In this document: piece by piece, positions 1 through 64,000 of the stretch | How positions within the stretch are numbered: position 1 is the stretch's first letter | How the letters are laid out: each line of letters starts with the position of its first letter | The notes under the pieces: generated by a model | What the model saw: only the letters and a program-made list of their open reading frames with translations | Told to the model about the DNA's origin: nothing | Databases searched by the model: none | Assembly (NCBI GenBank): GCA_038891615.1 | Contig: JAWADY010000002.1 | Span: 64,994-128,993, forward strand | Source of the DNA: Candidatus Woesearchaeota archaeon | GTDB lineage: Archaea; Nanobdellota; Nanobdellia; Woesearchaeales; ARS49 | DNA length: 64,000 bases | Direction of reading: 5' to 3' | Translations under genes and position numbers: made by a program

Positions 1-2
1 CA

Positions 3-881
3 ATGTCAAAAAACGTCTTTGCGTTTAAGAAAGCACCGCCAGAATATCCCTACTCCCCATTCCCAAAACCGCCAATATTTCCTTCTGCACCAACATACGG
101 CTATTACGGTGATATAAGTATAGTGACTGAAAAAAGACTTTCTGCGGAGCTGAGCTCATACATAGAATCAAATATCCAAAGCTGCACTGATTGGTCAAGC
201 TTTGCACAGAAAGGGATTGATGTAAAAGTTGGTAAACCATCAGCGGATGTCCTTTTTGGAGACTCTGACACAACAGTCTCGCTTAGGTGGCGAATAGAGG
301 CAAAAAGCGGCCAGGCAGAAGCGGTCATAAACAAATTTGCAGCAAGCATTCCGGTTAGAATGAAGGTTGTACGTAACTATGCTCTCGAGATAGCCTCAAA
401 TGACACCCTTTACTATGACTATGAGCCTAGCAGTGCTCCAGCAGTCCAGGTTTTCAAAAGGGTTGATGGCAAAAGCGACATAATTCAAATCACAGATACG
501 CTTTCAAAAGTTGACACAAAACCGTTTATCTTCAGGTTTGCAAGAAAGAATAGGCCTCCTGTGCTTTTCGATTCTGATATTAAATTGCGATTTAATGAAA
601 TTTTTGCTTGCCCAGGCGATGTTATAAGTTTTGATGGCAAGACATTCAAAATAACTAAACAAAATGGTGACATTCGCTTTTCTTTTGCACCAAATGCAAC
701 AGATTTTGATGAAGATTCTAGTTTATCATTTAATGTTTCTGATAGAGGTGGTGAGCCCTTTCCTTTAAGCACAACTCAGCAAATGGCAAATATTGGTAAA
801 AGAGAACTAAGAATAGAAGTCAGTGATGGTCTTGAAAAAGATTGGTATGATGCAAGCCTGACTTTAAAAACAAAATGTTAA
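3..881 (+). CDS. hypothetical protein, probably 5'-truncated by the window edge; first visible gene of the giant-surface-protein operon
   Basis: The frame is open from nt 3 to TAA at 879-881. There is no hydrophobic N-terminus after the first Met, so the true start may lie upstream of the window. The stop overlaps the next start (ATGTTAA, 875-881). No family recognised. Confidence 0.5.
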   Translation: MSKNVFAFKKAPPEYPYSPFPKPPIFPSAPTYGYYGDISIVTEKRLSAELSSYIESNIQSCTDWSSFAQKGIDVKVGKPSADVLFGDSDTTVSLRWRIEAKSGQAEAVINKFAASIPVRMKVVRNYALEIASNDTLYYDYEPSSAPAVQVFKRVDGKSDIIQITDTLSKVDTKPFIFRFARKNRPPVLFDSDIKLRFNEIFACPGDVISFDGKTFKITKQNGDIRFSFAPNATDFDEDSSLSFNVSDRGGEPFPLSTTQQMANIGKRELRIEVSDGLEKDWYDASLTLKTKC

Positions 882-3800
882 GAAAAGAAGTTATTGGAAT
901 CTTTGTAGTGCTGTTCTTCGTAGTAATTGGAATCGCGGTCATTGCACAGGAAGAAAAAACAGGTTGTTGTTGTGATGAAAATGGAACTGCAATGGATTAC
1001 AGTCCTTTCCATACCCAAAATGAGTGCACTGATCCATTCACCATTCTTGTTCCACTTTCTTCAGAAAACATAAGCAAGTATACTCCTGACAACATCTCAA
1101 AAATATGTATAGACGCTTGTGGTGGTGCAGCCCCTAAGCCTTTACCATTGCCACTTGCTCCAAAAATAACTTTTTTTAAAGCAGAACCGTTGATGGGCCA
1201 AAAGAAATTTTTGCTCACCTGGGAGATAAATCAAACACCAAATGTCATCTATATAGACAGGTGCAAAGGAAATGACTGCACTAATTTTGGCAACATTGCA
1301 ACCTTTGCTGGAACCTCAAGGTCTTATGTCGATGATGATGCAAGCCTTGAGTGGCTAACAAATTACACCTACAGGTTGAGGATTGTCAATACAATTACAA
1401 GCCCACCACAAGAATCAAGCATGACAGCATCCTCAAGCCTTGGCGACATTGAGTGCTGGAATCGATTCGACAAAACTCCTTTCTGCATTTCAGAGTACTA
1501 CTATTGGAATGAGCCTATTCAGAGCTATCTCAAGAATTTTGGCTATTTTGGTTTCAGTTTCACTGATAATTTTGCAAGACAGGTGCGGACTGTTTTTGGA
1601 GTAACAAATCTTGACCACATAGGAAAGCTCGACTCAAGATGTCATGTGGTTGGCATAAACAGACTCAGTCAGTCTTCCTCAAGGTGCAAGAGCAACGAGA
1701 CTTGCCTTGTTGTGGATTCAAACACAATCTGCATAACCCCTTCACCTTGCGATACAAGCTTTAATGCAACCTCTGCTTCTTGTGAAAACACCCCTTCAGG
1801 TACTCCAAGCTATTGTTTCTCTGATAAGAGCCAAAGTGTTATTGAGCGCTGCTACAGTTGTGATAAAAGGATGAGCTGCTATGACTATCGTTCAAAAGAG
1901 GCCTGTGAGAGGGATGCATGCGGAATTGGAGATTGTATATGGAAGCCAACTTATGGAGCAATTGGAGTTGGAGTTTGCATCAATCCTTCTCAAAACAACT
2001 GTCTGCTTTGTGACAAGAAAACAGGAGACCTTCTTTCAGGCTTGGATTCAAAAAAATGGCCTAGTCTTTTGGCTTATAATGAGCTTTTTGACGCCTGCTC
2101 ACAGCTAAAGGCAGAAGCTCTTGGCAAATGCCTTGCCGTGACAGACCCTTCAACAGGAAAAACTTCTCCAAAGACTTGCGAACAAGCAACCTGCAGCGAT
2201 TATAAAACTCAGCAAGAATGTAATGCCGACACTTGTGGGTTGGGAATATGCAAATGGTTTGACTCACCCACCTTCCGCGGCTGTGCAAAGGATGCTGACA
2301 CCCCTCCTCAAGCCCCTGCAACAGATAGTGATGGTGATGGTATTCCTGATTGGTGGGAAATCAAGTATGGTTTGAATCCTAACAATCGTGATGATGCTGG
2401 TAGTGATTCTGATGGTGATGGCTTGAGCAATTTGGATGAATGGTTGCGTGGGACCCTTCCAAACAATCCTGATAGTGATGGTGATGGTGTCTCTGATCTT
2501 AATGATAATTGCCCTGGTACTCCTTCAAACACTTTTCAAGTTGATAGCAATGGGTGCCCTCTTCCTGTTAGTGATACCACTGATTCTGATGATGATGGTA
2601 TTCCTGATTGGTGGGAAAGAAAGTATGGTTTGAATCCTAACAATCCTGCTGATGCTGGTAGTGATTCTGATGGTGATGGCTTGAGCAATTTGGATGAATG
2701 GTTGCGTGGGACTCTTCCTAACAATCCTGATAGTGATGGTGATGGTGTTTCTGATCTTAATGATCAACATCCTGGTACTCCTTCAAACACTCAAGTTGAT
2801 AGCAATGGGCGCCCACCTCAAGGCAATGGCAAGCCGGATTGCATTGATCCAAACACAGGTGAAATAGATCCTGCGTGCGAAGCAGACAAGTGGTCACCTG
2901 AAACAGTCATTATCCCTGTGGGTGACAGAGGGGCTGTAAAATACCTATACATACAAATTACTGACCAGTTCAAAAGCACAGGTGAAAAATTAACTATTGC
3001 GCACTCTGGAACTGGAACAAAGGCAGAGTACTTTCCTAAAGGCTACAGCACTTTTCTTTGCGTTGGTAGCCTTTGCTCACCAAATGTTCGTGTGAACGCA
3101 ACTCCCTTGACTGTTGTAAATGGCTTCTTGACAATAAATGGTAAGCCTCTTGGACTGCAGCTTAAGGATGGTTCCAACATCTTAAGATTCTACTCACAAG
3201 ACCCTGCAAATAATAATGAACAAGTTAAGCAGCTAGAGGTGAATGCCTGCACAGGCTGTCAGGGACCTGCTCTCATTACTCCAATTGATATCGAAGGCGC
3301 AAGAATTGTAAATGGTGAGTATTATACAAAGCTAACACAGCCGCAAATAAAGCTATCCTTTGATGCAAAGGCAGAACTTGTTTTAAAGAGGCTTGTTTTT
3401 GGCAATTCTTTTACTGAGCTTAGCTCAAGCCCACAATCCGGCTTCAGCCAAAACTACACATTACTACCTCCTGAGCTAGCAGAAGCAAAGTATGTTCTGC
3501 AAATAAATGCTCGTGGAGAAAATGGAATCTCGAGCTCTAATACGCCTTACAGCTTCAATTTGACGATAGACAAAACCCCGCCACTCCTTTCATTCAATGT
3601 TGAACAAAACAGCATCTTAGAAAACCCAGACCAGTCTTTTGTGCTTAGCTTTAATGAGCCTGTCTTTGTTACTTCCATTTTTTTCGATGAAGAGCATGTT
3701 GCTCAAAATGGTCGCAAGTATGTTTTTACAAGAAATCTAACCTCTGAACTCAAGCAAGTGAATAGCAGCAAATATAACCTAACTGTTAATGGAATTCCTG

Positions 3801-6355
3801 ATGGGCATGTTGCGCTAAGAGTTACAGCAGAGGATTATGCCGGAAATACAATGGCTTCTGTGCTAAACTTTATTATTGACTCAACAGGCCCGGTCATTTC
3901 TCTGGCACAACCACTATTCGGAATTTCTGACAAGACACCATTTGACATTGTCGTTGAAACAGACCAGCCAGCTATCTGCAGATATTCAACAATTCAAAAT
4001 GTTGACACTGCGAGCATAAGCTATGATGCAATGGCAAAGTTCTACATACCTGAAAAACAAACCGCACAGCACATCATACAAGGCTTTGACGAGCTCACAG
4101 GAAAGCCAGAAAACACGCCCTGGAGGTTCTATGTTGTTTGCAAGGATGGCAAGCAACGCCAGTCTAACGAAACCTTCTGGCTGTCCGTTGATTCTGCTCC
4201 TCCAAAAATAACAGCTGCTTATGCAGAACCAAATCCAATCGTTGAGTACACAGACAGTGAGCTGCTAACAACACTGAAAGTCTCAACAGAACGCAGCTCC
4301 TTCTGCAGTTACAGCACAACAACCACGAGCTTTAGCCCTGAAAATGGTTTTGAAGGGACAGGCATAACTCCAAGGCAAGCGCACAATGCTGTGGTTAAAA
4401 TAACCACTTCTCCGACAACTTATAACATCGCTTGCATTTCACCAACCGATTATGGCAAAGCTGCGCCAAGAACAGCAACAGCAACAATAAAAATCACTGT
4501 TGACGTTGCAGCACCACTAACCATTTCCTGCAGCTATTGCCCTTCATTCTGGAATTCTACCACAAAAAACATATACCTGACCACAAACAAGCGCGCGCAA
4601 TGCTTCTGGACACTTGACAAGACAACCACTTCTTTTGGTACAGTTGGATATGAGCACAGCACCACTCTGAAAGTGCCATCTCTTGGCGAGAAAAAAGTGC
4701 TCTTTAGCTGCAATGCAGGCGCCCAAAGTGCAACCCTTGAGTATTCATTTCTTGTAGACAACAGCCCTCCTGTAATGCTCTATGTTAGTGATAACTCAAG
4801 CCTTAAAGAAGATACAGAGCATAGCTATTTCACAGATAGGTTAAGGGCAGCATGGCTCGGGCAGGATAATGAAAGTGGAATAACACGGTATTATTACTCT
4901 TTAATCGAAAAGGCAAACAACGCTGTTGTGATAAATTGTTCACCTGGCTCTCAACAAAACAATTGCCGATTCTCAACAGTACTTGATGGAAATTTCTTTG
5001 ACATTACGCAGGACCATAATGGAAAGTCGCTCAATTTAACAGACGGCTTTAGTTATTTCTTGAAGGTTTGGCCCCTAAATAGGGTTGGTCTTCTTGGAAA
5101 TCCAATGGACTCGGATGGAGTTGTAATAAACAAAAGCAAAAAGCCAGCTCACTGCAGCGATGGAATAACAAATGAAGGCGAATCAGGGCAGGACTGTGGT
5201 GGAGAGTGCGAGCCTTGTCCTGATGGTCAGCCTTGTAGGTCTGATTCGGACTGTCTCTCAAAAACCTGTATAGAAGGTTCGTGCAAGGCTCCGAGCTGTA
5301 CAGATTTAAGAAAGAATGGTAATGAAAGCTCAATCGATTGTGGTGGGAGCTGTCCAACAAAGTGCGAAGCTGGTAAAAGTTGTAACACTGACAGCGATTG
5401 CAAAACAGGACTAAGCTGTATATCTGGTGCATGCGCAGAACCAACAGCTTGCGAGAATGGTATACTTGATGGGCTTGAAACAGACATTGACTGCGGAAGG
5501 GTTTGTCCAACAAAATGCGCAGCTGGAAAGGGCTGTCTTGATAATAAAGATTGCGCTGATGGGCTATATTGTGTTAGTGGTGTTTGTTCTTCAACAACTC
5601 CAACCGCTGATTCTGATGGTGATGGTGTCACTAATGATCTTGACCAGTGCCCAAACACTCCGAAAGGTGAAAAAGTAGATAAAAACGGTTGTTCAGCAAG
5701 CCAGCGTGACACCGATGGAGATGGCATGAATGATGCTTGGGAGATACGCTATGGCTTTGATCCTGAGAATCCTGCTGATGCTTATACAGATGTCGATGCT
5801 GATGGCCTTAGTAATCTTGAGGAATTCAAGTTAGGAACTGATCCAAGAAACCCAGATACTGATGGTGATGGTTGGAGTGATGGGGCTGAGTTCAAGGCAG
5901 GAACAGACCCTCTAGACCCTGCCTCAAAGCCATCCGCCCCTATTGTGAGAGCTTTGCCATGGCTGTTGCTTGTTGCAATCCTTGCCATAGCCGGTTACGC
6001 AGCTTACAAGTACAGGAAGCAAATTGCTGCAATTTTTGTAAGGAAAAAGGTAATTCCTTTGCCAAAGCCGCCTGTGGTGTGGAGACCGCCACCAAGGCCT
6101 GTCCAAAGAGTTGTGCGTGTTCCAACAAGAGCAGAGTTAATCATTGAACAGCTTAGAAAGATTGCCCGAGCTACAAAGGCTGAAGAAGAGGAATACATTC
6201 CTGTAGAAGAGCTTGCCAGAAGGGCAGCTGCGCTAGAGCCAACAGAAGAAGTACTTAAGCATCTAAAGGCAGCAGTAAGAAAAAGCCCTGAGTTTGCAAG
6301 GGCTGCAGCTGCCCAGCCAAAGCTCAGAGCGATGCTCAAGAAAAAATCAAAATGA
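875..6355 (+). CDS. giant (1826 aa) Cys-rich, Ca-binding-repeat surface protein / putative adhesin with a C-terminal membrane anchor
   Basis: N-terminal hydrophobic signal/anchor (IGIFVVLFFVVIGIAVIA) and a Cys-rich N-terminal third. Three blocks of thrombospondin-type-3-like motifs (DSDGDGxxD, e.g. TDSDGDGIPDWWEIKYGLNPNN). The central part has recurring domain-boundary motifs (DKTPP, DSTGP, DSAPP, DNSPP) typical of tandem Ig-like domains. Three ~48-aa Cys-rich modules follow. A single TM (LPWLLLVAILAIAGYAAY, ~nt 5950-6010) is followed by a ~115-aa K/R/P/A/E-rich tail. Confidence 0.85.
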   Translation: MLRKEVIGIFVVLFFVVIGIAVIAQEEKTGCCCDENGTAMDYSPFHTQNECTDPFTILVPLSSENISKYTPDNISKICIDACGGAAPKPLPLPLAPKITFFKAEPLMGQKKFLLTWEINQTPNVIYIDRCKGNDCTNFGNIATFAGTSRSYVDDDASLEWLTNYTYRLRIVNTITSPPQESSMTASSSLGDIECWNRFDKTPFCISEYYYWNEPIQSYLKNFGYFGFSFTDNFARQVRTVFGVTNLDHIGKLDSRCHVVGINRLSQSSSRCKSNETCLVVDSNTICITPSPCDTSFNATSASCENTPSGTPSYCFSDKSQSVIERCYSCDKRMSCYDYRSKEACERDACGIGDCIWKPTYGAIGVGVCINPSQNNCLLCDKKTGDLLSGLDSKKWPSLLAYNELFDACSQLKAEALGKCLAVTDPSTGKTSPKTCEQATCSDYKTQQECNADTCGLGICKWFDSPTFRGCAKDADTPPQAPATDSDGDGIPDWWEIKYGLNPNNRDDAGSDSDGDGLSNLDEWLRGTLPNNPDSDGDGVSDLNDNCPGTPSNTFQVDSNGCPLPVSDTTDSDDDGIPDWWERKYGLNPNNPADAGSDSDGDGLSNLDEWLRGTLPNNPDSDGDGVSDLNDQHPGTPSNTQVDSNGRPPQGNGKPDCIDPNTGEIDPACEADKWSPETVIIPVGDRGAVKYLYIQITDQFKSTGEKLTIAHSGTGTKAEYFPKGYSTFLCVGSLCSPNVRVNATPLTVVNGFLTINGKPLGLQLKDGSNILRFYSQDPANNNEQVKQLEVNACTGCQGPALITPIDIEGARIVNGEYYTKLTQPQIKLSFDAKAELVLKRLVFGNSFTELSSSPQSGFSQNYTLLPPELAEAKYVLQINARGENGISSSNTPYSFNLTIDKTPPLLSFNVEQNSILENPDQSFVLSFNEPVFVTSIFFDEEHVAQNGRKYVFTRNLTSELKQVNSSKYNLTVNGIPDGHVALRVTAEDYAGNTMASVLNFIIDSTGPVISLAQPLFGISDKTPFDIVVETDQPAICRYSTIQNVDTASISYDAMAKFYIPEKQTAQHIIQGFDELTGKPENTPWRFYVVCKDGKQRQSNETFWLSVDSAPPKITAAYAEPNPIVEYTDSELLTTLKVSTERSSFCSYSTTTTSFSPENGFEGTGITPRQAHNAVVKITTSPTTYNIACISPTDYGKAAPRTATATIKITVDVAAPLTISCSYCPSFWNSTTKNIYLTTNKRAQCFWTLDKTTTSFGTVGYEHSTTLKVPSLGEKKVLFSCNAGAQSATLEYSFLVDNSPPVMLYVSDNSSLKEDTEHSYFTDRLRAAWLGQDNESGITRYYYSLIEKANNAVVINCSPGSQQNNCRFSTVLDGNFFDITQDHNGKSLNLTDGFSYFLKVWPLNRVGLLGNPMDSDGVVINKSKKPAHCSDGITNEGESGQDCGGECEPCPDGQPCRSDSDCLSKTCIEGSCKAPSCTDLRKNGNESSIDCGGSCPTKCEAGKSCNTDSDCKTGLSCISGACAEPTACENGILDGLETDIDCGRVCPTKCAAGKGCLDNKDCADGLYCVSGVCSSTTPTADSDGDGVTNDLDQCPNTPKGEKVDKNGCSASQRDTDGDGMNDAWEIRYGFDPENPADAYTDVDADGLSNLEEFKLGTDPRNPDTDGDGWSDGAEFKAGTDPLDPASKPSAPIVRALPWLLLVAILAIAGYAAYKYRKQIAAIFVRKKVIPLPKPPVVWRPPPRPVQRVVRVPTRAELIIEQLRKIARATKAEEEEYIPVEELARRAAALEPTEEVLKHLKAAVRKSPEFARAAAAQPKLRAMLKKKSK
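2321..2815 (+). repeat. in-frame tandem duplication (258-nt unit, 86 aa) encoding a triple DSDGDG Ca-binding module
   Basis: Copy 1 spans 2321-2578 (TDSDGDGIPDWWEIKYGLNPNNRDDAGSDSDGDGLSNLDEWLRGTLPNNPDSDGDGVSDLNDNCPGTPSNTFQVDSNGCP...). Copy 2 spans 2579-2815 (TDSDDDGIPDWWERKYGLNPNNPADAGSDSDGDGLSNLDEWLRGTLPNNPDSDGDGVSDLNDQHPGTPSNTQVDSNGRP). They are near-identical at the DNA level by eye, with a 3-nt deletion in copy 2. Confidence 0.9.
5153..5593 (+). repeat. three tandem ~48-51-aa Cys-rich modules within the giant protein
   Basis: The modules are CSDGITNEGESGQDCGGECEPCPDGQPCRSDSDCLSKTCIEGSC, CTDLRKNGNESSIDCGGSCPTKCEAGKSCNTDSDCKTGLSCISGAC and CENGILDGLETDIDCGRVCPTKCAAGKGCLDNKDCADGLYCVSGVC. The Cys spacing is conserved. 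Confidence 0.8.
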
Positions 6356-6852
6356 GACTTGGCCAAATAGTTGGGCAAATATTTCTTTTCTTGTTGGCAA
6401 CAATTGTTTTTGTTTTTATAGTTGTTTATGGCTATCGCGCAATAGGCAACCTTGTTGCAAAAGGTGAGCAAGCAGACCTAGTGCGATTCAACAGCGAGCT
6501 CAGTTCCGCAGTTAGTGCTATATCCCTTGACTATGGCAGCGTGCGTTGCCTAGAGCTCAGCCTTCCAAAAAGATATAGAACCTTTTGTTTTGTCGGGCAG
6601 GAGCCTGACATAGGCGCACTTTCCTTGGTCAGCCCATTAATTGCAAGTGCTGTCCAGTCAGGGATTAAGCAAAATGTTTTTTTAATCCCCCCTTCACCGC
6701 TTCAACTATATCTAGAAAAGGCAACGACAAAAGCAGAGGGAGGATTTTTTTGCATAAATACAAGCGGACCAACAAATCGCTTGCTACTCAGGCTTGAAGG
6801 TGGCGCAGGAGGAATTGCAGAGCTACAAAAATGGCAAGGAGCAAGCTGTTAA
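6352..6852 (+). CDS. prepilin-like protein (short basic leader plus hydrophobic helix)
   Basis: N-terminus is MRLGQ/IVGQIFLFLLATIVFVFIVVYGY. The start overlaps the giant-gene stop (ATGA at 6352-6355). Confidence 0.6.
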   Translation: MRLGQIVGQIFLFLLATIVFVFIVVYGYRAIGNLVAKGEQADLVRFNSELSSAVSAISLDYGSVRCLELSLPKRYRTFCFVGQEPDIGALSLVSPLIASAVQSGIKQNVFLIPPSPLQLYLEKATTKAEGGFFCINTSGPTNRLLLRLEGGAGGIAELQKWQGASC

Positions 6853-7820
6853 TTCCAAAGCACAGAAAAGGCCAGATAGAAGCGCCAGTAAGTTGGATAT
6901 TCATACTTATTGCAGGAGCTGTAATCCTTCTTTTTTTCTTTTCAACAACCATTAAGTTGCGTGACATTGCAAAACAAAAGCTTTCAATAACCCTTTTGTC
7001 AAACTTAGATGCACTCATCTCTAGCTCATCCGTTGCAAAAGGTACAAGCCAGCTGCTGCCGATTTATGACCAGCAACTTGTTTTTGAATGTACACAGGCT
7101 TGTCTTTGCGAGCTTTCAGTCCTTGGCGCAAAAAAGCCATTTAAAGACAGGCTGATTTTTGCTCAGCAAAAGGTTTTTGGAAGAAATGCGCTATTTTGGG
7201 CTCTTGACTGGAAGGAGCCATTCAGGATTGCTAATTTTCTTTACATAACAGACAGCTCAAGCAAATATTGGTTGGTTGGGGATTCGAGCAGCGAACCACT
7301 TAAGACAATAAAGTTCCTCCTTCCTAAGAATCTTAGTGCGGAGTTCGTAGACTCCACCCAAAACATCAAGCCAGGAAATTTCAAGAAAAGCAGGATTGTT
7401 CTTTTTGACAAAGCACTGGATGAAAGCCTTGCAGATAGTTTTCCCAAAGCATCTGAGCTAACATTACTTGTTGTCAACACCCAGAACAAAGAGCTTAAGT
7501 GGTACAAGAGAAAAGGTAGCAAGCTGGAAGTGCTGTCAAATGAAGGGGCGGATAACTACAAAAGCATTCCCCATCTTTTGGGAGCAATTTTTAGTGACGA
7601 GCCGCAGCTTTACGCCTGCCAACAAGCAGCTTCTGAGGACAGGAAAGCGGCCATAAAAGAAATCTATGTTGCACGTGTGCAAAAATTGATGCAAATTGTG
7701 CCAGAAGAACGTGGTTGCAGCGCGCTTTACGAAGAGACGTTCAAAAACATTAACGCTCCTGAGGCGCTTGAGGAGATTAATGAGGAATTGCTAAAAAAGA
7801 GTTGTCCAACAATATACTAA
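6831..7820 (+). CDS. prepilin-like protein, 329 aa
   Basis: N-terminus is MARSKLLIPKHRKGQ/IEAPVSWIFILIAGAVILLFFF (K-G-Q-I-E class III-type motif). It overlaps the upstream gene by 22 nt. Confidence 0.65.
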   Translation: MARSKLLIPKHRKGQIEAPVSWIFILIAGAVILLFFFSTTIKLRDIAKQKLSITLLSNLDALISSSSVAKGTSQLLPIYDQQLVFECTQACLCELSVLGAKKPFKDRLIFAQQKVFGRNALFWALDWKEPFRIANFLYITDSSSKYWLVGDSSSEPLKTIKFLLPKNLSAEFVDSTQNIKPGNFKKSRIVLFDKALDESLADSFPKASELTLLVVNTQNKELKWYKRKGSKLEVLSNEGADNYKSIPHLLGAIFSDEPQLYACQQAASEDRKAAIKEIYVARVQKLMQIVPEERGCSALYEETFKNINAPEALEEINEELLKKSCPTIY

Positions 7821-7821
7821 A

Positions 7822-8352
7822 ATGGCAAACAATGCATCTCCAAGCAAAAAGGCTCAGATAAAGATGTTTGAGAATATCGCTGTCCTCGTGATATTCTTTT
7901 TTCTTCTGGCTTTTGGTACAAGCTTTTACTTTACACTTCAAAAAAGTTCCCTTCAGCGTGAAATGGAACGCATTGCGCAGCTTGGAAACATTCAGCAGGC
8001 GCTTAGGCTTACATTCTTACCAGAGCTTGACTGCTCATTTGCTGCTGTACAAACTGAAAATTGTTTTGACAGGCTTAAGTTTGATGCTCTTGCAGATCAG
8101 CTTAAACCAGGTAGCCAGCGATGGCTTGAGTACTCTGCAATCCTTGGTTTTACTAGTATAAAACTAAAGACTGTTTATTCCAGCCTCTCTCCCCCGCCTG
8201 AAGAGAAACTTCTGTACGAAAGAAAGCTGAACGCAACTGCAATTCGCACAGAGATTCCTGTCTTGATTTGTGAAAACGGTTGCGACCCGCTAAATCAAAG
8301 CTATTCCTTCGGCATCCTTGAGGTGACAAGCTATGTTAGAAGGGCAACCTGA
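7822..8352 (+). CDS. prepilin-like protein, 176 aa
   Basis: N-terminus is MANNASPSKKAQ/IKMFENIAVLVIFFFLLAF. The start lies 1 nt after the upstream stop. Confidence 0.65.
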   Translation: MANNASPSKKAQIKMFENIAVLVIFFFLLAFGTSFYFTLQKSSLQREMERIAQLGNIQQALRLTFLPELDCSFAAVQTENCFDRLKFDALADQLKPGSQRWLEYSAILGFTSIKLKTVYSSLSPPPEEKLLYERKLNATAIRTEIPVLICENGCDPLNQSYSFGILEVTSYVRRAT

Positions 8353-8854
8353 TGGCATTGCTGTGTTGAAGGGATTAAAGAGAGCAAAAGGCGGGCAAAT
8401 GGAAATAATTGGTCTAACAATCATCATTCTTCTTGTTATAATTGGGGTGCTTTTTGGAATACAGTTTGTGCTCAAGGCAAAGCCGCCCACAATTGGACGA
8501 GAGTTTAGGGAATCGCAGTACGCAGCCAACTTCCTAAGCACTCTTACAGGTACAACAAGCGCATGTAATGGTTTGAGCATCACACAACTTTTACAGAACT
8601 GCGTGACAAGGACAGGGATTGACTGTCCATCAGGAAAGGGTGCTTGTGAGGAGGTTGAGGCTCTTATAGAAACAATCCTTGATAAAACAATTGGCAAGTC
8701 GGGACAAAACAGAGCATACCAACTTATGGTAAAAGGCAGCAACATTGACATTACTAAGTCTAATCGGGGAGGATGTCCGGGCGAAAAAGAGGTTGCAGAA
8801 CACACACTTCCAACAAGAGCTGGAGTAGTTTCTATACGCCTCGAGTTGTGCTAA
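8333..8854 (+). CDS. prepilin-like protein, 173 aa, Cys-containing
   Basis: N-terminus is ...LKRAKGGQ/MEIIGLTIIILLVIIGVLF. It overlaps the upstream gene by 20 nt and is the last gene of the operon. Confidence 0.6.
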   Translation: MLEGQPDGIAVLKGLKRAKGGQMEIIGLTIIILLVIIGVLFGIQFVLKAKPPTIGREFRESQYAANFLSTLTGTTSACNGLSITQLLQNCVTRTGIDCPSGKGACEEVEALIETILDKTIGKSGQNRAYQLMVKGSNIDITKSNRGGCPGEKEVAEHTLPTRAGVVSIRLELC

Positions 8855-8856
8855 AA

Positions 8857-10827
8857 CTATTTGCTAAAAGGATTTCTCATTTGCTTTGCTACCCAGACTG
8901 GGCTAAAATCTTCATAATCATTATCAGTAAGCTGCTCGAGCTTATCCTTTTCAATGTTGTAAACAAAGATTTCGCAATCTCTGTCTTTTTGTTTCTGTCC
9001 AAAACGAAACCAAGGGCAAGCAGAAAAGGCAATGCCTTTTGAGTCTTGCGACCAAGCAATGTTGTCCTCATTTACAAAAAAATTGTTTGGAATGCTAACT
9101 TTTTTGATGCTTAGTTTTGGCCAATCCGCTATATTGACAATGGTTACAATACTGCTCCCCTTATACCTTATTGCAAAATGTTTCAAATCTGGAGAGTTAT
9201 ACATTGCTAATGCCTGGTCTGGAAGTTTTGTCACAAATTTTGGCTTGTCCACACCGTTCTTACAAGATTCTTTTCTTTTTTTCTGGCAAGAGGCTAAGTC
9301 ATAAAGGGTGGCTTTCTCGAGTGCTAGAAAGTAAAGAAGGTTTTGGCTTTCACCTTTTGGATGATAAGGACTGGCTGCGAGGCTAAAGAACAAGCCAGGC
9401 TTTGCAAAAGTCAGTGCAGTAACATAATATCCCTTTTTTTCAAAAATCTTAAGTTTGATTGGGCTTTCTGATCCAAAGATTTTATAAGCATATATCTTGC
9501 CCTTCTTCTCATTGTTGGCATAAACGAGCCAGTTAAAATCAAACCACTCAAAGGCTTCCCACTCTGATTTGTCGTCGTACCCTGTTGATAAATTCTTTAT
9601 TTTGTTCTCTTCCGTCTTTAAAAGGGGAGCGAGCCTGATAGTCTTCCAGGACTTTTCTGCAACGCATCCACATTGTGGTGAGATCTTTATTTTGTGATAA
9701 AAGGATAACCCAGAACTTTCAGCAACATCCCCAAGCTTTGGAAAGAAGTAATGTAGTTTGTTGTCTATCACCACACCAACAGTTTCTCCATCGCTGCTTT
9801 TTATTAGGTTTTTGGCTTCCTTTTTTTTAAACACAACCACATTATGCGTTTCCTTTAATGGTGACCGTGGATAAACAAAGTTTATTCCGAAGTTGTCATC
9901 TAATCGTGAAATAAAGTATATTTTCTCATCAGTGACCAATGAAGAAAGCCAGATGAAGAATGAGGCTGTTGTGACAAACGCCGACCCTAAAAACCATTTC
10001 CTGTTTTTGCGCCACCAAAGATACCTGCACGCCTTTTTAGCGCTCCATCTTTTCTTTAGATTTGTTTGAAGAAAGCCAGAAATAAGTTTGCGAAGTGGAG
10101 CTTTTTTAAGTCGTTCATATTCTCCAGAAATTATTTTTTCTCGCAACCTTTCACGCTCAGCATCCTCAAAAGGAAAGCTACCAGTTATAAGCTTGTACAG
10201 TGCAACGCCTGCCGCCCAACTATCACTTTGTTGCGATGGCATAAAGCCTTTTAGTAGTTCTGGCGCACGATAGAGCAAGCTACCATAGCAAGGGCCGTAG
10301 TGTAGCTCCTTGCTGTTCGATAGTCCGAAGTCAACAATTTTTATCTTTCCTTCAGAAAGAATGAGGTTTTCAAGGCTCAGGTCACCATGTGTAACACCTC
10401 TTGAGTGCAAAAAGTCAAGTCCTTTACAAATCTGTTCCGCGCATTCAATGAGTTGCTTTTCATCGAGTTTGCCTGCAACCTCGCTCAGCTTTCTGCCTTC
10501 CACATACTCTTCAACAATAAATGGCAGGCCAGTCTTTTCGTCTATGTTAACAAAGTAGATTTTAGCAATATGTTCATGGCCTTTGCCGCGCTCCTCACGC
10601 AACTTTGTAAGAATTTTTGCCTCGCGCTCAAATGTGCTTTCAATGCTTACATTCCTATAAGCTGGAAATGAGCGCGAATGTTTCAGAATTTTTAGTGCAA
10701 CTGTTATGCCTTGTTGAGTATCATAAGCCTTCCAAACTTCTTTAAAAGCGCCGCCACCAATCTTTTCAATGAGTCTAAACTTACCGTTATTAAAAAAAGC
10801 ATTATCCTTAAATTCTTCTTCAGCCAT
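8857..10827 (-). CDS. membrane Ser/Thr protein kinase with a predicted extracytoplasmic beta-propeller (TolB/PD40-like) domain
   Basis: Hanks kinase motifs are present: G-loop GGGAFKEV, VALK, HGDLSLENL, DFG (VDFGLS) and APE (YRAPE). One TM follows (FLGSAFVTTASFFIWLSSLV). The ~350-aa C-terminal part carries repeated IAWSQDSKGIAF / FSPVW-type blades. Confidence 0.85.
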   Translation of the reverse strand: MAEEEFKDNAFFNNGKFRLIEKIGGGAFKEVWKAYDTQQGITVALKILKHSRSFPAYRNVSIESTFEREAKILTKLREERGKGHEHIAKIYFVNIDEKTGLPFIVEEYVEGRKLSEVAGKLDEKQLIECAEQICKGLDFLHSRGVTHGDLSLENLILSEGKIKIVDFGLSNSKELHYGPCYGSLLYRAPELLKGFMPSQQSDSWAAGVALYKLITGSFPFEDAERERLREKIISGEYERLKKAPLRKLISGFLQTNLKKRWSAKKACRYLWWRKNRKWFLGSAFVTTASFFIWLSSLVTDEKIYFISRLDDNFGINFVYPRSPLKETHNVVVFKKKEAKNLIKSSDGETVGVVIDNKLHYFFPKLGDVAESSGLSFYHKIKISPQCGCVAEKSWKTIRLAPLLKTEENKIKNLSTGYDDKSEWEAFEWFDFNWLVYANNEKKGKIYAYKIFGSESPIKLKIFEKKGYYVTALTFAKPGLFFSLAASPYHPKGESQNLLYFLALEKATLYDLASCQKKRKESCKNGVDKPKFVTKLPDQALAMYNSPDLKHFAIRYKGSSIVTIVNIADWPKLSIKKVSIPNNFFVNEDNIAWSQDSKGIAFSACPWFRFGQKQKDRDCEIFVYNIEKDKLEQLTDNDYEDFSPVWVAKQMRNPFSK

Positions 10828-10878
10828 CTCTTTTTTTTAAATTTATGCAAAAATTCTTTAAAAATTTTCCGAACAGCG

Positions 10879-11763
10879 TTATCTTGTTTTCTGGATAACA
10901 GATGGTAAAGCAAGCGCAGGAAGCTGTATGCTCAAGTCGACTATAGAAGCAAGGTGAATGTTTTTCCAGCCGTAACGACGTATTTCCTCAAAAATTCTCG
11001 AAGCTTCGGTTGCCGTTTCCTGTTTTGCATCGAAGACAAATCTGTAGCAAGCGTCAAAAAGCTTGGCAGCCTTTTCATATTGTTTTACAATCTCCTGTTC
11101 AGGAACCGCGCGCTGCTTGACTATCTCTGCAGCAAGATACTTGCACTCGTCACCAATTCTTTCCACACTCCAGACAATGACTGCCTTACGCATAGCCTCT
11201 AGGTGTTCTGATATGACATTTTTTGCAAGATACCTCATGCAGTAATGTGCAAGCCTATTCACATCAATATCGCGCTGCTCTAGATGTTCAAGAGCAGTGT
11301 AATCCCAATTTCGAATAGCTTCTACCGAATCCTCAAGCATTCCTTTTACAAGAAGAAACAACCTCCGATAAAGTGCTGGAAATTCATCTTTTATCTGACC
11401 AGCAACATCACGCAAAATGCAATAGTTGCTCCTTTGTTCAACAGTCTCAAAACCAATTAGCTCAATGAGGGCTTTTTTGACGCGCTGAGGAGTTTCTGCT
11501 TCGAAGTTTGTGATTTTTATTTCATCATAGCCATCCTCATAAAGCCTGACAATAAGCCTTGGCAAGAGGACTCCTGCCTCAGGCGCACTTATTTCTTTGC
11601 TTTTGAAGACCTTTTGAGTGCTTGTTGGAGAAAGCGAAATAAAACCTGGTTGTTCTGACATTTCAATCTCATCTCCTTTCTTTATTCCATACTTTCTTGC
11701 CCATTTCGCAGGAAGACTTACCACAAGCGTTTGCTTGGAAAGCTGAATGACCTTTCTTCTCAT
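10879..11763 (-). CDS. AbrB/SpoVT-domain plus PhoU-like domain transcriptional regulator
   Basis: The N-terminus VIQLSKQTLVVSLPAKWARKYGIKKGDEIEM is a swapped-hairpin AbrB motif. The helical C-terminal ~200 aa resemble PhoU-type repeats. Confidence 0.75.
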   Translation of the reverse strand: MRRKVIQLSKQTLVVSLPAKWARKYGIKKGDEIEMSEQPGFISLSPTSTQKVFKSKEISAPEAGVLLPRLIVRLYEDGYDEIKITNFEAETPQRVKKALIELIGFETVEQRSNYCILRDVAGQIKDEFPALYRRLFLLVKGMLEDSVEAIRNWDYTALEHLEQRDIDVNRLAHYCMRYLAKNVISEHLEAMRKAVIVWSVERIGDECKYLAAEIVKQRAVPEQEIVKQYEKAAKLFDACYRFVFDAKQETATEASRIFEEIRRYGWKNIHLASIVDLSIQLPALALPSVIQKTR

Positions 11764-11910
11764 AATCCTTTGAAATGGTGCTTTGTATATAAAGTTTTCT
11801 ATAGGTATATAATTAAATTTTTATTATATATTTTAAGATAACTTATATATTTTAAGCATAAAATATATACTTTTGTTAATGCACTCACCTAAAAAAAGGA
11901 GGTGAGAAAG
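11764..11910. promoter_or_regulatory. AT-rich divergent promoter region with TATA-like boxes, a 14-bp direct repeat and a Shine-Dalgarno site
   Basis: TGTATATAAAG lies at ~11784-11794, 20-30 nt from the minus-strand ATG. TTATATATTTTAAG occurs twice (11824-11837 and 11843-11856). AAATATATAC lies at ~11861-11870, and AGGAGGTGA at 11897-11905 precedes the ATG at 11911. Confidence 0.55.
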
Positions 11911-12393
11911 ATGTCTGACTTTCAAAAAAAGGATTTGGTAATAATAGCCCATCTCAGGCAGAATGCGCGGATGAAGCTAACAGCAATGTCAAGAAAAACA
12001 GCACTCCCTGTCTCAACAATTTATGACAGGTTACAACTTCATGAAGGAAAGACAATCCTAAAGCATTCGTCTCTCATTGACTTTTCAAGACTTGGCTTTA
12101 GTGCAAGAGTGAATGTTCTCTTCAAACTTGGAAAAACTGATAAACAGGAATTTGTAGCATTCCTATCAAAACATCAGAATGTCAACAGCCTTTACAGGAT
12201 TAATAATGGTTTTGATTTCCTTGCAGAGTGCATTTTTAAGAACATACGAGAACTAGAAGACTTTTTCGAACAACTTGATGCAAGGTTTGACATAAAGCAT
12301 AAAGAGGTTTACCATGTTATTGACGAGCTAAAGCGTGAAGCCTTTTTATCAGACCCTCAATTGATTGAGCTTGCAGGAATTGAAGCAGCCTAA
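11911..12393 (+). CDS. Lrp/AsnC-family transcriptional regulator
   Basis: An HTH N-terminus (DLVIIAHLRQNARMKLTAMSRKTALPVSTIYDRL) is followed by a RAM-like C-terminal domain. The track start at 11902 is a GTG inside the SD site; the ATG at 11911 has proper spacing. Confidence 0.8.
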   Translation: MSDFQKKDLVIIAHLRQNARMKLTAMSRKTALPVSTIYDRLQLHEGKTILKHSSLIDFSRLGFSARVNVLFKLGKTDKQEFVAFLSKHQNVNSLYRINNGFDFLAECIFKNIRELEDFFEQLDARFDIKHKEVYHVIDELKREAFLSDPQLIELAGIEAA

Positions 12394-12493
12394 TCCGCCC
12401 TGAAAGGAAGCAAATGCGTAGTGAATTGCTTGCTCAAACTCAACACACAACAAAGCTTACAAAGCAAACATTTTACGATTTTCAGTAGCAAGC

Positions 12494-12501
12494 TTTAAAT
12501 A
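12494..12501 (+). promoter_or_regulatory. TATA box (TTTAAATA) for the 14-gene prepilin-like operon
   Basis: TTTAAATA lies 43-50 nt upstream of the ATG at 12544. GAGGTG at 12533-12538 is a well-spaced SD site. Confidence 0.5.
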
Positions 12502-12543
12502 CTCTGTACTTACTTTTCTTGAAAAACAAAACGAGGTGTTGAG

Positions 12544-12798
12544 ATGTCAAAAGGTCAAGGCATTTCAATTAATGTTATCATAATAGCTGCGATTGCACTG
12601 CTTGTTCTTGTTGTTCTTTCTGTTATGTTCATAGGCAGGATAGGACTCTTTGGAGTTAAGAGTGTTTCTTGCACAGAACAGGGAGGAACATGTTCTGTTG
12701 ATGTCTGCCCAGCAGGGACAAGGGAGTACACACCTTGGAGGTGCCCTGATACTCCTGAGGGGGCAAAGCAGCGCTGCTGCGTGGCAATAGGGGTGTAA
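12544..12798 (+). CDS. small 6-Cys prepilin-like protein (84 aa), candidate major pilin, paralog 1
   Basis: Sequence is MSKGQG/ISINVIIIAAIALLVLVVLSVMFIGRIGLFG followed by a 6-Cys globular tail ending ...QRCCVAIGV. Confidence 0.75.
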   Translation: MSKGQGISINVIIIAAIALLVLVVLSVMFIGRIGLFGVKSVSCTEQGGTCSVDVCPAGTREYTPWRCPDTPEGAKQRCCVAIGV

Positions 12799-12809
12799 GT
12801 GAATTTTCA

Positions 12810-13079
12810 ATGGCAAAAGCGCAAGGGCTGCCAATAAACACAATCATTATCGTTGCGCTAGCACTTGTTGTTCTTTTAGTCATTGCAGCCATTTTTACTG
12901 GTCGTATACAGCTTTTTGGAAGAGCGCTAAGCAACTGCCCAAAAGGAGAGGGGAAGTGGTGCACAGACAACCCTTCGGATTGCGCAGCTGGCAACGCAGC
13001 AGCAAGTCCGCTAAAAAATTGCAACGAAGATGCTGACCCTGAACCAGAAGGGAGCTATTGTTGCATACCATTGGCATGA
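12810..13079 (+). CDS. small 6-Cys prepilin-like protein (89 aa), paralog 2
   Basis: Sequence is MAKAQG/LPINTIIIVALALVVLLVIAAIFTGRIQLFG with a 6-Cys tail ending ...GSYCCIPLA. Confidence 0.75.
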   Translation: MAKAQGLPINTIIIVALALVVLLVIAAIFTGRIQLFGRALSNCPKGEGKWCTDNPSDCAAGNAAASPLKNCNEDADPEPEGSYCCIPLA

Positions 13080-13366
13080 GAATGGGCAAAATGAGCGGAA
13101 AAAAGGGTGCTGAAGCCATTTGGTACATAATCGCGCTTGTCATTGGGCTAATAGTTCTTGTTGTGCTGGTAGCATTATTTACAGGAAAGGTAAAGCTGTT
13201 TGGCAAGGCAGGAGAAGAAATCGAAAAAGGTGTTCGTGGAAATCTTTGTTTTGAGCAGGGTTTTTGTGAAGCGGGCACTGCTTGTCCTCCTGGTTCAACA
13301 GCAATCCCGCGCCCTGCTGCTGGCTGGACAGATTGCACAGGGATTTGTTGCAAGCAAGTTGGATAA
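13076..13366 (+). CDS. small 6-Cys prepilin-like protein (~96 aa), paralog 3
   Basis: Sequence is MRMGKMSGKKG/AEAIWYIIALVIGLIVLVVLVALFTGKVKLFG with a 6-Cys tail ending ...CTGICCKQVG. The start is chosen at the ATGA overlap (13076). The track start 13058 and the ATGs at 13082 and 13091 are alternatives. Confidence 0.7.
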   Translation: MRMGKMSGKKGAEAIWYIIALVIGLIVLVVLVALFTGKVKLFGKAGEEIEKGVRGNLCFEQGFCEAGTACPPGSTAIPRPAAGWTDCTGICCKQVG

Positions 13367-13398
13367 AGTTTTTATACGCAAGAGCCACTTGATTTTTT

Positions 13399-13512
13399 AT
13401 GCACAAAAGAGGCGTTGAAAAAAGCACTTTGTTATACCTCATCCTAATCCTTATCTTTCTTGCGCTTGCAGCCTATATTCTTGTGAGAATTGCTGGGAGG
13501 ATTTTTGGATGA
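13399..13512 (+). CDS. 37-aa mini prepilin-like ORF (not in the supplied track)
   Basis: My translation is MHKRG/VEKSTLLYLILILIFLALAAYILVRIAGRIFG*. The stop overlaps the next start (ATGA at 13509-13512), and the orientation and operon are the same. Confidence 0.5.
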   Translation: MHKRGVEKSTLLYLILILIFLALAAYILVRIAGRIFG

Positions 13513-14225
13513 GCCTGCTCATTGTCAGAAGGAAGGGAATAACAGAAACAGGATTAGTGGCAATAATCCTTGTCCTTGCCTCTGGCATTGTTCTTGGAGC
13601 TCTTGTCTATCAGTTTACTGTTAAGGGGAAGCAGGTTGGCTCTATCGAGCTTTGCAGACAGAATGTGCTAACTGCTAGCAAAGTTGTAGCGCTTGGCAAA
13701 GCAGATATTTGGCCAATCACCAACTGCTTTACAGAAGACCTTGGCAAACTTCCAGAAAAAGAAGAAGAAGCCATTACTCTGATTGCCGAGGGTATTAGGA
13801 AGTGCTGGTACATGTGGGGCGAAGGAAAGCTAACTCCATGGAGCTCTACATGGCTATCAAGAAACATCATGTGTCATGTTTGTACGATGTTTGAGCCAAG
13901 CGCAGAAGTGAGTATTGAAAAGCTTCATGGTTGGATGAGGACTCACAACATTCCTGGCAAAGAATTAACCTACTATGACTTTTTGAAAGAAGGCTACATC
14001 CCTTTCATCTATCCAGCACTTGAAGAAGAAGCCAAAGCCAAAAAAGTTGACCTCACAAAAGGAATGAAATGGGCTGTCTTTTATGCCTATGGAACGCGCG
14101 CGGATTGGCTAAGATTTCCCCTCATTGGTGGACTTGTGCTTGAAGAACCAAAACAAGGCGTTGCCTTCCTGCCGACAAATGAACTCGGAGGCATATGTAC
14201 ATATACTACGATAAAACTCAAATGA
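13509..14225 (+). CDS. prepilin-like protein, 238 aa (CW..GEG..C.VC family, paralog a)
   Basis: N-terminus is MSLLIVRRKG/ITETGLVAIILVLASGIVLGALVY. The motif ...IRKCWYMWGEGKLTPW...MCHVCTMF is shared with the next gene. Confidence 0.7.
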   Translation: MSLLIVRRKGITETGLVAIILVLASGIVLGALVYQFTVKGKQVGSIELCRQNVLTASKVVALGKADIWPITNCFTEDLGKLPEKEEEAITLIAEGIRKCWYMWGEGKLTPWSSTWLSRNIMCHVCTMFEPSAEVSIEKLHGWMRTHNIPGKELTYYDFLKEGYIPFIYPALEEEAKAKKVDLTKGMKWAVFYAYGTRADWLRFPLIGGLVLEEPKQGVAFLPTNELGGICTYTTIKLK

Positions 14226-15145
14226 AAAGGGCGCAAGTAACAACACAGACACTCTTGGTAGTGCTCGTGCTTTTACTCGTAGCAGCTGTCATCTTTATTT
14301 CTTTTCAGACAAGACTCTTTGGCTTAGCAGAAGCCAAAAGTGCAAAGGATGTTTGCAAAACTTCTGTCTATGCCAATGCGCTGCTTGGAAGAAGTGTTGG
14401 AATCTTTTCTTCGGATATAAAATGTCCAACTCAGTATCTTCAGATAGACAATAGTGATGTTGCACATGCAAAGTTTGAGATTGCAAAAGCTCTGTCAGAT
14501 TGTTGGGAACAATTTGGAGAAGGCAGGCTTGAGCTTTTTTCTGGAGAAGGTGTTTTTTGTTCCGTATGTCATTTGATAACTTTTAAGCACAAAGAAAAAG
14601 CAATAAGCGGGCTTTTAGACTATCTTGCAACTAACAAAAAACCCCTTACTGACAAAAGCTATCTTGATTATCTAACAAGCTATCACACTTCAGGAAGCGA
14701 GGTTCTTAAGGCATATGCAGCTGAAAAGCTCCCGCCTGACATTCTTGACCCATCGCGAGGCAACACCTATGCAACAATCTTCTACTATGTCAAGGGTAAA
14801 GACCATGTGAAGGATGTTATTGAAAGAGCCCAAGCAGCAGCACCTGGCATTGGGCTTGAAGCACTTGGTATCGGATTGATAAAGGCAGGCAGTGCAACAG
14901 CTGGCTTGATTTCAGCAACCGGCATTGGTGCGCCTCTAGGTGTAGTTGTTGCAAAGGTCTCAACAATTGTCGGCGGAGTTTTGATTGTTGGCGGAGCAGG
15001 CTATGCCCTCCTCGCTGGTTGGTTCGGCGGAGTCCCTGTAGAATTCCTCTCACAAGTACGCCTCGAGCCTTACAACGAGCAAACGCTTAAAAACCTCGGA
15101 TGCCAAATCCTGCCTGCAGCTGAAAAAGCAGAGGTTGGAAGGTGA
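14222..15145 (+). CDS. prepilin-like protein, ~307 aa (paralog b) with a Gly-rich hydrophobic C-terminal region
   Basis: The start is taken at the ATGA overlap (14222): MKRAQ/VTTQTLLVVLVLLLVAAVIFISF. It carries the motif ...LSDCWEQFGEGRLELF...FCSVCHLITF. The C-terminal segment is GIGLEALGIGLIKAGSATAGLISATGIGAPLGVVVAKVSTIVGGVLIVGGAGYALLAGWFGG. Confidence 0.7.
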   Translation: MKRAQVTTQTLLVVLVLLLVAAVIFISFQTRLFGLAEAKSAKDVCKTSVYANALLGRSVGIFSSDIKCPTQYLQIDNSDVAHAKFEIAKALSDCWEQFGEGRLELFSGEGVFCSVCHLITFKHKEKAISGLLDYLATNKKPLTDKSYLDYLTSYHTSGSEVLKAYAAEKLPPDILDPSRGNTYATIFYYVKGKDHVKDVIERAQAAAPGIGLEALGIGLIKAGSATAGLISATGIGAPLGVVVAKVSTIVGGVLIVGGAGYALLAGWFGGVPVEFLSQVRLEPYNEQTLKNLGCQILPAAEKAEVGR

Positions 15146-15279
15146 TGAAAAAAGGCATATCCCGCGAGGCATTTGTTTACATACTCTTGGCACTTATTGC
15201 AATCCTCATTGGAGTAATCTTGATAATTTTTTGGGGAGGCGGGGCAGAAAAGGTCCTTAAGTCTCTTGGTTTGGGATAG
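15145..15279 (+). CDS. 44-aa mini prepilin-like ORF (not in the supplied track)
   Basis: My translation is MKKG/ISREAFVYILLALIAILIGVILIIFWGGGAEKVLKSLGLG*. The start overlaps the upstream stop by 1 nt (TGATG). Confidence 0.5.
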   Translation: MKKGISREAFVYILLALIAILIGVILIIFWGGGAEKVLKSLGLG

Positions 15280-15284
15280 CTCAA

Positions 15285-15641
15285 ATGGACAAAAAAGCTG
15301 TTGCAATAGAAACAATAGTCATCCTTCTCCTTGCACTTGTTGCTCTCCTTTTCTTTACAGTCCTTGGAGGAAAGCAGCTTCAATTGGGCAAGAAAATAAG
15401 CTTTTTCATGCCGGGCTGCCCAAAGGGTGTTTTAATAACCACAGAATGTCCATGTGATGGCCAAAAGATAAGTTCAGGTTATTGCTGTGATTTTGGACCA
15501 AGCCAAAAGCCTTGCTTTTGCGTAGAGCGAAATGTTAATAAGTGCGAGGATTACAAAAAGCAAGAGGATTGTGTAAGCAATCCTTGCCAAGTTCAAACTG
15601 CTTGCACCTTTGAACAAGGTGTTTGCAAAAGGGCTGGTTAA
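15285..15641 (+). CDS. Cys-rich prepilin-like protein, 118 aa (12 Cys)
   Basis: N-terminus is MDKKA/VAIETIVILLLALVALLFFTVLGG. The tail is CPKGVLITTECPCDGQKISSGYCCDFG... Confidence 0.7.
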   Translation: MDKKAVAIETIVILLLALVALLFFTVLGGKQLQLGKKISFFMPGCPKGVLITTECPCDGQKISSGYCCDFGPSQKPCFCVERNVNKCEDYKKQEDCVSNPCQVQTACTFEQGVCKRAG

Positions 15642-15645
15642 ATAA

Positions 15646-16071
15646 ATGGCAAAAAAAGGGGTAAGTGGAATACAGGTCGTCATAGCACTTTTGATTGGCA
15701 TCATAGTGCTCTATGTTGTTGTGGCTTTTATGCAAGCACAGTTCAAGAAGGCTGGAAAGAGTATCGAGGAAATAACTCCTTCCACAATCAGCTTTGCGCT
15801 GCAAGGCTGCAGGCTCCAAGCCGCACGAGGTTTTTCTGATGCAGATAAGGATGGATATCCCGACTTTTGTGATGTCTGCGAAGGCGGTGATGACGGAAAG
15901 CACAGCGATGCTGACTGGGTTCCAGATGATTGTGATGCGCATGAAAAAACAAAAGGGCTTCCTGCAAAGGAATGTGGTTGTGAAAAGCCAGAAATGGATT
16001 CTGAAGGCAGGCTGATAAAGAGCTGTGGGAGGCTTCTTTCAATCGAGCCATTTAAGTGCGCGAAAAAATGA
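15646..16071 (+). CDS. prepilin-like protein, 141 aa, with an acidic D-rich/Cys segment
   Basis: N-terminus is MAKKG/VSGIQVVIALLIGIIVLYVVVAF. The segment DADKDGYPDFCDVCEGGDDGKHSDADWVPDDCD looks like a Ca-binding site. Confidence 0.7.
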   Translation: MAKKGVSGIQVVIALLIGIIVLYVVVAFMQAQFKKAGKSIEEITPSTISFALQGCRLQAARGFSDADKDGYPDFCDVCEGGDDGKHSDADWVPDDCDAHEKTKGLPAKECGCEKPEMDSEGRLIKSCGRLLSIEPFKCAKK

Positions 16072-16088
16072 ATTTGGTAAAATGAAAA

Positions 16089-16949
16089 ATGAGCAAAAGG
16101 AAAGGCCAGGAAGAAGTTGGAAGGATGCTTTGGGAACTTGTTGCGCTGATACTGGCAGTAACTGTTATCATTGGAGGGATATTGTTTTTTGGAAGGGCAT
16201 TTGGATTTATTGGTGAGAGCAAAGAGGAACAGGACACAATCTCAAGCTTTTACAGCCTTGCAACAAAACTAAACGAACTGGCGCTGCTTTCAGAGTCATT
16301 CGTTCATGACAGGCTACCACTTTTTATTGGGGAAGGATTTGTAATTGTTGGCTTTGACAAAGCTGGAGATATTTCTGTCAATGGTTGCAGCGATGAAACA
16401 CATCTTGGAGTTCCAGCTACTGACCTCATCCCAAAGCCAGAGTTCTGTGGCGAGTTTGCTTGCATATGCCTCTATTCTGGCATTAGCGAAGAAGTCGGCG
16501 AGAAGCAGCCAATTTCTTGTGCCAAAATTTTCGCTGACAGATTGATTGGCTTGAGTAGTGCGTATCTTGAAAAAAACTATCCCTCTTTTGAGTCTTTTTG
16601 GAAAAACGCAATGGGCTCTCGTAGGGATAAGCCAGAACTACAAAGGTTCATGGTAACAGGGACAGAGCCTTTTAGCACTCTTCTCGAAAAAGACTATCCT
16701 CTTTTCCCAAGCTTTGAAAGCTACCCCTATACCTATTTTGTTCTTCATGGTGAGTGTGAAAACTGGTGGTTTGATGCCAACTTTGGCACACAAAGCCTCT
16801 ATCTTGAAAAAGTGAGGATAAAAGACAGGAACTATTTATTTATCACCGCAGACATCGAGGACTTTGTAAACAAAAGGGTTGCTGCAATAAAGGATTGGCT
16901 AGAGAAGCAAAAGAGTCAAGAGAAAGCCGAGGGAGGGCTGGTTGGTTGA
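16089..16949 (+). CDS. prepilin-like protein, 286 aa
   Basis: N-terminus is MSKRKGQ/EEVGRMLWELVALILAVTVIIGGILFF. Confidence 0.65.
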   Translation: MSKRKGQEEVGRMLWELVALILAVTVIIGGILFFGRAFGFIGESKEEQDTISSFYSLATKLNELALLSESFVHDRLPLFIGEGFVIVGFDKAGDISVNGCSDETHLGVPATDLIPKPEFCGEFACICLYSGISEEVGEKQPISCAKIFADRLIGLSSAYLEKNYPSFESFWKNAMGSRRDKPELQRFMVTGTEPFSTLLEKDYPLFPSFESYPYTYFVLHGECENWWFDANFGTQSLYLEKVRIKDRNYLFITADIEDFVNKRVAAIKDWLEKQKSQEKAEGGLVG

Positions 16950-17784
16950 AATGGTTGTGATTGGCAAGCGAGCCGTTGTTCATCCAGTTGCTCTGACAAT
17001 TGCAGAGCTTATTTTAGCCGCAATTATTGTCCTTGCAATGTACAATTTTGCCTCAAGGGCAAGAGAGCCTGGAAGGCTTGAAAAAGAGTTTGTTGCAAAA
17101 GACCTTGGCTTGCTGCTTGACGCCGTTTCCGTTGGCCAAGGGAGTTACTATTTGGTTTACACATCACCAGCCCTTCATCAAGATTTCAAGATTTCTGCAG
17201 GCGCCCACGAGGTTGTTGTTGATGGCTCAAGGCAGCCCTACGCATCTGGGCGTATAGAAATAAAAGGAGATTCCTTTGGAACAGATAAACTTGTGATCTG
17301 GTCTGAAACTGGAATTCTTGGCACGCCTTCAGCAGTCAAAGGTCACCTGCTACAGCTTCCTTGCGAAAGCCCACTGTCTTTTTCAACTGATAGGCAGCTT
17401 GCGGTAGCTGCTGATGATGGTGCCAAACAACTTGTTGAAAGACTTTTTGTCAAGGACTTAGGGAAAAGGCTGTTGTCAAATGATGAGAAAGGCGCAAGTG
17501 CGCTATTAAAAATTTTCACAGGAACAAAAAATGGGACAGCGAAGGCATATTTTTGGAAGGATGATAAGTCAGCAAGGTCGCTTGCATGCGCCCTTTTGAA
17601 CAGCATTGTCGCTTTTGAAGGAACCAATTCAGCCCTTCTTCTTCCGCTTAATCCTGAGCTTGCACCAAAGCGTTTTGCAGAGCTTGAGAAACAAAAGCCA
17701 GCTGTCTTCCTCGAGCTAGGCCCAGACCTTATTTCAAGCCCTGAACTTGCTCAGGCACTTTATGGTGGTGTTCGAAGTGGCTGA
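16942..17784 (+). CDS. prepilin-like protein, ~277-280 aa
   Basis: N-terminus is (MVE)MVVIGKRA/VVHPVALTIAELILAAIIVLAM. The track start is TTG at 16942; the ATG at 16951 lies 1 nt after the upstream TGA. Confidence 0.6.
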   Translation: MVEMVVIGKRAVVHPVALTIAELILAAIIVLAMYNFASRAREPGRLEKEFVAKDLGLLLDAVSVGQGSYYLVYTSPALHQDFKISAGAHEVVVDGSRQPYASGRIEIKGDSFGTDKLVIWSETGILGTPSAVKGHLLQLPCESPLSFSTDRQLAVAADDGAKQLVERLFVKDLGKRLLSNDEKGASALLKIFTGTKNGTAKAYFWKDDKSARSLACALLNSIVAFEGTNSALLLPLNPELAPKRFAELEKQKPAVFLELGPDLISSPELAQALYGGVRSG

Positions 17785-18325
17785 AAGGCAACAAGCAAAC
17801 ATTTTTAGCAAAAAGGCTCAACTCCTTAGCCATCACACAAAATTTCTTTTCATAAGCCTTCCATTTGTTATTATCTCCGCTCTTGCGTTGTTTCTTCTCG
17901 CAAACAGGTTTCTTGAAATAAGAGTAAATACCTTTCCCCTCGAGGCAAACGCATTTGTTGAAAGCATACTCTACTCATCTGCTGGGCTGGCTTATGTTGA
18001 CAATGTAACCGGGATTACCTATTCTGGAATCATAGACATCACAAAACTTGAAGAAAAGGACATTGGAAAAAGGTTGTCTAAGGCTTTTAACTATGGTGAA
18101 GGGCAAAGTTACCTTGCAGCAAAGCTTCTGATTGGTGATAGGACAATTTTCTATAACAACGAACCAGAAGCACCTTGGTATGACCGCTGGAAACCAAAGG
18201 TTGGGCTCAAGGGTGCTGGCGGAGTGCAATCGGTTACTTTTGTTAAATATGTGCTCATCAAAAATGGAAGTATGTTAGAACCTGCAACCGTTTACATAGA
18301 GTTGCTCAAGCCTGGTGAGGGCTAA
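17747..18325 (+). CDS. prepilin-like protein, ~180-192 aa (start uncertain)
   Basis: N-terminus is ...IFSKKAQ/LLSHHTKFLFISLPFVIISALALFLLA. Candidate starts are 17747, ATG 17762 and GTG 17777, and all overlap the upstream gene end (17784). Confidence 0.55.
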   Translation: MLRHFMVVFEVAERQQANIFSKKAQLLSHHTKFLFISLPFVIISALALFLLANRFLEIRVNTFPLEANAFVESILYSSAGLAYVDNVTGITYSGIIDITKLEEKDIGKRLSKAFNYGEGQSYLAAKLLIGDRTIFYNNEPEAPWYDRWKPKVGLKGAGGVQSVTFVKYVLIKNGSMLEPATVYIELLKPGEG

Positions 18326-18900
18326 TGGTAATAAATGGAAGAAAAGGCGTTGTTGGGGAGCTATTAGTTGCATTTCTCTCTTTTGCAGGCCTTGCTCTTA
18401 CAATCCTACTCTTCACTTTCATATTCTCTCCAGCAGACTTTCCTGGTCCTCAAACTTTGACCGTGCTTAATGAAGGAGAAACAGATGGCAAACTTAGACT
18501 GCTGACCATTCTTCGCTCACCAGTTGTTTTTGATGGGGAGAAAATAGATTTTGCAGACATGATTGCACTTTGGCAAGGAAAGCAAGAGCCGCTCGAAAGC
18601 ATTCTTCACTCAGAGCTTGAAAAGCTGCTTAATAACAAGCTAAGTTATGAGTTCGAGCATGCTGGTGTCAAATTTGTGCGCACTTATGCTTTTGCCATTT
18701 ATAGCATAAAAGACGATTTAAGTCGTGGCAAAGAACTAATGAAAGTAGAGGCAAGCGGCTATTCAGGAGGTAAAGAAATAGCCTCAACTCATGTTGCATT
18801 AAAGGATGGCAATGTGCTTGAGGTTGTGCTATTTTCAAGCGCGCAAAAAAAGCCATCCAAAACTCCTGTTTCGAGCGCTTCATCCATACCTATAAAATAA
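18325..18900 (+). CDS. prepilin-like protein, 191 aa
   Basis: N-terminus is MVINGRKG/VVGELLVAFLSFAGLALTILLFTFIF. There is a TAATG start/stop overlap at 18323-18327. Confidence 0.65.
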   Translation: MVINGRKGVVGELLVAFLSFAGLALTILLFTFIFSPADFPGPQTLTVLNEGETDGKLRLLTILRSPVVFDGEKIDFADMIALWQGKQEPLESILHSELEKLLNNKLSYEFEHAGVKFVRTYAFAIYSIKDDLSRGKELMKVEASGYSGGKEIASTHVALKDGNVLEVVLFSSAQKKPSKTPVSSASSIPIK

Positions 18901-18901
18901 A

Positions 18902-19870
18902 ATGGTCAAATCAAACAAACGCGCAACAATCTTTTTTGAACCACTAATACTTTTGGGGTTAATCGTTGCTCTTAGCATCGCAGCTATTTCTGTTAGCCAA
19001 AAAAGGTCCTCTTTTGGAACAATTGGCAGACCAGCTGCTGACCTTCTTAATTACAATGACTTTGGTGAAGAACTTCTTTTTAAGGTTGAACAAGCAGCGA
19101 GGTTTGCAGTTCGCGATGCGCTTTATGAGTTGGGTGCAAATGGTTGGAGTGCTGAAGGTCCAAACTTAGGTTGTGATAGCCAGCCAATTGGCAAGCCTTT
19201 GCTTATCGAGAGCTTTCCTACACCACAGGAGATTGTTGAAGAACTAACAAAAATTTCTGATAGGAAGCTTAGGGCTTATTCGCTCAGGGCTTCGCAGCTC
19301 CTTGGTCTTGGGAGGTTGGGCTTCCACTTGCCAACAGGTATTGAATATGAGTGGTTTGTTGAGCACTCTGGTGGGCTGTTGAGAGTGAGTGGCATTGCTG
19401 ACAAGCCAGTTACCTTCTCATTTAGCTCATACGAGGTAGGTAAACCAACACTCTACGGCCAGCCGCTGCCACTGCCAACTGCTTCAGTTGTTTTTATTCC
19501 TCTTGAACGTCCAAAACAGCCAGAAGCCCTGCTCTTGCTTTATGGCAATTATTCGATAAGGCCGTCCTTCACAGTCTGGATAGATTACGACCTTTTCGGC
19601 GTCTATGAAAGAATAAAAGAAGGCGTTGAGCAACTCAAAACAATCATTCAGGAAAACAGGGCTCTTGGTTTTGAGGTGACAGACCTGGCGCTCAAAAACA
19701 AAGTCAAGGAGCTGAATTCTGCGCAGGGAGAGCTTGTTTGGCAAGTCCCTAAGAGGACAAGTGAAGATCCGGCTATCTACTCTTTTGTTATTTCTCATAA
19801 GAAGCAGCTTTTAGGATGCAGTCAGCCTATTCAAATAAGGTTTGCGATGAGAATTCCATTAGCTGCTTGA
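18902..19870 (+). CDS. prepilin-like protein, 322 aa; last gene of the operon
   Basis: N-terminus is MVKSNKRA/TIFFEPLILLGLIVALSIAAISV. The start lies 1 nt after the upstream stop. Confidence 0.65.
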   Translation: MVKSNKRATIFFEPLILLGLIVALSIAAISVSQKRSSFGTIGRPAADLLNYNDFGEELLFKVEQAARFAVRDALYELGANGWSAEGPNLGCDSQPIGKPLLIESFPTPQEIVEELTKISDRKLRAYSLRASQLLGLGRLGFHLPTGIEYEWFVEHSGGLLRVSGIADKPVTFSFSSYEVGKPTLYGQPLPLPTASVVFIPLERPKQPEALLLLYGNYSIRPSFTVWIDYDLFGVYERIKEGVEQLKTIIQENRALGFEVTDLALKNKVKELNSAQGELVWQVPKRTSEDPAIYSFVISHKKQLLGCSQPIQIRFAMRIPLAA

Positions 19871-19947
19871 GGAAGAAGACTATTTGTCATTATTCTGAAT
19901 CACACAAATATTTATAAATTGCTTTCTGCTCGAGCAACTCATAAGGG

Positions 19948-21036
19948 GTGGTTGAACTGATAAGAATTCCTTATGCTGATATTGTTGAAAAGATAAAGTC
20001 AAAGACAGGCATGTCTGAAGAGGAGATAAGACACCTCGTTGAAGAGAAGCAAAGACAGCTTTCTGGCTTGATTTCAAAGGACGGAGCTGCGCACATCGTT
20101 GCAAACGAACTCGGGGTTAAGCTTTTTGAACATGGTAGCAGGTTGAAAATCAAAGAGCTATATCCAGAAATGCGAGCAATCGAGACTGTTGGCAAGGTTC
20201 TACAGGTTTTCCTGCCAAAGCAGTTTGTACGTGCGGATAACACTTTTGGAAACGTTGGAAGCTTTACGTTGGGCGATGAGACAGGCCACATAAGGGTTGT
20301 TTGTTGGGGAAAGAATGCTGAAGCAATGGCAGGGCTGAAGGTTGGGGATGTTGTTAGAATAATTTCTGGATATGTTCGCGAAAACAGAGGCCTAAGAGAG
20401 GTTCATCTTAATGACAATAGCTCACTCATTATTAATCCAGAAGGCATTGACATAACCGAGGTAAAACAACCCGCAGCCGCAATAAAAAAAGCAATTAAGG
20501 AACTTTCTGATGGGGATGAGAATATTGAAATAACAGGTACAGTTATACAGGTTTTTGATTTGAAGTTCTTTGAGTCGTGCCCTGATTGTGGTAAGAGGCT
20601 TAAGCAAGAAGGCTCTGAATGGTTTTGTAGGCTTCACAAGCGCGTGGAACCGACTTACTCTCCTGTTTTAAACTTGATCCTTGATGATGGAACAGATTCG
20701 ATACGCGTTGTTCTCTTCAGAAATCAGGTTGAAAGGCTTCTTGACAAAAGCACGCAAGATGTCCTCGCCTATAAGGGCTCTCCTGAAAGCTTTTCAGACT
20801 TCAAAACAGCTCTGCTTGGAGAAGTACTACGGCTCATCGGTCGGGTAAAACGCAATGAATTTTTTGACAGGCTTGAGTTCACTGCACAACGCGTTTTCAA
20901 AATTCAACCTGGTCAGGAAGAAGTAAAAGCCGAAGTGCAACCTGCTGAGACTGAAAGAACAGAGTTTAAGCCTGAAGAGCTTGAATTTACTAGTGCTGAG
21001 CACTGGTCACTGGACAACTCTGCGCAGAATATATAA
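19948..21036 (+). CDS. rpa: replication protein A (RPA)-like ssDNA-binding protein with OB folds and a Zn ribbon
   Basis: The N-terminal helical domain (GMSEEEIRHLVEEKQRQLSGLISKDGAAHIVANELGV) is followed by OB-fold-like segments. The Zn ribbon is CPDCGKRLKQEGSEWFCRLH. The start codon is GTG. Confidence 0.8.
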   Translation: MVELIRIPYADIVEKIKSKTGMSEEEIRHLVEEKQRQLSGLISKDGAAHIVANELGVKLFEHGSRLKIKELYPEMRAIETVGKVLQVFLPKQFVRADNTFGNVGSFTLGDETGHIRVVCWGKNAEAMAGLKVGDVVRIISGYVRENRGLREVHLNDNSSLIINPEGIDITEVKQPAAAIKKAIKELSDGDENIEITGTVIQVFDLKFFESCPDCGKRLKQEGSEWFCRLHKRVEPTYSPVLNLILDDGTDSIRVVLFRNQVERLLDKSTQDVLAYKGSPESFSDFKTALLGEVLRLIGRVKRNEFFDRLEFTAQRVFKIQPGQEEVKAEVQPAETERTEFKPEELEFTSAEHWSLDNSAQNI

Positions 21037-21268
21037 GTTAAGCGATAAGTATTAAAGAATATGAAACAAACACTTGAAAGGTCAGCCCTGCTTTCGAGCA
21101 AGCTTTCGAATGACTCTCACTTAATGCTAAAAGATGTAAAAATGGTTAAAACAGAAGCAGAAAGGATGAAAAAAGCACGCCAATTTAGAAAGTTTTTCAA
21201 CTTTTCGTACAAAAGGCAAATAAAAACCACCTCTTGTAAAAGCAAAAAAGATTTGGAGGCGGTGAAAA

Positions 21269-21517
21269 ATGGAAAAGAAAATGCCTGAAAAGAAATTCAG
21301 GGCAGGCGCGGTTAGCGCAACGATATGGCTAAATGAAGGGTTAAGGGATGGGCAAATAGTCAACTACCCCACCGTGTGCTTTGAAAAGGTATACAAGGAC
21401 AAGTCTGGGCAGTGGAAATCGACAAATTCTTTAAACATGAGTGATATCCCCAAAGCAATAGTTGTGCTCTCAAAAGCTTTTGAGTTCCTTGCGCTCAAGT
21501 CAAAAGAAACTTCCTAA
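21269..21517 (+). CDS. small conserved hypothetical protein (82 aa), possible nucleic-acid-binding protein
   Basis: The SD site GGAGGCGGTGA precedes the ATG. Sequence is KFRAGAVSATIWLNEG...VCFEKVYKDKSGQWKSTNSLNMSDIPKAIVVLSKAFEFL. It lies between the RPA and RadA genes. Its function is a guess. Confidence 0.5.
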   Translation: MEKKMPEKKFRAGAVSATIWLNEGLRDGQIVNYPTVCFEKVYKDKSGQWKSTNSLNMSDIPKAIVVLSKAFEFLALKSKETS

Positions 21518-21538
21518 AAGCGATAAGGTGACCTCATA

Positions 21539-22525
21539 ATGCCTGGAAAGGAAGAAAGTGGAAAAAGAAAGATAACCTCTGTAGCGGACCTTCCAGGCAT
21601 AGGACCAGCAACGCTTGAAAAGCTTGAGGCTGCAGGCTTTAACGACTTGATGTCGGTTGCAGTTGCAACACCTGGCGAGCTTGTTGGAGCTGCAGAGATT
21701 TCAGAAGCAACTGCAAAGAAAATAATCTCAATTGCGCGAGCTAATCTTGAAATGGATTTTGCTTCAGGCGATGAACTTCTAAAGAGACGAGAAAATGTCA
21801 TGAGAATAACAACTGGCAGTAGCGCGCTTGACAAGCTTTTGGGCGGCGGGGTGGAGACTGCAGCCCTGACAGAAGCTTATGGGATGTATGGAAGCGGAAA
21901 AAGCCAGCTAGGCTTTGCGCTCGCAGTTAGATGTCAACTTCCGGTTGAAAAAGGTGGGCTTGGAGGATGTGCTGTTTTTATCGACACAGAAGGGACTTTC
22001 AGGCCAGAAAGGATATCTCAAATAGCCACCGCTCTTGGAATGTCTCCACAAGAAGTTCTAAAGAACATCAAAGTTGCACGAGCAATAAACGCAGACCATC
22101 AAATGCTTCTTGCTGAAAAAATTGAAGACTTGATAAAGAATCAAGGTTTGCCTGTCAAACTTGTTGTAATAGACAGTCTGACTGCTCATTTTAGGGCAGA
22201 ATTCGTTGGGCGAGGCACCCTTGCAGACAGGCAGCAGAAAATAAATAGGCACATGCACAGACTGCTGAGGCTCGCAGAACAGTACAATCTTGCGGTCTAT
22301 GTAACAAACCAGGTCATGTCAAAGCCTGATGTGTTCTTTGGAGACCCAACCGAAGCCATCGGTGGTAACATAGTTTTCCACAACAGCACCTACAGGCTCT
22401 ATCTAAGGAAAGGAAGAAAAGGCACACGTGTTGCAAAGATGGTTGATGCCCCAAACATTCCAGAATCAGAAGCCGTTTTCGTCATTGATGAGAGCGGTGT
22501 CCGTGACGCAAAAGGGCTTGATTGA
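21539..22525 (+). CDS. radA: DNA repair and recombination protein RadA
   Basis: An N-terminal HhH domain (LPGIGPATLEKLEAAGF) is present, with Walker A GMYGSGKSQ and Walker B KLVVIDSL. The RecA/Rad51 core length is typical (328 aa). Confidence 0.93.
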   Translation: MPGKEESGKRKITSVADLPGIGPATLEKLEAAGFNDLMSVAVATPGELVGAAEISEATAKKIISIARANLEMDFASGDELLKRRENVMRITTGSSALDKLLGGGVETAALTEAYGMYGSGKSQLGFALAVRCQLPVEKGGLGGCAVFIDTEGTFRPERISQIATALGMSPQEVLKNIKVARAINADHQMLLAEKIEDLIKNQGLPVKLVVIDSLTAHFRAEFVGRGTLADRQQKINRHMHRLLRLAEQYNLAVYVTNQVMSKPDVFFGDPTEAIGGNIVFHNSTYRLYLRKGRKGTRVAKMVDAPNIPESEAVFVIDESGVRDAKGLD

Positions 22526-22754
22526 TTTTTGCTGGATAAAAAGGCATCGCAGCAATGCGACTTTGCGGCGAATTAAGATACAAAATGTTTGAGCTGGAAT
22601 TCAGAACTATGTTGCAAACCTTGAATAGGATTGAACATTTTGTGCACGGCAACGATAGGTTTAAATACGCCTAAGTCAAAGATTTTCAATGTTGTGTGTA
22701 GCTTATTCTACATGCAGCTCAATACAAAAATCGAAGAAAGGGTGAATAGATAAA

Positions 22755-23099
22755 ATGTACGGAAATTTTGGTGGGAGAGATTTCCGACCAAGAGGGGGCA
22801 TTGCTCCCATAAAGGTTGGAGAAGAGCTTGATGTAACCATCGAAGCTGTTGGAGAGAAAGGGGATGGCATAGCCAAAAAAAATGGCTTTGTCATCTTTGT
22901 GCCAAACACAAAGCAAGGCCAAAAAGTCCGCATACGAGTGACAAAAGTCCTTGCAAAGGTCGGTTTTGCAGAGGTCGTTGAAGCAGCCAAGGAAGCCCCT
23001 GCCCCAGCAGCTGAGCCAGCTGTTGAAGAGGTTGCTGAAGAAGCTCCTAGCTCTCCAGAAGACACTGAGACCTTTGGTGAAGAAGAGACAGAGGAATAG
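22755..23099 (+). CDS. TRAM-domain protein with an acidic C-terminal tail
   Basis: The segment GEELDVTIEAVGEKGDGIAKKNGFVIFVPNTKQGQKVRIRVTKVLAKVGFAEVV matches the TRAM beta-barrel pattern. Confidence 0.8.
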   Translation: MYGNFGGRDFRPRGGIAPIKVGEELDVTIEAVGEKGDGIAKKNGFVIFVPNTKQGQKVRIRVTKVLAKVGFAEVVEAAKEAPAPAAEPAVEEVAEEAPSSPEDTETFGEEETEE

Positions 23100-23104
23100 T
23101 TACG

Positions 23105-23117
23105 TTTTGTTTTTTTT
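23105..23117 (+). terminator. oligo-T tract (archaeal terminator-like)
   Basis: TTTTGTTTTTTTT occurs immediately after the TAG of the TRAM gene. Confidence 0.35.
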
Positions 23118-23156
23118 CGCAAATTTTTTATTATTCTTTTTATGCGGTCATGACTA

Positions 23157-23705
23157 ATGAGACTTTTTGTAGCAGTTGGTTTGCCGAAGGAGGTAAGTGA
23201 GCACTTGCACGAGCTCGCAGTGGCGCTTGCTTCTGAGCCTTCTGCTAAGGTTGCCCTTGCCGCTGGAAGCCATCTAACATTAAAATTTCTTGGAGAGCAA
23301 CCAGAAGAGAAGCTAGAAGAAATAAAGAGCCTGCTTTCTGAAATTAGTTTTGAGCCATTCGAGGGAGCGCTCAATGGTATTGGATGGTTTCCTGGAGGAA
23401 AAAGGATGCGTGTTATCTGGATTGGGATAAAACCAGAAGAAGCATTTTCTAAACTTCAACAAAAGGTGGAAAGCTCGCTTAAAAGCTTTGGCAAGGCAGA
23501 AGAAAGAGCCTTTTCTCCTCACATCACTTTGGCAAGAGTGAAGGCTATTTTTGACAAGGCTGCCTTTGCAAAAGCTGTTACAGAGCTCGGCAAGAGAGTG
23601 AAACAGCTTCGCTTTGTAGTTACCAGCTTTAGCCTTATGAAATCGACTCTAACCAAAAAAGGGGCTGTTTACGAGGAGTTGGCTAAATTTGTTGCAAAGG
23701 CTTGA
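23157..23705 (+). CDS. thpR: RNA 2',3'-cyclic phosphodiesterase / 2'-5' RNA ligase (2H phosphoesterase, LigT/ThpR family)
   Basis: Two H-x-T-x motifs are present: HLTLKFLG and HITLARV. Confidence 0.88.
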   Translation: MRLFVAVGLPKEVSEHLHELAVALASEPSAKVALAAGSHLTLKFLGEQPEEKLEEIKSLLSEISFEPFEGALNGIGWFPGGKRMRVIWIGIKPEEAFSKLQQKVESSLKSFGKAEERAFSPHITLARVKAIFDKAAFAKAVTELGKRVKQLRFVVTSFSLMKSTLTKKGAVYEELAKFVAKA

Positions 23706-23814
23706 CAGAAATCTTTATAAAGGCTATTCAGTCGAATCTTGACAAAATAACCAACGCACAAAGCCTGCTTGGCTTTGCGCATCGGCTGTTGAGGTAGCCA
23801 AATTTGTTTATAAC

Positions 23815-24417
23815 ATGGCAGTCGAATCACAGTTTTTGGTCCCTCAAGAACTCTATCTTAAGTCCGGCATACACATAGGGACAAAGTTTAAGACTAGGTA
23901 TATGGCCCCCTTTATTTACAAGACAAGGCCTGACGGGCTTGCCGTGCTCAACCTGCAAAAAATAGACCAACGAATAGGTATTGCAGCAAACCTTCTCGCA
24001 CAATTTGCTCCAGAAGACATCGTTGTTGTTAGCAGGAGAGAGAATAGTTGGAAGGCTGTCAAGGCTTTTGGCAAGGTTGTTGGCTGCAGGGTGTTCGCTG
24101 GAAGATATCCCCCTGGAATAATTACAAATCCTAGGCTTGAAAGCTACATGGAGGCAAAGATTTTTCTTGTTACTGATGCCTGGCCTGATAGAAATGCAAT
24201 AAATGATGCTCTTTCGCTTGGTATCCCTGTAATTGCGCTCTGCGATACCAATAACACTGCAAACAACATCGACCTAGTCATTCCATGCAACAATAAGGGG
24301 AAGAAAAGTCTAGGTTTGCTTTTTTTCATACTAGCGAGGGAATATCTCCGAAGACGAGGTCTTCTTGGCAAGGACGAGGAGCCTAAATTTACCCTCGAAG
24401 ACTTTGTTGAGGAATAA
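23815..24417 (+). CDS. rps2: 30S ribosomal protein uS2
   Basis: The sequence LYLKSGIHIGTKFKTRYMAPFIYKTRPDGLAVLNLQKID...VIALCDTNN is the archaeal S2 pattern. Confidence 0.92.
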   Translation: MAVESQFLVPQELYLKSGIHIGTKFKTRYMAPFIYKTRPDGLAVLNLQKIDQRIGIAANLLAQFAPEDIVVVSRRENSWKAVKAFGKVVGCRVFAGRYPPGIITNPRLESYMEAKIFLVTDAWPDRNAINDALSLGIPVIALCDTNNTANNIDLVIPCNNKGKKSLGLLFFILAREYLRRRGLLGKDEEPKFTLEDFVEE

Positions 24418-25162
24418 TTTTATCGACGGCAGCTTTTAGCCCTTCCGGCACAATCTCAAAAAGAAGTTCGCGTTCTCCAGCAATACTCCTGTGCTTGCGA
24501 AGGATTGCTTTTCTCAGTCCACCATGACCAATCTGAAGCTCAATAAGACACTTGCTGCCATACTTCAGAATGTCTCCTCCTACCATTGCCATCCTGCGGC
24601 CGCTGGCATGATTGCCATGCCACGCCAAAGGCTGTTCTAGCCTTTCCTCACGCTCAAATGTGCTATAAACCTGGTTTGTAAGAAGGACAGGGATTTTCTT
24701 CTTTCTCGCGATTTCAGTTAAGCCTGCAACCTGTAAGCCAAGCTCTCTATTAAAATTTCCACTACTGTTTCCTATCTTCCTTTCGAGCCTGTAGAGCATG
24801 GATATAGTATCGACAACAATCAATCCTATTTTCTGGTTTACCAGACTTTTCAGCCTTTCAATGCTTCTTTTTTGTTGTTGAAAGGTTGTTGGGTTTAGAA
24901 AAATTATTTTCTCTAAAATTGGCTTGTAGTTTTTGGCAAGCTGTTTCAGTCTTGCTACCGAGAAACCTCCTTCTGTATCAACAAATATTGTTTTTTTCCC
25001 ACGCTCTGCCGTTGCAATAGCAGCCAAAAGAGCGAGTGTTGTCTTTCCTGCCCCTGCAGGTCCATAAATTGTCGTAACAGCATCCTGCTCGTATCCACCT
25101 TCCAAAAAGGCATCAAGCAAAGAAGAGCCTGTCGGAACTCTCTGCTCGGTCAAGGTTACCAT
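24389..25162 (-). CDS. radB: RadB-like (RadA paralog / KaiC-fold) ATPase
   Basis: Motifs are VPTGSSLLDAFLEGG, Walker A GPAGAGKTT and Walker B LIVVDTIS. There is no N-terminal HhH domain. The 3' end overlaps rps2 convergently by 29 nt. Confidence 0.8.
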   Translation of the reverse strand: MVTLTEQRVPTGSSLLDAFLEGGYEQDAVTTIYGPAGAGKTTLALLAAIATAERGKKTIFVDTEGGFSVARLKQLAKNYKPILEKIIFLNPTTFQQQKRSIERLKSLVNQKIGLIVVDTISMLYRLERKIGNSSGNFNRELGLQVAGLTEIARKKKIPVLLTNQVYSTFEREERLEQPLAWHGNHASGRRMAMVGGDILKYGSKCLIELQIGHGGLRKAILRKHRSIAGERELLFEIVPEGLKAAVDKIIPQQSLRG

Positions 25163-25299
25163 TTTGGATTAATTTTTTTTCAGATTTTATAACCTTTTTG
25201 TCTGTTCTGAGCGCATTCACAAAATTGAAACGAAACCATTGCCAAAGTCAGAGAAAAGTTTTTTAAGCCCTTTTCCGCACGCAACTAAAAAAGAGCACC

Positions 25300-26553
25300 A
25301 TGAACCCTATATTAAGTTTTTTTGTATGGACTGCTATATGTATTTCCCTTTACTTTTCAGTCTTTTGGCTACTTGTATTCATTGAGGGAGATGTTCAAAC
25401 AAGGCAGCGCACTACAAAGCTAAAGCGCTTTCCTTACATCTCCGTTGTAGTTCCTGCATTTAATGAGGAAACTCATATTACCGAAACCCTCCATTCCCTT
25501 CTCAATCTAGATTATCCAAAGAAAAGGCTTGAAATAATTGTAGTGGATGATGGGAGCACTGATCGCACAGCAGAGATGGTCCAAAGCATAGCCAGGAAAT
25601 TCAGCGACAGGAAGATAAAACTTATTCGCAAGGTAAATGGGGGAAAGGGAAGCGCGCTGAATGCAGGGCTCAAAAAGGCCAAAGGGGAGTTATTTGTCTG
25701 CATGGATGCGGATTCTATTGTGCTGCCTGACGCCCTCCGCAAAGCACTCATCCACTTTGAACCTGATGTGGCAGCAGTCCTGCCATTGCTGAAAGTGAAG
25801 AATCCAAAAGCTGTTGTTCAGAAAATGCAATGGTTTGAATACCTTATCAACATGTTTTACAAGAAGCTTCTTTCAAAGCTAAACTGCATTCATGTCGCAC
25901 CAGGCCCCTTCTCCGTCTACAGAACAGCCGTCCTTAAGGAGGTTGGCGGATTTGATGAGCACAATCTTACTGAAGACCTTGAGATGACCCTTCGTTTGCA
26001 ATCAAAGAACTATAGAATCGTTCAGCTTGATAACACCAGCGTGTACACAATCTCACCACATTCTTTTAAAGAGTTTTATAAACAGCGCAACAGATGGTAC
26101 AAAGGAACTCTTCTTAACCTTGCAAAATATAAACATATGATTTTTAACTCAAAGTATGGCGATTTCGGCCTATTTCAGCTTCCTTCTGTCCTGCTTACAG
26201 GGGTTGTTGCACTGATCCTTTTCTCCTCTTTTGTGTGGGACAAGCTAAAGCCTTCTTTCGATTTTCTGTACAGGCTCAAATTCGTTAACTTTGATTTTAT
26301 GACGCTACTCCGTGATTTTCATTTTGAAATAAAATTCTTAGATTTAGACATCCGATGGCTCTTCACTTTTGCGATTGTCATGACTCTCGCAATTTTCATC
26401 CTTATCAAGTCCCATCAGCTGACCAAGGAGCGCATTAAGCCAAAAAGCACCATCCCGCTTTTGATCTATCTTTTTGGTTACTATGCCCTGCTAACCATTG
26501 TTTGGATAACTGTTCTTTTTGAACTCGCAATTGGCAGAAGGCAGAGGTGGTAG
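25300..26553 (+). CDS. membrane-integrated processive family-2 glycosyltransferase (cellulose/chitin/PNAG-synthase-like)
   Basis: The D, DxD, TED and QxxRW motif set is present: VVDDGSTD, CMDADS, LTEDLEMT and KQRNRWYKG. TM helices flank it at the N- and C-termini. Confidence 0.88.
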   Translation: MNPILSFFVWTAICISLYFSVFWLLVFIEGDVQTRQRTTKLKRFPYISVVVPAFNEETHITETLHSLLNLDYPKKRLEIIVVDDGSTDRTAEMVQSIARKFSDRKIKLIRKVNGGKGSALNAGLKKAKGELFVCMDADSIVLPDALRKALIHFEPDVAAVLPLLKVKNPKAVVQKMQWFEYLINMFYKKLLSKLNCIHVAPGPFSVYRTAVLKEVGGFDEHNLTEDLEMTLRLQSKNYRIVQLDNTSVYTISPHSFKEFYKQRNRWYKGTLLNLAKYKHMIFNSKYGDFGLFQLPSVLLTGVVALILFSSFVWDKLKPSFDFLYRLKFVNFDFMTLLRDFHFEIKFLDLDIRWLFTFAIVMTLAIFILIKSHQLTKERIKPKSTIPLLIYLFGYYALLTIVWITVLFELAIGRRQRW

Positions 26554-27249
26554 ATGGTTGAACGTACGATAAGCAAATCTAAATACATTCTTGCAGCTCT
26601 AATAACTGGCGTAATCTTTTTGCTTGGAATTGCCCTTGGCTTGGTTATTGAGGGCAAGAGGGTAACTTATGTTCAGGATTTTATGGATTCCCAACGAATT
26701 GAATTTACGAGCTCACAACTCCAATACAGCTATTTGAAGGAGCTAAACAGGAAGGATGATTGTCCTGCAATTTACGAGATATTTTATTCAAACCTGCGAA
26801 ACCTTGAGCGAACAGGAGCCCGCTTGGAAGGATACGCAGTCAACAGCAAAATAAATGACGAGGCTTTTAATCGCTTAAAGAGGGAGTACGTGCTTGAGGA
26901 ATTGCGATACTGGCTTCTTGCAAAACAAGCCAAAGAGTTGTGTGAAGACAAATTTATTACAATGCTGTATTTCTATTCGGATGATGAGCACTGTCCCCGC
27001 TGTGGCGACCAGGAATTCGTGCTGAACTATCTCAAAAAGGCTTTTGAACAGAAGCTACTTATTTTCTCACTTGATGAAAGGCTCAATGAGCCAATGATTT
27101 TGATTCTAAAAAAGCAATACAATCTAACAACTTTTCCAACCCTTATTGTTGAAGAAAAGAAATATGCTGGCTTCACTTCAAAGGATATCCTTCTTAAAGA
27201 GCTCTGCAGCAGACTTGATGCTCCACCTTGTGAGGCTTTAAGAAAGTAA
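26554..27249 (+). CDS. membrane-anchored thioredoxin-fold protein with a CPRC active site (putative extracytoplasmic thiol-disulfide oxidoreductase)
   Basis: An N-terminal TM (YILAALITGVIFLLGIALGLVI) is present. The thioredoxin-like core is ITMLYFYSDDEHCPRCGDQ...TTFPTLIV (CxxC plus a cis-Pro loop). The start immediately follows the GT2 stop. Confidence 0.7.
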   Translation: MVERTISKSKYILAALITGVIFLLGIALGLVIEGKRVTYVQDFMDSQRIEFTSSQLQYSYLKELNRKDDCPAIYEIFYSNLRNLERTGARLEGYAVNSKINDEAFNRLKREYVLEELRYWLLAKQAKELCEDKFITMLYFYSDDEHCPRCGDQEFVLNYLKKAFEQKLLIFSLDERLNEPMILILKKQYNLTTFPTLIVEEKKYAGFTSKDILLKELCSRLDAPPCEALRK

Positions 27250-27255
27250 AATTTC

Positions 27256-27645
27256 CTAGCAAGGTTCGCTCATCTCTGTAAGTGGTATCCTTAAGAGCCT
27301 TTCAAGCCTTTTTGCTTCTGCCAGTTCTGGCAAAAGCTCTCCGTTCTCAAACTTGCGAAGCACTGATTCCCTCACAGCAATCCTTGATGCAAACTCCTTT
27401 TGGGTCAAGCCTGTCTTTTCCCTCGTAATCCTCAATTTTTCTCCAAAATCGCTTACAACCCGCTCTATCGCCTTTTTTTCTGCAGGAAAACTTTGAGGTT
27501 TTGCCTGACTCTTTTTGACGGCTTCAGTTGGCAAAACAGTCAAAACTTTTCCAAACCGGCTGCAGCTCTTGCAAAGCCAAAGCTCTGCACCTTCAACTAA
27601 ACACCTTGCAAAGCTTTTTGTCCGATTACATATTTCACAAAGCAT
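27256..27645 (-). CDS. mbf1: multiprotein bridging factor 1 (aMBF1), Zn ribbon plus HTH
   Basis: The N-terminal Zn ribbon is CEICNRT...CKSC. The C-terminal cro-like HTH is GLTQKEFASRIAVRESVLRKFENGE. Confidence 0.88.
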   Translation of the reverse strand: MLCEICNRTKSFARCLVEGAELWLCKSCSRFGKVLTVLPTEAVKKSQAKPQSFPAEKKAIERVVSDFGEKLRITREKTGLTQKEFASRIAVRESVLRKFENGELLPELAEAKRLERLLRIPLTEMSEPC

Positions 27646-27653
27646 AGGTTTAA

Positions 27654-28064
27654 CTACCCTTTCATCACCTTTACTACAAGCTTTCGCGCTCTTGGGCCAT
27701 CAAATTCACAAAGCCAGATTCTCTGCCATTCTCCAAGTGCAAGCCTTCCATCAAACACTGGTATTGCAAGCGAAGGGCCAATAAGACTTGCCTTTAGATG
27801 GGCCGTGGCGTTGTCATGAACCCTTCCATGTGCCCAACCCCCTTTCACCTTTTCAGGAGCAAACATTGAGAGCACTCTTAGAAAATCCTCCTTTATTCCT
27901 GGGTCTGCGCTTTCGTTTATCGCAAGGCAGGCTGTTGTGTGTTTTAGCCAAAGAAAAGCAACTCCAGAACTTGTGCCCAAGACGGTCTTTTCTATATCTT
28001 CAGTTATATCAACAATTTCTTCCTTTTTTGTTGTTTGAAAGCTTAACTCAATCATTCTCGACAT
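27654..28064 (-). CDS. YjbQ/UPF0047 family protein (secondary thiamine-phosphate synthase-like)
   Basis: The sequence HTTACLAINESADPGIKEDF...ATAHLKASLIGPSLAIPVFDGRLALGEWQRIWLCEFDGPR fits the family pattern. Confidence 0.85.
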   Translation of the reverse strand: MSRMIELSFQTTKKEEIVDITEDIEKTVLGTSSGVAFLWLKHTTACLAINESADPGIKEDFLRVLSMFAPEKVKGGWAHGRVHDNATAHLKASLIGPSLAIPVFDGRLALGEWQRIWLCEFDGPRARKLVVKVMKG

Positions 28065-28133
28065 TTTAACATCTCAGCACTTTAAAAACTTTCTTCAGCA
28101 AGATTTAAAAATGTACCCACCTACTTAAAAAGA

Positions 28134-29213
28134 ATGGTTCAAAAAGAGGAGCTAAAAAAAATTATTTGTTCAGCGCTTTCTTCTGGAATATCTCGTAAGG
28201 AGCTTGAAAATTTTCTTGCAGAGTTCGGTTGGCCACAAGAGATGGTTCATGAATATATCAACATCGACTGCGACAACCTCCCAATAATTTATGTTCGTGG
28301 AGTATCAAAAAGCTTTGGGAAGCATCAGGTTCTGCAAGATGTTACTTTTCATATCAATAAAGGTGAAATACTTGGTATAATCGGCGCAAGTGGCGTCGGA
28401 AAGACAACCCTTCTTAACATCATTGTTGGTTTTGTTCAACCAGATTCTGGAGAGATTGTTTTAAATATTCCACATAAGCCTGGCTGGGGTGGTTCGCGTG
28501 ATGTCAAAAGGATGTTTGGGTTTGCAGCGCAAACCCCTAGCTTTTATCCACACCTAACTGCGCGCGAAAACATTGAACACTTTGCCGCGCTCTACGGCTT
28601 CACAAAAGCTGAGCGCAGGCTAAGGGCAGAATCACTGCTAAAGCTCGTAGGACTTTCAGATTTCGCAGAATTACTTGCTTCACAGTTGTCTGGTGGAATG
28701 CAAAAACGTCTTGATATAGCCTGCGCCCTTGTGCACAACCCTCCCATTCTAATACTAGATGAGCCTGTTGCTGACATTGATTTGCTTCTTAGGCAGCAAA
28801 TGTGGAACTTAATAAAAGCAATAAACAAGCGCGGCACAACGGTCATTATAGCTTCACACTTCCTTCTTGAGCTTGAAAGCTTGTGCACAAGAATTGCGCT
28901 CTTGCACAAAAAAAAGATTACACAAATTGGAAGTCCTCCAGAGCTCAGCTCGGCTCTTCTAAAAAAGCACAGGATGACCTTGGAGCTAGCCTCACGCAAC
29001 TATACCCAACTTTTTTCAGAACTTGCCCGCGACCCAAAGCTTAAGTGTCAGTTTTTTATTCAAGAAGGCAAAGCGGTGTTGTTGACAGAAAGTCCTGAAG
29101 AACTTCTACACGCGCTTGTGCACATACTTGAACGCTCAAAAGACACTCTGCTAGAGTTGAATATTTCAAAGCCAACATTAAAGGAGCTGTTTGAGGTAGT
29201 GGAAAAGGGATAA
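28134..29213 (+). CDS. ABC transporter ATP-binding protein (ABC-2/DrrA-like) with N- and C-terminal extensions
   Basis: Motifs are Walker A GASGVGKTT, signature LSGGMQKR and Walker B ILILDEP. Confidence 0.9.
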   Translation: MVQKEELKKIICSALSSGISRKELENFLAEFGWPQEMVHEYINIDCDNLPIIYVRGVSKSFGKHQVLQDVTFHINKGEILGIIGASGVGKTTLLNIIVGFVQPDSGEIVLNIPHKPGWGGSRDVKRMFGFAAQTPSFYPHLTARENIEHFAALYGFTKAERRLRAESLLKLVGLSDFAELLASQLSGGMQKRLDIACALVHNPPILILDEPVADIDLLLRQQMWNLIKAINKRGTTVIIASHFLLELESLCTRIALLHKKKITQIGSPPELSSALLKKHRMTLELASRNYTQLFSELARDPKLKCQFFIQEGKAVLLTESPEELLHALVHILERSKDTLLELNISKPTLKELFEVVEKG

Positions 29214-29217
29214 TGCG

Positions 29218-30954
29218 ATGAGCGCGCTAATTGAACTAATACGAAAGAATCTCCTTCTTCTTGTTAGGGCTAGGGCTTCAGCATCGATTGTTGTATTTGG
29301 GCCGATGCTAGTGATATTTGTGGCTGGGCTTGCATTCGACAATATCGGTACCTATAACGTGCGAGTCGGGGTCTATTCTGCACACTTTAACGAGCTCTCA
29401 GAGTCCTTTGTGCAAACGCTCTCAAAGAACAGCATGAAGATTTCGCGTTTTGATTCCGAAAACAGCTGTGTTGACGCAGTCAGAGGAGGAGCGCTTCATA
29501 CCTGTATCGTCTTTTCGCCAGATTTCACTCTTGGTAAAGATGCAGCAAATGAGCTTTCCTTTCATATAGATCCCTCTAAAATAAACCTTGTCTGGGTGAT
29601 TCTTGAATCCCTTTCCTCAGCTGTCGCTGAAAGGACAAGGGAGCTTTCACTTAATCTTACCTCTGTTGCAATCAGAGCTATTGAGATAACTGATAATGAA
29701 CTCTCTGGTAAAAAACCCGTTGTTATCCAGCTAGCAACTGAAAACGAAGAGGTTTCGCAAAAGGCATCAGAGATAAGAGAGCGTCTTGGCCGACTTGATC
29801 TCGGCATTAATAAGTCAGCATTTGGAATTGAGGTTATGTCAAAAAGGCAAGAAGACATTCAAAATCATCTAGAAGAACTCAAGGCAATCTCAAATGAACT
29901 CGTGGGCAGCGTCGCTGAAAGGTTGAACAGAGCCAAAGATCTCGTTGAAAGTAGCGAACTGAACTCCACGATAAAAGAGAACATAACCGAAGCTCTGGCA
30001 AGGGCAAGGAACAGCCTTTCTTCTTTTGTCTCAACAATAAATCTAACAATGAATGCAACAACCACAAGCTTTGCTGAAGTTAACGCTTCATTACAGAACC
30101 TTGTTTATCATGTTGAAACAACTGCCAACAAGCTTCAAGCAGTAGAAGAAACAAGAAATAGAGTCTTTGCAACTCTTGAAGCAGCAAAAGCAGAGCTGGA
30201 CAGTTCACTACTCGGAATTGCTTCTATTCAAAACTCCCTCAACAAAATTTCATCCATACTCTCAATGGTTCAAATTCGTGAACCAGAAAAGATTGTCCAA
30301 CCCATCACAACTGTAATAAAGCCAGTTGTTGCACAAAAGACTTATCTGAACTACATTTTCCCAATCCTTGTCATTCTTATTCTCATGTTCACCGCGCTTT
30401 TACTTGCTCCAACTTTGATACTCTTAGAGAAAAAATCAGCAGCCTTTTTTAGAAACTTCATGGCTCCAACTCCAGGTGTTGTACATCTTGGTTCAGTCTT
30501 TATAAGCTCTGGAATTATCCTTATCTTACAGCTTGCAGTACTCTTGGGAATCGCAGCCATAGGTTTCAAAGCTCAAATTACAACAAACATTGTCGCAACA
30601 GCAATAATCCTTTTCATTTTGCTCATCCTTTTTATAACTCTTGGAATGATTTTGGGATACCTTTTTAATTCAGAAGAAACGGCAATGCTAGCGGCTATTG
30701 CACTTGGTTCTGTTTTTCTCTTCCTGTCAGACATAATCATCCCCATAGAGACCATGCCACCGGCTATAGAAGGGATGGCAAAACTGAACCCCCTTATCCT
30801 TGGCGGCCTTGCTCTTCGAAGAGCTATCATTTTCGGTGCGACACTTCAAGAACTATGGAAGGAGGTTGCAATTTTAGGAGGATATATTCTTGTCGCAGGA
30901 CTTTTTGTTTTAGCAGCTTATTTATCAGGCAAGAGCAGGCAAAAAAATATTTAA
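29218..30954 (+). CDS. ABC-2-type permease with a large coiled-coil extracytoplasmic loop (YhgE/Pip-like architecture)
   Basis: An N-terminal TM is followed by a ~330-aa helical loop and 5 C-terminal TMs. It lies immediately downstream of the ATPase. Confidence 0.8.
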   Translation: MSALIELIRKNLLLLVRARASASIVVFGPMLVIFVAGLAFDNIGTYNVRVGVYSAHFNELSESFVQTLSKNSMKISRFDSENSCVDAVRGGALHTCIVFSPDFTLGKDAANELSFHIDPSKINLVWVILESLSSAVAERTRELSLNLTSVAIRAIEITDNELSGKKPVVIQLATENEEVSQKASEIRERLGRLDLGINKSAFGIEVMSKRQEDIQNHLEELKAISNELVGSVAERLNRAKDLVESSELNSTIKENITEALARARNSLSSFVSTINLTMNATTTSFAEVNASLQNLVYHVETTANKLQAVEETRNRVFATLEAAKAELDSSLLGIASIQNSLNKISSILSMVQIREPEKIVQPITTVIKPVVAQKTYLNYIFPILVILILMFTALLLAPTLILLEKKSAAFFRNFMAPTPGVVHLGSVFISSGIILILQLAVLLGIAAIGFKAQITTNIVATAIILFILLILFITLGMILGYLFNSEETAMLAAIALGSVFLFLSDIIIPIETMPPAIEGMAKLNPLILGGLALRRAIIFGATLQELWKEVAILGGYILVAGLFVLAAYLSGKSRQKNI

Positions 30955-30976
30955 ATTGCCGCAATGAAAAAAGAGC

Positions 30977-32398
30977 ATGGTGCTTAAGCTCTATAACACC
31001 CTTTCAAGGCGGAAAGAGATTTTTAAGTCAATAAAACCAGGCAAGGTAGGCTTCTACACCTGTGGTCCAACGGTTTATGATTATCCTCATATTGGAAACT
31101 ATCGCGCCTTCATATTTGCAGATATCTTAAAGCGCTATCTGACCTACAAGGGATATGCAGTAAAGCATGTCATGAACATCACTGATGTTGATGACAAAAC
31201 CATAAGTCGTTCAAGGCAGGAAGGTGTAACACTAAAGCAACTGACAACCAAATACGCCAATGCCTTCTTTGAAGAACTTGCACTACTCAACATAAAGCCA
31301 GCAACTGTTTATCCACGTGCAACAGAGCACATTCCCGAAATGGTTGCAATGATAAAAGCTCTTATGGCAGCCGGACTTGCGTACACCGCATCTGATAACT
31401 GCATTTATTATTCGATATCAAAATTCAAGGACTACGGGAAGCTTGCTGGAATTCGAATGGAAAAACTCCGGCCCGGAGCTTCTGGCAGAGTGGTGAGGGA
31501 TGAGTATGAAAAGGAGCGCGTGGAGGATTTTGCGCTTTGGAAGGCATGGCGTCCTGAGGATGGTGATGTTTTCTGGGAAACTGAATTAGGAAAAGGAAGG
31601 CCTGGTTGGCATATCGAATGTTCGGCCATGTCAACAAAATACCTGGGTTGCCCATTTGACATACACTCTGGAGGCGTGGATCTCATCTTTCCACATCATC
31701 AGAATGAGATAGCACAAAGTGAAGGGGCTGGATGTAAAAAGTTTGTAAACTATTGGCTGCACAACGAATGGTTGCTTGTTGAAGGGAAAAAGATGTCAAA
31801 AAGTCTTGGCAATTTCTACACCCTCAGAGATTTGCTTGCAAAGGGTTATGACCCAAAGGCAATAAGATATATCCTTCTTGCCACACATTACAGACAAAAG
31901 TTAAATTTCACTTTCAAAGGCCTTGAGGCTGCTGAGAGGTCTCTTCAAAGGATATGGGATTTCGTGGCAAGGCTTGACAGCCAGCCTCTTTCTGTGAAGA
32001 AACCAGCAGCCATAGATGGCATTATTTCCAGGACAAAGGCAGCCTTTGAGGCAGCGATGGATGATGACCTCGATATATCAAAAGCACTGGCAGCAATCTA
32101 TGCTCTTATAACAAAGACAAACAAGCTCATCGATGACCAGAGGCTTGCAAGAGAGGACTGCCAAAAAATAAAAAAATTTTTGATAACAATTGACAGCATT
32201 CTTGGGATTCTTATACCGCCGCCACAGGACGAGCTTGCGCCAGAACTTAAAGCTCTCATTGAAAAGCGTGAGGCAGCAAGGGCGGCTGGAGACTGGGCAA
32301 AGGCTGATGCGATACGCCAGGAGCTAGCTCAAAAAGGAATTCTTCTAGAAGACACTCCACAAGGAGTGCGCTGGAAAAAGGTCAAAGCACTATCCTGA
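30977..32398 (+). CDS. cysS: cysteinyl-tRNA synthetase
   Basis: Motifs are the HIGN variant of HIGH (YPHIGNYR), KMSKS, and WHIECSAM (Zn site). Confidence 0.95.
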   Translation: MVLKLYNTLSRRKEIFKSIKPGKVGFYTCGPTVYDYPHIGNYRAFIFADILKRYLTYKGYAVKHVMNITDVDDKTISRSRQEGVTLKQLTTKYANAFFEELALLNIKPATVYPRATEHIPEMVAMIKALMAAGLAYTASDNCIYYSISKFKDYGKLAGIRMEKLRPGASGRVVRDEYEKERVEDFALWKAWRPEDGDVFWETELGKGRPGWHIECSAMSTKYLGCPFDIHSGGVDLIFPHHQNEIAQSEGAGCKKFVNYWLHNEWLLVEGKKMSKSLGNFYTLRDLLAKGYDPKAIRYILLATHYRQKLNFTFKGLEAAERSLQRIWDFVARLDSQPLSVKKPAAIDGIISRTKAAFEAAMDDDLDISKALAAIYALITKTNKLIDDQRLAREDCQKIKKFLITIDSILGILIPPPQDELAPELKALIEKREAARAAGDWAKADAIRQELAQKGILLEDTPQGVRWKKVKALS

Positions 32399-34793
32399 GC
32401 TCTTTCCCAAACCTTATTTCTGTAATGTTGTGCGTCTGCTGGAGCTCTTTTTCAGCAGGAGCGAGGCTTTCCGGAAACACAGCCAATTTTACAGAACTTT
32501 TGAGACTTAAGCCTTTTTCCTTTTTTGCCTTCCATATCGCGCTGTTTACAGAAAGAAGATCTTTGGTCGCTAAAGCAGGTTTTGCAAGAATTTTGGCTTT
32601 TGGAAATTTTTCTGTATGTATCTCTTTTCCTGTCAGTCTCTCATAGATTGTGCTTGTTATCATTGGAATGACTGGTGCGAGGAGCTTGAGAAGCGTTTCA
32701 AGGCAGTGATTTAGTGTTTGGATTGCTCCTGCCTGCTCAGCAATGCTCCAGCTTTGATTACTATTATATGCACGACCTTTTACAAGCTCAAGGTAATTCG
32801 ACGCAAAAGTTTCCCATATGAAATGTCTGATGGCAATTACAGGTTGATGGAAATCGTAGTTTTGATAGCGCTCGTTTGCAAGCTTCACTAGCTCGTTAAG
32901 TTCAAACAAAATCCATTTATCTAACTCCCGCAACTTTGGTTTTTCTCTTTTGCTCTTAAGCTCTGGAAGCTCAAACATTGAAATAAATCTGGCAATATTC
33001 CAAAGTTTTGTCAGTGTTTTTCCAGCCGCTTCAATACGCTCAAAGTTACACCTGAAATCACCCTTTTCCAAGTTTCCTTCAACAGCAGCCCATAGTCTAA
33101 ATGGCTCTGCACCAAAACGGTCAAGTACCTCTTTAGGCTCTATGACATTTCCTGCAGACTTCGACATCTTCTTGCCGGACTCATCAACTACATGATAATT
33201 TATCCAGACATCTCTGAATATTGGTTTCCCAGTCAAGAGATAGCACTTTAGCAAAGTGTAATAAAGCCATGTGCGTACTATCTCTTTGCCTTGGGGCCTT
33301 AGTGAGCATGGTGCTGCTTTTTCAAAAAAATCTTGAGCTCTTGACCACTTTAGAATGTACAATGGGCTGTTTGAGCTGTCAAACCATGTATCTAAAACCC
33401 TTTCCTCTCCTTTGAAACTCTTGCCTTTGCACTTTGGGCAAGCGTCGATTGGTGGCCCCTCCTTCCATGGTTGATAATACCTTGGTCTTTTTTCAATCGG
33501 TGGAACAACTCTGTAACCACAGCCAGTGCATTGCCAAAGTGGAATTTCTGTTGCATAATATCTTCGACGTGATATCGGCCAATCAAGCGATACAGACTTA
33601 ATCCAATCTAAAAGAAGCTGTCTTGACTCTGGAGAAAAAAATCTCAGCGCATGAGCTATCTTTTCCATCCTCGATTTATACTCGACCTGTTTTAGGTAAA
33701 ACTCTTCCATTTCTATGAACTCAATAGGATCTTTCGAGCGCTCACAAACAGGGCTCCTGTGAAGGATCTTTCGTTGTTTCACAAGAAGCCCCTCACCTTT
33801 CAAACGCTCAATCATGGCCTTTCTCGCAACATCAACAGGGAGCCCAGCCAAAAACTGAGCGTGCTCATTCATCGTGCCATCCTTGTTTATTGCAATGACT
33901 GGCTTCAATCCCATCTCTCTAAAGAACCTGATGTCACTCAAATCTCCTGCTGAGCACATCATGACAAGGCCAGTCCCTTTTGTTGGGTCGGCAAGTGGAT
34001 GAGCCTTTATCGGAACCTCTTTATTAAAAATTGGAGTTATTGCTGTCTTGCCCTCAAGGTGGCTGTACCTCTTGTCTTCAGGATTATATATGACCATCGC
34101 ACAAGTGCATATTAATTCTGGCCTGGTTGTTCCAACAATAATTTTTTCTCCACTCTCCTTTACTGTAAAAACTATGTCGTTAAAATCAGTTTCTTTGAGC
34201 TCGTACTCTATTTCAGCATCTGCAAGAGTTGTTTGACAACCAGGACACCAGTTGCTTATCCTTTTGTCCTCATAAATAAGCCCTTTGTTCCACAGCCTAA
34301 TGAATGTCTCCTGTGTCAAAGCCCTATAGTCTGGACTGTCGGTTGAATATGCATCACCAATCTTGTCGCCTTCATTCCAGGAATTAAAGCTTATACCGCA
34401 TCTCAAAAAATAGTTGATGGATGCCGTTGATGCCTTTTCAAGAATTTTTTTGCAAAGCTCGAGTGCTTTTCCCCTTGGAATTGAGTTGAGTTTCACCTTG
34501 AATTCCTTTTCAGCAGCCATTTCAATAGGCAAACCATTCTTGTCAAGGCCAAGCGGGAAAAGTACGGCATCCCCTACCATTCTATGGTAGCGTGCGAACA
34601 TATCCATCAAGACATAAGTAGTTAGTTGGCCGATATGAATAGGGGTATTAACATATGGAGGTGGAGTGTCTATGCTGAAAACCTTTTGTCCCCTTTTTTT
34701 CTTGAAAGCATAAATTCCAGAATCCTTCCACTTATTGTACCTATCAGCTTCAAGTGCCTTGCTCCAAGCTGTTTCTTTTAGCTTAGTCGCCAT
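32382..34793 (-). CDS. valS: valyl-tRNA synthetase (class Ia)
   Basis: Motifs are IDTPPPYVNTPIHIGQ (HIGH region) and KMSKSAGN. The 803-aa length fits archaeal ValRS rather than IleRS or LeuRS. The 3' end overlaps cysS by 17 nt. Confidence 0.85.
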   Translation of the reverse strand: MATKLKETAWSKALEADRYNKWKDSGIYAFKKKRGQKVFSIDTPPPYVNTPIHIGQLTTYVLMDMFARYHRMVGDAVLFPLGLDKNGLPIEMAAEKEFKVKLNSIPRGKALELCKKILEKASTASINYFLRCGISFNSWNEGDKIGDAYSTDSPDYRALTQETFIRLWNKGLIYEDKRISNWCPGCQTTLADAEIEYELKETDFNDIVFTVKESGEKIIVGTTRPELICTCAMVIYNPEDKRYSHLEGKTAITPIFNKEVPIKAHPLADPTKGTGLVMMCSAGDLSDIRFFREMGLKPVIAINKDGTMNEHAQFLAGLPVDVARKAMIERLKGEGLLVKQRKILHRSPVCERSKDPIEFIEMEEFYLKQVEYKSRMEKIAHALRFFSPESRQLLLDWIKSVSLDWPISRRRYYATEIPLWQCTGCGYRVVPPIEKRPRYYQPWKEGPPIDACPKCKGKSFKGEERVLDTWFDSSNSPLYILKWSRAQDFFEKAAPCSLRPQGKEIVRTWLYYTLLKCYLLTGKPIFRDVWINYHVVDESGKKMSKSAGNVIEPKEVLDRFGAEPFRLWAAVEGNLEKGDFRCNFERIEAAGKTLTKLWNIARFISMFELPELKSKREKPKLRELDKWILFELNELVKLANERYQNYDFHQPVIAIRHFIWETFASNYLELVKGRAYNSNQSWSIAEQAGAIQTLNHCLETLLKLLAPVIPMITSTIYERLTGKEIHTEKFPKAKILAKPALATKDLLSVNSAIWKAKKEKGLSLKSSVKLAVFPESLAPAEKELQQTHNITEIRFGKELRIVL

Positions 34794-35192
34794 TCAAAAC
34801 ACCAAAGACATTCCTTTTATACTCTTTTCAATTTCATAATAGCTAAGGCGCCCAAGCTTTGCACTCCTTGCCCTCTCACAAATGCTGGAAAAGAACCGCG
34901 TCATCTTTTCTTCAAGTTCCTCAATGTCGTTGCTTGTTCGTACGACAACAGTCCCTGCAAGAGGGCCTTCATCTTCCACAAAGCTAATTCCAGAATCAGC
35001 CTTTTTAGCCTTATTTCTTATTTCCGAAATGACCTCTTTTGTTAGGATGGCAGGCTCGATGATTTTACATCTTTTGACAAATGCCTTTTCCTTGCCTGCC
35101 GAATTGACGATGACCCTGAAACTTACCTCTTCAGTCCTTGGATCAAACTGCTCAACCTCAATTTTTTTGTAGCTTATATCGACGAACTGCAT
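34794..35192 (-). CDS. hypothetical protein, 132 aa, co-transcribed with valS
   Basis: The stop directly abuts the valS start. No family recognised. Confidence 0.55.
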   Translation of the reverse strand: MQFVDISYKKIEVEQFDPRTEEVSFRVIVNSAGKEKAFVKRCKIIEPAILTKEVISEIRNKAKKADSGISFVEDEGPLAGTVVVRTSNDIEELEEKMTRFFSSICERARSAKLGRLSYYEIEKSIKGMSLVF

Positions 35193-35398
35193 GAGATGGC
35201 ATTTTGGATTTTATTTTATAAGTCTTTCGCAAAAGGTTGTCATGAAGCAGGCTCAGCTTTGGACTTCAAAAGCTATTTTTCATTTACTTTAAGCCCCTTT
35301 TTGCATTTTCTCTGACAAAAATATCTGTATGATTGCGCTTAAGTTTTCAAAATTTGAATTCCGCGAGCGTTAGTTTAATAAATTCACAGCCCTAGAAT

Positions 35399-36628
35399 GT
35401 GCAAATGGCATTATTGATTGAGAGATACGCTCCTCAAAGCCTTGCACAGATACCGCAGCCAGGGATTTCAGTTTTGCGCAACTGTGTAAAAAAACAGCTT
35501 GAAGGCAAGCTCAGTGGCAAGGCAGTTTTTATTTACGGGCCAACCGGTTGTGGAAAAACAACTGCTGTCAAATGTCTTGCAAGAGAGCTTGGACTTGAGC
35601 TTTTTGAACTAAATGCCTCTGATTTCAGGTCTTCAAAAGACCTAGAAGTGACGCTGATGCCAGCAGTTAGTCAATCGAGTCTTTGGGCTGCCAGCCGGTT
35701 GATACTTCTTGATGAGCTTGATGGCCTTGACCCCTCAGAAGATGGAGGCGCGGTTGGCACAATTTTAGCAGCGATAAAGCTTTCAAAACATCCAATTGTG
35801 CTTGTTGCAAACGAGCCGTGGACAGCTCAGCTGGCTCCGCTCCGCGAAAAGGCAATTCTCATCGAGTTTCAAAAAATACCAATTAAAATTATTTTCAACA
35901 CCCTCAAGAACATTTGTCAGAAAGAAGGAACGGCTTATGATATGCAGGCACTTGCATTGCTTGCCCAAAAGTCATCGGGGGATCTTAGGTCAGCACTCGT
36001 GGATCTTGAGCTTTTGTTGCCTAGAGGCGTGGCGCTAAAAGATGTTCAAGAGCTTGCATCAAGAGATGCATCCAAACAAATGAGCGAAGCCCTTTTTACA
36101 ATCTTTAAGCAGACAGACCCAAATGCGGTTGTTGGTGCTTTTGACAAGACAGGCGAGGAACTAACTACTTCAATGCTTTGGCTGGATGAAAATCTTCCTC
36201 GAGAGTACCTTAATCCAGCAGACCTTGCGCGGGCTTATGAAGCCCTAAGCAGAGCAGATGTTCATCTTGGAAGGATAAGACGCTCCCAACATTGGAGGCT
36301 GCTTAACTATGCAGGCATCATGATGACCTCAGGCGTTGCTGTTGCCAAGTCAAGTGTCAATGCTTACGCGAACAGATACACAAAAACAAAAAGGCTTTTC
36401 AGGCATTGGCAACTCAACAGGCAAAATAGTATTGCAAAATCAATAGCCAGCAAGTTTTCTGCTTTAAGCCATCTGTCAACAAGAAGAGCATTTCAGACAT
36501 TGCCTTTTTTGAAAAGGCTGCTTTCTAGTGCTTTTGGGGATGCTGTCGCAAAAGATGTTGGTTTAACAGATGAAGAGGTTGGCTGGCTTTTAGGAAAGGC
36601 AAAGGCAAACGGGCTGTACTTACAGTAG
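35399..36628 (+). CDS. rfcL: replication factor C large subunit-like AAA+ protein
   Basis: Motifs are RYAPQSL, Walker A GPTGCGKTT and Walker B LILLDELD, with a helical lid. The TATA-like TTTAATAAA at ~35373 suggests a near-leaderless mRNA, so the ATG at 35405 may be the true start. Confidence 0.75.
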   Translation: MQMALLIERYAPQSLAQIPQPGISVLRNCVKKQLEGKLSGKAVFIYGPTGCGKTTAVKCLARELGLELFELNASDFRSSKDLEVTLMPAVSQSSLWAASRLILLDELDGLDPSEDGGAVGTILAAIKLSKHPIVLVANEPWTAQLAPLREKAILIEFQKIPIKIIFNTLKNICQKEGTAYDMQALALLAQKSSGDLRSALVDLELLLPRGVALKDVQELASRDASKQMSEALFTIFKQTDPNAVVGAFDKTGEELTTSMLWLDENLPREYLNPADLARAYEALSRADVHLGRIRRSQHWRLLNYAGIMMTSGVAVAKSSVNAYANRYTKTKRLFRHWQLNRQNSIAKSIASKFSALSHLSTRRAFQTLPFLKRLLSSAFGDAVAKDVGLTDEEVGWLLGKAKANGLYLQ

Positions 36629-36667
36629 CGTTAGTTATTTAAAGCACACCAAGCTTTTGCACATAAA

Positions 36668-38152
36668 ATGAAATACGAGGATGTCATCAATCTTGCACTT
36701 AGAAGGGGAATCTTTTTCCTCTCTTCAGAGATTTATGCAAACGCACCAGCAGGCTTTTATGATTATGGTCCTTATGGTGCTGCAATAAAGCGAAAAATCA
36801 TTGAGCTCTGGCGTAAGCAATTCGTTCAGAAAGAAGAGATGCTCGAGATTGATGGTTCTGTGCTAATGCCCGAAGAAGTTTTTATCTCTTCGGGCCATCT
36901 AAGAAGTTTTGCAGACCCTATAACAAAATGCACTAAGTGCAGTTCAACTTTCAGAGCGGATACTCTTTTAGAAGAAGAGGGCAAGCTAAAGCTAAAAGAA
37001 GGGGCAAGCGTTGAAGAGCTGACAGCCGCGCTAAAAAAGCTTGGTCTTCTCTGTAAGAAGTGTAAAGGTCAGTTGTCAGATGTCTTTCGTTCAAGTCTCA
37101 TGGTCAAGGCAGAAGTTGGAATAGCAAAAAAGTCTCCACTTTATCTTCGGCCAGAAACATGTCAAAGCATTTTTTGCGACTGGGCCAGGCTGCTAAAAAC
37201 AATGAGGATTTCACTTCCAAAAGGGATTGCACAAACAGGCAGAGCTTTCAGAAACGAGATTTCACCAAGGCAGACTCTTCTTAGACAGGTAGAATTTTCT
37301 CAGATGGAAGCAGAGATTTTCTTTGACCCAGAAAAGATAAACGAATTTGGACGTTTTGAGGAGCTTGAAAACTACGAGTTGCGTCTCTTACGCATTGGCA
37401 AGAAGACTGTTGAGAATGTCTCTTGTCGAGATGCTGTTAACAAGGGGCTTGTTTCAGGAAAGCTCATAGCATATTTCCTTGCAAGGCTTCAACAGCTGTA
37501 TACAAGCTTTGGCTTGCCACTCCATTCAATGCGCTTTCGTGAGATTGACAAAGATGAAAGACCTTTTTATTCTAAAGAGACTTGGGATTTTGAGGTTGAA
37601 ACTTCTCTTGGGTGGCTCGAGCTCGTTGCGAACAATTACCGAACGGACTACGACCTCAAAGGTCATGCAGCCGGTTCTGGTAAAGATCTCAGCTTTGTTG
37701 ACGAGAAAGGAAGAAAGTTCATTCCGCATATTTGGGAGGTTTCAGCAGGGCTTGACAGAACCTTTTATGCAATACTTGAACACGCGTACAAAAAAGAAGG
37801 CGAAAGGACACTTCTCACTCTAGCTCCAAAGATTGCTCCGCTTCACGCAGCAGTCTTTCCTCTTCTCTCAAACAAGCCAGAGCTAATAACAAAGGCTCAA
37901 ACGGTTTATAGGAAACTTCTTGAAAGCGGCTTTGAGGTTGTTTACGATGAGACAGGAAGCATAGGCAAAAGGTACGCAAGGATGGATGAAATCGGCTGTC
38001 CCGTCTGCATAACGATTGACTTTGAAAGCCTTACAGCAGAAGATGTGACAATTCGCGATCGCGATACTACAAAGCAAAAACGCATAAAGATTGCCAATCT
38101 TCCAAATGCGCTCGCGAGCATTACCTCAGGAACACCATTTGAAAAGATTTAA
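36668..38152 (+). CDS. glyS: glycyl-tRNA synthetase (archaeal/eukaryal alpha2 type)
   Basis: The sequence RRGIFFLSSEIYANAPAGFYDYGPYGAAIKRKI is the hallmark N-terminus, and the class II core plus anticodon-binding domain are present. Confidence 0.93.
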   Translation: MKYEDVINLALRRGIFFLSSEIYANAPAGFYDYGPYGAAIKRKIIELWRKQFVQKEEMLEIDGSVLMPEEVFISSGHLRSFADPITKCTKCSSTFRADTLLEEEGKLKLKEGASVEELTAALKKLGLLCKKCKGQLSDVFRSSLMVKAEVGIAKKSPLYLRPETCQSIFCDWARLLKTMRISLPKGIAQTGRAFRNEISPRQTLLRQVEFSQMEAEIFFDPEKINEFGRFEELENYELRLLRIGKKTVENVSCRDAVNKGLVSGKLIAYFLARLQQLYTSFGLPLHSMRFREIDKDERPFYSKETWDFEVETSLGWLELVANNYRTDYDLKGHAAGSGKDLSFVDEKGRKFIPHIWEVSAGLDRTFYAILEHAYKKEGERTLLTLAPKIAPLHAAVFPLLSNKPELITKAQTVYRKLLESGFEVVYDETGSIGKRYARMDEIGCPVCITIDFESLTAEDVTIRDRDTTKQKRIKIANLPNALASITSGTPFEKI

Positions 38153-38190
38153 AAGGTCAGCGCTCTCGACTTTTTTTCGCCGGGGTTAAA

Positions 38191-38264
38191 GGGGCAGTAA
38201 CTCAGCCCGGGAGAGTGCACGGCTGAAGACCGTGGTGTCGCCGGTTCAAATCCGGCCTGCCCCA
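38191..38264 (+). tRNA. tRNA-Phe (GAA)
   Basis: The hand-folded cloverleaf is GGGGCAG/TA/GCTC..GAGT region/CACGG-CTGAAGA-CCGTG/GTGTC/GCCGG-TTCAAAT-CCGGC/CTGCCCC-A. CCA is not encoded. Confidence 0.9.
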
Positions 38265-40454
38265 TTAGCCAAATCTAAGGGTTGCTGCCATTATTCTTAG
38301 GGCAATAAAGTTGAAAAGCAGAATCACAAATAGTGCAACGATGGTGTAAAGTGCTGTGCTTCTTATAAGATTCCTTCCAAGCACATAACGCTCGCCAAGC
38401 TTGTCAGCGCCGTTTTCTATGCCGTTTGCAAGGATAGTGAGTATTGCAATAATTTCAACAACATAGATGCCAACAACGAGCTGGAAATAATAAGTCGGTA
38501 TACCATCGCCAAGCAAGCTTGCAATTGAACTAAGCTTTTCTCCAACATCAGGAGTCTGGAGCTTTGAGAATTGGTGTGACAATGCGCCAATGATTGTTGT
38601 TATCATTGATGTTATCCCAATAACTATCCCTGCGATGGTGGGTGCAAGGAAGTTTATTTGTGATTTCATGTCTGCAATTATGTCAGCCATAAGGTCCTTT
38701 AGACGCTCATTAACCCTGTGTATCTCTTTTATGTACCTAGAGACATTCATGAGTGCTTGAGCAGCTATCTTTGGACCTTTCTTTATGCTTTCAACAAGCA
38801 CCTTCATTGAACTTTCCACTACTGCGCTCGGGAAGTATGTTAGTGCACCAATCCGTGGATGAAATATTGCGTCTCTCAATCCAAGTCCAAGCTTTCTTAT
38901 GTTCGTGGAGATGACGGCAAAGAAATTTCCTGAAACAGTTTCTCCCATAACCTCCGCAACGTTACCAACTGCCATTTCGGCAGGAATTCCATCACCAAGT
39001 CTATTTCCAAGTTGGAAAAGGGCAGATGCAAACTCTTCTTCAAGCCTTTTTGTTCGTTCTCTTATTTTTATCACATTGCTGCTTCTCATCCTAAAGTATA
39101 TGCCAAACCCTAACCCAAGCGCAAGTGGGAAAAGAAGAGATATGACAGAAGCACCAAGCCCATAAGGTCCGAGCTTTTTACCTACCAACCTTATCGAATC
39201 CCTGTATTCGAGAAGGCAGATAAGTCTTTTACATGTTGTTGTTTCTGTTTCAGCACCAAAACCCATATCAAATTCTGGTGAAAAGGCGTGAATAAGTAGC
39301 GGTGACATTGCGCCGATGAAGAGAACGCCTGCTATAACTACTGCTACAATTGCGGGATTAATTGTAAGTTCTGTTCTTCCAATCTTCAAAATAATGTTTT
39401 TGTACCTTTTCAGCTCTGGATTTATTTCTGAGATGTCGACATCTCCATATCCAGTTGGCCTTGTTGAAAGAATGTTTGTGCCCAGATGATAAACTCCAAG
39501 TGGCAGCAGTATGTTGTACAGAATGGCAACGTGATACCACTTTACTCCTTCGATAAAGCTTACAAGGAGAGGGAGTATAACAAGTCCAAGAACTGGAAGG
39601 ATTATTCCTAACATATGAAGGGTTGTTATTGGGCTCTTAAGATTATGGGCATAGTGCAGCATCTTTTCATAAGTCTCCTCAAGAATAACATCGAGGCTTT
39701 TGTCAAGGAGAGCCAGTCTTGCCTCTTCAGTAGGCTCGTAAAGCGAACCTTCAATAAGATGGAATGCTTCTACAAACTCTCTGTTCCAGTTTTTCCAGCC
39801 TTCAAGATAAACATCAAGGCTTTCCTTTACTGTATCATAAATTCCTGATTCTACATTCCACAAGACTTTCTTAAGGTCTAGAGAAAGAGGAGGCGCAAGG
39901 TGTTCTGAAGCAAATTGCAATGCAAGCTCGAGGTTCGAGGTATGCCGCATGTAGGTAACAACATAGAAAATGCATAGCACCATCTGATTTGATGCACGCA
40001 TTCTCCAGGTATTCGCAATTGTATATGGAAGATTTCCGAGAAGTGGAAAAAGCAGTATGCCAACAATAGTGCTCAGCATCGCGAAGAAGAACGAACCAAG
40101 AAGTATTGATATTAAAATTCCAAAAAGCATAACTGCAAGCGGTGCAACCGTTGAAAAGGCAACAGCCTCTTCAGGCCTTATTTCAAGGTGTGCAGTCTCG
40201 ATAGCCTCTTTTAGCTTCTCAAGCCTTTCTGTTTTGAGCCTAAGTCTTATCAGCTTTCCAGAGAACCTGCAGAGCTTTTCATAAAATGTCAGAGGTCTGG
40301 GAAACATTTCCTCCTTAAATTCCCTATACTCTCTTGTGATTATCCTTCTTGGAATTTGAGGAGGGCTCTGACCTAACTCCTGCTCAAGTCTTTCTTTGTA
40401 TTTTTGAACGAGAGACTTAACTTCTTCTTTTGCTCCTGGAGAGAGGTTGTTCAC
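38265..40454 (-). CDS. FlaJ/PilC/TadC-family polytopic membrane platform protein of a type IV filament system
   Basis: This 729-aa multi-TM protein has two cytoplasmic helical domains and lies immediately downstream of the ATPase. The GTG start is preceded by GAGGTGG. The stop abuts tRNA-Phe. Confidence 0.75.
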   Translation of the reverse strand: MNNLSPGAKEEVKSLVQKYKERLEQELGQSPPQIPRRIITREYREFKEEMFPRPLTFYEKLCRFSGKLIRLRLKTERLEKLKEAIETAHLEIRPEEAVAFSTVAPLAVMLFGILISILLGSFFFAMLSTIVGILLFPLLGNLPYTIANTWRMRASNQMVLCIFYVVTYMRHTSNLELALQFASEHLAPPLSLDLKKVLWNVESGIYDTVKESLDVYLEGWKNWNREFVEAFHLIEGSLYEPTEEARLALLDKSLDVILEETYEKMLHYAHNLKSPITTLHMLGIILPVLGLVILPLLVSFIEGVKWYHVAILYNILLPLGVYHLGTNILSTRPTGYGDVDISEINPELKRYKNIILKIGRTELTINPAIVAVVIAGVLFIGAMSPLLIHAFSPEFDMGFGAETETTTCKRLICLLEYRDSIRLVGKKLGPYGLGASVISLLFPLALGLGFGIYFRMRSSNVIKIRERTKRLEEEFASALFQLGNRLGDGIPAEMAVGNVAEVMGETVSGNFFAVISTNIRKLGLGLRDAIFHPRIGALTYFPSAVVESSMKVLVESIKKGPKIAAQALMNVSRYIKEIHRVNERLKDLMADIIADMKSQINFLAPTIAGIVIGITSMITTIIGALSHQFSKLQTPDVGEKLSSIASLLGDGIPTYYFQLVVGIYVVEIIAILTILANGIENGADKLGERYVLGRNLIRSTALYTIVALFVILLFNFIALRIMAATLRFG

Positions 40455-40482
40455 TAGTCCACCTCTTTTTGCAATTTAGCCC

Positions 40483-42753
40483 TTATCCAATCGCGAATTC
40501 CTTTTTAATACTCCTCTTGAGCCACTCATTCCATTCGAAAAATATTCTTTCTGTATCAAGCCTTCCAACTTCCTCAAGTATCTTATCCGAGATGTTGTGG
40601 AAGGCATCATTTGCAGTTATAACAAACTTTGCCTCAAGAATGTCTGGTCTTTTGAGAGCTCTGGCTGTCTCAACCAGCGTTTCTTTGATTCTTGCTCTTA
40701 AGTTTATGTTCTCCCACACTGCATCCCAGTTGCCAGCCCATTCTTTTACATTTGAAGCAATTGCCTTTAGCACATCGCTGTCGCCAGCAAGAAGGTCTTG
40801 TGTTGGCTGCAGCGTGTCTGTGCGCACATCGTATCTCATCAAATCAACGAAACCTTTCTCTGCAAGAGGGTCTTCTTCCCAAAACTTTCTTACTTCTGTG
40901 ATTTGGGTTATCCTTCTCCACCTATGCAGGCCATCTGGACTTCTTATCGGATTTGCCACAACAATGAGATCTGTCGCCTTAAAGGATGTTCTTGGAACAC
41001 CAAGGTCATTAACAACTCTATCAAAGACACCGTACGGGCTGTCGCCGTGAATCGTTCCAGCAACGACATTTGCGAGGGCACCAACTCTCATTGCTTCGTA
41101 GAGCGCGCGAGCCTCAACAGACCTTACTTCTCCTATGATAAGGCTGCTGTCTCCCAGCCTAAGTGTTGTACGCAAGCCTTCTTCTGCAGGCACTTCTGTT
41201 GTTCCACGGGTCAATGCGCTGGCTACCTTCATAGATTGAATGTTGTAGCCAAGCTCGCGCAGAGAGCTAACTGGTAACTCAAGTGTATCTTCTATGGTCA
41301 ATACTCTTATCCTGCGCATTATCTCTGTCATAAGCGATGCCAGAAAAGATGTTTTTCCTGCAGATCTTGTACCTGCGATTAGCATTGTTCGCGCGCCATC
41401 GATGCAAAAGCTCAGAATGCCTGCGCCAAGAGGGCTAATCATTCTGTTTTCTATGAAAAGTGGAAGAGTCCATGGCTTGTCGCGATGCCTCCTGAAGCTA
41501 TACGCAATACCTGTTGGGTTCAATGGAGCTGTTATTGCCGCAATCCTTGCACGCGCTCTTGGTATAATAAGTTCTGTATCAAGAATTGGATTTGCCTCAT
41601 CAAAAGGCCTATTCGAGAGAAGTCTCAGCTTTGAGGCCCAGCTTTCAGCCTCGCTTGCTGTTGGCACAATGTTTGTCATGCAGTCAGCATAATCAGCCTG
41701 TACAACAAATATTGGAATCCTGCCCATGGGACTGTTAACCGAGATATCCTGTATTTTTTCATCCTGAAGAAGAACTTCAACAAGTCCAAAGCCAACTGTG
41801 TACCTCACTAGGATGTTTGCAAGCTCCTGCAGTTCTTTTTCTCGAAGTTTCAGGCCGCGATACTCCGCAAGTTCCTCAAGAAGGTCAGAACCAATCCGCT
41901 CAAAAACCTGCCTCATACGCTCCGGGTCTACGAACTCTGAGCGTTTTGGCTTGTGTTCTACGATAATATTTCTCGCAGAATCAAGGAGCTCATACTTCTC
42001 CTCACTAAGCTTGAATTCTGGAGGAATAATATGATAAAGGTATTGTACCGTGTTCGGTAGGGAAAAGATGTTGACTTCTGTTCCATTTACAATGTAGCTC
42101 TCAAGCAGCTCTGCATCCGGCGGAAAGCTTGACATTAGTTTGGTAAACATAAAGTCTGGCTTTATTGTCGGCGAAAATATTCTTCTATAAATGTCCCTCT
42201 CGCCAACCTTGTATCCTGCTAATTGCTCTTTTGCAAGCTTGATGAGTGTTGTTTGTTGGAGTAAGCCAAGTGCGTCCTCCACTGCCTTAAGATAGCGCTG
42301 CAGGCACCTCTGGCCTTCGGGAGAGGCATGCTTAAGATATTCTCTTTCTCGTCTTGCAATGCGCTCCAGCTCAACATAAGCTCCCACAGGATCGCTTTTT
42401 AGCATTGTATGTAGGATTGACTGCAGCTCTGTGTATCTCCTTGTTAACCATTTCAAGCACGTCATATCAGATAAGAAGCCATACGCCAATCTTCTGCGTA
42501 GCAGCTCCTTGTACGCAATTGCTATCTCATTAAGTATTGCTGTTTGAGTGCCATCATATTCATAATCGCGCTTTTGCACAAAAACAATTCTTGTAACTGT
42601 GCCAACCTCTGCAAGAATGTCAATTGTCATTGACATTGTTTTTGGAGAATCTTCAATTGAGGGAAAAAATGTGCAGGCCTCTGCATCTATTCTAAGAATT
42701 ATCTCCTCACCTTCTCTTATAATCTCGTAGCTGAAACAACCTCTATCAGGCAT
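40483..42753 (-). CDS. FlaI/PilB/VirB11-family type IV filament assembly ATPase with an enlarged N-terminal region (~756 aa)
   Basis: Motifs are Walker A IAGTRSAGKTSFL, Walker B/Asp box RVLTIEDTLEL and His box VAGTIHGDSP. The start is set to the ATG at 42753, preceded by GAGGTGGGAGG; the track start at 42780 is a TTG. Confidence 0.85.
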   Translation of the reverse strand: MPDRGCFSYEIIREGEEIILRIDAEACTFFPSIEDSPKTMSMTIDILAEVGTVTRIVFVQKRDYEYDGTQTAILNEIAIAYKELLRRRLAYGFLSDMTCLKWLTRRYTELQSILHTMLKSDPVGAYVELERIARREREYLKHASPEGQRCLQRYLKAVEDALGLLQQTTLIKLAKEQLAGYKVGERDIYRRIFSPTIKPDFMFTKLMSSFPPDAELLESYIVNGTEVNIFSLPNTVQYLYHIIPPEFKLSEEKYELLDSARNIIVEHKPKRSEFVDPERMRQVFERIGSDLLEELAEYRGLKLREKELQELANILVRYTVGFGLVEVLLQDEKIQDISVNSPMGRIPIFVVQADYADCMTNIVPTASEAESWASKLRLLSNRPFDEANPILDTELIIPRARARIAAITAPLNPTGIAYSFRRHRDKPWTLPLFIENRMISPLGAGILSFCIDGARTMLIAGTRSAGKTSFLASLMTEIMRRIRVLTIEDTLELPVSSLRELGYNIQSMKVASALTRGTTEVPAEEGLRTTLRLGDSSLIIGEVRSVEARALYEAMRVGALANVVAGTIHGDSPYGVFDRVVNDLGVPRTSFKATDLIVVANPIRSPDGLHRWRRITQITEVRKFWEEDPLAEKGFVDLMRYDVRTDTLQPTQDLLAGDSDVLKAIASNVKEWAGNWDAVWENINLRARIKETLVETARALKRPDILEAKFVITANDAFHNISDKILEEVGRLDTERIFFEWNEWLKRSIKKEFAIG

Positions 42754-42867
42754 GTGAAGTCCTCCCACCTCTTTGAGCAAAGGTTTTTAGCACTTTGACA
42801 TGGTTACACAATTTATTATCCTGCTAAGCAAAACCTTATTAAAGCAAATTTATAAGCTTTTGCAAAA

Positions 42868-43368
42868 ATGCCTGAAGAACTGCTGCCGCCGATAGGAACT
42901 AATATCGCGCCTGAACCCGCAAGCCAAGCTACAGAGCCATCCCAACAGCCAAAGCGCCTTTTCAAGTCAAAAATGCCAGAAACGACAGAGCTTTCATCGC
43001 TGCGTGAGGAACTTCTATCACTCAGCACCCGTCTAAGAGTGTCCGAAGAGCGCTATGTTGACTTTCGAAGAAAGCTTCAACTTCTAGAGCAAAACCTTCT
43101 TTCAAACCACAAACGGGTAATGGAAGAAATAAAGCTCCTGCTCTCAGAAACAACAGAGCTAAAAAAGAAGATTGATGAGATTGAAAACAAACTCCTTCTT
43201 ATTGTAAAGGAATTACAACTCACAGCAAAAAGAGAAGATGTGGAAGTAATGAAAAAGTATTTTGAACTTTGGAGCCCAGTTAGTTTTGCAACAATTTCTC
43301 AGGTTGAGAAAATGATTGCAGAAGCGCTACAGGAACGGCAAGGAGATGCCGAAGAAGAAAAGACATGA
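42868..43368 (+). CDS. coiled-coil protein, 166 aa, divergent from the ATPase gene
   Basis: Heptad-rich sequence (LREELLSLSTRLRVSEERYVDFRRKLQLLEQNLL...IDEIENKLLLIVKELQL). No enzymatic motifs. Confidence 0.6.
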   Translation: MPEELLPPIGTNIAPEPASQATEPSQQPKRLFKSKMPETTELSSLREELLSLSTRLRVSEERYVDFRRKLQLLEQNLLSNHKRVMEEIKLLLSETTELKKKIDEIENKLLLIVKELQLTAKREDVEVMKKYFELWSPVSFATISQVEKMIAEALQERQGDAEEEKT

Positions 43369-43470
43369 TGACTTGCCCTAGAGCAGCTTCTCACTCCAAT
43401 CTTCAAACCAGAAACCTTTATAAAAGCCACATTCCAAATTCGTTCAAGAGCAAGCTTAAAAGAGGAAAAG

Positions 43471-44184
43471 ATGCCTTTGTTCGGCCTTTTTGGTAAAAAA
43501 AAGGAAACCCCTCCTTCGCCTTTTGAAGGGCTTAAGCAAGAGCTTGCACCTCCCCTTGTTCAACGAGTCATTTCGCTTCAGCAACAAGGCCTTTCAAACA
43601 GCCAAATCATCGAGGCTCTCCAAAGAGAGGGCTTTGCTCTTGACAAAATTGTGGAAGCATTGAATCAAGCCGCTGCACCTCCGCCTGCTGGGCCCATTCC
43701 TACGGAGATGCCACAAGCCCCTCCACCAACTCCACCGTCAGAGCTTCCTCAAGCTCCTCAACCAGTGCCTGCACCGCCTGCAATGTATCCTGCTGAATAT
43801 CCTGAATATACCTATCCAGCTTACCCAGCCTATCCTGCTGAAGAAATACTTTCCCGAGAGAATGTTGAGGCAATTGCTGAGTCGATAGTTGAGGAGCGTT
43901 GGAAGGAGGCTACAAAAGAGCTTACAAAGTTGAGTGAATGGAAGGAAGCTTCAACAAGAAGACTTGACAAGCTTGAGCAGTCTCTTACGGACCTTAAAGC
44001 TGACATTGATAACCTTCACAAAGCACTCGTTGCAAAAATAAGCGAATACGACAAGAGTCTCATTGATGTTGGCGTAGAACTTAAGGCGATGGAAAAGGTT
44101 TTTCAGAAAGTGCTTCCAAGCCTAACAGAATCTGTTTCAGAACTATCACGAATTACGCAGCGGGTAAAAAAGGCAAAGAAGTAA
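43471..44184 (+). CDS. coiled-coil protein, 237 aa, with an N-terminal amphipathic peptide and a Pro-rich linker
   Basis: The N-terminus is MPLFGLFGKKKE. A small helical module (GLSNSQIIEALQREGFALDKIVEALNQA) is followed by a P-rich spacer and a C-terminal coiled coil (...EYDKSLIDVGVELKAMEKVFQKVLPSL). Confidence 0.6.
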   Translation: MPLFGLFGKKKETPPSPFEGLKQELAPPLVQRVISLQQQGLSNSQIIEALQREGFALDKIVEALNQAAAPPPAGPIPTEMPQAPPPTPPSELPQAPQPVPAPPAMYPAEYPEYTYPAYPAYPAEEILSRENVEAIAESIVEERWKEATKELTKLSEWKEASTRRLDKLEQSLTDLKADIDNLHKALVAKISEYDKSLIDVGVELKAMEKVFQKVLPSLTESVSELSRITQRVKKAKK

Positions 44185-44312
44185 CTTCATAGTGCATTTC
44201 GTTGGGCACTTTTGCGCCCAAATCATTGCAGCTTATCTAAATTTTTATGAGATTTTAATTTTTAAAGGCGAGAACAGTTATATTTTTAAACAGCCTCCAT
44301 CTCTTTTGTTGA

Positions 44313-45506
44313 ATGCTAATTGGTCTTGTTGGTAAGCCTTCTGCTGGCAAAAGCACTTTCTTTAAGGCACTAACTCTCGCGGAAGTTGCCATTGCACCGT
44401 ATCCTTTCACCACGATAAAACCAAATGAGGGCGTTGGTTTTGTTCGAGTTGATTGTGTTGAAAAGGAATTTGGGGTTGCCTGCAATCCTCGCGAGGGTTA
44501 TTGTAGCAATGGCATTCGTTTTGTTCCAATCAAATTGATGGATGTTGCCGGGCTTGTGCCAGGCGCGCATCTTGGGAAAGGACTTGGGCTTCAATTTCTT
44601 GACGACCTTAGGCAGGCAGAATGCCTTATACATATTGTTGATGCTTCTGGAAGCACGAATGAAAAAGGCGAGGTTGTTGCTCCAGGGAGCTACGACCCTT
44701 CATATGACATAAAATTTCTTGAGCATGAGCTTGACATGTGGTTTCTTGAAATCATAAAGCGTGGTTGGGAAAAGGTTGCCAAGCTATCTCAACAGACAAA
44801 AAAAGAAGTTTCTACAATTCTTGCAAGACAACTCTCTGGTTTGAATGTGAGTGAAGAGCTTGTCAGGGAACTTATATCAAAACTTGGTCTAGACCCTCTT
44901 TCTCCCATGTCCTGGAGCGAAGAAGTTCTTCACAGCCTTGCTATTGATCTTCGTAAAAGGACAAAACCCCTACTCATCGCAGCAAACAAGGCAGACATTC
45001 CTGAATCTGAAAAGAATATAAAGAGGATGGTTGAGCTCTTTCCAGATAAGGAAGTGGTTCCATGCTCTGCAGAAGCAGAGCTCGCGCTCAAAGAAGCAGC
45101 AAAGGCAGGTTTAATAAAATACTTGCCAGGCAGCAGTGATTTTGAAGTTGTTGGAAAGCTTAACGATAAACAGGCCGCTGCACTTGAATTTATTAGACAG
45201 AATGTGCTTAAAAAGTACGGAAGTACGGGTGTACAACAAACTCTTGATGATGCTGTATTCAAACTTCTTGGTTACATTGCAGTATTTCCTGGTGGTGTAA
45301 ACAAACTTGCAGACCAATTTGGGCGTGTTCTTCCGGATTGTTTTCTCATGCCAAAAAACAGCACAGCACTTGACTTTGCATTCAGAATTCATACAGATCT
45401 TGGAAAGGCGTTTGTAAGAGCAGTTGATGTGCGCTCGAAAAAAACAATTGGTAAAGACTATTTGCTAAAGCACAGGGATGTCATTGAGATTGTTGCAAAG
45501 GCATAG
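44313..45506 (+). CDS. Obg-family GTPase (YchF/Ygr210-like) with a C-terminal TGS domain
   Basis: Motifs are G1 GKPSAGKST, G3 DVAGL and G4 NKAD. The C-terminal beta-grasp is ...KDYLLKHRDVIEIV. Confidence 0.85.
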   Translation: MLIGLVGKPSAGKSTFFKALTLAEVAIAPYPFTTIKPNEGVGFVRVDCVEKEFGVACNPREGYCSNGIRFVPIKLMDVAGLVPGAHLGKGLGLQFLDDLRQAECLIHIVDASGSTNEKGEVVAPGSYDPSYDIKFLEHELDMWFLEIIKRGWEKVAKLSQQTKKEVSTILARQLSGLNVSEELVRELISKLGLDPLSPMSWSEEVLHSLAIDLRKRTKPLLIAANKADIPESEKNIKRMVELFPDKEVVPCSAEAELALKEAAKAGLIKYLPGSSDFEVVGKLNDKQAAALEFIRQNVLKKYGSTGVQQTLDDAVFKLLGYIAVFPGGVNKLADQFGRVLPDCFLMPKNSTALDFAFRIHTDLGKAFVRAVDVRSKKTIGKDYLLKHRDVIEIVAKA

Positions 45507-45550
45507 TTGCAAAACTTTCAGCCCCTTCAAAACGCATTTGTCAGACCCAT

Positions 45551-46705
45551 CTAAACTTTGAAAAGCCTTTCATGCAGCTTGCTAAAAGCTTTTAATCGCT
45601 CAAGAAATCGGTGCCATGCGCGCCTAGGAATACGCGCTCCCGCTGCCGGGATGTGGCCTCCAGCTGCTGCTTGAGCAATCCCTCGCACAGCCCGGTCAAG
45701 GAGTGCATTAACCTTTACTTTTTTGTCACTCCTTCTTCCGCTGACATCCCACCAGCCATCAGCACGCCGATAAACGATGAGCGTACGGTGAGGGTGCCTA
45801 AAGGCTGCTATTGTGCTAAGCGTAGAAGAGATTTTGAGTGGTGAACTTGCATCATAAAAAACTATTTCTCCAGGAGGAGTATTTCTCACAGCAATGTCAA
45901 ACCTTTTTAAGTGGCCCTTCAACTCATCATTCATTTTCTTTGTAATGAGTTTGAATGCGTTTATAATCTCCAAAGGGCTCTTTGCATCATAGACAACCTT
46001 CCAACATTTTTTTACACCATCTTTGCTGTACTTTATTGCTGATTGGATTGCATTGGCCGCCTTTCCAAAAGCACTCCTCCACACATCCTTTCCAATCCTA
46101 AGTCTTTTTTTGGCCGCAGCCTTTTGAACAAAGCCCTTCCAACAATTATAACCTGCATCCGCAACAATTCCTATTGCTGCAATCCAATCAAACGAAGAAA
46201 TGTCAGCAACGGTCATTCCAAAATCGTATGCAAGTTTTGAGCTGCAATAGCTCGCAGCCTCTTTTGTTGAGAAAAGCTGCGGTTTTATCAAAAGACCATT
46301 TTTAATTGTTTTTGAGTACAAAGGGTGATGGTCAAGGATAAGAAGCCTTGCAAAACTTGAGATGCTTTTTACGATATTCTTTAGTTGATCAAGCGCAAGG
46401 TCTGTTGTTATAACCATGCTAATCCTTGCTCTTTTTAGTTTTGAAATTGTTGCTTTGTTTGGTCTTCGTTCAGGTTCTGAAATAACAAGTTCTGGTGACC
46501 TTCCCCTCACCGCTTCAATGAGTTTCGAAATGATTACTGCAGAGCACAGCCCATCAGGGTCTGCATCATGAATTATTGCAACCCTTCTTCCTCGTGTTGA
46601 AGCAAGGAATCTTACAAAGCTACTCTCCAGCCTTTCACGAACCTTTTCAAGCGATTTATGCTTTCTTGTCATATCCTCTCTTGCGTTTGAACGCAAATAT
46701 GCCAA
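45551..46705 (-). CDS. DHH-family phosphoesterase (RecJ-like)
   Basis: Motifs are IIHDADPDGLCS and LILDHHP. The track start is a TTG; the ATG at 46672 is an alternative. Confidence 0.8.
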   Translation of the reverse strand: MAYLRSNAREDMTRKHKSLEKVRERLESSFVRFLASTRGRRVAIIHDADPDGLCSAVIISKLIEAVRGRSPELVISEPERRPNKATISKLKRARISMVITTDLALDQLKNIVKSISSFARLLILDHHPLYSKTIKNGLLIKPQLFSTKEAASYCSSKLAYDFGMTVADISSFDWIAAIGIVADAGYNCWKGFVQKAAAKKRLRIGKDVWRSAFGKAANAIQSAIKYSKDGVKKCWKVVYDAKSPLEIINAFKLITKKMNDELKGHLKRFDIAVRNTPPGEIVFYDASSPLKISSTLSTIAAFRHPHRTLIVYRRADGWWDVSGRRSDKKVKVNALLDRAVRGIAQAAAGGHIPAAGARIPRRAWHRFLERLKAFSKLHERLFKV

Positions 46706-46736
46706 AATGACAGCTTGTCAACTCTTGGCAGTGCTT

Positions 46737-47123
46737 TCAAGAATCACTGCCTTTTTTTCTCATACGCTCAAAAGTCGCAGCGATATCAATTATGTACTTC
46801 CCATCAGCAACTTTAAATATCAATGGCTCATTTTTAAAAAGCCTTACGAGGTCTAGTTCGTACTTTCCTGGCTTCAGAACATTAATGCTCTCCAAGTCAA
46901 GCACAACTGGTTTTTCTGGCTCTTCAAGTCCTATAATTTTGAAGATGTCAGATTCGATTTCTTTCTTTTCCTTTTCTGAAAGAGGGCTCGCTGGCCCTTC
47001 TGGTTGCTTCAGCTTTTCTTTCTTTATGAAAAAGAAAAGCTTCCCACCACAGGAACAACCCTTTAGTATCGCAGAAGAGCCATCATCGTAGAACGTATTG
47101 CACCGTACGCATTGGTGTGGCAT
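46737..47123 (-). CDS. Zn-ribbon-containing protein (archaeal DUF2072-like)
   Basis: The N-terminus is CVRCNTFY...CSCGG. It belongs to a conserved three-gene unit with the two upstream genes. Confidence 0.65.
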   Translation of the reverse strand: MPHQCVRCNTFYDDGSSAILKGCSCGGKLFFFIKKEKLKQPEGPASPLSEKEKKEIESDIFKIIGLEEPEKPVVLDLESINVLKPGKYELDLVRLFKNEPLIFKVADGKYIIDIAATFERMRKKGSDS

Positions 47124-47126
47124 TTG

Positions 47127-47507
47127 CTATCTTTTTTTCCTCTTTTCTTGTGTAAAAAGTTCAATTTTGTGAGGGTCTTTCTTTATCTTCTTGACTATGC
47201 TGGCTGGCCCGATTATGGTCATTCCCTGCCTGTTTCCCAAAAGAAAGCTAAGGACGTTTTCGCGGAATTTCTTAATTCCTGAGAAGTTGCCTTGTTGAGG
47301 ATTTATAACTGCAAGCTCTATCCCTTTGAAATCCTTATTTATCTCTTCCATTGTTGCTTTTATAAGTTCAGCCTCTTCGTCCTTCGATAATCTCCCCTGA
47401 AAAAGAACTATCTTGTCTTCTTTTGCGACATTTAACAACTTTCTTATTCTTCCAACAGAGCTAAGCTGTTCAAGCTCACTATATGGAATGAATTGCAGGG
47501 TCACCAT
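47127..47507 (-). CDS. conserved archaeal protein (DUF2073-like)
   Basis: Assignment rests on recalled family resemblance and its conserved position between the GTPase and the Zn-ribbon genes. Confidence 0.55.
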   Translation of the reverse strand: MVTLQFIPYSELEQLSSVGRIRKLLNVAKEDKIVLFQGRLSKDEEAELIKATMEEINKDFKGIELAVINPQQGNFSGIKKFRENVLSFLLGNRQGMTIIGPASIVKKIKKDPHKIELFTQEKRKKR

Positions 47508-47508
47508 C

Positions 47509-48147
47509 TTATTTTCTCAGAAGCTCGTATAATTTTTCATAAAACTCGTTAATGTTCTTGCCATATTTTGCAGATATGCCAATAACATCGTATTGAGGAA
47601 AGGCTGTCTGAACCCTTTTCAGCTTGGCACGCTTGAGGTCTATCTTGTTTGCAGCGATTAGCACAGGTATTTTTCGAGCAGCAAGGTTCCCAACTATTGT
47701 TATGTTAACTTGTGAATAAGGGTCCTGAGTTGCATCTAATACGAGTACAACCCCGTCAACATCATCCAGCCACTTTATTGCTTCTATCACTCCTTTTGTT
47801 GCTTCGCGCGCCCTGCGCTTCGCTTTTGATTCAGGCAGCCCACTTTTGATGAAATCCTCATAATCTATTCTTGTTGCAATCCCTGGCGTATCAACAAGAC
47901 TAAATTGCAGTTCCTTGCCCTTCTTTAGTTTTATTACAATTCGCTCTTTTACATTGACCTCTCTTGTTTCGTGCGGAACTGGACTGACCTTTCCCATTTC
48001 TTTGCCAATCCAGTCCAAGCATATCTTGTTCGCAAGAGTTGTTTTCCCTGAATTTGGAGGACCATAAAGGCCAAGTTTAAGGGACTGTCTTCTTTTGAAA
48101 AGCTCGCCAAAAAGACCTCCGAAAACGCTCTTCAACAGCTTTAACAT
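47509..48147 (-). CDS. small GTP-binding protein
   Basis: Motifs are G1 GPPNSGKTT, G3 DTPG and G4 NKID. Confidence 0.85.
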   Translation of the reverse strand: MLKLLKSVFGGLFGELFKRRQSLKLGLYGPPNSGKTTLANKICLDWIGKEMGKVSPVPHETREVNVKERIVIKLKKGKELQFSLVDTPGIATRIDYEDFIKSGLPESKAKRRAREATKGVIEAIKWLDDVDGVVLVLDATQDPYSQVNITIVGNLAARKIPVLIAANKIDLKRAKLKRVQTAFPQYDVIGISAKYGKNINEFYEKLYELLRK

Positions 48148-48243
48148 CTCTGCACCGCTTTTGCAATAAACAAAATAGGTTTTTATTTAAAACTTTCTAA
48201 AGAGAAAAATAAAAACTCAAGGCAAGAGAAGAAGTCAAATGCT

Positions 48244-48471
48244 TTAGCGACCCCGCGCCATCTTTGCCCTTGAGATATCTCCCTTTTTGTCAATGAAATA
48301 AAGATAACCTGGCTCTTTTTTGACTCCAACTTTCGCGACAAGCTCAGGCTTTCCTCCACGCCCCTTCCTGCCCCGTGCCATCTTGACCCTACTGACATTT
48401 CCCTTTTTGTCAACAAAATAAAGATATCCTTCTGCTTTTTTGACACCAACTTTTGCAACCTTTTCAGCCAT
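48244..48471 (-). CDS. highly basic 75-aa protein made of two tandem ~40-aa repeats
   Basis: The sequence is MAEK[VAKVGVKKAEGYLYFVDKKGNVSRVKMARGR]KGRGGKPEL[VAKVGVKKEPGYLYFIDKKGDISRAKMARGR]. The ATG at 48471 is preceded by an SD-like GGGGGT; the track start at 48477 is a TTG. Confidence 0.65.
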   Translation of the reverse strand: MAEKVAKVGVKKAEGYLYFVDKKGNVSRVKMARGRKGRGGKPELVAKVGVKKEPGYLYFIDKKGDISRAKMARGR

Positions 48472-48562
48472 TTTCAACCCCCTTTAATTTTCTTTTCAAA
48501 TCGACGATAAAAGCGTCTTTGAAGCAAGAAACAGTTCTAGTTTATAAAGTTTGCGTCTTTCT

Positions 48563-48787
48563 TCATCCCTTACTTTTGCGTGCTTTCATTCGTGGTTTTA
48601 GGTGGGCTATTTTGTGCCTCTCTTTTCCAAGGTACCATACAGGTCTCAAAAGCTTCTGAAGTTTTGCAGCAGTTTCGAGAGATTCTGTATACTCTCTAAA
48701 TATTTTCTTTCTACTATGTGGTATAAGTGGTTCTATCTTTTTTGCTTCTGCAAGTGCCAACTCAACGATAGACCTCTTTTTTGCCAT
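48563..48787 (-). CDS. small basic hypothetical protein, 74 aa
   Basis: ATG start and a K/R-rich sequence. No family recognised. Confidence 0.45.
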   Translation of the reverse strand: MAKKRSIVELALAEAKKIEPLIPHSRKKIFREYTESLETAAKLQKLLRPVWYLGKERHKIAHLKPRMKARKSKG

Positions 48788-48875
48788 TTCCTCAAATCTT
48801 AGCCTTGTATCTTTTGTATAAAAATGCTTCGGCGAAAGGCATTTATATCCTCCAGCCGTTCTTGAGGTGGGGAAA

Positions 48876-50066
48876 ATGAAATTTGCACATCTTGCAGACT
48901 GTCATATCGGTGGATGGCGTGAGCCTGTTCTCCGTGAACTGAACAACAGAGCATTTTCAGAAGCTGTTGCGCGATGCCTTGCAGAAAAGGTCGACTTTGT
49001 ACTCATAGCAGGAGACCTTTTTAACACCTCACTGCCTGCACTTGATAGTCTTAGGAGCGCTGTTGCTGGCCTTCGCGAACTGAAGGAAGCTGGAATTCCA
49101 GTTTATGCAGTTCCTGGTAGCCATGACTATAGCCCAAGTGGCAGGACGATTGTTGATGTGCTTGAGAGTGCAGGGTTGCTTGTCAATGTTGTAAACGAAG
49201 AAGCAAATTTTGTCGTAGATAAAAAGACTGGAGCAAAGCTCATAGGACTTCCTGGTTGGAAGGGTGGGCTTGACCAATCACTCTTCTCTTCAATTGACAA
49301 AAGTGCACTTGAGGCTGAAAAAGGTTTCAAGATCTTCCTATTCCACACGACGGTGAAGGAGCTGATAACAAAAGATTTTGAAATGATTCCATCTGTGCCA
49401 GCTTCAGCTTTTCCAGAAGGGTTTGACTATTATGCAGGTGGTCACATTCACATTGTCAGCAGGCACAGGTTTGGGAAGGGGTTTATGGTCTATCCAGGGC
49501 CGCTCTTTCCGAACAACTTTTCAGAGCTTGAGAAGCTGGGAGCGGGAGGATTTTTCGTATATGAAGATGGCAAGCTTGAGCATGTAAGACTCGAGCTCTG
49601 TCCTGTTCGGCCTTTAGTCTTGGATTGCAATCACAAACGGCCAGCTGAGATTTGCCAGGAGATTGCACACAGGATAGACCAGCTTGAGCTTAAAGGGGCC
49701 TTGCTGCTTGTCAGGCTTTATGGAAGCCTGGCTGGGAAATCTACAGAGATTCCTTTTAACGAGTTGTTTGCACGCGCATACGAGAAGGGTGCACTCTTTG
49801 TTCTCAAGAATTCTCATCAGCTCATAAACGAAGAACTTGCAAAGACCGAAACTGTTTCGGGAACTGTTGAGGAAATAGAACAGAGTGTGATTGAAAGCTT
49901 TTCAGGAAAAGGCCCTTTTACAAAGGAAAAAGAACGCCAGCTTCTTGCCGCCATTATGCAGGTGCTTTCTGCTGAAAAAGCCGAGGGTGAAACTACTGTT
50001 GATTTTGAGACAAGACTGAAAAAAGCCGTTGCAGGGGTCTTAGGCATAACACAGGAGGCACACTAA
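48876..50066 (+). CDS. mre11: Mre11/SbcD-family metallophosphoesterase (DNA double-strand break repair nuclease)
   Basis: Calcineurin-like motifs are present: HLADCHIG, GDLFN, PGSHD and GGHIH. The start is set to the ATG at 48876 after GAGGTGG, with TATA-like TTTATAT at ~48842. Confidence 0.8.
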   Translation: MKFAHLADCHIGGWREPVLRELNNRAFSEAVARCLAEKVDFVLIAGDLFNTSLPALDSLRSAVAGLRELKEAGIPVYAVPGSHDYSPSGRTIVDVLESAGLLVNVVNEEANFVVDKKTGAKLIGLPGWKGGLDQSLFSSIDKSALEAEKGFKIFLFHTTVKELITKDFEMIPSVPASAFPEGFDYYAGGHIHIVSRHRFGKGFMVYPGPLFPNNFSELEKLGAGGFFVYEDGKLEHVRLELCPVRPLVLDCNHKRPAEICQEIAHRIDQLELKGALLLVRLYGSLAGKSTEIPFNELFARAYEKGALFVLKNSHQLINEELAKTETVSGTVEEIEQSVIESFSGKGPFTKEKERQLLAAIMQVLSAEKAEGETTVDFETRLKKAVAGVLGITQEAH

Positions 50067-50074
50067 GAAAATTT

Positions 50075-51385
50075 CTATGGGCTTTTTCTAAGCATTGTTC
50101 GTGGAAAGGGTATTGCATCTTTTATGTTGTCAAGTCCACAAATCCACGATATGACGCGCTCGATGCCCATCCCAAATCCAGAATGTGGAACAGAGCCATA
50201 GCGTCTTGTGTCAAAATACCATTCGTAATGTTCTGGATGTTCGCCGCTCTTTTTTAGCGCTTCTTTCATTGCATTGATGTCAAGGTCTCGTTGCGAGCCT
50301 CCAATTATCTCGCCGTACCCTTCAGGCGCGAGCATGTCAAAACAGAGTGCCGTCTTAGGATCTCTTGGGTCTGCTGGCTTATAAAATGCCATTATCTCCT
50401 TTGGATAGTTCGTTACGATGAGAGGCCTGTCAAAATGCTTCATTATTTTGTTCTCTTCAATTGTCCTCAAGTCCTTGCCCCACTGCACTACCAATCCTTC
50501 TTTTTTCTTCAAAAGCTCAAGGACTTGTGTATATGTAAGCCTAGGAAAAGGTGTTTTTACCTTTTTGAGCTTCGACAGTTCTTGCCCAAGCTGTGTTAGT
50601 TCTGAGCTGTTTTCCTTTAACACAGCCTTTACAACGTGCTCAACGAGCTCTTCGGCTTGTTTAATAGCTCCGTCCAAGTCCTGCCACGCTGTTTCGACCT
50701 CTGCCATCCAGAACTCTGCAAGGTGTCTCGAGGTTTTGCTCCGTTCTGCTCTAAAGCATGGACTAATTGTGAATATCTTTTCAAGTCCAAAAATTCCTGC
50801 CTCTGCATAAAGCTGCCAACTTTGAGTAAGGTATGCAATGTCGTCAAAGTATTTTAGCTGGAAAAGGGTTGCTCCCCCTTCGCAAGCAACTGGGGTTATT
50901 ATAGGTGGAGACCATTCGTAGTAGCCTCGCTCATAGAAATAATCTCGTACCGCCTTGAGGATGGTTGAGCGAATCTTAAGGATGTTTGTTAGCTTTCTAC
51001 TTCTTAACCAAAGATGCCTCACATCGAGGAGAAACTCCTGACTAAGATCCTTTGCTATTGGGAATCTCTCTGCAATATGAACAATTTTCAGGTCTGAAAC
51101 TTTTAGCTCGTATCCTGTTGGAGCCCTTTCATCTTTTACAAGCTCGCCCTCAACAATAAGCGAGCTTTCCATTGTTACCTTTTCCGCATTACTGAATAAC
51201 TCCTTTGGCACATTTTCTTTCTTGACAACACATTGTATGATGTTGGAGCTATCTCTTAAAACAATAAACACTTTGTCCGCAAACTTCCTTTCGCGATAGC
51301 ACCAGCCTCTAAGCCTAACCTTTCCTTTACCTTTTTCAAGTGCTTCTTGTATCGAAATAATGCCGTCTTTTTCAGCTACTGCCAT
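50075..51385 (-). CDS. asnS: asparaginyl-tRNA synthetase
   Basis: A class IIb core is present, with FRAERSKTSRHLAEFWMAEVETAW (AsnRS-type motif 2 region) and GFGMGIERV (motif 3). Confidence 0.85.
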   Translation of the reverse strand: MAVAEKDGIISIQEALEKGKGKVRLRGWCYRERKFADKVFIVLRDSSNIIQCVVKKENVPKELFSNAEKVTMESSLIVEGELVKDERAPTGYELKVSDLKIVHIAERFPIAKDLSQEFLLDVRHLWLRSRKLTNILKIRSTILKAVRDYFYERGYYEWSPPIITPVACEGGATLFQLKYFDDIAYLTQSWQLYAEAGIFGLEKIFTISPCFRAERSKTSRHLAEFWMAEVETAWQDLDGAIKQAEELVEHVVKAVLKENSSELTQLGQELSKLKKVKTPFPRLTYTQVLELLKKKEGLVVQWGKDLRTIEENKIMKHFDRPLIVTNYPKEIMAFYKPADPRDPKTALCFDMLAPEGYGEIIGGSQRDLDINAMKEALKKSGEHPEHYEWYFDTRRYGSVPHSGFGMGIERVISWICGLDNIKDAIPFPRTMLRKSP

Positions 51386-51431
51386 TTTTCCTTTAAATTA
51401 AAGAACTCTTTTAAAGTTTTCCAGTCGTTCG

Positions 51432-52739
51432 TCAGGGCACAACTCGTTCTGGGTCCCTTGGAAATAGCACTCCTTCTCGGATGTTTCCAAGCCCAAGTAT
51501 GTTTTTTACAAGTCTGTCAATGCCAAGCCCGAAACCGCCATGTGGAGGCATGCCATAGCGGAATGCTTCTAGATAAAATGCAAAATCCTTCGGGTCTAGC
51601 CCTTTACCTTTCATCTGCTCAACAAGCTGGATGTAGCGATGTTCGCGTTGCCCTCCTGAAGCAAGCTCCTCTCCACCATACTCGAAGTCAAAGCTCCGTG
51701 ACAGTCCATTCTCTGCCATTATGTAGAAAGGTTTTATCTTGAATGGAAACTTTGTGATAAAGTACGCCTTTGTGCCGTACCTTTTTTTCACAAGTTCTCC
51801 CAAAAGCTTTTCGTCTTCTGCCCCTATGTCCTCGTCTTCTTTTATCTTTGAGCCAGCTTCCTTGAGCATGTCCAAGGCTTCGCTGTACCTTATCCTTGGA
51901 AATGGAAGCTGAGGAGGCTCCAAGTGAATATCAAAAAGGCCCAGCTCACGCGCGAATTCAGATTTTATTTTTCCAATAACAAAAACAAACAACCTTTCAA
52001 GAAGTCTTAGCACATCCTCTTCATCTTTTATGAATGCCATTTCGAGGTCAAAATGCGTGAACTCTGTGAGATGTCTCGTTGTATGCGATTTTTCTGCCCT
52101 AAAGCTTGGCCCTATCTCAAAGACCTTGTCAAAGCCCGAAGCAAGCACAGCCTGTTTGTACAGCTGCTGGCTTTGACTCAGAAAAACTTTTTTGCCATAG
52201 TAATTTACTTGGAAAAGGGTTGCTCCTCCCTCTGCCCCTGCACTTATGAGTTTTGGCGTTTGTATTTCAATAAAACCCTCTGAGTTAAGGAAAGCGCGGA
52301 TTGCAGCATTTAGTCCTGAACGTATTTTAAAAATTGCCAGGTTTTTTCGGTTTCTTAGATCAAGTAGTCTGTTGTCAAGCCTTTTGTCAAGGCCAGTAGG
52401 AATCTTCCCGGAGAAGTCGATTGGAAGCACTGGTTCGCTTTTACTTATTACCTCAAACTTTTCAAGAACAAGCTCTTTTTCTCCAGATTTGAGCTTTGAC
52501 TCAGCCATTTTCCCCTCTGCAACGATTACAGATTCCTTTGGGATCTTTTCAAGCTCAGACATTTTTTCAAAATCTGGAAGAGCTGTTAGCTGAATCTCCC
52601 CTTCCCTATCACGGAGCCTGACAAAAGCAATCTTTCCAATGCGTTTTATGTCAGCCGCCCACCCTGCTACTACAACTCGTGTTCCAGCAGCCTTTTTCAG
52701 CGCCTCGCTTGAATAAATCCTTCTTGCTAGATCTATCAT
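51432..52739 (-). CDS. aspS: aspartyl-tRNA synthetase (archaeal type)
   Basis: Motifs are FRAEKSHTTRHLTEFTHFDLEMAF and GFGLGIDRL, preceded by an N-terminal OB fold. Confidence 0.85.
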   Translation of the reverse strand: MIDLARRIYSSEALKKAAGTRVVVAGWAADIKRIGKIAFVRLRDREGEIQLTALPDFEKMSELEKIPKESVIVAEGKMAESKLKSGEKELVLEKFEVISKSEPVLPIDFSGKIPTGLDKRLDNRLLDLRNRKNLAIFKIRSGLNAAIRAFLNSEGFIEIQTPKLISAGAEGGATLFQVNYYGKKVFLSQSQQLYKQAVLASGFDKVFEIGPSFRAEKSHTTRHLTEFTHFDLEMAFIKDEEDVLRLLERLFVFVIGKIKSEFARELGLFDIHLEPPQLPFPRIRYSEALDMLKEAGSKIKEDEDIGAEDEKLLGELVKKRYGTKAYFITKFPFKIKPFYIMAENGLSRSFDFEYGGEELASGGQREHRYIQLVEQMKGKGLDPKDFAFYLEAFRYGMPPHGGFGLGIDRLVKNILGLGNIREGVLFPRDPERVVP

Positions 52740-53374
52740 TTTTTCCGTCCTCTGCTTCTGCCTTTGAGCCTGAGCTTCAATGCAAGGTCTTCAAGTTTTT
52801 CCAGCCCATATTTCAGGCTATCAAACTTTTTTCTTAAAGGTTGGTTTCTAAAATCAAATAGGGTCAGTTGTTCATGAATCCCTTCAACAAATGCCTTTAT
52901 CTCAAGCGCAGACCTTTCATTGCCTTTTATCACAGAATTTATGGCTTTTCGCACAAGCTCGCCCACCATATCACAAAGTCCTAGAAGATATATATCTATG
53001 TCAACGCCAAGTTCTTTGGGAGAGAAAAGTCGCTTCTCACTCGCCCAGCCATAGTAGCAGGAAGCCTCAACATACTCTTCCAGAGCCTCTGCATAAGCAC
53101 CAATCATTGCAAGATGTTTGTCACCCTTTACAAGGCTTTCTGCCTCTTTTATTCTGCTTTTTGCAACCCTTAGTGCAGCTGCTGCCGAAGCGAGGTCTTC
53201 TCTATGAAGTGCATAAATTGCCTTTTTGCTTTCCTTTAGAATATCTCTTGATTTCTTTATAAGCTCTTCGCGGGCATAATCAAAAGCCTCTAGCTTCTGC
53301 CTCATGAGCTCAAAAGTCTTTTTGTCAATCATTACTGTAGTTTGTGAGCGCAGCCCTTTTAAATCTATTGCCAC
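52736..53374 (-). CDS. translin-family nucleic-acid-binding protein
   Basis: This helical protein carries YLLGLCDMVGELVRKA (the translin signature region). The start is GTG, and the stop overlaps the aspS start by 4 nt. Confidence 0.75.
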   Translation of the reverse strand: MAIDLKGLRSQTTVMIDKKTFELMRQKLEAFDYAREELIKKSRDILKESKKAIYALHREDLASAAAALRVAKSRIKEAESLVKGDKHLAMIGAYAEALEEYVEASCYYGWASEKRLFSPKELGVDIDIYLLGLCDMVGELVRKAINSVIKGNERSALEIKAFVEGIHEQLTLFDFRNQPLRKKFDSLKYGLEKLEDLALKLRLKGRSRGRKK

Positions 53375-53399
53375 GCACTGCTCTGAAACAAAGAAAAGG

Positions 53400-53407
53400 T
53401 TTATATA
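53400..53407. promoter_or_regulatory. TATA box (TTTATATA), possibly bidirectional (translin gene leftward, six-gene operon rightward)
   Basis: It lies 26-33 nt from the GTG at 53374 on the minus strand and 45-52 nt upstream of the ATG at 53452. AGAGAGGT at 53433-53440 is a candidate SD site. Confidence 0.45.
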
Positions 53408-53451
53408 CTCTCATTCTTCAAAAAAGCAAAAAAGAGAGGTTAAAAAACCTG

Positions 53452-54003
53452 ATGGCCGCGACTGTTCTTGGAAATGTCATTGAGTTTTTTAATAGAATAG
53501 GAATTTACGATGTCGTGCTACCCTTTCTTCTCGTTTTCACAATTGTTTTTGCAATCTTTGAGAGAACAAAGGTTCTTGGAACAGAAAAGATTGATGGGGA
53601 AGTTGTTACAAAAAAGAACCTTAATGCAATGGCTGCCTTTGTAATTGCATTTTTTGTAGTAGCTTCAGGCCAGGTTGTGGAGACAATCACAAAGGTTTCT
53701 GCAAACATGGTTGTTCTTCTCTTTCTTGTGATATTCTTCCTAATGCTTGTTGGCACACTTTACAAAGAAGGAGAATTTGTTGAAAAGGGACTTGAAGGCT
53801 GGCCAAGAAATGTCTTTATTATAGTTCTTACCCTTGGAATCATTCTTGTTTTCCTAGACGGAATAAAAGCAGCTGACGGTCGGAGTTGGTTACAGGTTGC
53901 AACAGATTACCTTCAGCTGAACTGGTCCTCACCTGCTGTTGCCTCAGTAGTGCTCATCCTTCTCGTCATATTCATAATAAACTGGCTAACAAAGGGTAAG
54001 TAG
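53452..54003 (+). CDS. polytopic membrane protein, paralog M1 of an unrecognised family
   Basis: It has 4-5 TMs. The N-terminal motif is IGIYDVVLPFLLVFTIVFAIFERTKVLG. The start is set to the ATG after the SD site. Confidence 0.7.
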   Translation: MAATVLGNVIEFFNRIGIYDVVLPFLLVFTIVFAIFERTKVLGTEKIDGEVVTKKNLNAMAAFVIAFFVVASGQVVETITKVSANMVVLLFLVIFFLMLVGTLYKEGEFVEKGLEGWPRNVFIIVLTLGIILVFLDGIKAADGRSWLQVATDYLQLNWSSPAVASVVLILLVIFIINWLTKGK

Positions 54004-54579
54004 GTGATGCAAATGATTTTTCGGCTTCAATTTGGGCCTTATGGCATAGGTTTTAGGGACCTTTTTTATAGACTGCAGGTTTTGGGCGTGTTTGATGTTC
54101 TGATACCTTTTGTTCTAATCTTCACCATTCTTTATGCAGTCCTTCAGAAAGTAGGAGTGTTCAAAGAGAAGAAGTTCAATATTCTCATCTCGCTTGCAAT
54201 AGCTCTTCTCGTAGTTGTCCCTCATGTTGTTGGAGGCTATCCTGCTGGCTTTGATGTAGTTGAAATCATAAACCGCTCGCTCCCGCAAATAGCCTTCCTC
54301 CTCATAGCTTTTGTTCTTTTTCTCATAATGGTTGGGCTTGTCTGGAAGCCACAGAAGGGAACGGAACTTGTGTTTCAAGGGGCTCTTGTTCCAATCATTG
54401 TTGCGCTTATTCTCTTTTTCATCTTTAGCAGTGCGATTTATCAGCAAGCCATTCCGAACTGGCTTTGGTGGATTCTTGATCCAACCTTGCAGATGTTCGT
54501 TGTGATTTTGCTGATATTCGGGCTTGTTGTGTGGTTTGTGACAAGCGGAGCAAAGGAAGAAAAAGAGGGAAAAGATTAA
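54004..54579 (+). CDS. polytopic membrane protein, paralog M2
   Basis: The motif is LGVFDVLIPFVLIFTILYAVLQKVGVF. Candidate starts are GTG 54004, ATG 54007 and ATG 54013. Confidence 0.7.
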   Translation: MMQMIFRLQFGPYGIGFRDLFYRLQVLGVFDVLIPFVLIFTILYAVLQKVGVFKEKKFNILISLAIALLVVVPHVVGGYPAGFDVVEIINRSLPQIAFLLIAFVLFLIMVGLVWKPQKGTELVFQGALVPIIVALILFFIFSSAIYQQAIPNWLWWILDPTLQMFVVILLIFGLVVWFVTSGAKEEKEGKD

Positions 54580-54594
54580 AAGAGCTAGTGAAAT

Positions 54595-55158
54595 ATGGCA
54601 ACCCTGCTTGACCTAGGCCTTGTGAGAACTTTTGACGCCCTGTTTCCTTTCCTTTTTGTCTTTGTTGTTGTTTATGGCGTCCTAAGCTACACAAAACTTC
54701 TTGGCGAGAACAAAAGTGTACATGCAATAATTGCATTTATACTTGCCATAGCCGCCCTATTCTCCCGCATTGCTCTAAAGACAATAACCCTCATGGCCCC
54801 ATGGTTCGTTATTCTTTTTGTTTTCGCGATATTTGCAATAATGACTTATCAGCTCTTTGGTGTTAAAGAGGAAGAGATATCTGGACTTTGGAAAAAGTGG
54901 ACAGCTGGTGGTAGCACCATCTTCTATTGGTTATTGGCACTCATACTTATGATAGGACTTGGCTCGTTGTTCACTGTCCTGCGCGAAGAAAGGGCACCAC
55001 CTTTTTTCATCCAAAATGCCACTGTTACTCCAGGCATTCCAGAAGCCCGGATTAGCTTTTGGTCAACAGTATTCCATCCAAAAGTTCTTGGAGCCGCACT
55101 TCTTTTCTTGATAGCATTGTTCGCCATAAAGAGCCTCACAGAGCTTCCAAAGAAATAA
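54595..55158 (+). CDS. polytopic membrane protein, paralog M3
   Basis: The motif is VRTFDALFPFLFVFVVVYGVLSYTKLLG. Confidence 0.7.
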   Translation: MATLLDLGLVRTFDALFPFLFVFVVVYGVLSYTKLLGENKSVHAIIAFILAIAALFSRIALKTITLMAPWFVILFVFAIFAIMTYQLFGVKEEEISGLWKKWTAGGSTIFYWLLALILMIGLGSLFTVLREERAPPFFIQNATVTPGIPEARISFWSTVFHPKVLGAALLFLIALFAIKSLTELPKK

Positions 55159-55167
55159 CCTTAAATT

Positions 55168-55779
55168 GTGAAAATGGTAGAAATAATAGATCGGTATTCT
55201 CGTTTTGGCAAAAATCTCTTAAAAATCACAAGTTTTGTATTGGGCTACAAGGATGTTTTTTCTTTAGAAAAACTAATCACTCTTATTCACGAGTGGCTCG
55301 TTGAGGAAGGCTATGCAACACGGGATGATGAGAAGTTTGGTGAGGTGTTTTATTTGCAAAAGGACAACCCTGTTGCAGGCAATGAGTACTGGATTCGTTG
55401 GAGGCTTGAGAAAACCCCCTTTCAAACAAAGCTTTGGAAATATCTTCTTGATATCGATATACACGTTCTTGGATTAAAAAAAGTTGAGCTTGTTGCCGGA
55501 GGGAAAAAGCTTGAAGCAGATAAGGGAAAGGTTGAGATTGCTGCAGACTTTGGCTTACTTCTTGACCCACAAAATTTGCTTGAGGCTCCGGTTATTAAAC
55601 CATTTAAAATGCTTGTGCTAAAGGGCTTTCTTAAGGCGCAGTTTTCAAAGCACAAAGAAGCAGTCTTCACTGATGCTCAAAGGCTTCAAGATATGTTAAA
55701 ATCCTATCTCCGTCTTGAGACCTACTTGACTGAAAAAGGGCTTCCGGAATTCCTTGGCAAAAGGCCGGAGGCAAGATAA
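55168..55779 (+). CDS. soluble hypothetical protein, paralog S1 of an unrecognised family
   Basis: Shared pattern: ...LITLIHEWLVEEGY...YWIRWRLEK...LDIDIHVLGLKKVELV...GKVEIAADFGLLLD... Confidence 0.65.
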   Translation: MKMVEIIDRYSRFGKNLLKITSFVLGYKDVFSLEKLITLIHEWLVEEGYATRDDEKFGEVFYLQKDNPVAGNEYWIRWRLEKTPFQTKLWKYLLDIDIHVLGLKKVELVAGGKKLEADKGKVEIAADFGLLLDPQNLLEAPVIKPFKMLVLKGFLKAQFSKHKEAVFTDAQRLQDMLKSYLRLETYLTEKGLPEFLGKRPEAR

Positions 55780-56280
55780 ATGGTAGTGAAGATAGACATA
55801 CCAGTTTCAATTATACGCTATGCTGGGCTTTTTCAAAAGGAAAAACTGCTTAGAACAGTTCGTGGCTGGCTTCTTTCAGAGCGCTATCTCTTTAGTGAGC
55901 CAAAGCATAAGTACAGCAGCTCTCCAACTGGTGCAACATTAGAGGTGCGGTTTGAAGGCGATAGAAAGGTAACAAGCTATGTGCGCTTCAAAATTGTTGT
56001 AGATATTCTGATTAATGAAATGAAGGATGTACAAGTTGTCAAGGATGGCATTCAAACAGTCCTTCAAGAAGGAAAAATACTTATCGAAACAAAGGGCACT
56101 TTGGAATTGGATTGGCAAAATCGTTTTGGAGGTTCAAAATTTCTTCAGGGCTTACACGACTTTTATCTAAAGTACATAATAAAGAAAAAAATTGATGAAG
56201 TATGGTGGGGAGCTCTTTATTCCAAAATATTTAAATTGAACTCAGTCATTAGAGAAGCAATAGGCTTTGAAACAGTCTGA
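55780..56280 (+). CDS. soluble hypothetical protein, paralog S2
   Basis: Shared pattern: ...LLRTVRGWLLSERY...EPKHKY...LEVRFEGDRKVTSYVRFKIVVDILINEMKDVQVV...GKILIETKGTLELDWQNRF... The start abuts the S1 stop. Confidence 0.65.
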   Translation: MVVKIDIPVSIIRYAGLFQKEKLLRTVRGWLLSERYLFSEPKHKYSSSPTGATLEVRFEGDRKVTSYVRFKIVVDILINEMKDVQVVKDGIQTVLQEGKILIETKGTLELDWQNRFGGSKFLQGLHDFYLKYIIKKKIDEVWWGALYSKIFKLNSVIREAIGFETV

Positions 56281-56290
56281 GGTCGCTCTG

Positions 56291-56806
56291 ATGCCAGAAC
56301 GCGAGACAATTGTTGACAAAGAACGGTTAGAGTATGAAGGACCATTTGAGCTTTCTGCTTTTTATCAGCTTCTCCAGAGCACAATTGCTGAGCTTGGTTA
56401 TGGCGTAAGGGAAAGAAAGCATTCCGAAGCGGTTTCGAAGGAAGGAAAGCTAATCTATCTTGAGCTAGAGTGTAGAAAGGTGCTATCAGAGGACTATGCT
56501 AGAGCTCTTATTCTGCTAAATGTTCAGCTTATAAATGTCAAAGACATCGTTGTTGAGGGCAAAAAATATCAGACAGGAAAGATTAGCATTGTTCTTGATG
56601 GCATCCTTGAAACAGACTATGAAGGAAGATGGGAGGAAAAGCCGCTTCTTCTCTTTCTCAGGACTCTTTATGACAAATTTATTTTTAAAACAATAACTGG
56701 TGGATACGATAGAATAATCCGAGAAGATGCAAATAGGCTGAAAGACATTGTCAGTGCATTCTTTAACATTTCTGCCTTTAGGGTGCCTCAACGTGCCTCT
56801 GCCTAA
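56291..56806 (+). CDS. soluble hypothetical protein, paralog S3
   Basis: Shared pattern: ...LLQSTIAELGY...ERKHSE...LELECRKVLSEDYARALILLNVQLINVKDIVV...GKISIVLDGILETDYEGRW... The ATG at 56291 is preceded by GAGGT; the track start at 56267 is a TTG. Confidence 0.65.
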   Translation: MPERETIVDKERLEYEGPFELSAFYQLLQSTIAELGYGVRERKHSEAVSKEGKLIYLELECRKVLSEDYARALILLNVQLINVKDIVVEGKKYQTGKISIVLDGILETDYEGRWEEKPLLLFLRTLYDKFIFKTITGGYDRIIREDANRLKDIVSAFFNISAFRVPQRASA

Positions 56807-56875
56807 ACTCTTGGAAATGTTTTTAAACAGTTGTTTTAGAAAGCTATTCTGAGATAGAGCTGCCTAAAAGCTGAC

Positions 56876-56959
56876 GCCTCCGTAGCTCAGTAGTGGAGCG
56901 ACTGCCTTGTATCTGTGCAAGAAAGCAGTAGGTCAGGGGTGCGAATCCCCTCGGAGGCT
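56876..56959 (+). tRNA. tRNA-Thr (UGU) with a 12-nt intron at the canonical 37/38 position
   Basis: The acceptor is GCCTCCG/CGGAGGC and the anticodon stem is ACTGC/GCAGT. The loop reads C-U-UGU-A, followed by the intron TCTGTGCAAGAA (56912-56923). CTTG of the loop pairs with CAAG of the intron and leaves a 3-nt AAA bulge (relaxed bulge-helix-bulge). The T-loop reads TGCGAAT. Confidence 0.8.
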
Positions 56960-57058
56960 TCATTCTTATTTAACCAGCCGCAGGAAAACTTCATATTCTC
57001 TTTAAGCTTTGCTAAGCTTTCAAAATGTTTATATAACAAAAGAGGTGCTCAATATTTT

Positions 57059-57712
57059 ATGGAAACAAGCAAATGCGGCAGGTTTATTGTTCTTGATGGC
57101 ATTGATGGTTCTGGAAAGAGCATGCAAGCAAAGGCACTCGCTTGTTACCTTTTTGACAAATCAAAAGAGTACAATGTCCTTCTCACGCGCGAGCCTTTTA
57201 ATTCAGACTATTGTGCTGAAATTCGTAGGCTACTCAAGGAAGGAAAAACTCCTTATGAAAACGCCGAGAAGCTCACAGAACTTTTTGTTGCTGACAGAAA
57301 ACTTCATGCTGGCCTGATAGCAAAGTGCCTTTCTGCAGGCGTTCATGTTGTGTCGGACAGGTATAAGTATTCAACCTTTGCGTACCAACAAGCGCAAGGC
57401 TTAAACCTAGACCGCCTGATTGAAATGCACGCTTCTTTGCTTGTTCCTGACATTGCAATAATTATTGATATTCCTGCCAAAGTTGCACTCGAGCGCATCA
57501 AGGACAGCCCTAAAAGGTCATATTACGAGGTTTTTGAAGCTCTTTCCTTTCAAGAGGTCCTACGGCAGAACTTTCTATCACTTCGCAAGAGCTTACCAAA
57601 TGAGCGGATTGTGATTATTGATGGAAACAAGCCTGCAGTTGAGGTCTTTGAATCGATAAGGAAGGAAGTGGACAAGCTGTATGGCTCTTGTGGTCAAAAG
57701 AAACTTTTATAA
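57059..57712 (+). CDS. tmk: thymidylate kinase
   Basis: Motifs are the P-loop FIVLDGIDGSGKS, LLTREP and DRY. The track start at 56915 lies inside the tRNA, so the start is moved to the ATG at 57059 after AGAGGTG. Confidence 0.9.
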   Translation: METSKCGRFIVLDGIDGSGKSMQAKALACYLFDKSKEYNVLLTREPFNSDYCAEIRRLLKEGKTPYENAEKLTELFVADRKLHAGLIAKCLSAGVHVVSDRYKYSTFAYQQAQGLNLDRLIEMHASLLVPDIAIIIDIPAKVALERIKDSPKRSYYEVFEALSFQEVLRQNFLSLRKSLPNERIVIIDGNKPAVEVFESIRKEVDKLYGSCGQKKLL

Positions 57713-57809
57713 AAAAGCTATTGCTTCGTTGCTTAAAAGAGGAAAATACTTTTGTTTGTCAAAAAGAACTACTGATGCGAACAGTGTCTGATTGGTTGAG
57801 GTGATTGTG

Positions 57810-58286
57810 ATGGAAATAAAAGAAGCCTATGAACGCTTGCGAAAACGTTATCCTGAACTCCCTCCATTCCAACAGCTTGATTTTGAATTTGAGCTTTCAA
57901 CGATTGAAAAGGAGAGATTTGAAGAGCCTTTCATTCTTAGGCTTATCTGCAGTAGGATAAGCGAAAAAGTAAGCCCGCTGAAGGATTTTTTTGATCAGCT
58001 CCTTCAGCCAGAAGCTACATCCTTTAGCAGCATCTACGAATCACGCTGTTTCACAGAAGCTGAGAAACATGAAATTCTCGATGTCTACAAAAAATATATG
58101 CTTTTTGTCAGAGCACTTGATGAAGCCCTTCTTATGCTCGATGATAAAAAATATGTGGAAGTCGTTAAACTCTCCTTGTCAGAGTGGCCTGATGTGAGAA
58201 AAGCAGTCCTACCTTTTCTGAAGAAGCTTCGTGAATGCTGGAAGACGCCGTTTGAAAAGAAAAGAATTCTTGAATATCTTGGTTAA
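57810..58286 (+). CDS. hypothetical protein, 158 aa
   Basis: The ATG at 57810 is preceded by GAGGTGA. The protein is helical and acidic. No family recognised. Confidence 0.55.
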   Translation: MEIKEAYERLRKRYPELPPFQQLDFEFELSTIEKERFEEPFILRLICSRISEKVSPLKDFFDQLLQPEATSFSSIYESRCFTEAEKHEILDVYKKYMLFVRALDEALLMLDDKKYVEVVKLSLSEWPDVRKAVLPFLKKLRECWKTPFEKKRILEYLG

Positions 58287-58294
58287 ACTTGCGC

Positions 58295-58930
58295 ATGAAA
58301 ATAATCTTGTTCGGTCCACAAGGCTCTGGAAAAGGAACGCAGGGCAGACTCCTTAGTCAAGCTTTTGGTATTCCACATATTGATGTTGGAGAGCTTTTGC
58401 GCAAGGAACTTGAAAAGGGAACAGAGCTTGGCATGCGGGCAAAGAAAGTTCTTGAGCATGGAGGCTTTGTAGAGGATGGTGAGATTTTCAAACTTGTGAA
58501 GTCAAAGCTGTTAAGCAGCGAGTCCGAAAAAGGGTGGATTCTTGATGGTTTTCCAAGGACGCTAGAACAGGCAGACTTTCTTGAACAGGTTGCAAAACCT
58601 GATATTGCTATACTTTTGAAGATTCCTGACCGTATTGCAATCAAAAGACTTTCCAGCAGAAGACAATGCCCAAAGTGCGGAAGGGTATACGGCTTAGATA
58701 TTCCCCCAAAAAAGCGAGGGAGGTGTGATGAGTGCGGGGAAAGACTTCTTAGGCGCAAGGATGACAGTCCTGCAGCAATAAGAAAGCGGCTTAGACTTTA
58801 TCACAAAGTTACAGAACCAATACTTAGGCGTTACAAGAAGCAAAGGCTTGTTTACGAAGTTGATGCCTCAGGGGCTATTGAAGAAGTTTTTAAGGAGCTT
58901 TGTTCTGTTGTTAGAGAGTTCTCTGAGTAA
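58295..58930 (+). CDS. adk: adenylate kinase (long, bacterial-type, with a Zn-binding lid)
   Basis: The P-loop is GPQGSGKGT. The lid is CPKCGRVY...CDECG. Confidence 0.92.
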   Translation: MKIILFGPQGSGKGTQGRLLSQAFGIPHIDVGELLRKELEKGTELGMRAKKVLEHGGFVEDGEIFKLVKSKLLSSESEKGWILDGFPRTLEQADFLEQVAKPDIAILLKIPDRIAIKRLSSRRQCPKCGRVYGLDIPPKKRGRCDECGERLLRRKDDSPAAIRKRLRLYHKVTEPILRRYKKQRLVYEVDASGAIEEVFKELCSVVREFSE

Positions 58931-59895
58931 CGATAAAATTTATTATTAAAGAGTTGCCTAATAAACTCTGTTGCGTAGCTTCCTTTTGGAAGGTCAAAAT
59001 TTAGCTGTAACTTCTTTTTGCCAGGATTAAGCTCGTCTGGTTTTGGCCCTTGAACCACAAGCCCCTGCGCTTCTATCCAAACTTTCCGTGTGCTTCCTTC
59101 ACAGCTTAGCTCTGGGAATTGCTTGATTATAAAATCCTTTGTTGTCAGACTCTCCCTTTTCAAAATGTTCTTTACAAGTGGCTCTTCTGAAGTATCAAAG
59201 CCAATTATTGGAAGTACGGCTTCAGGTTCAATGTCTTGTGCCTGCCTTAAATATTCTTTTGCCATCTCATTCCACAGCCAGCTTTGGTAGCTTGCCACAA
59301 AAAACTTTAACAGCTTTAGATGCACTTGCTTGAGAGCACCAATTGGATCAGAAGGAACTTCTTTTAACCGCTGCTTAACAGCAGGGTATTTTTTAGCAGC
59401 AAGTTCAGCAGCCTTTGCCCATTCTTGATGTAGAATTGCCCTACCTATTTCGAGTCCGTCGCCCCTAAACCTTTGCTCCCCGAAAAAGTTCACAAAGTAC
59501 TTTTTTATCTCCGGCATAGAATCAATGCCGCGCACAACAATTTCAAACCGATTTCCAACATTGCTTCCAAGCGAGATTGGTTTTTTTCCCCGACCAAGAA
59601 AGGTTAGCTCGATGCCCTGGCCTAATAATCTGGCTCCAACTTTTTCCAATCTTTCTTTTCCTATTCCTTTAACAGAACAAATCTGCTCTGTGATTGCTCT
59701 TTTATCTTTATTTCCAGCCCATCCAAACATGCGAAGCCGAAGCCCTAGCTTTTCAGCAATCACCTGCAACGCCTTGAGGGTTGTCCAATTCCTCTTTTTC
59801 AACACAAAGTATGCAAATTTACCATCCTTTTTTGGCTTAAGGTTCATAAGTTCTTTTACTACAAAGTCCTCTGGAATTTGCTTTAATTTGAACAT
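58852..59895 (-). CDS. truD: tRNA pseudouridine(13) synthase TruD
   Basis: The sequence IPEDFVVKE...GWAGNKDKRAITEQ includes the catalytic Asp region. The 3' end overlaps adk by 79 nt. Confidence 0.88.
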   Translation of the reverse strand: MFKLKQIPEDFVVKELMNLKPKKDGKFAYFVLKKRNWTTLKALQVIAEKLGLRLRMFGWAGNKDKRAITEQICSVKGIGKERLEKVGARLLGQGIELTFLGRGKKPISLGSNVGNRFEIVVRGIDSMPEIKKYFVNFFGEQRFRGDGLEIGRAILHQEWAKAAELAAKKYPAVKQRLKEVPSDPIGALKQVHLKLLKFFVASYQSWLWNEMAKEYLRQAQDIEPEAVLPIIGFDTSEEPLVKNILKRESLTTKDFIIKQFPELSCEGSTRKVWIEAQGLVVQGPKPDELNPGKKKLQLNFDLPKGSYATEFIRQLFNNKFYRYSENSLTTEQSSLKTSSIAPEASTS

Positions 59896-59927
59896 GATGC
59901 TCCCTCTCGAATGTAATTAAAGGCAAA

Positions 59928-60032
59928 CGCGCCCGGGAGGATTTGAACCCCCGATCTCCAGGTTAGGAACCTGTCGCTCTATTTGTCCGAGCAGAAAAGT
60001 GCTTTCTGCCCACCAGACTGAGCTACGGGCGC
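59928..60032 (-). tRNA. tRNA-Arg (CCU) with a 31-nt non-canonical intron in the D-loop
   Basis: Read from the reverse complement. The acceptor is GCGCCCG/CGGGCGC. The D arm is GCTC-AGTCTGGT[31-nt insert]A-GAGC. The anticodon arm is (A)CAGG-TTCCTAA-CCTG(G), and the T arm is GGGGG-TTCAAAT-CCTCC. The insert (plus-strand 59981-60011) contains a 7-bp hairpin, GCAGAAA/TTTCTGC. Confidence 0.75.
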
Positions 60033-60112
60033 ATTGAAAGGAAAGCTCTTTTAGTGTTTTTAAATATTCTCACCAGCTGTCAGTGCCTTCTTAGCCCTTG
60101 CCAAATAGCTGC

Positions 60113-61969
60113 TCAAGATGAGCTGCCAAGCATTCTTTTCAAAAGCTCTGCAATCTTTTGGCCAGGTGCCTTTCCTCGAAGCTTTGACATAGCAATGCCC
60201 ATTACAGCATTGAAACCAAGTCCTGCCTTTTCAGCAACAAGCGCCTTTAGTTCCTTTTCCAATTCCTTTTCAGAAAGCTGCCTAAACTGGCCAAGCACTT
60301 CTTTAACAGGCTTTGCGGTTGCAAGGATTGGCAAAATGGCTTCTTTTGAAATCTCGCCCTTCTCAAGCGCAGAGAAAATGCTTTCAAAATCCTCTTCGCT
60401 AAGCCAAATCTCAAGATTGAACTCTGCTTTAACCTTCTTTTCAACCGTCATGAGCAGCTCAGCTATGTATGCTGGCTTGAGGGTTTTGAACTTATTAACA
60501 AACCTTTCAAAAATGTCTATACGGTCACTTTTTGCAACTAACTCAGCAAGGTCTTTTGAAAGTCCGAGCTTTCTATACCTTGCAATCTTTTGTTCAATGA
60601 GCTCCGGAAGGGCTATGCCGGAAAGCATCTCTTTTGTAATTGTGATAGGAGGAATGTCTGTTTCTGGATACATTCGCGCAGCCCCTGGCATAGGTCTAAG
60701 GTAGCTTGTGCTTCCATCAGCATTTGCTTTTCTAACTTCTTTCGGAACCCCTTCAAAAGCCTCAAGCGCACGTTGTCTTACAGCCTCCAGCGCAGAGAAC
60801 GCCTGTTGCCTATGACCTGCTACGACAATCACAAAGCCATCTCCTTTCCCGCATCCAAGAGCTTTTGCAACCTTTGCCTTTTCCTCACTGCTTATACCAT
60901 ATCCAGGCAATTCGTCCGAATGCAGTATTCCTCCAACCCCTGCTGCAACAGCAGCCCTTTCTGAAAGTTCTGTTCCAAAACGCCTGCCAGGTTGAAGCTC
61001 CTTGCCAAAAATTCCTTCAAACAATGGCAACTTAAGTGCAAAAGCGCTTCCATTGCTTTGAATTGTTGACTGAATGAGCTTTGATTTTGTGCCTTCCAAC
61101 AATGCTCTGACATCGACAGGTACGACCTTTTTGATTGCCTCTGCCTTTGCGCCCCTTAACTTAAGTTCATCCTTAATAGCAAGCAGACCAAGTTGGCGTC
61201 TTACTTCGTTCTCAACAAGCACAGGTATCATCCCAAGTTCCTGGCATCCTTTTATCTCTATTCTCTCACCACCAGTTATGGAAACATTTACATCCTGCCT
61301 TATTGTCCCAATCCCGCGCTTTACACTTCCTGTGCTCCTAAGTAGCAGCCCTAGTTTCTCAGCAGCCTCTTTTGCCTGTTCTGGACTTTTTATGTCAGCT
61401 GCGGTTCCTATCTCAATCAAAGGGATGCCGAGCCTGTCAAGCCTATAAATGATATGCTTGTGACCTCTTTCCTCTTTTATTATCCTCGCAGAATCCTCTT
61501 CTAAGCAAATTGTTTTTATTCCAATCCTTCCTTGGCTTGTTTCAATCTCGCCATCGAGTCCAACAAGAGCTGTTCTTTGGAAGCCTGTCGTGTTTGAGCC
61601 GTCAATAACAATCTTTCTCATCACCCTAACTTGGTCAACAGGTCTTGCCTTTAAAAGAAGGCTTACTTGCAGTGCAGTTCTAAGAGCAGTTTCATTAAAG
61701 CTTTCCGGAGGGCTCTCATCAAGTTCAACCAGGCAACTGACATCTCTATGCACTTCGTAGATAAAGCTTAACCCTTTCATTTGCTCAGCAAGTGCCGCGA
61801 GGTCAACTTCTCCAACCTCTCCTGGCAGGGCCCTAAGCTTTCGCAAAATTGTGAAGTCAGGGCTGCTTTCTTTAATTATTGTAGGGCATTTACAAAACAG
61901 TTTTTTGCCTTCGAGCTGTTGATGGACCTCAAGCCCTACCCTAAGACCAAGCTTTGAATAGTCTGCCAT
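60113..61969 (-). CDS. gatE: Glu-tRNA(Gln) amidotransferase subunit E
   Basis: The N-terminus GLRVGLEVHQQLEGKKLFCKCP is characteristic. The 618-aa length and the GatB-like C-terminal YqeY-like tail also fit. Confidence 0.92.
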   Translation of the reverse strand: MADYSKLGLRVGLEVHQQLEGKKLFCKCPTIIKESSPDFTILRKLRALPGEVGEVDLAALAEQMKGLSFIYEVHRDVSCLVELDESPPESFNETALRTALQVSLLLKARPVDQVRVMRKIVIDGSNTTGFQRTALVGLDGEIETSQGRIGIKTICLEEDSARIIKEERGHKHIIYRLDRLGIPLIEIGTAADIKSPEQAKEAAEKLGLLLRSTGSVKRGIGTIRQDVNVSITGGERIEIKGCQELGMIPVLVENEVRRQLGLLAIKDELKLRGAKAEAIKKVVPVDVRALLEGTKSKLIQSTIQSNGSAFALKLPLFEGIFGKELQPGRRFGTELSERAAVAAGVGGILHSDELPGYGISSEEKAKVAKALGCGKGDGFVIVVAGHRQQAFSALEAVRQRALEAFEGVPKEVRKANADGSTSYLRPMPGAARMYPETDIPPITITKEMLSGIALPELIEQKIARYRKLGLSKDLAELVAKSDRIDIFERFVNKFKTLKPAYIAELLMTVEKKVKAEFNLEIWLSEEDFESIFSALEKGEISKEAILPILATAKPVKEVLGQFRQLSEKELEKELKALVAEKAGLGFNAVMGIAMSKLRGKAPGQKIAELLKRMLGSSS

Positions 61970-62085
61970 ATTAGCTAACCTTCAAACAGGGCGCTCATTC
62001 ACTTCTTGAAATTCCTTGGCTATAAAAAGCTGATGCCGCAAGCTTTTTAAGCACAGCATTTTTAGCTATTAAAAAGAGGGAAATA

Positions 62086-62475
62086 ATGGTTTTTATTTCG
62101 TCGTTTGGTGTGGCAGAGGCGCTTTGGCTAGCGTTTATGGCTCTTATTGGAACTCTGCTTCTTATGCTGACTGCAAAGGTGTTTAAGCTCAACGCGAGCT
62201 TTGAGCAGGCACTCCCTGTTTCTATTCTCTCATTTGCTATTGTTTGGGTTGCAGCACTTCTTTTTTCACAACTTGACTTACTTGGTGTTGTGCTAAGCTG
62301 GTTTACAAGTGTAGTAAGTAGCATATTACTGGTCAAGTGGAGATACAAGCTTGGCTTAGGCTGGTCTGCCGCAGTATGGCTTGTTTGGGCAATGCTAAGT
62401 TTTGTTGTTGGATTTGCGCTCGGACTTATAGCACCAATTTTCTTTCCAAAATCTTTCTTAGTGCAGCCACTTTAA
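62086..62475 (+). CDS. small membrane protein, 129 aa
   Basis: Four hydrophobic helices. No family recognised. Confidence 0.5.
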   Translation: MVFISSFGVAEALWLAFMALIGTLLLMLTAKVFKLNASFEQALPVSILSFAIVWVAALLFSQLDLLGVVLSWFTSVVSSILLVKWRYKLGLGWSAAVWLVWAMLSFVVGFALGLIAPIFFPKSFLVQPL

Positions 62476-62822
62476 TCCTTATTCCTGCTGATAAGAGCGA
62501 TGAGTGAAGCAACAATCGTTAGCCCCAGAATCGATTCAAGAAAAGTTTTCACAACTTCTGTACTGCCATATTTGCTGTACAATATATAAGCCGCTCCAAA
62601 CCCAACAAAAAGGGGTATTGGGAGGTATTTACGAGTCAGCTTCTCAAAATATCCTCTCTTCAATCTCGCCTTGTATTGCTGAAGCTTGATTTTCTCAGCA
62701 AGCTTTGGATTCTTTTCAAGAGCTTTTTTTATTGCTGCTTCCCACTCTTGACTCATTTCGTTTTTGGAAAAAAGCAACAAATATAAAATTTTTGTGGATG
62801 TTTTTTGTCTCAACGCTTCCAA
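62472..62822 (-). CDS. small membrane protein (start uncertain)
   Basis: Two C-terminal TMs. The internal Met at 62756 is an alternative start that avoids overlap with the upstream gene. Confidence 0.45.
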   Translation of the reverse strand: MEALRQKTSTKILYLLLFSKNEMSQEWEAAIKKALEKNPKLAEKIKLQQYKARLKRGYFEKLTRKYLPIPLFVGFGAAYILYSKYGSTEVVKTFLESILGLTIVASLIALISRNKD

Positions 62823-63043
62823 ACAACAGCTCCCCTTTTATGGACCTCCTTCACCCTGTGCAAAGGTATTTCAGCTTCTTTGCCTTCACGCTCAATCACA
62901 ACAAAATTTCCCTCAATGCGCTTGATTGAAGTATATGGAAGCTCAACAAGCCTGCCAAGGTCGATGAAGCAAAAAGAGTACTCCTCAGGCCTTTCCTTTG
63001 GGTCCCACTTGATTTTATTAAAAAGTTCTTTTATTGTTTTCAT
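62810..63043 (-). CDS. DUF504/MJ1316-domain protein (RNA cyclic-phosphate-end recognition domain family)
   Basis: This 77-aa protein has IKWDPKE...FVVIEREGKEAEIPLHRVKEVHKRGAVVWKR, which matches the recalled family pattern. Confidence 0.7.
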   Translation of the reverse strand: MKTIKELFNKIKWDPKERPEEYSFCFIDLGRLVELPYTSIKRIEGNFVVIEREGKEAEIPLHRVKEVHKRGAVVWKR

Positions 63044-63083
63044 GAGTGCTTATCTTAGCAAAATCACATAGGTGCAACGCTTT

Positions 63084-64000
63084 CTAATCTATTTTTTCAA
63101 GCCTTTCTGAGACTTCCCCAACAATGCTTTTTTGAAAAAGCTCTTCTATCATATCCTTTGGATAGTTTGAGAGCAACCATGCAAGCTTAACAAAAGCAGT
63201 CTCTGGGCTCATATCTGTGTGATTACCAATAACCCCGAGCTTCTGGAGTCTTCGTCCTGTTGAATAGACATCAAGGTCTATTCTACCATAAATTGTTTGA
63301 GAAGCCATTGCCACAACAGTACCAGAGCTCACAAGCCTTGAAATTGCCTCTGCAATCTTTGAGTGTTCTTTCGTTGCAACATCGCTCTCATTTATTGGTG
63401 CATGGCCAAGACCCGTGCCTTCAATGACAAGTCCATCATAGCCCTTGAAGGCAAGAAACTCCTCAGCAGACATGTTTGGATGAACTTTCAGCAGCCCAAC
63501 TTTTACAGCCTCGTTTATATATGTTAGCTTTGGTTCACGCTTTGACCTTCTCTCATAGTCTTCTCTCAAAAATTCAATTTTTCGTGATGAAAAATCTACC
63601 TTTGCCCACGGAATTGTTCCAATTGCCTTAAAGGCATCCCTTCTGCTTGAGTGCATCTTTCTACATTTAGTTGCTGGAAGCACAATACAACTTTTGTCTT
63701 CAATGCTTTCGTGCATGCAGACAACCACGCCTGCGAAATCCGCTCTTGCAGCAAAAAGGCAGGCAGAGAGAAGGTTTAGTGCTGCATCAGTAGATGGTCT
63801 ATCAGAGCTTCTTTGGCTGCCAACTAGAACAACAGGAATTGGTAAGTTCTGAAGCATGAATGAAAGCGCTGCAGAAGTGTAGTGCAGTGTGTCAGTGCCA
63901 TGGGTTATCACTATTCCCCGTGCACCAGCCTTTATTTCTTTTACAATTTCCTGAGCAAGAATGTTCCAGTGATGAAAACGCATGTCCTCTGAAAAGATGT
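63084..64000 (-). CDS. gatD: Glu-tRNA(Gln) amidotransferase subunit D (asparaginase-like), N-terminus beyond the window end
   Basis: The sequence ITHGTDTLHYTSAALSFML...VVLVGSQRSSDRPSTDA is the asparaginase/GatD motif. The frame stays open to nt 64000. Confidence 0.88.
   Translation of the reverse strand, partial: IFSEDMRFHHWNILAQEIVKEIKAGARGIVITHGTDTLHYTSAALSFMLQNLPIPVVLVGSQRSSDRPSTDAALNLLSACLFAARADFAGVVVCMHESIEDKSCIVLPATKCRKMHSSRRDAFKAIGTIPWAKVDFSSRKIEFLREDYERRSKREPKLTYINEAVKVGLLKVHPNMSAEEFLAFKGYDGLVIEGTGLGHAPINESDVATKEHSKIAEAISRLVSSGTVVAMASQTIYGRIDLDVYSTGRRLQKLGVIGNHTDMSPETAFVKLAWLLSNYPKDMIEELFQKSIVGEVSERLEKID

What the first reader, a model, noticed from the sequence alone, without database searches (positions are those of the whole stretch)
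13399..15279. Two unannotated mini-ORFs (37 and 44 aa) consist of little more than a prepilin leader plus helix
Seen in sequence (my own translation; both are below the 60-aa cutoff of the supplied track). ORF 13399-13512 is MHKRGVEKSTLLYLILILIFLALAAYILVRIAGRIFG*, and its stop overlaps the next start (ATGA). ORF 15145-15279 is MKKGISREAFVYILLALIAILIGVILIIFWGGGAEKVLKSLGLG*, and its start overlaps the previous stop (TGATG). Both fill gaps in the operon that would otherwise be non-coding, and both carry the same leader logic as their neighbours. Inference: these are headless pilins, consisting of an N-terminal helix only. Such proteins could cap, terminate or prime filaments or act as assembly regulators. 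Gene callers would normally miss them.
Basis: partly seen in the sequence, partly recalled or inferred. Interest (0 to 1): 0.6.

Follow-up and report, generated by a model that had tools for sequence, protein, structure and literature searches.

The report
Two conserved mini membrane-protein genes
Two tiny genes (37 and 44 codons) in the pilus gene cluster of a Woesearchaeota archaeon are real, conserved genes for one-helix membrane proteins; the 44-codon one looks like a pilus subunit reduced to its stalk, the 37-codon one does not reliably.

Summary
Both ORFs exist exactly as described. They are not chance ORFs. In about 27 non-redundant related loci from DPANN archaea, whose flanking proteins are only 25-40% identical, a same-strand single-helix mini-ORF sits directly upstream of the 238-aa-type gene in 21 of 27 loci and directly downstream of the 307-aa-type gene in 20 of 26. 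Composition-matched shuffles predict 0.7 and 1.3. Non-synonymous change is well below synonymous change.

The order mini1, A (238 aa), B (307 aa), mini2 is a conserved four-gene cassette.

Mini2 (15145-15279) has a Shine-Dalgarno site and a 1-nt stop/start overlap. Its family keeps a [KR][GA] prepilin-type site before the helix in 15 of 17 members. It is most likely a helix-only, pilin-like protein, analogous to bacterial Flp pilins, but it matches no pilin profile.

Mini1 (13399-13512) has a TATA-like box about 29 nt upstream, as in 16 of 22 loci, so it is probably the first cistron of a leaderless mRNA. Its KRG site is not conserved (9 of 22). It is more likely an unprocessed membrane accessory.

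"Unannotated" is only half right: mini2 is already a hypothetical protein in GenBank. Processing, filament incorporation and function were not tested.

The parts
13369..13376 (+). TATA-like box (TTTTTATA). It ends 23 nt before the mini1 ATG, so this is a predicted archaeal promoter for a leaderless transcript starting at about 13399.
   Evidence: Sequence. A TATA-like hexamer lies at -34..-26 from the mini1 ATG in 16 of 22 loci, against 24 of 163 control ORFs (Fisher p = 4e-8). The transcription start itself is inferred, not mapped.
13399..13512 (+). mini1: 37-aa single-pass membrane protein (N-terminus MHKRGVEK, hydrophobic helix of about 21 residues, tail RIAGRIFG). No Shine-Dalgarno site. 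Its stop overlaps the start of gene A (ATGA).
   Evidence: Slot conserved in 21 of 27 loci. pN 0.34 against pS 0.66.
13509..14225 (+). Gene A (238 aa): N-terminal RKG site plus helix, then a Cys-containing domain (CW..GEGKL, C.VC). It is a paralogue of gene B. Its Shine-Dalgarno site GGGAGG (13495-13500) lies inside mini1.
14222..15145 (+). Gene B (307 aa; an alternative start at 14195 gives 316 aa): N-terminal helix, Cys-rich alpha/beta head, Gly-rich hydrophobic stretch and a C-terminal Cys. It belongs to a large uncharacterised family.
   Evidence: 1,923 cluster representatives at E <= 1e-3.. No Pfam, NCBIfam or PDB match.
15131..15144 (+). Shine-Dalgarno-like stretch GAGGTTGGAAGGTG immediately upstream of the mini2 ATG.
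   Evidence: Other genes of the operon use GAGGT or GGTG sites.
15145..15279 (+). mini2: 44-aa protein with MKKG|ISRE (a class-III-signal-like site), a hydrophobic helix, a GGG break and a short amphipathic tail (EKVLKSLGLG).
   Evidence: Slot conserved in 20 of 26 loci. Site conserved in 15 of 17 members. AF2 model: helix 7-30, break, helix 34-40, pLDDT 82.8.
15285..15641 (+). 118-aa Cys-rich protein with a pilin-like N-terminus. Its leader and helix are the closest match to mini2 within the window.
   Evidence: z = 5.7-6.1, with 0 of 500 shuffles reaching the score.
12544..13366 (+). Three short (84, 89 and about 91 aa) Cys-rich pilin-like genes with K[GA]QG or KKG sites, upstream of the cassette. 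They are candidate major pilins.
   Evidence: No profile hit, so this reading rests on motifs only.
38265..42780 (-). Candidate type IV filament assembly machinery: a 765-aa ATPase with a T2SSE domain (40483-42780) and an adjacent 729-aa protein with about 8 hydrophobic segments (38265-40454).
   Evidence: PF00437, E = 1.5e-12. (hydrophobic segments). No family hit for the 729-aa protein.

Best explanation
Both mini-ORFs are real protein-coding genes for single-helix membrane proteins of about 35-50 aa. They bracket two paralogous Cys-rich 'helix-plus-head' proteins: A (238 aa) and B (307 aa). The order mini1-A-B-mini2 is a conserved cassette inside the pilin-like gene clusters of Woesearchaeota, Nanoarchaeota and related DPANN archaea.

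Mini1 is the first cistron of a transcription unit. It is probably translated from a leaderless mRNA and is translationally coupled to A through the ATGA overlap. Its prepilin-like KRG site is not conserved in the family. It most likely stays in the membrane, unprocessed, as a small accessory or partner of A and B.

Mini2 is coupled to B through the TGATG overlap and a Shine-Dalgarno site. In other lineages it has its own promoter. It keeps a conserved [KR][GA] site ahead of the hydrophobic helix, like the pilin-like proteins around it. It is most likely cleaved by the archaeal prepilin peptidase and acts as a helix-only, pilin-like subunit. In architecture it resembles bacterial Flp pilins. 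It would be either a minor filament subunit or a membrane-proximal part of the assembly.

Shown here: the coding status of both ORFs, the conservation of the cassette, the motif statistics and the expression signals. Inferred only: cleavage, membrane topology, binding partners and any role in the filament.
For: Synteny. After a full HMMER scan for relatives of A and B, related loci were fetched. A TM mini-ORF sits in slot 1 in 21 of 27 loci and in slot 2 in 20 of 26. Shuffles predict 0.7 and 1.3.

Sequence relatedness. Window mini2 ...IIFWGGGAEKVLKSLGLG resembles L021 ...IIYWTGGGGKIISSLFGGR. Window mini1 MHKRGVEKSTLLYLILIL resembles L022 MHKKDGKLPTKSLIHLVLVL and L009 SPKTLVYLIIFL.

Selection. 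dN/dS is 0.15-0.48 wherever dS is finite. Pooled pN/pS is 0.34/0.66 for mini1 and 0.41/0.76 for mini2.

Expression signals. A TATA-like box lies at -29 from the mini1 ATG in 16 of 22 loci, against 15% of control ORFs (p = 4e-8). Mini2 has a GAGGT...AGGTG site and an overlapping stop/start. Mini2 is annotated in GenBank, and homologues are called as genes in several sources.

Leader logic. Mini2 has [KR][GA] in 15 of 17 members. Its KKG|IS matches the predicted KG|IS processing site listed for Sulfolobus UpsB, and it meets the rule of G/A/S at -1 and a charged residue at -2 (PMC4371748). The mini2 HMM next hits only the N-terminal 30-40 residues of pilin-like proteins on the operon strand. Above-composition similarity to neighbours' N-termini has a best-match z of 3.2-9.8 in every locus.

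Mini1. [KR][GA] occurs in 9 of 22 members, the N-terminal net charge is <= 0 in 11 of 22, and the C-terminal tail is positive in 20 of 22.

Structure. The AF2 model of mini2 is one helix plus a short amphipathic helix.
Against: There is no transcript, ribosome-profiling or peptide evidence.

No prepilin peptidase gene lies in the window, so cleavage is inferred from a two-residue motif plus context.

Five to ten partly polar residues lie between the putative site and the hydrophobic core. This departs from the strict 'site precedes the H-domain' picture, although the neighbours share it.

Neither family hits any pilin profile or solved pilin.

Even the neighbours are 'pilins' by motif only. 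B has no recognisable pilin fold in the PDB.

The window's own mini1 does carry KRG, so it could be processed in this lineage.

Slot-1 proteins may not be a single homologous family.

The dN/dS values rest on 30-50 codons with near-saturated dS. Alignments of hydrophobic helices are partly driven by composition.
Confidence: 0.6

Rival explanations
1. Both mini-proteins are headless type IV pilins: both are cleaved by the prepilin peptidase and built into the same filament as the neighbouring pilins, as caps, primers or terminators.
For: Both window copies have a [KR]G site followed by a helix. Window mini1 resembles the leader and helix of B (z = 5.4-6.1), and mini2 resembles that of the 118-aa gene (z = 5.7-6.1). 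Helix-only pilins can polymerise: the mature Caulobacter Tad PilA has 45 residues and no globular domain (PMC10710030).
Against: The mini1 site is absent in 12-13 of 22 family members, including close sequence relatives. Many members have acidic N-termini and basic C-tails, which is the opposite of prepilin topology. There is no pilin profile hit. Nothing bears on filament incorporation. If cleaved, mature mini1 would be only 32 residues with almost no polar surface.
Confidence: 0.15
2. Both are membrane-resident small subunits or chaperones of an A/B membrane complex. They are not processed and never enter a filament. The KKG motif of mini2 is only a positive-inside topology signal.
For: The minis are tightly linked to, and translationally coupled with, A and B, which they bracket. 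B carries a second, Gly-rich hydrophobic stretch that would hinder its extraction into a filament. A basic N-terminus is expected for any N-in single-pass protein.
Against: G or A at one aligned position directly after the K/R in 15 of 17 mini2 proteins is more specific than a charge cluster. The mini2 profile matches the leaders of the operon's pilin-like proteins.
Confidence: 0.2
3. The ORFs act mainly as cis-regulatory leader or coupling ORFs. For example, they could be monitoring substrates of the MifM/SecM type, or simple ribosome delivery to the next gene, and the peptides have no function of their own.
For: Mini1 is usually the first small cistron, right at the predicted transcription start. 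Its stop overlaps the start of A, and the Shine-Dalgarno site of A lies inside mini1.
Against: The mini1 region folds no better than shuffled sequence (z = 0.57). No conserved C-terminal arrest motif is seen. Amino-acid conservation, the TM character and dN/dS < 1 point to selection on the peptide. In several lineages mini2 follows B after a gap and has its own promoter, and it is not always coupled.
Confidence: 0.05
4. The ORFs are chance open frames in T-rich spacers and do not code for protein.
For: They are short and hydrophobic. T-rich DNA readily encodes Leu/Ile/Phe runs. Mini1 is not annotated by NCBI and has no Shine-Dalgarno site.
Against: 21 of 27 and 20 of 26 slots are occupied, against 0.7 and 1.3 expected. 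The slots are kept although the flanking proteins are only 25-40% identical. pN is well below pS. In a two-strand ORF set, the 60 best-ranked hits to each mini profile are all on the operon strand. Expression signals are present.
Confidence: 0.02

Closest known systems
Flp/Fap pilins of bacterial Tad (type IVc) pili, for example Caulobacter crescentus PilA (45-residue mature pilin with no globular domain; PMC10710030). The Tad system is thought to derive from archaeal Epd-like pili (PMC6668835).
   Same: Mini2 has a very small precursor with a short basic leader ending in G or A. One hydrophobic helix is followed by a short, more polar C-terminal segment, and there is no head domain. It is encoded among pilin-like genes, in a genome that has a T2SSE-type ATPase.
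   Different: No member matches Pfam Flp_Fap. There is no G/XXXXEY motif. The organism is archaeal. The gene is not next to the ATPase, platform or peptidase genes. Polymerisation is unproven. If cleaved, mini2 would be 40 residues.
Archaeal class III signal peptide proteins and type IV pilins (substrates of PibD, FlaK or EppA, such as Methanococcus EpdA-E and Sulfolobus UpsA/B; PMC4371748).
   Same: G or A at -1 and K or R at -2 ahead of the hydrophobic helix. The window's KKG|IS equals the UpsB-type KG|IS. Six of 17 mini2 relatives have Q at +1, as EppA substrates do.
   Different: All characterised archaeal pilins have a globular C-terminal domain, and these proteins have none. Five to ten partly polar residues precede the hydrophobic core. 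There is no match to Class_IIIsignal, Pilin_N or the archaeal pilin N-terminal NCBIfam model. For mini1 the site is not conserved.
Geobacter sulfurreducens split pilin: PilA-N (65 aa, helix only) plus PilA-C (104 aa head encoded immediately downstream; PMC10710030).
   Same: A helix-only pilin-like gene lies immediately upstream of a gene for a globular extracellular domain.
   Different: The downstream genes here (A at 238 aa, and the 118-aa gene) each carry their own complete leader and N-terminal helix. They are therefore not detached heads.
Small single-pass membrane proteins encoded as first or last cistrons of membrane-complex operons, and upstream monitoring ORFs such as MifM and SecM (this comparison rests on my own knowledge).
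   Same: Size, a single TM helix, overlapping stop/start with the neighbouring gene, and for mini1 the position as first cistron.
   Different: No arrest motif and no significant RNA structure was found. No homology to any named small-protein family.

Membership tests
Archaeal class III signal peptide / type IV pilin-like proteins | G/A/S at -1 and a charged residue at -2, placed before the hydrophobic domain (PMC4371748) | tested here: met
   In the window, mini1 has R4-G5 and mini2 has K3-G4. At family level, mini2 meets it in 15 of 17 members in one aligned column. Mini1 meets it in only 9 of 22 (10 of 22 if D or E is allowed at -2), so for mini1 the feature is not conserved.
Archaeal class III signal peptide / type IV pilin-like proteins | The hydrophobic H-domain starts directly after the processing site | tested here: inconclusive
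   In mini2 about 4-10 mixed residues (ISRE in the window; DITWDEIAK and similar in relatives) precede the hydrophobic core. The pilin-like neighbours show the same pattern (ITETG, VAIE, VSGIQ).
Archaeal class III signal peptide / type IV pilin-like proteins | Match to a curated pilin or class III signal profile (Pfam Class_IIIsignal, Pilin_N, N_methyl; NCBIfam archaeal pilin N-terminal models) | tested here: not met
   No such hit for either window protein, nor for any of the 16 + 21 family members, at E <= 10. Only scattered weak hits to TM segments were seen.
Archaeal class III signal peptide / type IV pilin-like proteins | Cleavage by a prepilin peptidase (PibD, FlaK or EppA) | not testable with these tools
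   No peptidase A24 gene was found among the window ORFs scanned. The rest of the genome was not searched.
Archaeal class III signal peptide / type IV pilin-like proteins | Incorporation into a filament assembled by a PilB/PilC-type ATPase and platform | not testable with these tools
   A T2SSE ATPase and an adjacent polytopic membrane protein lie about 23-27 kb away in the window. This is context only.
Flp/Fap (Tad) pilins | Match to Pfam PF04964 and the G/XXXXEY processing motif | tested here: not met
   No Flp_Fap hit in any member. Window mini2 reads G|ISREAFVY, with E at +4 and Y at +8. Relatives vary.
Flp/Fap (Tad) pilins | Helix-only subunit of about 40-60 residues without a globular domain | tested here: met
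   Mini2 is 44 aa. The AF2 model has helix 7-30, a GGG break and helix 34-40 (pLDDT 82.8).
Split pilin (PilA-N / PilA-C type) | The adjacent downstream gene encodes a head domain that lacks its own leader and N-terminal helix | tested here: not met
   Gene A (13509) and the 118-aa gene (15285) each begin with their own [KR][GA] site and hydrophobic helix.
Regulatory leader / arrest peptides (MifM, SecM, VemP type) | A conserved C-terminal arrest motif and an RNA structure that masks the downstream start | tested here: not met
   The C-termini are variable. The fold of 13399-13545 is no more stable than shuffles (z = 0.57).

The most novel reading that the evidence does not exclude
Mini2 proteins are true archaeal helix-only type IV pilins. 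They would be cleaved after KK[GA] and built into, or priming, DPANN pili, as an archaeal counterpart and possible evolutionary relative of bacterial Flp pilins. The mini1-A-B-mini2 cassette would form a specialised pilus tip or base module, perhaps using B's Gly-rich hydrophobic segment to contact host membranes in these episymbionts.
Probability: 0.15. Interest if true: 0.7.

Novelty: new variant of a known kind. Interest (0 to 1): 0.5.

Why it matters
DPANN archaea are thought to depend on surface appendages to attach to hosts, yet their pilin clusters consist almost entirely of unannotated proteins.

This work shows that two mini-genes and the two Cys-rich genes between them form a conserved four-gene module. 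The A/B family alone has more than 1,900 cluster representatives. That gives a defined and testable unit.

It also adds two small-protein families that gene callers treat inconsistently.

If mini2 is a processed helix-only pilin, it would be the first archaeal analogue of Flp pilins. That would bear on the proposed archaeal origin of Tad pili.

If both minis stay in the membrane, they point to an unrecognised accessory complex of archaeal type IV filament systems.

The practical lessons are two. Short ORFs at leaderless-promoter distance (TATA at about -29) in these genomes deserve annotation. A prepilin-like motif in a single sequence (mini1) can mislead without family-level checks.

Tried and rejected
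- **Identical contigs.** The 12 contigs that carry mini2 exactly are 100% identical to the window over the operon, so they give no substitution data.
- **Word-indexed search with the 238-aa protein.** It found only itself. A full HMMER scan with an A/B core profile was needed.
- **The search for related loci with broad alignments (A3, A4).** It failed for lack of a conserved stretch. A five-sequence alignment worked.
- **Family profiles.** Pfam and NCBIfam on the minis, on all operon proteins and on every member of both mini families gave no meaningful family.
- **Profile searches with the mini families in the 5.8-billion-protein set.** They returned only 18 and 9 short unnamed or hypothetical proteins, several of which are the input members themselves or close relatives. 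The families are too short and too divergent to census this way.
- **Structured-leader or attenuator idea for mini1.** Rejected, because the RNA fold is not significant.
- **Split-pilin idea.** Rejected, because the downstream genes have their own helices.
- **Fixed parent for each mini.** I tested whether each mini is a copy of one particular neighbour's N-terminus. That holds in the window (mini1 with B, mini2 with the 118-aa gene), but the best partner differs from locus to locus.
- **Prepilin peptidase.** A search among the window ORFs found none.
- **FlaFind rule.** The original paper (PMC1797317) is not held, so the rule was taken from PMC4371748.
Full report
**Observation**

ORF 13399-13512 (+) translates to MHKRGVEKSTLLYLILILIFLALAAYILVRIAGRIFG. 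Its TGA overlaps the ATG of the next gene at 13509 (ATGA). ORF 15145-15279 (+) translates to MKKGISREAFVYILLALIAILIGVILIIFWGGGAEKVLKSLGLG. Its ATG shares one base with the TGA of the preceding gene (TGATG). Together they fill two gaps of about 140 nt in a long same-strand run of genes (12544-19870). Every product of that run starts with a short basic segment, usually ending in [KR][GA], followed by a hydrophobic helix.

The window comes from a Candidatus Woesearchaeota MAG. RadA, RPA, RFC and GatE confirm that it is archaeal. The 44-aa product is already a GenBank hypothetical protein (MEM4282203.1, locus tag QXU88_00935). The 37-aa product was called only in one Logan assembly. 'Unannotated' is therefore half right.

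**Are they real genes?**

The 12 contigs that carry mini2 exactly are 100% identical to the window, so they were uninformative. The two genes between the mini-ORFs are paralogues: A (238 aa) and B (307 aa), BLASTP E = 7e-8. A full HMMER scan with their shared core found 1,923 cluster representatives at E <= 1e-3. This is a large family with no Pfam, NCBIfam or PDB relative.

Loci encoding relatives 25-40% identical were fetched from genomes and metagenomes. In these loci A-like and B-like genes usually sit in tandem. A same-strand mini-ORF of 30-58 codons with one hydrophobic helix lies directly upstream of A and directly downstream of B. With fixed criteria, slot 1 is filled in 21 of 27 non-redundant loci and slot 2 in 20 of 26. 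Shuffling each slot sequence predicts 0.7 and 1.3.

The proteins are related in sequence, not only in composition. Window mini2 ...IIFWGGGAEKVLKSLGLG resembles L021 ...IIYWTGGGGKIISSLFGGR. Window mini1 MHKRGVEKSTLLYLILIL resembles L022 MHKKDGKLPTKSLIHLVLVL, L009 SPKTLVYLIIFL and L013 LKTLLYLILLI. Where synonymous distance is finite, dN/dS is 0.15-0.48. Pooled pN/pS is 0.34/0.66 for mini1 and 0.41/0.76 for mini2. These values rest on few codons and near-saturated dS. They are supportive, not decisive on their own. HMMs of the two families were run against all ORFs on both strands of all loci. The 60 best-ranked hits for each were all on the operon strand.

**Expression signals**

Mini2 in the window is preceded by GAGGTTGGAAGGTG, matching the GAGGT/GGTG sites used by other genes in the operon, and it overlaps the stop of B.

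Mini1 has no Shine-Dalgarno site. However, TTTTTATA (13369-13376) ends 23 nt before its ATG. Across loci a TATA-like hexamer starts at -34..-26 (mode -30/-29) from the mini1 ATG in 16 of 22 cases. The figure for other ORFs of at least 100 aa in the same loci is 24 of 163 (Fisher p = 4e-8). Those control ORFs show the same -29 peak, as expected if first genes in these genomes are leaderless.

Mini1 is therefore most likely the first cistron of a leaderless mRNA. The Shine-Dalgarno site of A (GGGAGG, 13495-13500) lies inside mini1, and the ATGA overlap couples the two genes. In several lineages mini2 follows B after a gap and has its own TATA-like box (6 of 17). In the others it is coupled to B. 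The transcription start is inferred, not mapped. The mini1 region has no significant RNA structure (z = 0.57).

**What are they?**

A review of archaeal pilins states three requirements: G/A/S at -1, a charged residue at -2, and a site that precedes the hydrophobic domain. It lists predicted processing sites such as KG|IS (UpsB) and KG|Q (EppA substrates) (PMC4371748).

*Mini2.* Fifteen of 17 members have [KR][GA] in one aligned column. The N-terminus is net positive in 16 of 17, and six members have Q at +1. The window copy reads KKG|IS. Beyond its own members, the mini2 HMM hits the first 30-40 residues of the pilin-like proteins of these operons. In every locus its similarity to at least one neighbour's N-terminus exceeds composition-matched shuffles (best z = 3.2-9.8). 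In the window the best match is the 118-aa gene just downstream (z about 6). AF2 predicts helix 7-30, a GGG break and a short helix 34-40 (pLDDT 82.8). Mini2 therefore has the leader logic of its neighbours and no head. That is the architecture known from bacterial Flp pilins, for example the 45-residue mature Caulobacter PilA, which forms a filament without a globular domain (PMC10710030).

*Mini1.* Only 9 of 22 members have [KR][GA]. Eleven of 22 have a neutral or acidic N-terminus, and 20 of 22 have a basic C-terminal tail. Members that share the window's helix-start motif (L009, L013, L023) lack the site. At family level mini1 is not a class III signal protein. Many members should have the opposite topology (N-out, C-in). 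The window copy does carry KRG and resembles the leader and helix of B (z = 5.4-6.1). It may descend from a pilin-like N-terminus, and processing in this lineage cannot be excluded.

*Limits.* No member of either family matches Flp_Fap, Class_IIIsignal or any other pilin profile, or any solved pilin. The neighbours themselves are 'pilins' only by motif. The AF2 model of B shows a 53-residue N-terminal helix on an alpha/beta head. That is pilin-like in outline but has no PDB fold match. B also has a low-confidence Gly-rich hydrophobic stretch that would fit a membrane-embedded segment. A T2SSE-type ATPase and an adjacent protein with about 8 hydrophobic segments lie about 23-27 kb downstream. 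No prepilin peptidase was found in the window.

**Most likely mechanism**

Mini1-A-B-mini2 is a co-expressed module of membrane-anchored proteins within a DPANN type IV filament gene cluster. This much is shown. Mini2 is probably inserted N-in, cleaved after KKG and used as a helix-only pilin-like subunit. It would be either a minor filament component or part of the membrane-proximal assembly together with A and B. Mini1 probably remains an uncleaved single-pass accessory made at the head of the transcript in step with A. These two steps are inferred.

Rival readings are:
This is weakened by the mini1 family data.
- Both are membrane-resident accessory subunits.
- They are mainly coupling or leader ORFs. 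This is weakened by peptide-level conservation and by the lack of RNA structure or an arrest motif.
- They are chance ORFs. The comparative data effectively exclude this.

**Novelty**

The held papers I consulted describe no such mini-proteins. I read targeted passages of two archaeal pilus surveys, PMC4858521 and the 2026 preprint 10.64898/2026.04.22.720090. I also ran keyword searches of the held library on Woesearchaeota and DPANN pilins. Helix-only pilins are known in bacteria (Flp, Geobacter PilA-N). An archaeal counterpart, and the conserved four-gene cassette, appear to be new. I rate this a new variant of a known kind, with moderate interest. The coding status is solid. The pilin function is plausible for mini2, doubtful for mini1 and untested for both.

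Noticed in passing
window 13509-15145 (genes A and B): A and B are paralogues of a very large uncharacterised family: 1,923 cluster representatives at E <= 1e-3. Conserved motifs are CK.SV, CPT, DCWDQFGEGKLELF, YC.VC and a C-terminal LGC. There is no Pfam, NCBIfam or PDB relative. The AF2 model of B is a 53-residue N-terminal helix plus an alpha/beta head, with a Gly-zipper-like hydrophobic stretch (residues 210-265) of low confidence.
   Followed up: partly
upstream of first genes in loci L005-L047 and at window 13369-13376: TATA-like hexamers peak sharply at -29/-28 from the ATG, both for mini1 and for a subset of ordinary genes. This suggests that leaderless transcripts are the norm for first cistrons in these DPANN genomes.
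   Followed up: partly
window 6831-8854 (+): Three genes (329, 176 and 173 aa) have class-III-like N-termini (KGQIEAPVSW..., KKAQIKMFENIAVL..., KGGQMEIIGLTII...). They resemble the trio that lies directly upstream of mini1 in L009, L013 and L015. In the window the trio is separated from the cassette by a Ser/Thr kinase, a PhoU/MazE-domain gene and an AsnC-type regulator.
   Followed up: no
window 875-6355 (+): A 1,826-aa protein with an N-terminal hydrophobic helix, bacterial TSP3 (calcium-binding) repeats and an Ig-like domain heads the region. It is a candidate adhesin associated with the pilin cluster.
   Followed up: no
L010 1271-1553; L014 3214-3514: Slot 2 sometimes holds two tandem mini-ORFs: 43 aa plus about 47 aa in L010, and 54 aa plus 43 aa in L014. 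Both have a single helix.
   Followed up: partly
L019 6755-7186; L020 6723-7157; L036 3521-3958; L041 899-1327; L044 747-1187: In a clade with a single A/B-family gene, slot 2 holds a protein of about 143 aa. Its N-terminus (GKKGD.EE..WP..I...) resembles that of mini2 in L017 and L043 (KKGDITWDEI...). This may be a 'headed' counterpart of mini2. The mini2 HMM gives 17-22 bits on those N-termini.
   Followed up: partly
L046 2336-2499 (also L047): Two near-identical adjacent segments, each giving a 33-34-codon frame (LSVHPSVVELGDVMITKINFCQFTQAWSNW...), lie between the mini1-like ORF and the family gene. This looks like a tandem duplicated element.
   Followed up: no
loci L011-L014, L016, L018 (record titles): Several MAGs carrying this DPANN-type cassette are titled 'uncultured Methanosarcinales archaeon' (TPA assemblies). 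Others with the same cassette are titled Woesearchaeota or Nanoarchaeota. The Methanosarcinales label looks unreliable.
   Followed up: no
window 38265-42780 (-): The T2SSE ATPase is unusually long (765 aa, with the domain at residues 373-609). The adjacent 729-aa protein has about 8 hydrophobic segments and matches no family. It may be a divergent or fused platform (TadC/PilC-like) protein.
   Followed up: no
window 50075-52739 (-): Two adjacent class II aminoacyl-tRNA synthetase paralogues (436 and 435 aa, both tRNA-synt_2 plus an OB fold). They are presumably AspRS and AsnRS (or LysRS) side by side.
   Followed up: no

Follow-up and report, generated by a model that had tools for sequence, protein, structure and literature searches.

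A GT2 glycosyltransferase and a stalked thioredoxin-fold protein as a candidate two-subunit membrane glycan synthase of DPANN archaea

BcsB, IcaD and PgaD are membrane-anchored partners that are encoded right after their GT2 glycosyltransferase and are required for its activity. In BcsB, the single transmembrane (TM) helix is itself required for activity, and IcaD and PgaD are small membrane proteins, encoded immediately after the GT2, that act as subunits. In Streptomyces, the cellulose-synthase-like GT2 CslA forms a complex with GlxA, a co-encoded, N-terminally anchored extracytoplasmic redox enzyme (PMC11022532). In eukaryotic oligosaccharyltransferase, the subunits Ost3, Ost6, MagT1 and Tusc3 provide a membrane glycosyltransferase machine with a permanently bound, non-cytoplasmic thioredoxin-fold domain that carries a CxxC motif (PMC4137057). 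Almost nothing is known of the surface biology of DPANN archaea, which live attached to other cells. The locus described here lies within a window of 64 kb (the whole stretch of 64,000 nucleotides analysed, from Candidatus Woesearchaeota) and comprises a GT2 gene and the gene that follows it, the product of which is referred to as the partner. We consider it somewhat probable that the products of the two genes form a two-subunit membrane glycan synthase characteristic of DPANN archaea. By analogy with BcsB, IcaD and PgaD, the partner is best read as a dedicated accessory subunit, a general Dsb-type oxidase being less likely.

Both open reading frames are present on the plus strand at the positions given in the preliminary description, with the partner start directly abutting the GT2 stop (Table 1). 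The GT2 stop codon TAG occupies 26551-26553, and the partner ATG follows at 26554 in the same frame. On the other side of the GT2 gene, a 137-nt spacer leads to the divergent RadB gene; because RadB is encoded on the minus strand, the pair needs a promoter of its own within this spacer. A TATA-like sequence, TTTTTTAA, is located there, 33-40 nt 5' of the GT2 start.

Table 1 Coordinates of the gene pair, its domains and its upstream region within the window.
Feature	Position	Strand	Description
RadB gene	24389-25162	-	Divergent neighbour of GT2
Possible archaeal TATA-like element TTTTTTAA	25260..25267	+	Read from sequence; putative function
GT2 glycosyltransferase gene	25300..26553	+	417 aa; cellulose-synthase-like membrane fold; proposed catalytic subunit
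GT2 TM helix 1 (aa 3-28), then positively charged cytoplasmic linker	25306..25383	+	Hydropathy; AF2 helix 3-28
GT-A catalytic domain (aa 45-270)	25432..26109	+	Four motifs within
GT-A motif codons	DDGSTD 25540-25563; DAD in CMDADS 25699-25716; TED 25969-25989; QRNRW 26083-26097	+	
GT2 C-terminal membrane region (aa 284-411)	26149..26532	+	Helices 284-328, 351-375, 384-411
Partner gene	26554..27249	+	231 aa; predicted type II single-pass membrane protein: helical stalk and thioredoxin-fold head; undescribed family
Partner TM helix (aa 12-32)	26587..26649	+	Invariant face A14, T18, I21, F22, G25, G29
Three-helix stalk (aa 33-131)	26650..26946	+	Juxtamembrane EGKR; SxQLQY aa 53-58; C70 26761-26763; C130 26941-26943
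Thioredoxin-fold head (aa 132-217)	26947..27204	+	CPRC 26992-27003; cis-Pro loop TFPTL 27130-27144
C-terminal tail, third cysteine pair	27205..27249	+	C218 27205-27207; C226 27229-27231

In the GT2 protein, the catalytic motifs VVDDGSTD, CMDADS, TEDLEMT and QRNRWYKG are located at aa 81, 134, 224 and 262, and residues D84, D136, D138, E225, D226, Q262, R263, R265 and W266 are invariant across 55 homologues, as are L17, F19, F22 and W23 of helix 1. Hydropathy and the AF2 model agree on one N-terminal and three C-terminal TM helices. The protein matches PF13641 (E 5e-38), PF00535 (E 1e-37) and PF13632 (E 1e-23). It has the features of the cellulose-synthase-like group (BcsA, HAS, Chs, NodC and PgaC): a GT-A domain with D, DxD, TED (the catalytic base) and QxxRW, and a catalytic domain that rests on interface helices and a TM bundle. 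The stretch from TED to QxxRW aligns to BcsA (E 4e-6), its only match among solved structures. The best structural neighbour, PcManGT, is an archaeal membrane GT2 not known as a polymer synthase, and its sequence similarity to the window protein ends at residue 242, before QxxRW. The transferase function of PcManGT could not be confirmed experimentally (PMC8993221). The closest curated family is TIGR03937 (PgaC/IcaA; E 8e-49, colinear over residues 20-289); the score of 166.6 bits lies far under the equivalog cutoff of 422.3, so the protein is not a PgaC/IcaA orthologue.

The motif set and its flanking TM helices had previously been taken as the signature of synthases that polymerise and export a glycan. 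All of these elements are present, but they are not unique to such enzymes, and the set is necessary but insufficient for a polymer-exporting synthase. By structure and by sequence, GT2 falls in the membrane-embedded cellulose-synthase-like group and not among the polyprenyl-phosphate transferases of the DPMS/GtrB/ArnC type. The profile of the DPMS/GtrB/ArnC type (full-length similarity including the C-terminal TM helices, a phosphate acceptor and no QxxRW) is not found in GT2. A polyprenyl-phosphate GT2 of the DPMS/GtrB type, feeding neighbouring GT-C enzymes, was rejected on sequence and fold.

The partner consists of an N-terminal TM helix, a helical spacer and a thioredoxin-like core, with CPRC at aa 147 and TFPTL at aa 193, as the preliminary description had it. 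In the AF2 model (pLDDT 86.6), helices span residues 8-63, 67-97 and 102-130, and the head displays the β-α-β-α-β-β-α core of the thioredoxin fold, with CxxC at the N-terminus of helix 1 and the cis-Pro before strand 3. The TM helix is the best-conserved segment, with a mean top-residue frequency of 0.68 versus 0.64 in the thioredoxin domain. Its conservation is one-sided (F-x2-G-x3-G), and 79 species-level homologues retain the A[TS][IVL]FGG pattern, the most divergent of them at about 31% identity to the window protein. A cleavable signal peptide was rejected, because this hydrophobic helix is the best-conserved part of the protein and, in the model, runs on into the stalk helix. The flanks of the helix carry net charges of about +2.8 on the N-terminal side and about -0.4 on the C-terminal side (30 homologues), and by the positive-inside rule the thioredoxin domain is predicted to face outside, as previously proposed.

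In the stalk, C70 and C130 are kept in 129/129 cluster representatives and in 79/79 genome loci, and the geometry of the modelled helices suggests a disulfide between them. No homologue of the stalk is found in PDB or Pfam. The pair C218/C226, for which a disulfide is likewise predicted, is invariant in 26 close homologues and missing from about one third of the wider family, in which 78 members have six cysteines and 42 have four. In the head, the middle dipeptide of CxxC is hypervariable, with more than 40 variants, and the motif is less conserved than the TM face and C70/C130. More than 80-90% of members nevertheless retain both CxxC and the cis-Pro, arranged in canonical catalytic geometry. 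One clade is without CxxC yet still linked to GT2; it accounts for 12 of 64 metagenome loci and also includes L077, L089 and P0034.

A profile search collects 1,264 clusters of the partner family at 50% identity. The window protein, for which NCBI has a 100% identical 'hypothetical protein' from a Ca. Woesearchaeota MAG, has no match in NCBIfam, and its Pfam scores lie below the gathering thresholds of both TraF (19.4, cutoff 23) and HyaE (17.9, cutoff 22). Homologues reach 17-27 bits against Trx-clan models (TraF, Thioredoxin, HyaE), with only two marginally above the TraF cutoff, and the partner falls outside PF00085 and related Trx-clan families. The features proposed to define the family are a length of about 215-245 aa, an N-terminal TM helix with F-x2-G-x3-G, QLQ[YF], C70/C130, a thioredoxin head with cis-Pro, and a gene directly downstream of GT2; all are present in the window protein, and they hold in 79 genome and 64 metagenome loci. 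On these sequence features, the partners form a new family, the DPANN GT2-associated stalked thioredoxin-fold proteins, covered by no Pfam or NCBIfam model. In literature on thioredoxin, glycosyltransferase, cellulose synthase and disulfides in Woesearchaeota and DPANN archaea, no description of the pair or of the partner family was found.

The gene pair proves far more strongly conserved than the preliminary description had guessed. In 73/73 partner-anchored species-level genomes with enough flank, which span Woesearchaeota, Nanoarchaeota and Aenigmatarchaeota, GT2 is the next gene upstream on the same strand. The linkage is kept in Aenigmatarchaeota, where the partners are only 31-35% identical to the window protein. 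Anchored on GT2, metagenome loci have the partner at most 1.6 kb downstream in 64 of 65 cases, as the direct neighbour in 56, and the same arrangement appears in 4/4 further GT2-anchored loci. Some clades carry an inserted 338-aa gene. The two genes abut or overlap in most loci, and in one genome two tandem GT2 and partner pairs indicate co-duplication. When the neighbourhoods of 165 loci are clustered, the pair is the sole constant and the flanks vary. An APC-corrected mutual-information scan of GT2 against the partner, underpowered at 132 unique pairs (Neff ~105), gives a top z of about 5 and no coherent cluster.

Within these flanks, the immediate neighbours of the pair include GT-C genes (GT22/PMT_2 at E 1e-17; PMT_2/DUF6541/EpsG-like) in 53/71 genome loci; two GT-C families each occur in about half of the 165 loci. 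Roughly one half to three quarters of related loci have PMT_2/GT22-like GT-C genes beside the pair. The window is unlike many of these loci, as no GT-C gene is detected in its 64 kb by tblastn or by Pfam searches of the ten largest other ORFs. A GT-C neighbour is also undetected in most of the distant, Aenigmatarchaeota-type loci, which leaves the pair alone as the conserved core.

The window does encode Cys-rich exported proteins, as noted earlier (one of 1826 aa has 78 Cys). Two N-terminally anchored CxxC ORFs (13509-15145) were rejected as thioredoxin-like proteins, having neither Trx-like features nor Pfam matches. Cysteine counts are even in 13/13 N-terminally anchored or exported ORFs of the window that contain Cys, versus 18/35 ORFs without a TM segment (Fisher p = 0.001). 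This all-even bias indicates that disulfides are formed outside the cell and makes the question of their catalyst addressable. The partner could be read as that catalyst: a DsbA-, MdbA- or TlpA-like thiol-disulfide oxidoreductase of general use outside the cell, by which Cys-rich adhesins and pilins are folded and whose operon with GT2 merely co-regulates surface biogenesis. Its thioredoxin fold, in which CxxC opens helix α1 and the cis-Pro is conserved, its predicted outside ectodomain and the need for a catalyst all accord with this role, and no other candidate is seen in the window. However, the near-obligate link to one enzyme, kept across DPANN lineages whose partners share only 31-35% identity with the window protein, is at odds with a housekeeping role. 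The TM helix is better conserved than the catalytic head, the CxxC dipeptide varies widely although it tunes redox potential in Dsb and Trx families, and the clade without CxxC retains both the protein and its GT2 neighbour. In the partner, the helices lie N-terminal to the fold and are not inserted as in DsbA, the more than 40 dipeptides contrast with the conserved CPHC type, NCBIfam gives nothing and the Trx-clan Pfam scores are sub-threshold only. No DsbB-, VKOR- or CcdA-like candidate is detected in the window, where the small multi-pass membrane ORFs are without cysteines, or in the conserved neighbourhood, and neither contains a Cys-bearing 4-TM partner. The earlier proposal of an oxidative-folding catalyst for adhesins and pilins thus finds no support, and a general oxidase is judged unlikely; linkage, TM conservation, dipeptide variability and CxxC loss together point to a dedicated synthase subunit more than to a Dsb enzyme with a housekeeping task.

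The GT-C genes beside the pair hint that it belongs to a lipid-linked glycosylation pathway and does not make a free exopolysaccharide. In such a pathway, GT2 would add one or a few sugars to a dolichol-linked or other lipid acceptor, the GT-C enzymes would act as transferases on the outer face, and the partner, in the manner of Ost3/Ost6/MagT1, would hold Cys-containing substrates by mixed disulfides for glycosylation. PcManGT, the best structural neighbour of GT2, is linked to N-glycan assembly, and MagT1, Ost3 and Ost6 are thioredoxin-fold CxxC subunits of a GT-C complex (PMC4137057). This pathway is possible, if on the unlikely side: the window and most of the distant loci do without a detected GT-C gene, the partner is tied to GT2 and not to GT-C or STT3, and its single N-terminal TM helix, with no Ost3/Ost6-type Pfam match, differs from the Ost3/6 architecture. 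The clade without CxxC argues against an obligatory mixed-disulfide mechanism, and the BcsA match and the PgaC/IcaA family affinity of GT2 also speak against the pathway. The hypervariable dipeptide, the loss of CxxC in one clade, the invariant non-catalytic cysteines C70 and C130 and the conserved polar/aromatic SxQLQ[YF] motif on the stalk would suit a redox-inert structural or glycan-binding head, with CxxC as a structural disulfide and the partner as a stalk-like spacer or a chain-length or anchoring factor for the glycan. This is very improbable given the retention of CxxC and cis-Pro in catalytic geometry in most members, and no carbohydrate-binding fold or motif is detected in the partner.

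In the favoured arrangement of a two-subunit synthase, GT2 would be a minimal cellulose-synthase-like catalytic subunit, approximately in the size class of IcaA, PgaC and NodC. It would take a nucleotide sugar from the cytoplasm and use the TED base and the QxxRW acceptor site to lengthen a membrane-located sugar acceptor. Most likely, the product, a glycan putatively made processively, would be passed outward through or along the TM bundle of GT2. Four TM helices, with one more from the partner if bound, are few for a translocation channel, and this counts against the synthase reading. The TM helix of the partner, oriented N-in/C-out, would contact GT2 by packing its small-residue face, F-x2-G-x3-G, on the four GT2 helices. 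In the ectodomain, a three-helix stalk of about 45 Å, putatively stapled by the invariant C70-C130, would hold the thioredoxin-fold head above the outer face of the membrane, where the glycan or acceptor emerges. The head, with CxxC and cis-Pro in most lineages, probably performs or senses local thiol-disulfide chemistry. The retention of both in more than 80-90% of members suggests that redox chemistry matters in most lineages and that the substrate range may be broader; the loss of CxxC in one clade suggests that it is dispensable for the conserved core role.

A more doubtful extension is that the partner represents a new class of synthase subunit coupling thiol-disulfide chemistry to glycan synthesis on the DPANN surface. 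In one version, the partner would possibly gate or prime GT2 by redox state; in another, it would possibly capture Cys-rich surface proteins by mixed disulfide where the glycan emerges. It could also be the missing extracytoplasmic disulfide catalyst of quinone-poor symbionts. With clades that have and that lack CxxC, the family constitutes a natural experiment on a thioredoxin head at a glycosyltransferase. A large partner family tied almost one-to-one to GT2 provides a concrete candidate for a lineage-wide surface-glycan machine.

In comparison with known systems, the pair resembles BcsA-BcsB in having a co-encoded extracytoplasmic partner on a single TM anchor. BcsB differs in its C-terminal anchor, its size of about 700 aa, its carbohydrate-binding and flavodoxin-like domains and its lack of CxxC, and it shows no sequence or fold relation to the partner; BcsA has eight TM helices and a PilZ domain, whereas GT2 has four and no PilZ. 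IcaA/PgaC, the closest curated family, is of similar size (about 410-440 aa), but IcaD/PgaD are two-TM proteins without an ectodomain, and the deacetylase (IcaB/PgaB) or porin partner of the Ica/Pga systems is absent here. PcManGT (Pyrobaculum calidifontis, PDB 6yv7) is likewise archaeal and has a minimal cellulose-synthase-like fold; unlike GT2, it is without the N-terminal TM helix, and no thioredoxin-fold neighbour is on record for it here. GlxA of the CslA-GlxA complex is bacterial, a radical copper oxidase and not a thioredoxin fold, with no homology to the partner. TlpA, ResA, CcmG, MdbA and DsbA share with the partner an N-terminal anchor, an extracytoplasmic thioredoxin fold, CxxC and cis-Pro; the partner has neither the DsbA helical insertion nor TlpA/ResA-type extensions. 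Relative to these membrane-anchored bacterial thioredoxin-like proteins, its 100-residue three-helix stalk with an invariant Cys pair is unique, and its CxxC dipeptide is hypervariable. Ost3/Ost6-type proteins combine an N-terminal thioredoxin domain with four TM helices and serve the GT-C enzyme STT3, whereas the window protein has one N-terminal TM helix and a stalk and is linked to a GT2. Capture by mixed disulfide, if true, would make the pair a GT2-based equivalent, in prokaryotes, of the OST-MagT1/Ost3 assembly of eukaryotes.

The GT2 glycosyltransferase and its partner form a self-contained two-gene unit, since the flanking RadB and HTH regulator genes both lie on the minus strand. As the preliminary description had claimed, the partner gene starts immediately after GT2: the stop codon TAG directly abuts the partner ATG, without a gap and in the same frame, and all the motifs quoted there for the two proteins lie where it placed them. 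At 100% identity, the partner matches an NCBI 'hypothetical protein' from a Candidatus Woesearchaeota MAG, and archaeal housekeeping genes surround the pair (RadA, RadB, ribosomal protein S2, aminoacyl-tRNA synthetases). Tandem class II aminoacyl-tRNA synthetase paralogues, each with tRNA-synt_2 and an OB anticodon-binding domain, are probably an AspRS/AsnRS-type pair, with 6 Cys in one and none in the other. An ABC ATPase is paired with an ABC-2 type permease carrying, between TM helix 1 and the later TM helices, a ~330-residue insertion predicted to be helical or coiled-coil with weak PspA/IM30 and Snapin matches; this permease is not conserved beside the GT2 pair in other genomes.

Coordinates of features in the window and in collected loci (L numbers) carrying the GT2/partner pair
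Feature	Sequence	Position	Strand
GT2 (ORF, 417 aa)	window	25300-26553	+
GT2 C-terminal tail (aa 406-417)	window	26515-26550	
Partner (ORF, 231 aa)	window	26554-27249	+
RadB, upstream neighbour of pair	window	24389-25162	-
HTH regulator, downstream neighbour of pair	window	27256-27645	-
ABC ATPase	window	28134-29213	
ABC-2 type permease	window	29218-30954	+
Aminoacyl-tRNA synthetase paralogues	window	50075-51385; 51432-52739	-
Anchored or exported protein cluster	window	875-6355	+
Same cluster, ORFs	window	6352-8854; 13509-17784; 18902-19870	
Paralogue, 238 aa	window	13509-14225	+
Paralogue, 316 aa	window	14195-15145	+
Inserted 338-aa ORF	L151	4261-5277	
Two tandem GT2+partner pairs	L054	1507-5663	
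GT-C examples near pair	L004	1925-4689; 6704-8062	
GT-C example near pair	L007	6951-8372	
GT-C examples, upstream genes	L001, L005		
STT3/AglB-rotamase fusion	L004	11255-12717	
aRF1	L005, L006	1-1264	

GT2 adds a new member to an already known superfamily. Pfam matches are strong (PF13641 5e-38, PF00535 1e-37, PF13632 1e-23), and of the curated families PgaC/IcaA (TIGR03937) fits best, at E 8e-49 and with colinearity across residues 20-289; its 166.6 bits fall far under the 422.3-bit cutoff, and the CelA, NodC and GT21-type models rank below it. Of the solved structures, Rhodobacter BcsA matches the sequence best (E 2e-21), in an alignment spanning TED and QxxRW, and BcsA is the sole match for the isolated TED..QxxRW segment (E 4e-6). 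All 55 homologues share D84, D136, D138, E225, D226, Q262, R263, R265 and W266, together with several TM1 residues. The AF2 model (pLDDT 81.5, pTM 0.80) has a GT-A domain behind an N-terminal TM helix, QRNRW on an interface helix, and three long C-terminal helices. Together, the family, structure-match, motif and model evidence places GT2 in the cellulose-synthase-like group, as a minimal, membrane-embedded member; any processivity is putative. A polyprenyl-phosphate glycosyltransferase identity is ruled out, the DPMS, GtrB and ArnC matches being confined to residues 46-150. The best structural neighbour, PcManGT of Pyrobaculum calidifontis (PDB 6yv7), is to our knowledge no known polymerase. 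Experimental confirmation of PcManGT as a transferase failed (PMC8993221). The GT2 family also has a conserved basic tail, G-K/R-K/R-Q-K/R-W, ending in the final residue W417, likewise invariant in the 55 homologues; its position recalls motifs of the gating-loop or WGTR type in other synthases, and its membrane side is ambiguous by charge rules.

The partner has no NCBIfam match, and its Pfam matches, TraF and HyaE, are both sub-threshold. Its AF2 model, with 26 homologues, is confident (pLDDT 86.6). Its first helix covers residues 8-63, the hydrophobic segment 12-32 among them; long helices at 67-97 and 102-130 come next, and then a b-a-b-a-b-b-a domain, whose own first helix starts with CPRC and whose strand 3 has Pro195 just ahead of it. 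Over 30 homologues the N-terminal flank holds 3.5 Lys/Arg against 0.7 Asp/Glu, and the 15 residues past the TM helix are slightly acidic. These charges give a predicted N-in/C-out orientation, in agreement with the outside thioredoxin head proposed earlier. The extramembrane stretch of helix 1, 31 residues or ~45 Å, should place the head roughly 45 Å above the membrane. Helix geometry and conservation predict C70-C130 and C218-C226 disulfides.

A profile search against 1.84 billion representatives returns 1,264 partner clusters, 949 at E<=1e-10; among the best 150 of the 1,264, nearly all are 215-245 aa long. C70 and C130 are kept in 129/129 full-length representatives, the cis-Pro in 128 and CxxC in ~119, with middle dipeptides of >40 kinds. 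Six cysteines occur in 78 representatives and four in 42, the four-Cys members being without the C218/C226 pair. Conservation peaks in the TM helix, whose invariant residues (A14, T18, I21, F22, G25, G29) lie on a single face, and the A[TS][IVL]FGG pattern within it is kept, like the stalk motif QLQ[YF], in 79 species-level genomes, to ~31% identity with the window partner. Both CxxC cysteines have been lost from one coherent clade ('YFYDENKDETQGD'), which keeps C70, C130 and the remainder; further CxxC-less members are L077, L089 and the homologue P0034. In the 'YFYDENKDETQGD' clade a soluble 338-aa ORF lies between GT2 and partner (L151, L140, L152, L154, L158, L161, L167); it has no Pfam match and could be a replacement or additional subunit.

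Synteny of the pair is conserved, with differing flanks in every look-up (3 partner-anchored and 4 GT2-anchored proteins). A scan at one genome per species yields 80 partner loci from Woesearchaeota, Nanoarchaeota, Aenigmatarchaeota and a few evidently mislabelled MAGs. Wherever the upstream flank measures at least 1.3 kb (73 loci), a GT2 orthologue lies immediately upstream on the same strand, in one case with a 0.4-kb spacer, and the two alignments end <=24 nt apart in most species-level loci. The converse set, anchored on GT2, comprises 65 metagenome loci whose downstream flank reaches 700 nt or more; the partner directly adjoins GT2 in 56, a single 338-aa gene precedes it in 8, all of the CxxC-less clade, and unrelated opposite-strand genes intervene in one. 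In the L054 genome, GT2 and partner have been duplicated together and have diverged together: the second GT2 shares 27% and the second partner 25% identity with its window counterpart.

Neighbourhood clustering of 165 loci finds only GT2 and partner near-universal (161 each), followed by GT-C-like membrane proteins (an upstream ~485-aa family in 84, a downstream GT22/PMT_2 family in 83), the HTH regulator (72) and RadB (44). A few kb from the pair in the Nanoarchaeota locus L004, an STT3/AglB oligosaccharyltransferase is fused to rotamase (PPIase) domains (1159 aa, running past the locus end), and in L005 and L006 the peptide-chain release factor aRF1 is split by an intein with a LAGLIDADG endonuclease. 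Odd labels occur among the species-representative MAGs with this DPANN-specific locus: many read 'uncultured Methanosarcinales archaeon' (L013, L014, L015, L070 and many others), one 'Candidatus Binatia bacterium' and one 'Methanobacteriota archaeon'; window-like RadB and HTH genes are detected in several oddly labelled loci, and the labels look wrong, or the bins contaminated.

Abutting, near-obligate linkage at ~31-35% partner identity, co-duplication, and a TM helix with a small-residue packing face that is more conserved than the 'catalytic' head are typical of a stoichiometric subunit and not of a housekeeping oxidoreductase. The hypervariable CxxC dipeptide and the loss of CxxC in a clade that keeps the GT2 linkage show that the conserved core function is something other than thiol-disulfide catalysis; retention of CxxC and cis-Pro in >80-90% of members implies a role for redox chemistry, or for a redox-sensitive disulfide, in most lineages. 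A two-subunit glycan synthase with putative glycan, export and redox roles is therefore favoured, and modestly probable. An underpowered covariation scan over 132 GT2/partner pairs gave no clear inter-protein signal. The retention of CxxC and cis-Pro also makes a redox-inert structural or glycan-handling head, to which the CxxC-less clade would conform, improbable. An Ost3-like role in a lipid-linked glycosylation pathway, alongside the frequently adjacent GT-C enzymes, is a less probable alternative: about half to three quarters of related loci have one to three GT-C-type genes (GT22/PMT_2, DUF6541, EpsG-like matches) beside the pair. The 64-kb window has none by tblastn and by Pfam on its ten largest other ORFs.

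The preliminary description had proposed the partner as a candidate for the oxidative folding of Cys-rich exported proteins. Even cysteine counts are a classical signature of extracytoplasmic disulfide bonding, and they occur in 13/13 window ORFs that combine an N-terminal hydrophobic segment with one Cys or more, partner included (78, 4, 6, 4, 6, 6, 6, 12, 8, 6, 2, 2, 6), against 18/35 ORFs lacking a TM segment (binomial p = 1e-4; Fisher p = 0.001). This bias backs the premise that a catalyst is needed, but does not single out the partner. A general Dsb-type oxidase is not favoured and rather unlikely, given the near-obligate GT2 linkage, the TM helix conserved above the head and the CxxC-less clade. 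Proteins that are N-terminally anchored or exported are also clustered in the window; Pfam matches occur only in a 1826-aa protein (78 Cys, TSP3_bac repeats, Big_13 domain), and the Cys count is even in each cluster member that has Cys. Two overlapping N-terminal-TM paralogues with 6 Cys each have a common 'W..(W/F)GEG.L ... C.VC' motif, no family match and no thioredoxin-like look.

A stalked thioredoxin-fold protein as fixed GT2 partner falls outside Pfam and NCBIfam models, and literature searches found no paper on it. The two-subunit synthase is analogous in logic to BcsA-BcsB and to the synthase systems IcaA-IcaD and PgaC-PgaD. The same logic is followed by CslA-GlxA, in which a GT2 is accompanied by an anchored extracytoplasmic redox enzyme (PMC11022532), and by OST with MagT1 or Ost3/6, a glycosyltransferase having a thioredoxin-fold subunit (PMC4137057). 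We rate a synthase with an accessory membrane subunit as a known kind of arrangement, and the stalked thioredoxin-fold partner as a variant new to it.

Follow-up and report, generated by a model that had tools for sequence, protein, structure and literature searches.

Among described archaeal filament systems, the closest to the locus analysed here are the euryarchaeal 'clade 2 / System 2' pili, such as those of Haloferax volcanii PilB3-PilC3 (Makarova et al. 2016, PMC4858521; Sivabalasarma & Albers 2026 preprint, 10.64898/2026.04.22.720090). PilB3C3 is an ATPase/TadC module that acts on PilA1-6 encoded in trans (PMC4858521), and 'System 2' TFFs combine one platform gene with numerous pilins, large adhesins and an extended N-terminus (10.64898/2026.04.22.720090). 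Enlarged N-termini of archaeal TFF ATPases were previously known (PMC4858521; 10.64898/2026.04.22.720090), with PilB4 a precedent for lineage-specific N- and C-terminal domains (PMC4858521). Separation of ATPase/TadC modules from their pilins has been described in archaea before, as has variability of the N-terminal domain.

Our locus lies in a window (the whole 64-kb stretch of DNA analysed) from a Woesearchaeota MAG, a tiny symbiotic archaeon of the DPANN. A two-gene operon in it probably encodes the core motor of a machine that assembles type IV filaments (archaeal type IV pilus-like). We regard the pair as a real yet fairly ordinary motor, with an extra domain on its ATPase and a strongly diverged platform. 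It resembles 'clade 2 / System 2' pili in joining an ATPase to a single TadC-like platform in two genes (a likeness rather than a phylogenetic or arCOG placement), and in its separate pilin operons in trans, extended ATPase N-terminus, many minor pilins, large adhesin-like proteins and peptidase outside the locus. The features, by position in the window, are:

875 to 8854, plus strand: operon A, a 1826-aa adhesin-like protein, then four pilin-like ORFs (6352-8854)
12544 to 19870, plus strand: pilin-like operon B, 13 ORFs with class III-like N-termini (N-terminal pattern scan)
38265 to 40454, minus strand: highly diverged TadC/FlaJ/PilC-type (T2SSF) platform protein, 729 aa
39159 to 39467, minus strand: beta-rich insertion between the platform halves, residues 330-432 (secondary structure of the model)
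40455 to 40482, minus strand: 28-nt intergenic spacer at the operon junction, with the platform Shine-Dalgarno GAGGTGG at 40465-40459 (read from the sequence)
40483 to 42753, minus strand: secretion (PilT/VirB11-superfamily, TadA/GspE2-like) ATPase, 756 aa (ORF, T2SSE and PDB matches)
40879 to 41433, minus strand: ATPase core, residues 441-625, with Walker A, Asp box, Walker B and His box (motif scan)
42049 to 42753, minus strand: lineage-specific N-terminal extension of the ATPase, residues 1-235
42754 to 42867, no strand: divergent intergenic region, with the ATPase Shine-Dalgarno and a TATA-like element (read from the sequence)
42868 to 43368, plus strand: divergent neighbour, a 166-aa coiled-coil protein with no TM segment, candidate accessory
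43471 to 44184, plus strand: candidate accessory, a 237-aa neighbour in which a small helical domain at the N-terminus is followed by a Pro-rich linker and a coiled coil
53344 to 55158, plus strand: three tandem paralogous 5-TM proteins (219, 191 and 187 aa)

The ATPase ORF spans 40483-42780 on the minus strand if read from a TTG, and encodes 756 aa if read from the ATG at 42753; its stop codon is TAA (40485-40483). Two findings back the ATG: a database protein of 756 aa is 100% identical, and homologs align from M1 onwards. The Shine-Dalgarno sequence GAGGTGGGAGG lies upstream of it at 42771-42761. GAGGTGG precedes the starts of both the ATPase and the platform gene, the latter a GTG. The gene models of the preliminary description, including the 28-nt gap, stand as given. 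An A/T-rich, TATA-like CTTATAAAT about 95 nt 5' of the ATPase ATG is a putative promoter element of this gene.

A motif scan found Walker A (G461TRSAGKT468), Asp box (V484LTIEDTLE492), Walker B (L538IIGEVR544) and His box (T567IH569), all within the C-terminal half as first described, and all invariant among 36 homologs; the core that holds them is the most conserved segment (84% identity). The Pfam T2SSE model matches residues 364-600 at 47.3 bits, above its cut-off of 24.9, and the database contains full-length homologs in the thousands, about 70% identical. Judged by its sequence, the protein belongs to the PilT/VirB11-type secretion ATPases and keeps all four motifs intact; its nearest solved relatives are Archaeoglobus fulgidus GspE2 (2oap, E 5e-24) and CpaF (E 1e-19), not archaellum FlaI (E 1e-10). 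GspE2 (PDB 2oap/2oaq) has the same motifs and aligns at low identity (q237-619 vs 53-417) across the N-terminal domain and the ATPase core; it has 511 aa, whereas our ATPase has about 185 more N-terminal residues and a somewhat longer C-terminus. The second-best PDB match is the bacterial Tad motor CpaF/TadA, and the top NCBIfam model is likewise the TadA family (E 9e-32), although its score of 110 is far under the cut-off of 373. Unlike Tad (TadB/TadC, secretin, Flp pilins), the locus has no two separate platform proteins, no secretin and no Flp pilins. Archaeal platforms are TadC-like two-repeat fusions. FlaI/FlaJ (ArlI/ArlJ; Sulfolobus acidocaldarius FlaI 4ihq/4ii7) is of the same superfamily, with an N-terminal domain and a RecA-like C-terminal domain in the ATPase and a polytopic two-repeat platform as its partner, but FlaI is a minimal 513-aa form.

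An enlarged N-terminal region had been described at about 330 aa; the extension is present, but because the canonical N-terminal domain is already in alignment at about residue 236 (residue 50-53 of FlaI/afGspE), the truly extra part is about 185-235 aa. Residues 8-86 of it form a small alpha/beta unit and residues 97-177 a helical bundle; a linker completes it. Structural modelling, proposed as a check, gave a confident fold for which there was no informative structural match to known folds. Among the matches found, its homologs are Woesearchaeota/Nanoarchaeia fragments only, which bears out the lineage specificity suggested for it and, with no detectable homolog beyond these groups, sets it apart from 'clade 2 / System 2'.

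The platform protein of the window has no direct match in Pfam (including T2SSF), NCBIfam or PDB sequences, another difference from 'clade 2 / System 2', and standard databases label it "hypothetical". Nevertheless 28 of 51 distant relatives match Pfam T2SSF, and its structural model, with about nine TM helices and two cytoplasmic helical bundles, resembles the cytoplasmic domains of EpsF (2vma/3c1q), PilC (2whn) and SpoIIIAB (6bs9) at 13-17% sequence identity. Given this transitive homology and modelled fold, we take the 729-aa protein to be a very diverged TadC/FlaJ-type platform; the earlier assignment to FlaJ/PilC was right, by this route rather than by direct sequence matches. The two-repeat signal within the protein is weak (hhalign E 6.7e-4, probability 27%). 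It differs from bacterial GspF/PilC in its approximately nine TM helices and an approximately 100-aa beta-rich insertion, which begins with a conserved R332-P-T-G-Y-G337 / D340 motif, invariant in 40 close homologs; R332 and P333 are at least 90% conserved among the 51 distant members.

At least 579 species genomes carry the pair at full length; gene order and strand are kept in 66 of 71 related loci. It is found among housekeeping genes (GlyRS, RFC, ValRS, Obg-like GTPase), a conserved synteny that again differs from 'clade 2 / System 2'. Of 72 related loci, 55 have the 166-aa coiled-coil gene 5' of the ATPase, 54 of them on the opposite strand; the 237-aa gene is present in 48 of 67. Pfam and further family searches returned no family for the former; Pfam, NCBIfam and PDB returned nothing beyond coiled-coil noise for the latter. 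The 5-TM paralogs, with no A24 or other family match and no GxGD motif, are about 10 kb from the ATPase here, adjoin its locus in most relatives (for example L003, L004 and L006), and are present in 34-39 of 53-61 loci. The two coiled-coil genes and the three paralogs could be unrecognised accessories of the motor; as far as recognised families go, the ATPase and platform are the only assembly genes in the window, as had been stated.

Gene content was surveyed across the window and the called genes 10 kb either side (about 84 kb, roughly a quarter of the 344-kb contig): in the window every ORF with at least three predicted TM segments was checked, and the flanks were judged by the Pfam families on record. 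No prepilin (A24) peptidase turned up in these 84 kb, nor did another T2SSE or T2SSF gene; a further ATPase/platform pair may lie elsewhere on the contig or in the genome. FlaH, FlaF, FlaG, FlaC/D/E and archaellin were found neither there nor in five Pfam-annotated related loci, in agreement with the preliminary description.

By analogy with afGspE2, FlaI and CpaF, the ATPase would form a hexamer that docks onto the cytoplasmic helical bundles of the polytopic platform; conformational changes powered by ATP would raise processed pilins from the membrane into the base of the growing filament. The prepilin peptidase would be encoded elsewhere in the genome, and the roughly 200-aa N-terminal module may be an interaction surface for lineage-specific partners; the regulatory or docking role first suggested for it is likewise hypothetical.

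The motor's substrates are probably encoded in trans at 0.9-19.9 kb: at least 17 proteins with class III signals, and the adhesin operon. The N-terminal pattern scan found 17 class III-like ORFs in the window, of which three small ones in operon B (12544-13366; 84-102 aa) are probably major pilins; none of the 17 has a Pfam match, so their identity as pilins is based on N-terminal patterns only. Operon A, which extends past the window's upstream edge, encodes an adhesin-like protein with TSP3 and Ig-like repeats (Pfam TSP3_bac, E 8e-21; Big_13). Between the pilin operon end (19870) and the platform gene end (38265) are 18.4 kb, and among 43 related loci of at least 15 kb, just one has a pilin cluster within 10 kb of the ATPase; a motor encoded apart from its pilins, as the preliminary description noted for this window, is the rule in the lineage. 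The exception, L084, has an orthologous adhesin and four-pilin operon adjoining the orthologous ATPase convergently, in a single genome. This is the one independent support for the earlier proposal that the motor serves the window's pilins, a proposal weakened by the absence of family matches for the pilin-like ORFs.

A possible objection is that the pair is a genuine type IV filament motor with a job other than adhesive pili from these pilins: a short pseudopilus for DNA/nutrient uptake or protein secretion (competence-, bindosome- or T2SS-like), or the assembly of pilins from elsewhere, another pair then serving those of the window. We consider this unlikely. The distance from the pilins, their non-adjacency in 42 of 43 loci, the housekeeping setting and the presence of two copies (L034, L037) in one MAG (ARS106) fit it, as does the median identity of the ATPase, 65% where GlyRS has 42% and RFC 39% in those loci, a figure biased by locus selection and more typical of core physiology than of fast-evolving adhesion pili. 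However, the ATPase adjoins the pilin operon in L084, the 84 kb hold no other T2SSE/T2SSF gene, neither class III-signal ABC-transporter binding proteins nor ComEC-like competence genes are near the pair, and trans-acting motors for adhesive pilins are documented (PMC4858521).

Far less probable is a non-filament machine, made of the ATPase, the membrane protein and the two coiled-coil neighbours, that reuses the secretion-ATPase fold for membrane remodelling, cell division or a host-contact channel. One might cite the highly conserved locus in housekeeping synteny, the platform diverged past Pfam recognition with its insertion and invariant RPTGYGD motif, and the coiled-coil neighbours, which stay beside the ATPase in rearranged loci (the 166-aa gene in both L084 and L085). 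But housekeeping neighbours are kept at similar frequencies (GlyRS in 26 of 40 loci), so synteny alone is weak evidence of a functional link; the platform family is tied to T2SSF by sequence and by fold, and many class III-signal proteins lie in the same genome region. To our knowledge, every known pair of T2SSE with T2SSF builds pilin-type filaments.

An archaellum motor (FlaI/FlaJ = ArlI/ArlJ) driving a rotating swimming filament is effectively refuted and was rejected: some homologs are labelled 'flagellar protein FlaI' by JGI and the NCBIfam FlaI model aligns over q236-696 (E 7e-31), but this equivalog scores 107.6 bits against a cut-off of 550, GspE2 and CpaF are closer than FlaI (4ii7), archaellum families are absent from all the regions searched, and the archaellum ATPase is a minimal form without extra domains (10.64898/2026.04.22.720090). 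For the platform homologs, a few JGI annotations give the name 'TadB'.

The pair comprises a secretion ATPase (here, the ATPase) and the membrane protein encoded downstream of it (the platform). These two genes and the other features concerned are:

38265-40454, minus strand: the platform, a membrane protein of 729 aa
40483-42753, minus strand: the ATPase, a secretion ATPase of 756 aa
875-8854, plus strand: operon A, an adhesin-like protein of 1826 aa and four pilin-like ORFs
12544-19870, plus strand: operon B, 13 pilin-like ORFs
42868-43368: a coiled-coil protein of 166 aa
43471-44184: a coiled-coil protein of 237 aa
53344-55158: three tandem paralogs, each with five transmembrane (TM) segments

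Both ORFs of the pair stand as the preliminary description had them, their coordinates having been read from the sequence. The ATPase runs from an ATG at 42753, preceded at 7 nt distance by GAGGTGGGAGG, to the TAA at 40485-40483 (756 aa); after a gap of 28 nt, the platform runs from a GTG at 40454, preceded at 4 nt distance by GAGGTGG, to 38265 (729 aa). An in-frame TTG at 42780, upstream of the ATPase ATG, is unlikely to be the start, because the databases contain an identical protein of 756 aa and the alignments of 35 homologs start at M1. The platform is identical to the NCBI entry 'hypothetical protein QXU88_02205 [Candidatus Woesearchaeota archaeon]'.

Residues 364-600 of the ATPase match the Pfam secretion ATPase family T2SSE (PF00437) at 47.3 bits, against a cut-off of 24.9. 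The Walker A, Asp box, Walker B (with its catalytic Glu) and His box motifs that had been claimed were all found by motif scan (respectively GTRSAGKT at 461-468, VLTIEDTLE at 484-492, LIIGEVR at 538-544 and TIH at 567-569), and all four are invariant in 36 homologs. The best solved relative is the Archaeoglobus fulgidus GspE2 (afGspE2, PDB 2oap; E 5e-24, ATPase residues 237-619 against 53-417), followed by CpaF (E 1e-19); the archaellum ATPase FlaI (ArlI) is a weaker PDB match (E 1e-10, residues 315-642 against FlaI 120-431). These alignments also place a canonical N-terminal domain, homologous to that of afGspE2 and FlaI, before the RecA-like core. The NCBIfam TadA-family and FlaI models score ~110 bits each, where their equivalog cut-offs are 373 and 550; the latter model, the FlaI/ArlI equivalog NF058587, gives 107.6 bits. 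FlaH, FlaF, FlaG and archaellin genes are absent from the window, from 10 kb on either side and from five Pfam-annotated orthologous loci. A T4SS/VirB11 identity was rejected, since the VirB11 and TrbB models fall far below those of TadA and FlaI and the neighbourhood lacks VirB4 and VirD4 genes. The T2SSE match, the closer matches to GspE2 and CpaF than to FlaI and the sub-cut-off FlaI score identify the ATPase as a secretion-superfamily member of archaeal GspE2/TadA type and not an archaellum FlaI.

Some orthologous ATPases (P0036, P0053, P0088 and P0119) are ~1250-1267 aa long because an intein (Pfam Intein_splicing and LAGLIDADG_3) is inserted in the Asp box. The insertion site lies after TIED and before T/S-LELP, corresponding to residues 489/490 of the window ATPase (~41284-41289). 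Two of the related loci (L004 and L005) also have free-standing LAGLIDADG-like ORFs, a short way downstream of the platform gene.

The N-terminal part of the ATPase had been described as an extra region of 330 residues. It is indeed enlarged, but alignment of the canonical N-terminal domain begins at about residue 236, which leaves an extension of ~185-235 residues. Its lineage-specific character held up: homologs of the extension were found only in Woesearchaeota/Nanoarchaeia fragments. Prediction from 30 naturally occurring N-terminal fragments gives a confident structure for residues 1-260 (pLDDT 85.6); within the extension, residues 8-86 form a small beta-beta-alpha-beta-beta-alpha unit and residues 97-177 a helical bundle. 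Identity is lower in the extension (46-60%) than in the canonical N-terminal domain (75%) and the core (84%).

The platform had been taken for a FlaJ/PilC-type protein, and this reading is borne out through intermediate sequences and fold. The protein itself has no direct family match (no Pfam at E<=10, no NCBIfam at E<=1), and neither the single protein nor a close-homolog profile matches any PDB sequence. An exhaustive profile search recovers a family of 1256 clusters at 50% identity. Among 51 distant relatives, all full-length members with 25-49% identity to the window protein, 28 match the Pfam platform family T2SSF (PF00482), with a best E of 3.2e-10; a broader profile reaches the EpsF cytoplasmic domain at its typical QLxxxLxxGxPxE motif (E 0.37). 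The AlphaFold model (pLDDT 80, pTM 0.75) places ~9 helices in the membrane and has two helical bundles on the cytoplasmic side, at ~141-280 and ~455-600, with TM helices flanking each of them; its cytoplasmic bundle fold is of GspF type. Such a polytopic protein, co-oriented with an adjoining ATPase, is what a T2SSF platform should be. Aligning the two halves with hhalign gives a weak signal for internal duplication (E 6.7e-4, probability just 27%). The halves are separated by a beta-rich segment of ~100 aa, opened by an RPTGYG..D motif (residues 330-340, window 39435-39467). Its R-P-T-G-Y-G-x-x-D residues do not vary among 40 close homologs, with R332 and P333 conserved in distant members as well; bacterial GspF/PilC proteins have no counterpart of this insertion. 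Scanning of distant members and fold comparison, the sole routes to this assignment, lead us to conclude that the platform is a strongly diverged protein of TadC/FlaJ/PilC type. The downstream 'hypothetical protein' is the missing TadC-type platform, and the annotation of thousands of database entries is corrected accordingly; as the family escapes standard models, profile-based surveys may score such genomes as system-incomplete. The invariant GYGD was also considered as a cryptic GxGD aspartyl peptidase of the class III signal (prepilin) peptidase family A24, and rejected as unsupported: there is no A24 match and no context for a second catalytic Asp.

Full-length relatives of the ATPase of this Woesearchaeota MAG occur in at least 579 GTDB species genomes, the best 80 at 63-70% identity. 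In a set of 84 related loci, the ATPase gene is followed by a platform gene in the same orientation in 66 of 71 cases. The pair sits among housekeeping genes (GlyRS, RFC, ValRS, translin and Asp/AsnRS), which are often syntenic too, as with GlyRS in 26/40 loci. Median identity in the same loci is 65% for the ATPase and 58% for the platform versus 42% for GlyRS and 39% for RFC, the ATPase figure being inflated by the choice of loci on ATPase similarity. In Woesearchaeales, the pair is nearly universal and its conservation is strong.

Other conserved neighbours belong to uncharacterised families. The 166-aa coiled-coil protein stands beside the ATPase in 55/72 loci and the 237-aa protein in 48/67, that is, in 72-76% of related loci, and both stay with it in two rearranged loci (L084 and L085). 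In the 237-aa protein, a conserved helical domain of small size at the N-terminus (QG..NNQII..LQRQGY) is followed by a Pro-rich linker, and a segment reading EYDK..DVGTEIKAMEKVFQKVLP is strongly conserved; family and structure searches on both proteins returned coiled-coil noise only. The three 5-TM paralogs share an N-terminal G..D..LPFLL.F motif and are followed, within 53344-56806, by three soluble ORFs of 203, 166 and 179 aa without a recognised family. The triplet abuts the ATPase/coiled-coil cluster in ~64% of loci; in the window it is ~10 kb distant. The paralogs have no family match, and their candidacy as cryptic GxGD (A24) peptidases was dismissed for want of an A24 match and a GxGD motif. 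The coiled-coil and 5-TM proteins may be accessory parts or may merely be syntenic; being conserved, these neighbours of the ATPase are candidate accessory components worth testing.

The pair had been proposed as the motor for pilins encoded apart from it. Seventeen ORFs with class III-like N-termini, such as MSKGQGISINVIIIAAIALLVL, lie at 6352-8854 and 12544-19870; none has a family match, and further class III-like ORFs lie just upstream of the window. Separate encoding is well supported: of 43 related loci spanning 15 kb or more, 42 have no pilin cluster close to the ATPase. The link between motor and pilins found its support in a locus (L084) in which an ortholog of the operon encoding the 1826-aa adhesin-like protein and four pilins is convergent to the ATPase; this adjacency, in one genome, is one independent genomic link of motor to pilins. 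The operon A core keeps its gene order there, with a giant protein of 2361 aa. Operon A extends upstream of the window (window 3-8854; 3375-17980 of locus L087). The upstream part encodes a lipobox-like protein of 510 aa, class III-like proteins of 143 and 395 aa and secreted proteins of 734 and 340 aa; the first ORF of the window (3-881) is the C-terminus of the 395-aa protein.

Three small tandem proteins at 12544-13366 (84, 89 and ~91-102 aa) have textbook class III signals (MSKGQG..., MAKAQG...) and carry C-terminal Cys residues; from these sequences they are likely the major pilins. Between the pilin operons (8857-12393) are genes for a 656-aa Ser/Thr protein kinase, an AbrB/MazE-PhoU protein and an Lrp/AsnC regulator, which possibly regulate pilin expression.

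A complete type IV filament (TFF) system comprises ATPase, platform, pilins and A24 peptidase, and the peptidase is missing from the window and its 10-kb flanks. No window ORF with at least three TM segments is an A24 peptidase, and neither an A24 peptidase nor a second T2SSE gene is on record among the called genes 10 kb beyond each end; the claim that no peptidase or archaellum genes are nearby thus holds for the window and the called genes of its flanks.

We interpret the pair as a lineage-specific version of a type IV filament assembly module already known from archaea, and not as a new principle, because three traits of its design have been documented there. First, ATPase/TadC modules act on pilins encoded in trans, as with Haloferax volcanii PilB3 (Makarova et al. 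2016, PMC4858521). Second, lineage-specific extra N- and C-terminal domains occur in archaeal ATPases such as PilB4 (Makarova et al. 2016, PMC4858521), and variable ATPase N-terminal domains track the TFF subsystem (Sivabalasarma & Albers 2026 preprint, 10.64898/2026.04.22.720090). Third, the archaeal prepilin peptidase is usually encoded outside the locus, and genomes without a recognisable peptidase exist, two nanoarchaea among them (Makarova et al. 2016, PMC4858521). In the same preprint, System 2 (clade 2) combines an ATPase extended at its N-terminus with one platform gene, numerous pilins and large adhesins (10.64898/2026.04.22.720090). The window has all four (ATPase extension, single platform gene, multiple pilins and large adhesin-like protein) and, judged on these described features alone, fits System 2. 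The preliminary interpretation as a whole is thus partly supported, its observation confirmed with the size of the extension corrected.

DPANN archaea, Woesearchaeota among them, are uncultivated, have reduced genomes and are presumed host-attached; the leading candidates for this attachment are type IV pilus-like filaments. A bolder alternative, which we regard as unlikely when its parts are taken jointly, is that the pair forms the core of a so far undescribed type IV filament subsystem that extends across Woesearchaeales and is an organelle essential to their episymbiotic life, serving host contact or uptake. Its parts may include the 750-aa ATPase with its unique N-terminal module, the TadC-like platform with its conserved beta-rich insertion, two dedicated coiled-coil proteins beside the ATPase and the three paralogous 5-TM proteins; it may have kept its synteny with housekeeping genes under purifying selection stronger than that on the adjacent aminoacyl-tRNA synthetase. 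If this were true, model-based surveys would be missing an essential episymbiotic organelle.

Two further observations concern the MAGs in which the pair was found. One MAG (ARS106) has two full-length ATPase copies (L034 and L037, on contigs NZDH01000013.1 and NZDH01000003.1), one without a platform within 10 kb and the other with a platform ~7.5 kb from the ATPase start rather than immediately downstream; this could be real paralogy or strain heterogeneity. Many MAG records with a Woesearchaeota-type pair (L008, L009, L022, L040 and others; proteins P0009 and P0170) are titled 'uncultured Methanosarcinales archaeon', 'Armatimonadota bacterium' or 'Candidatus Binatia bacterium', and are probably mislabelled or contaminated bins.
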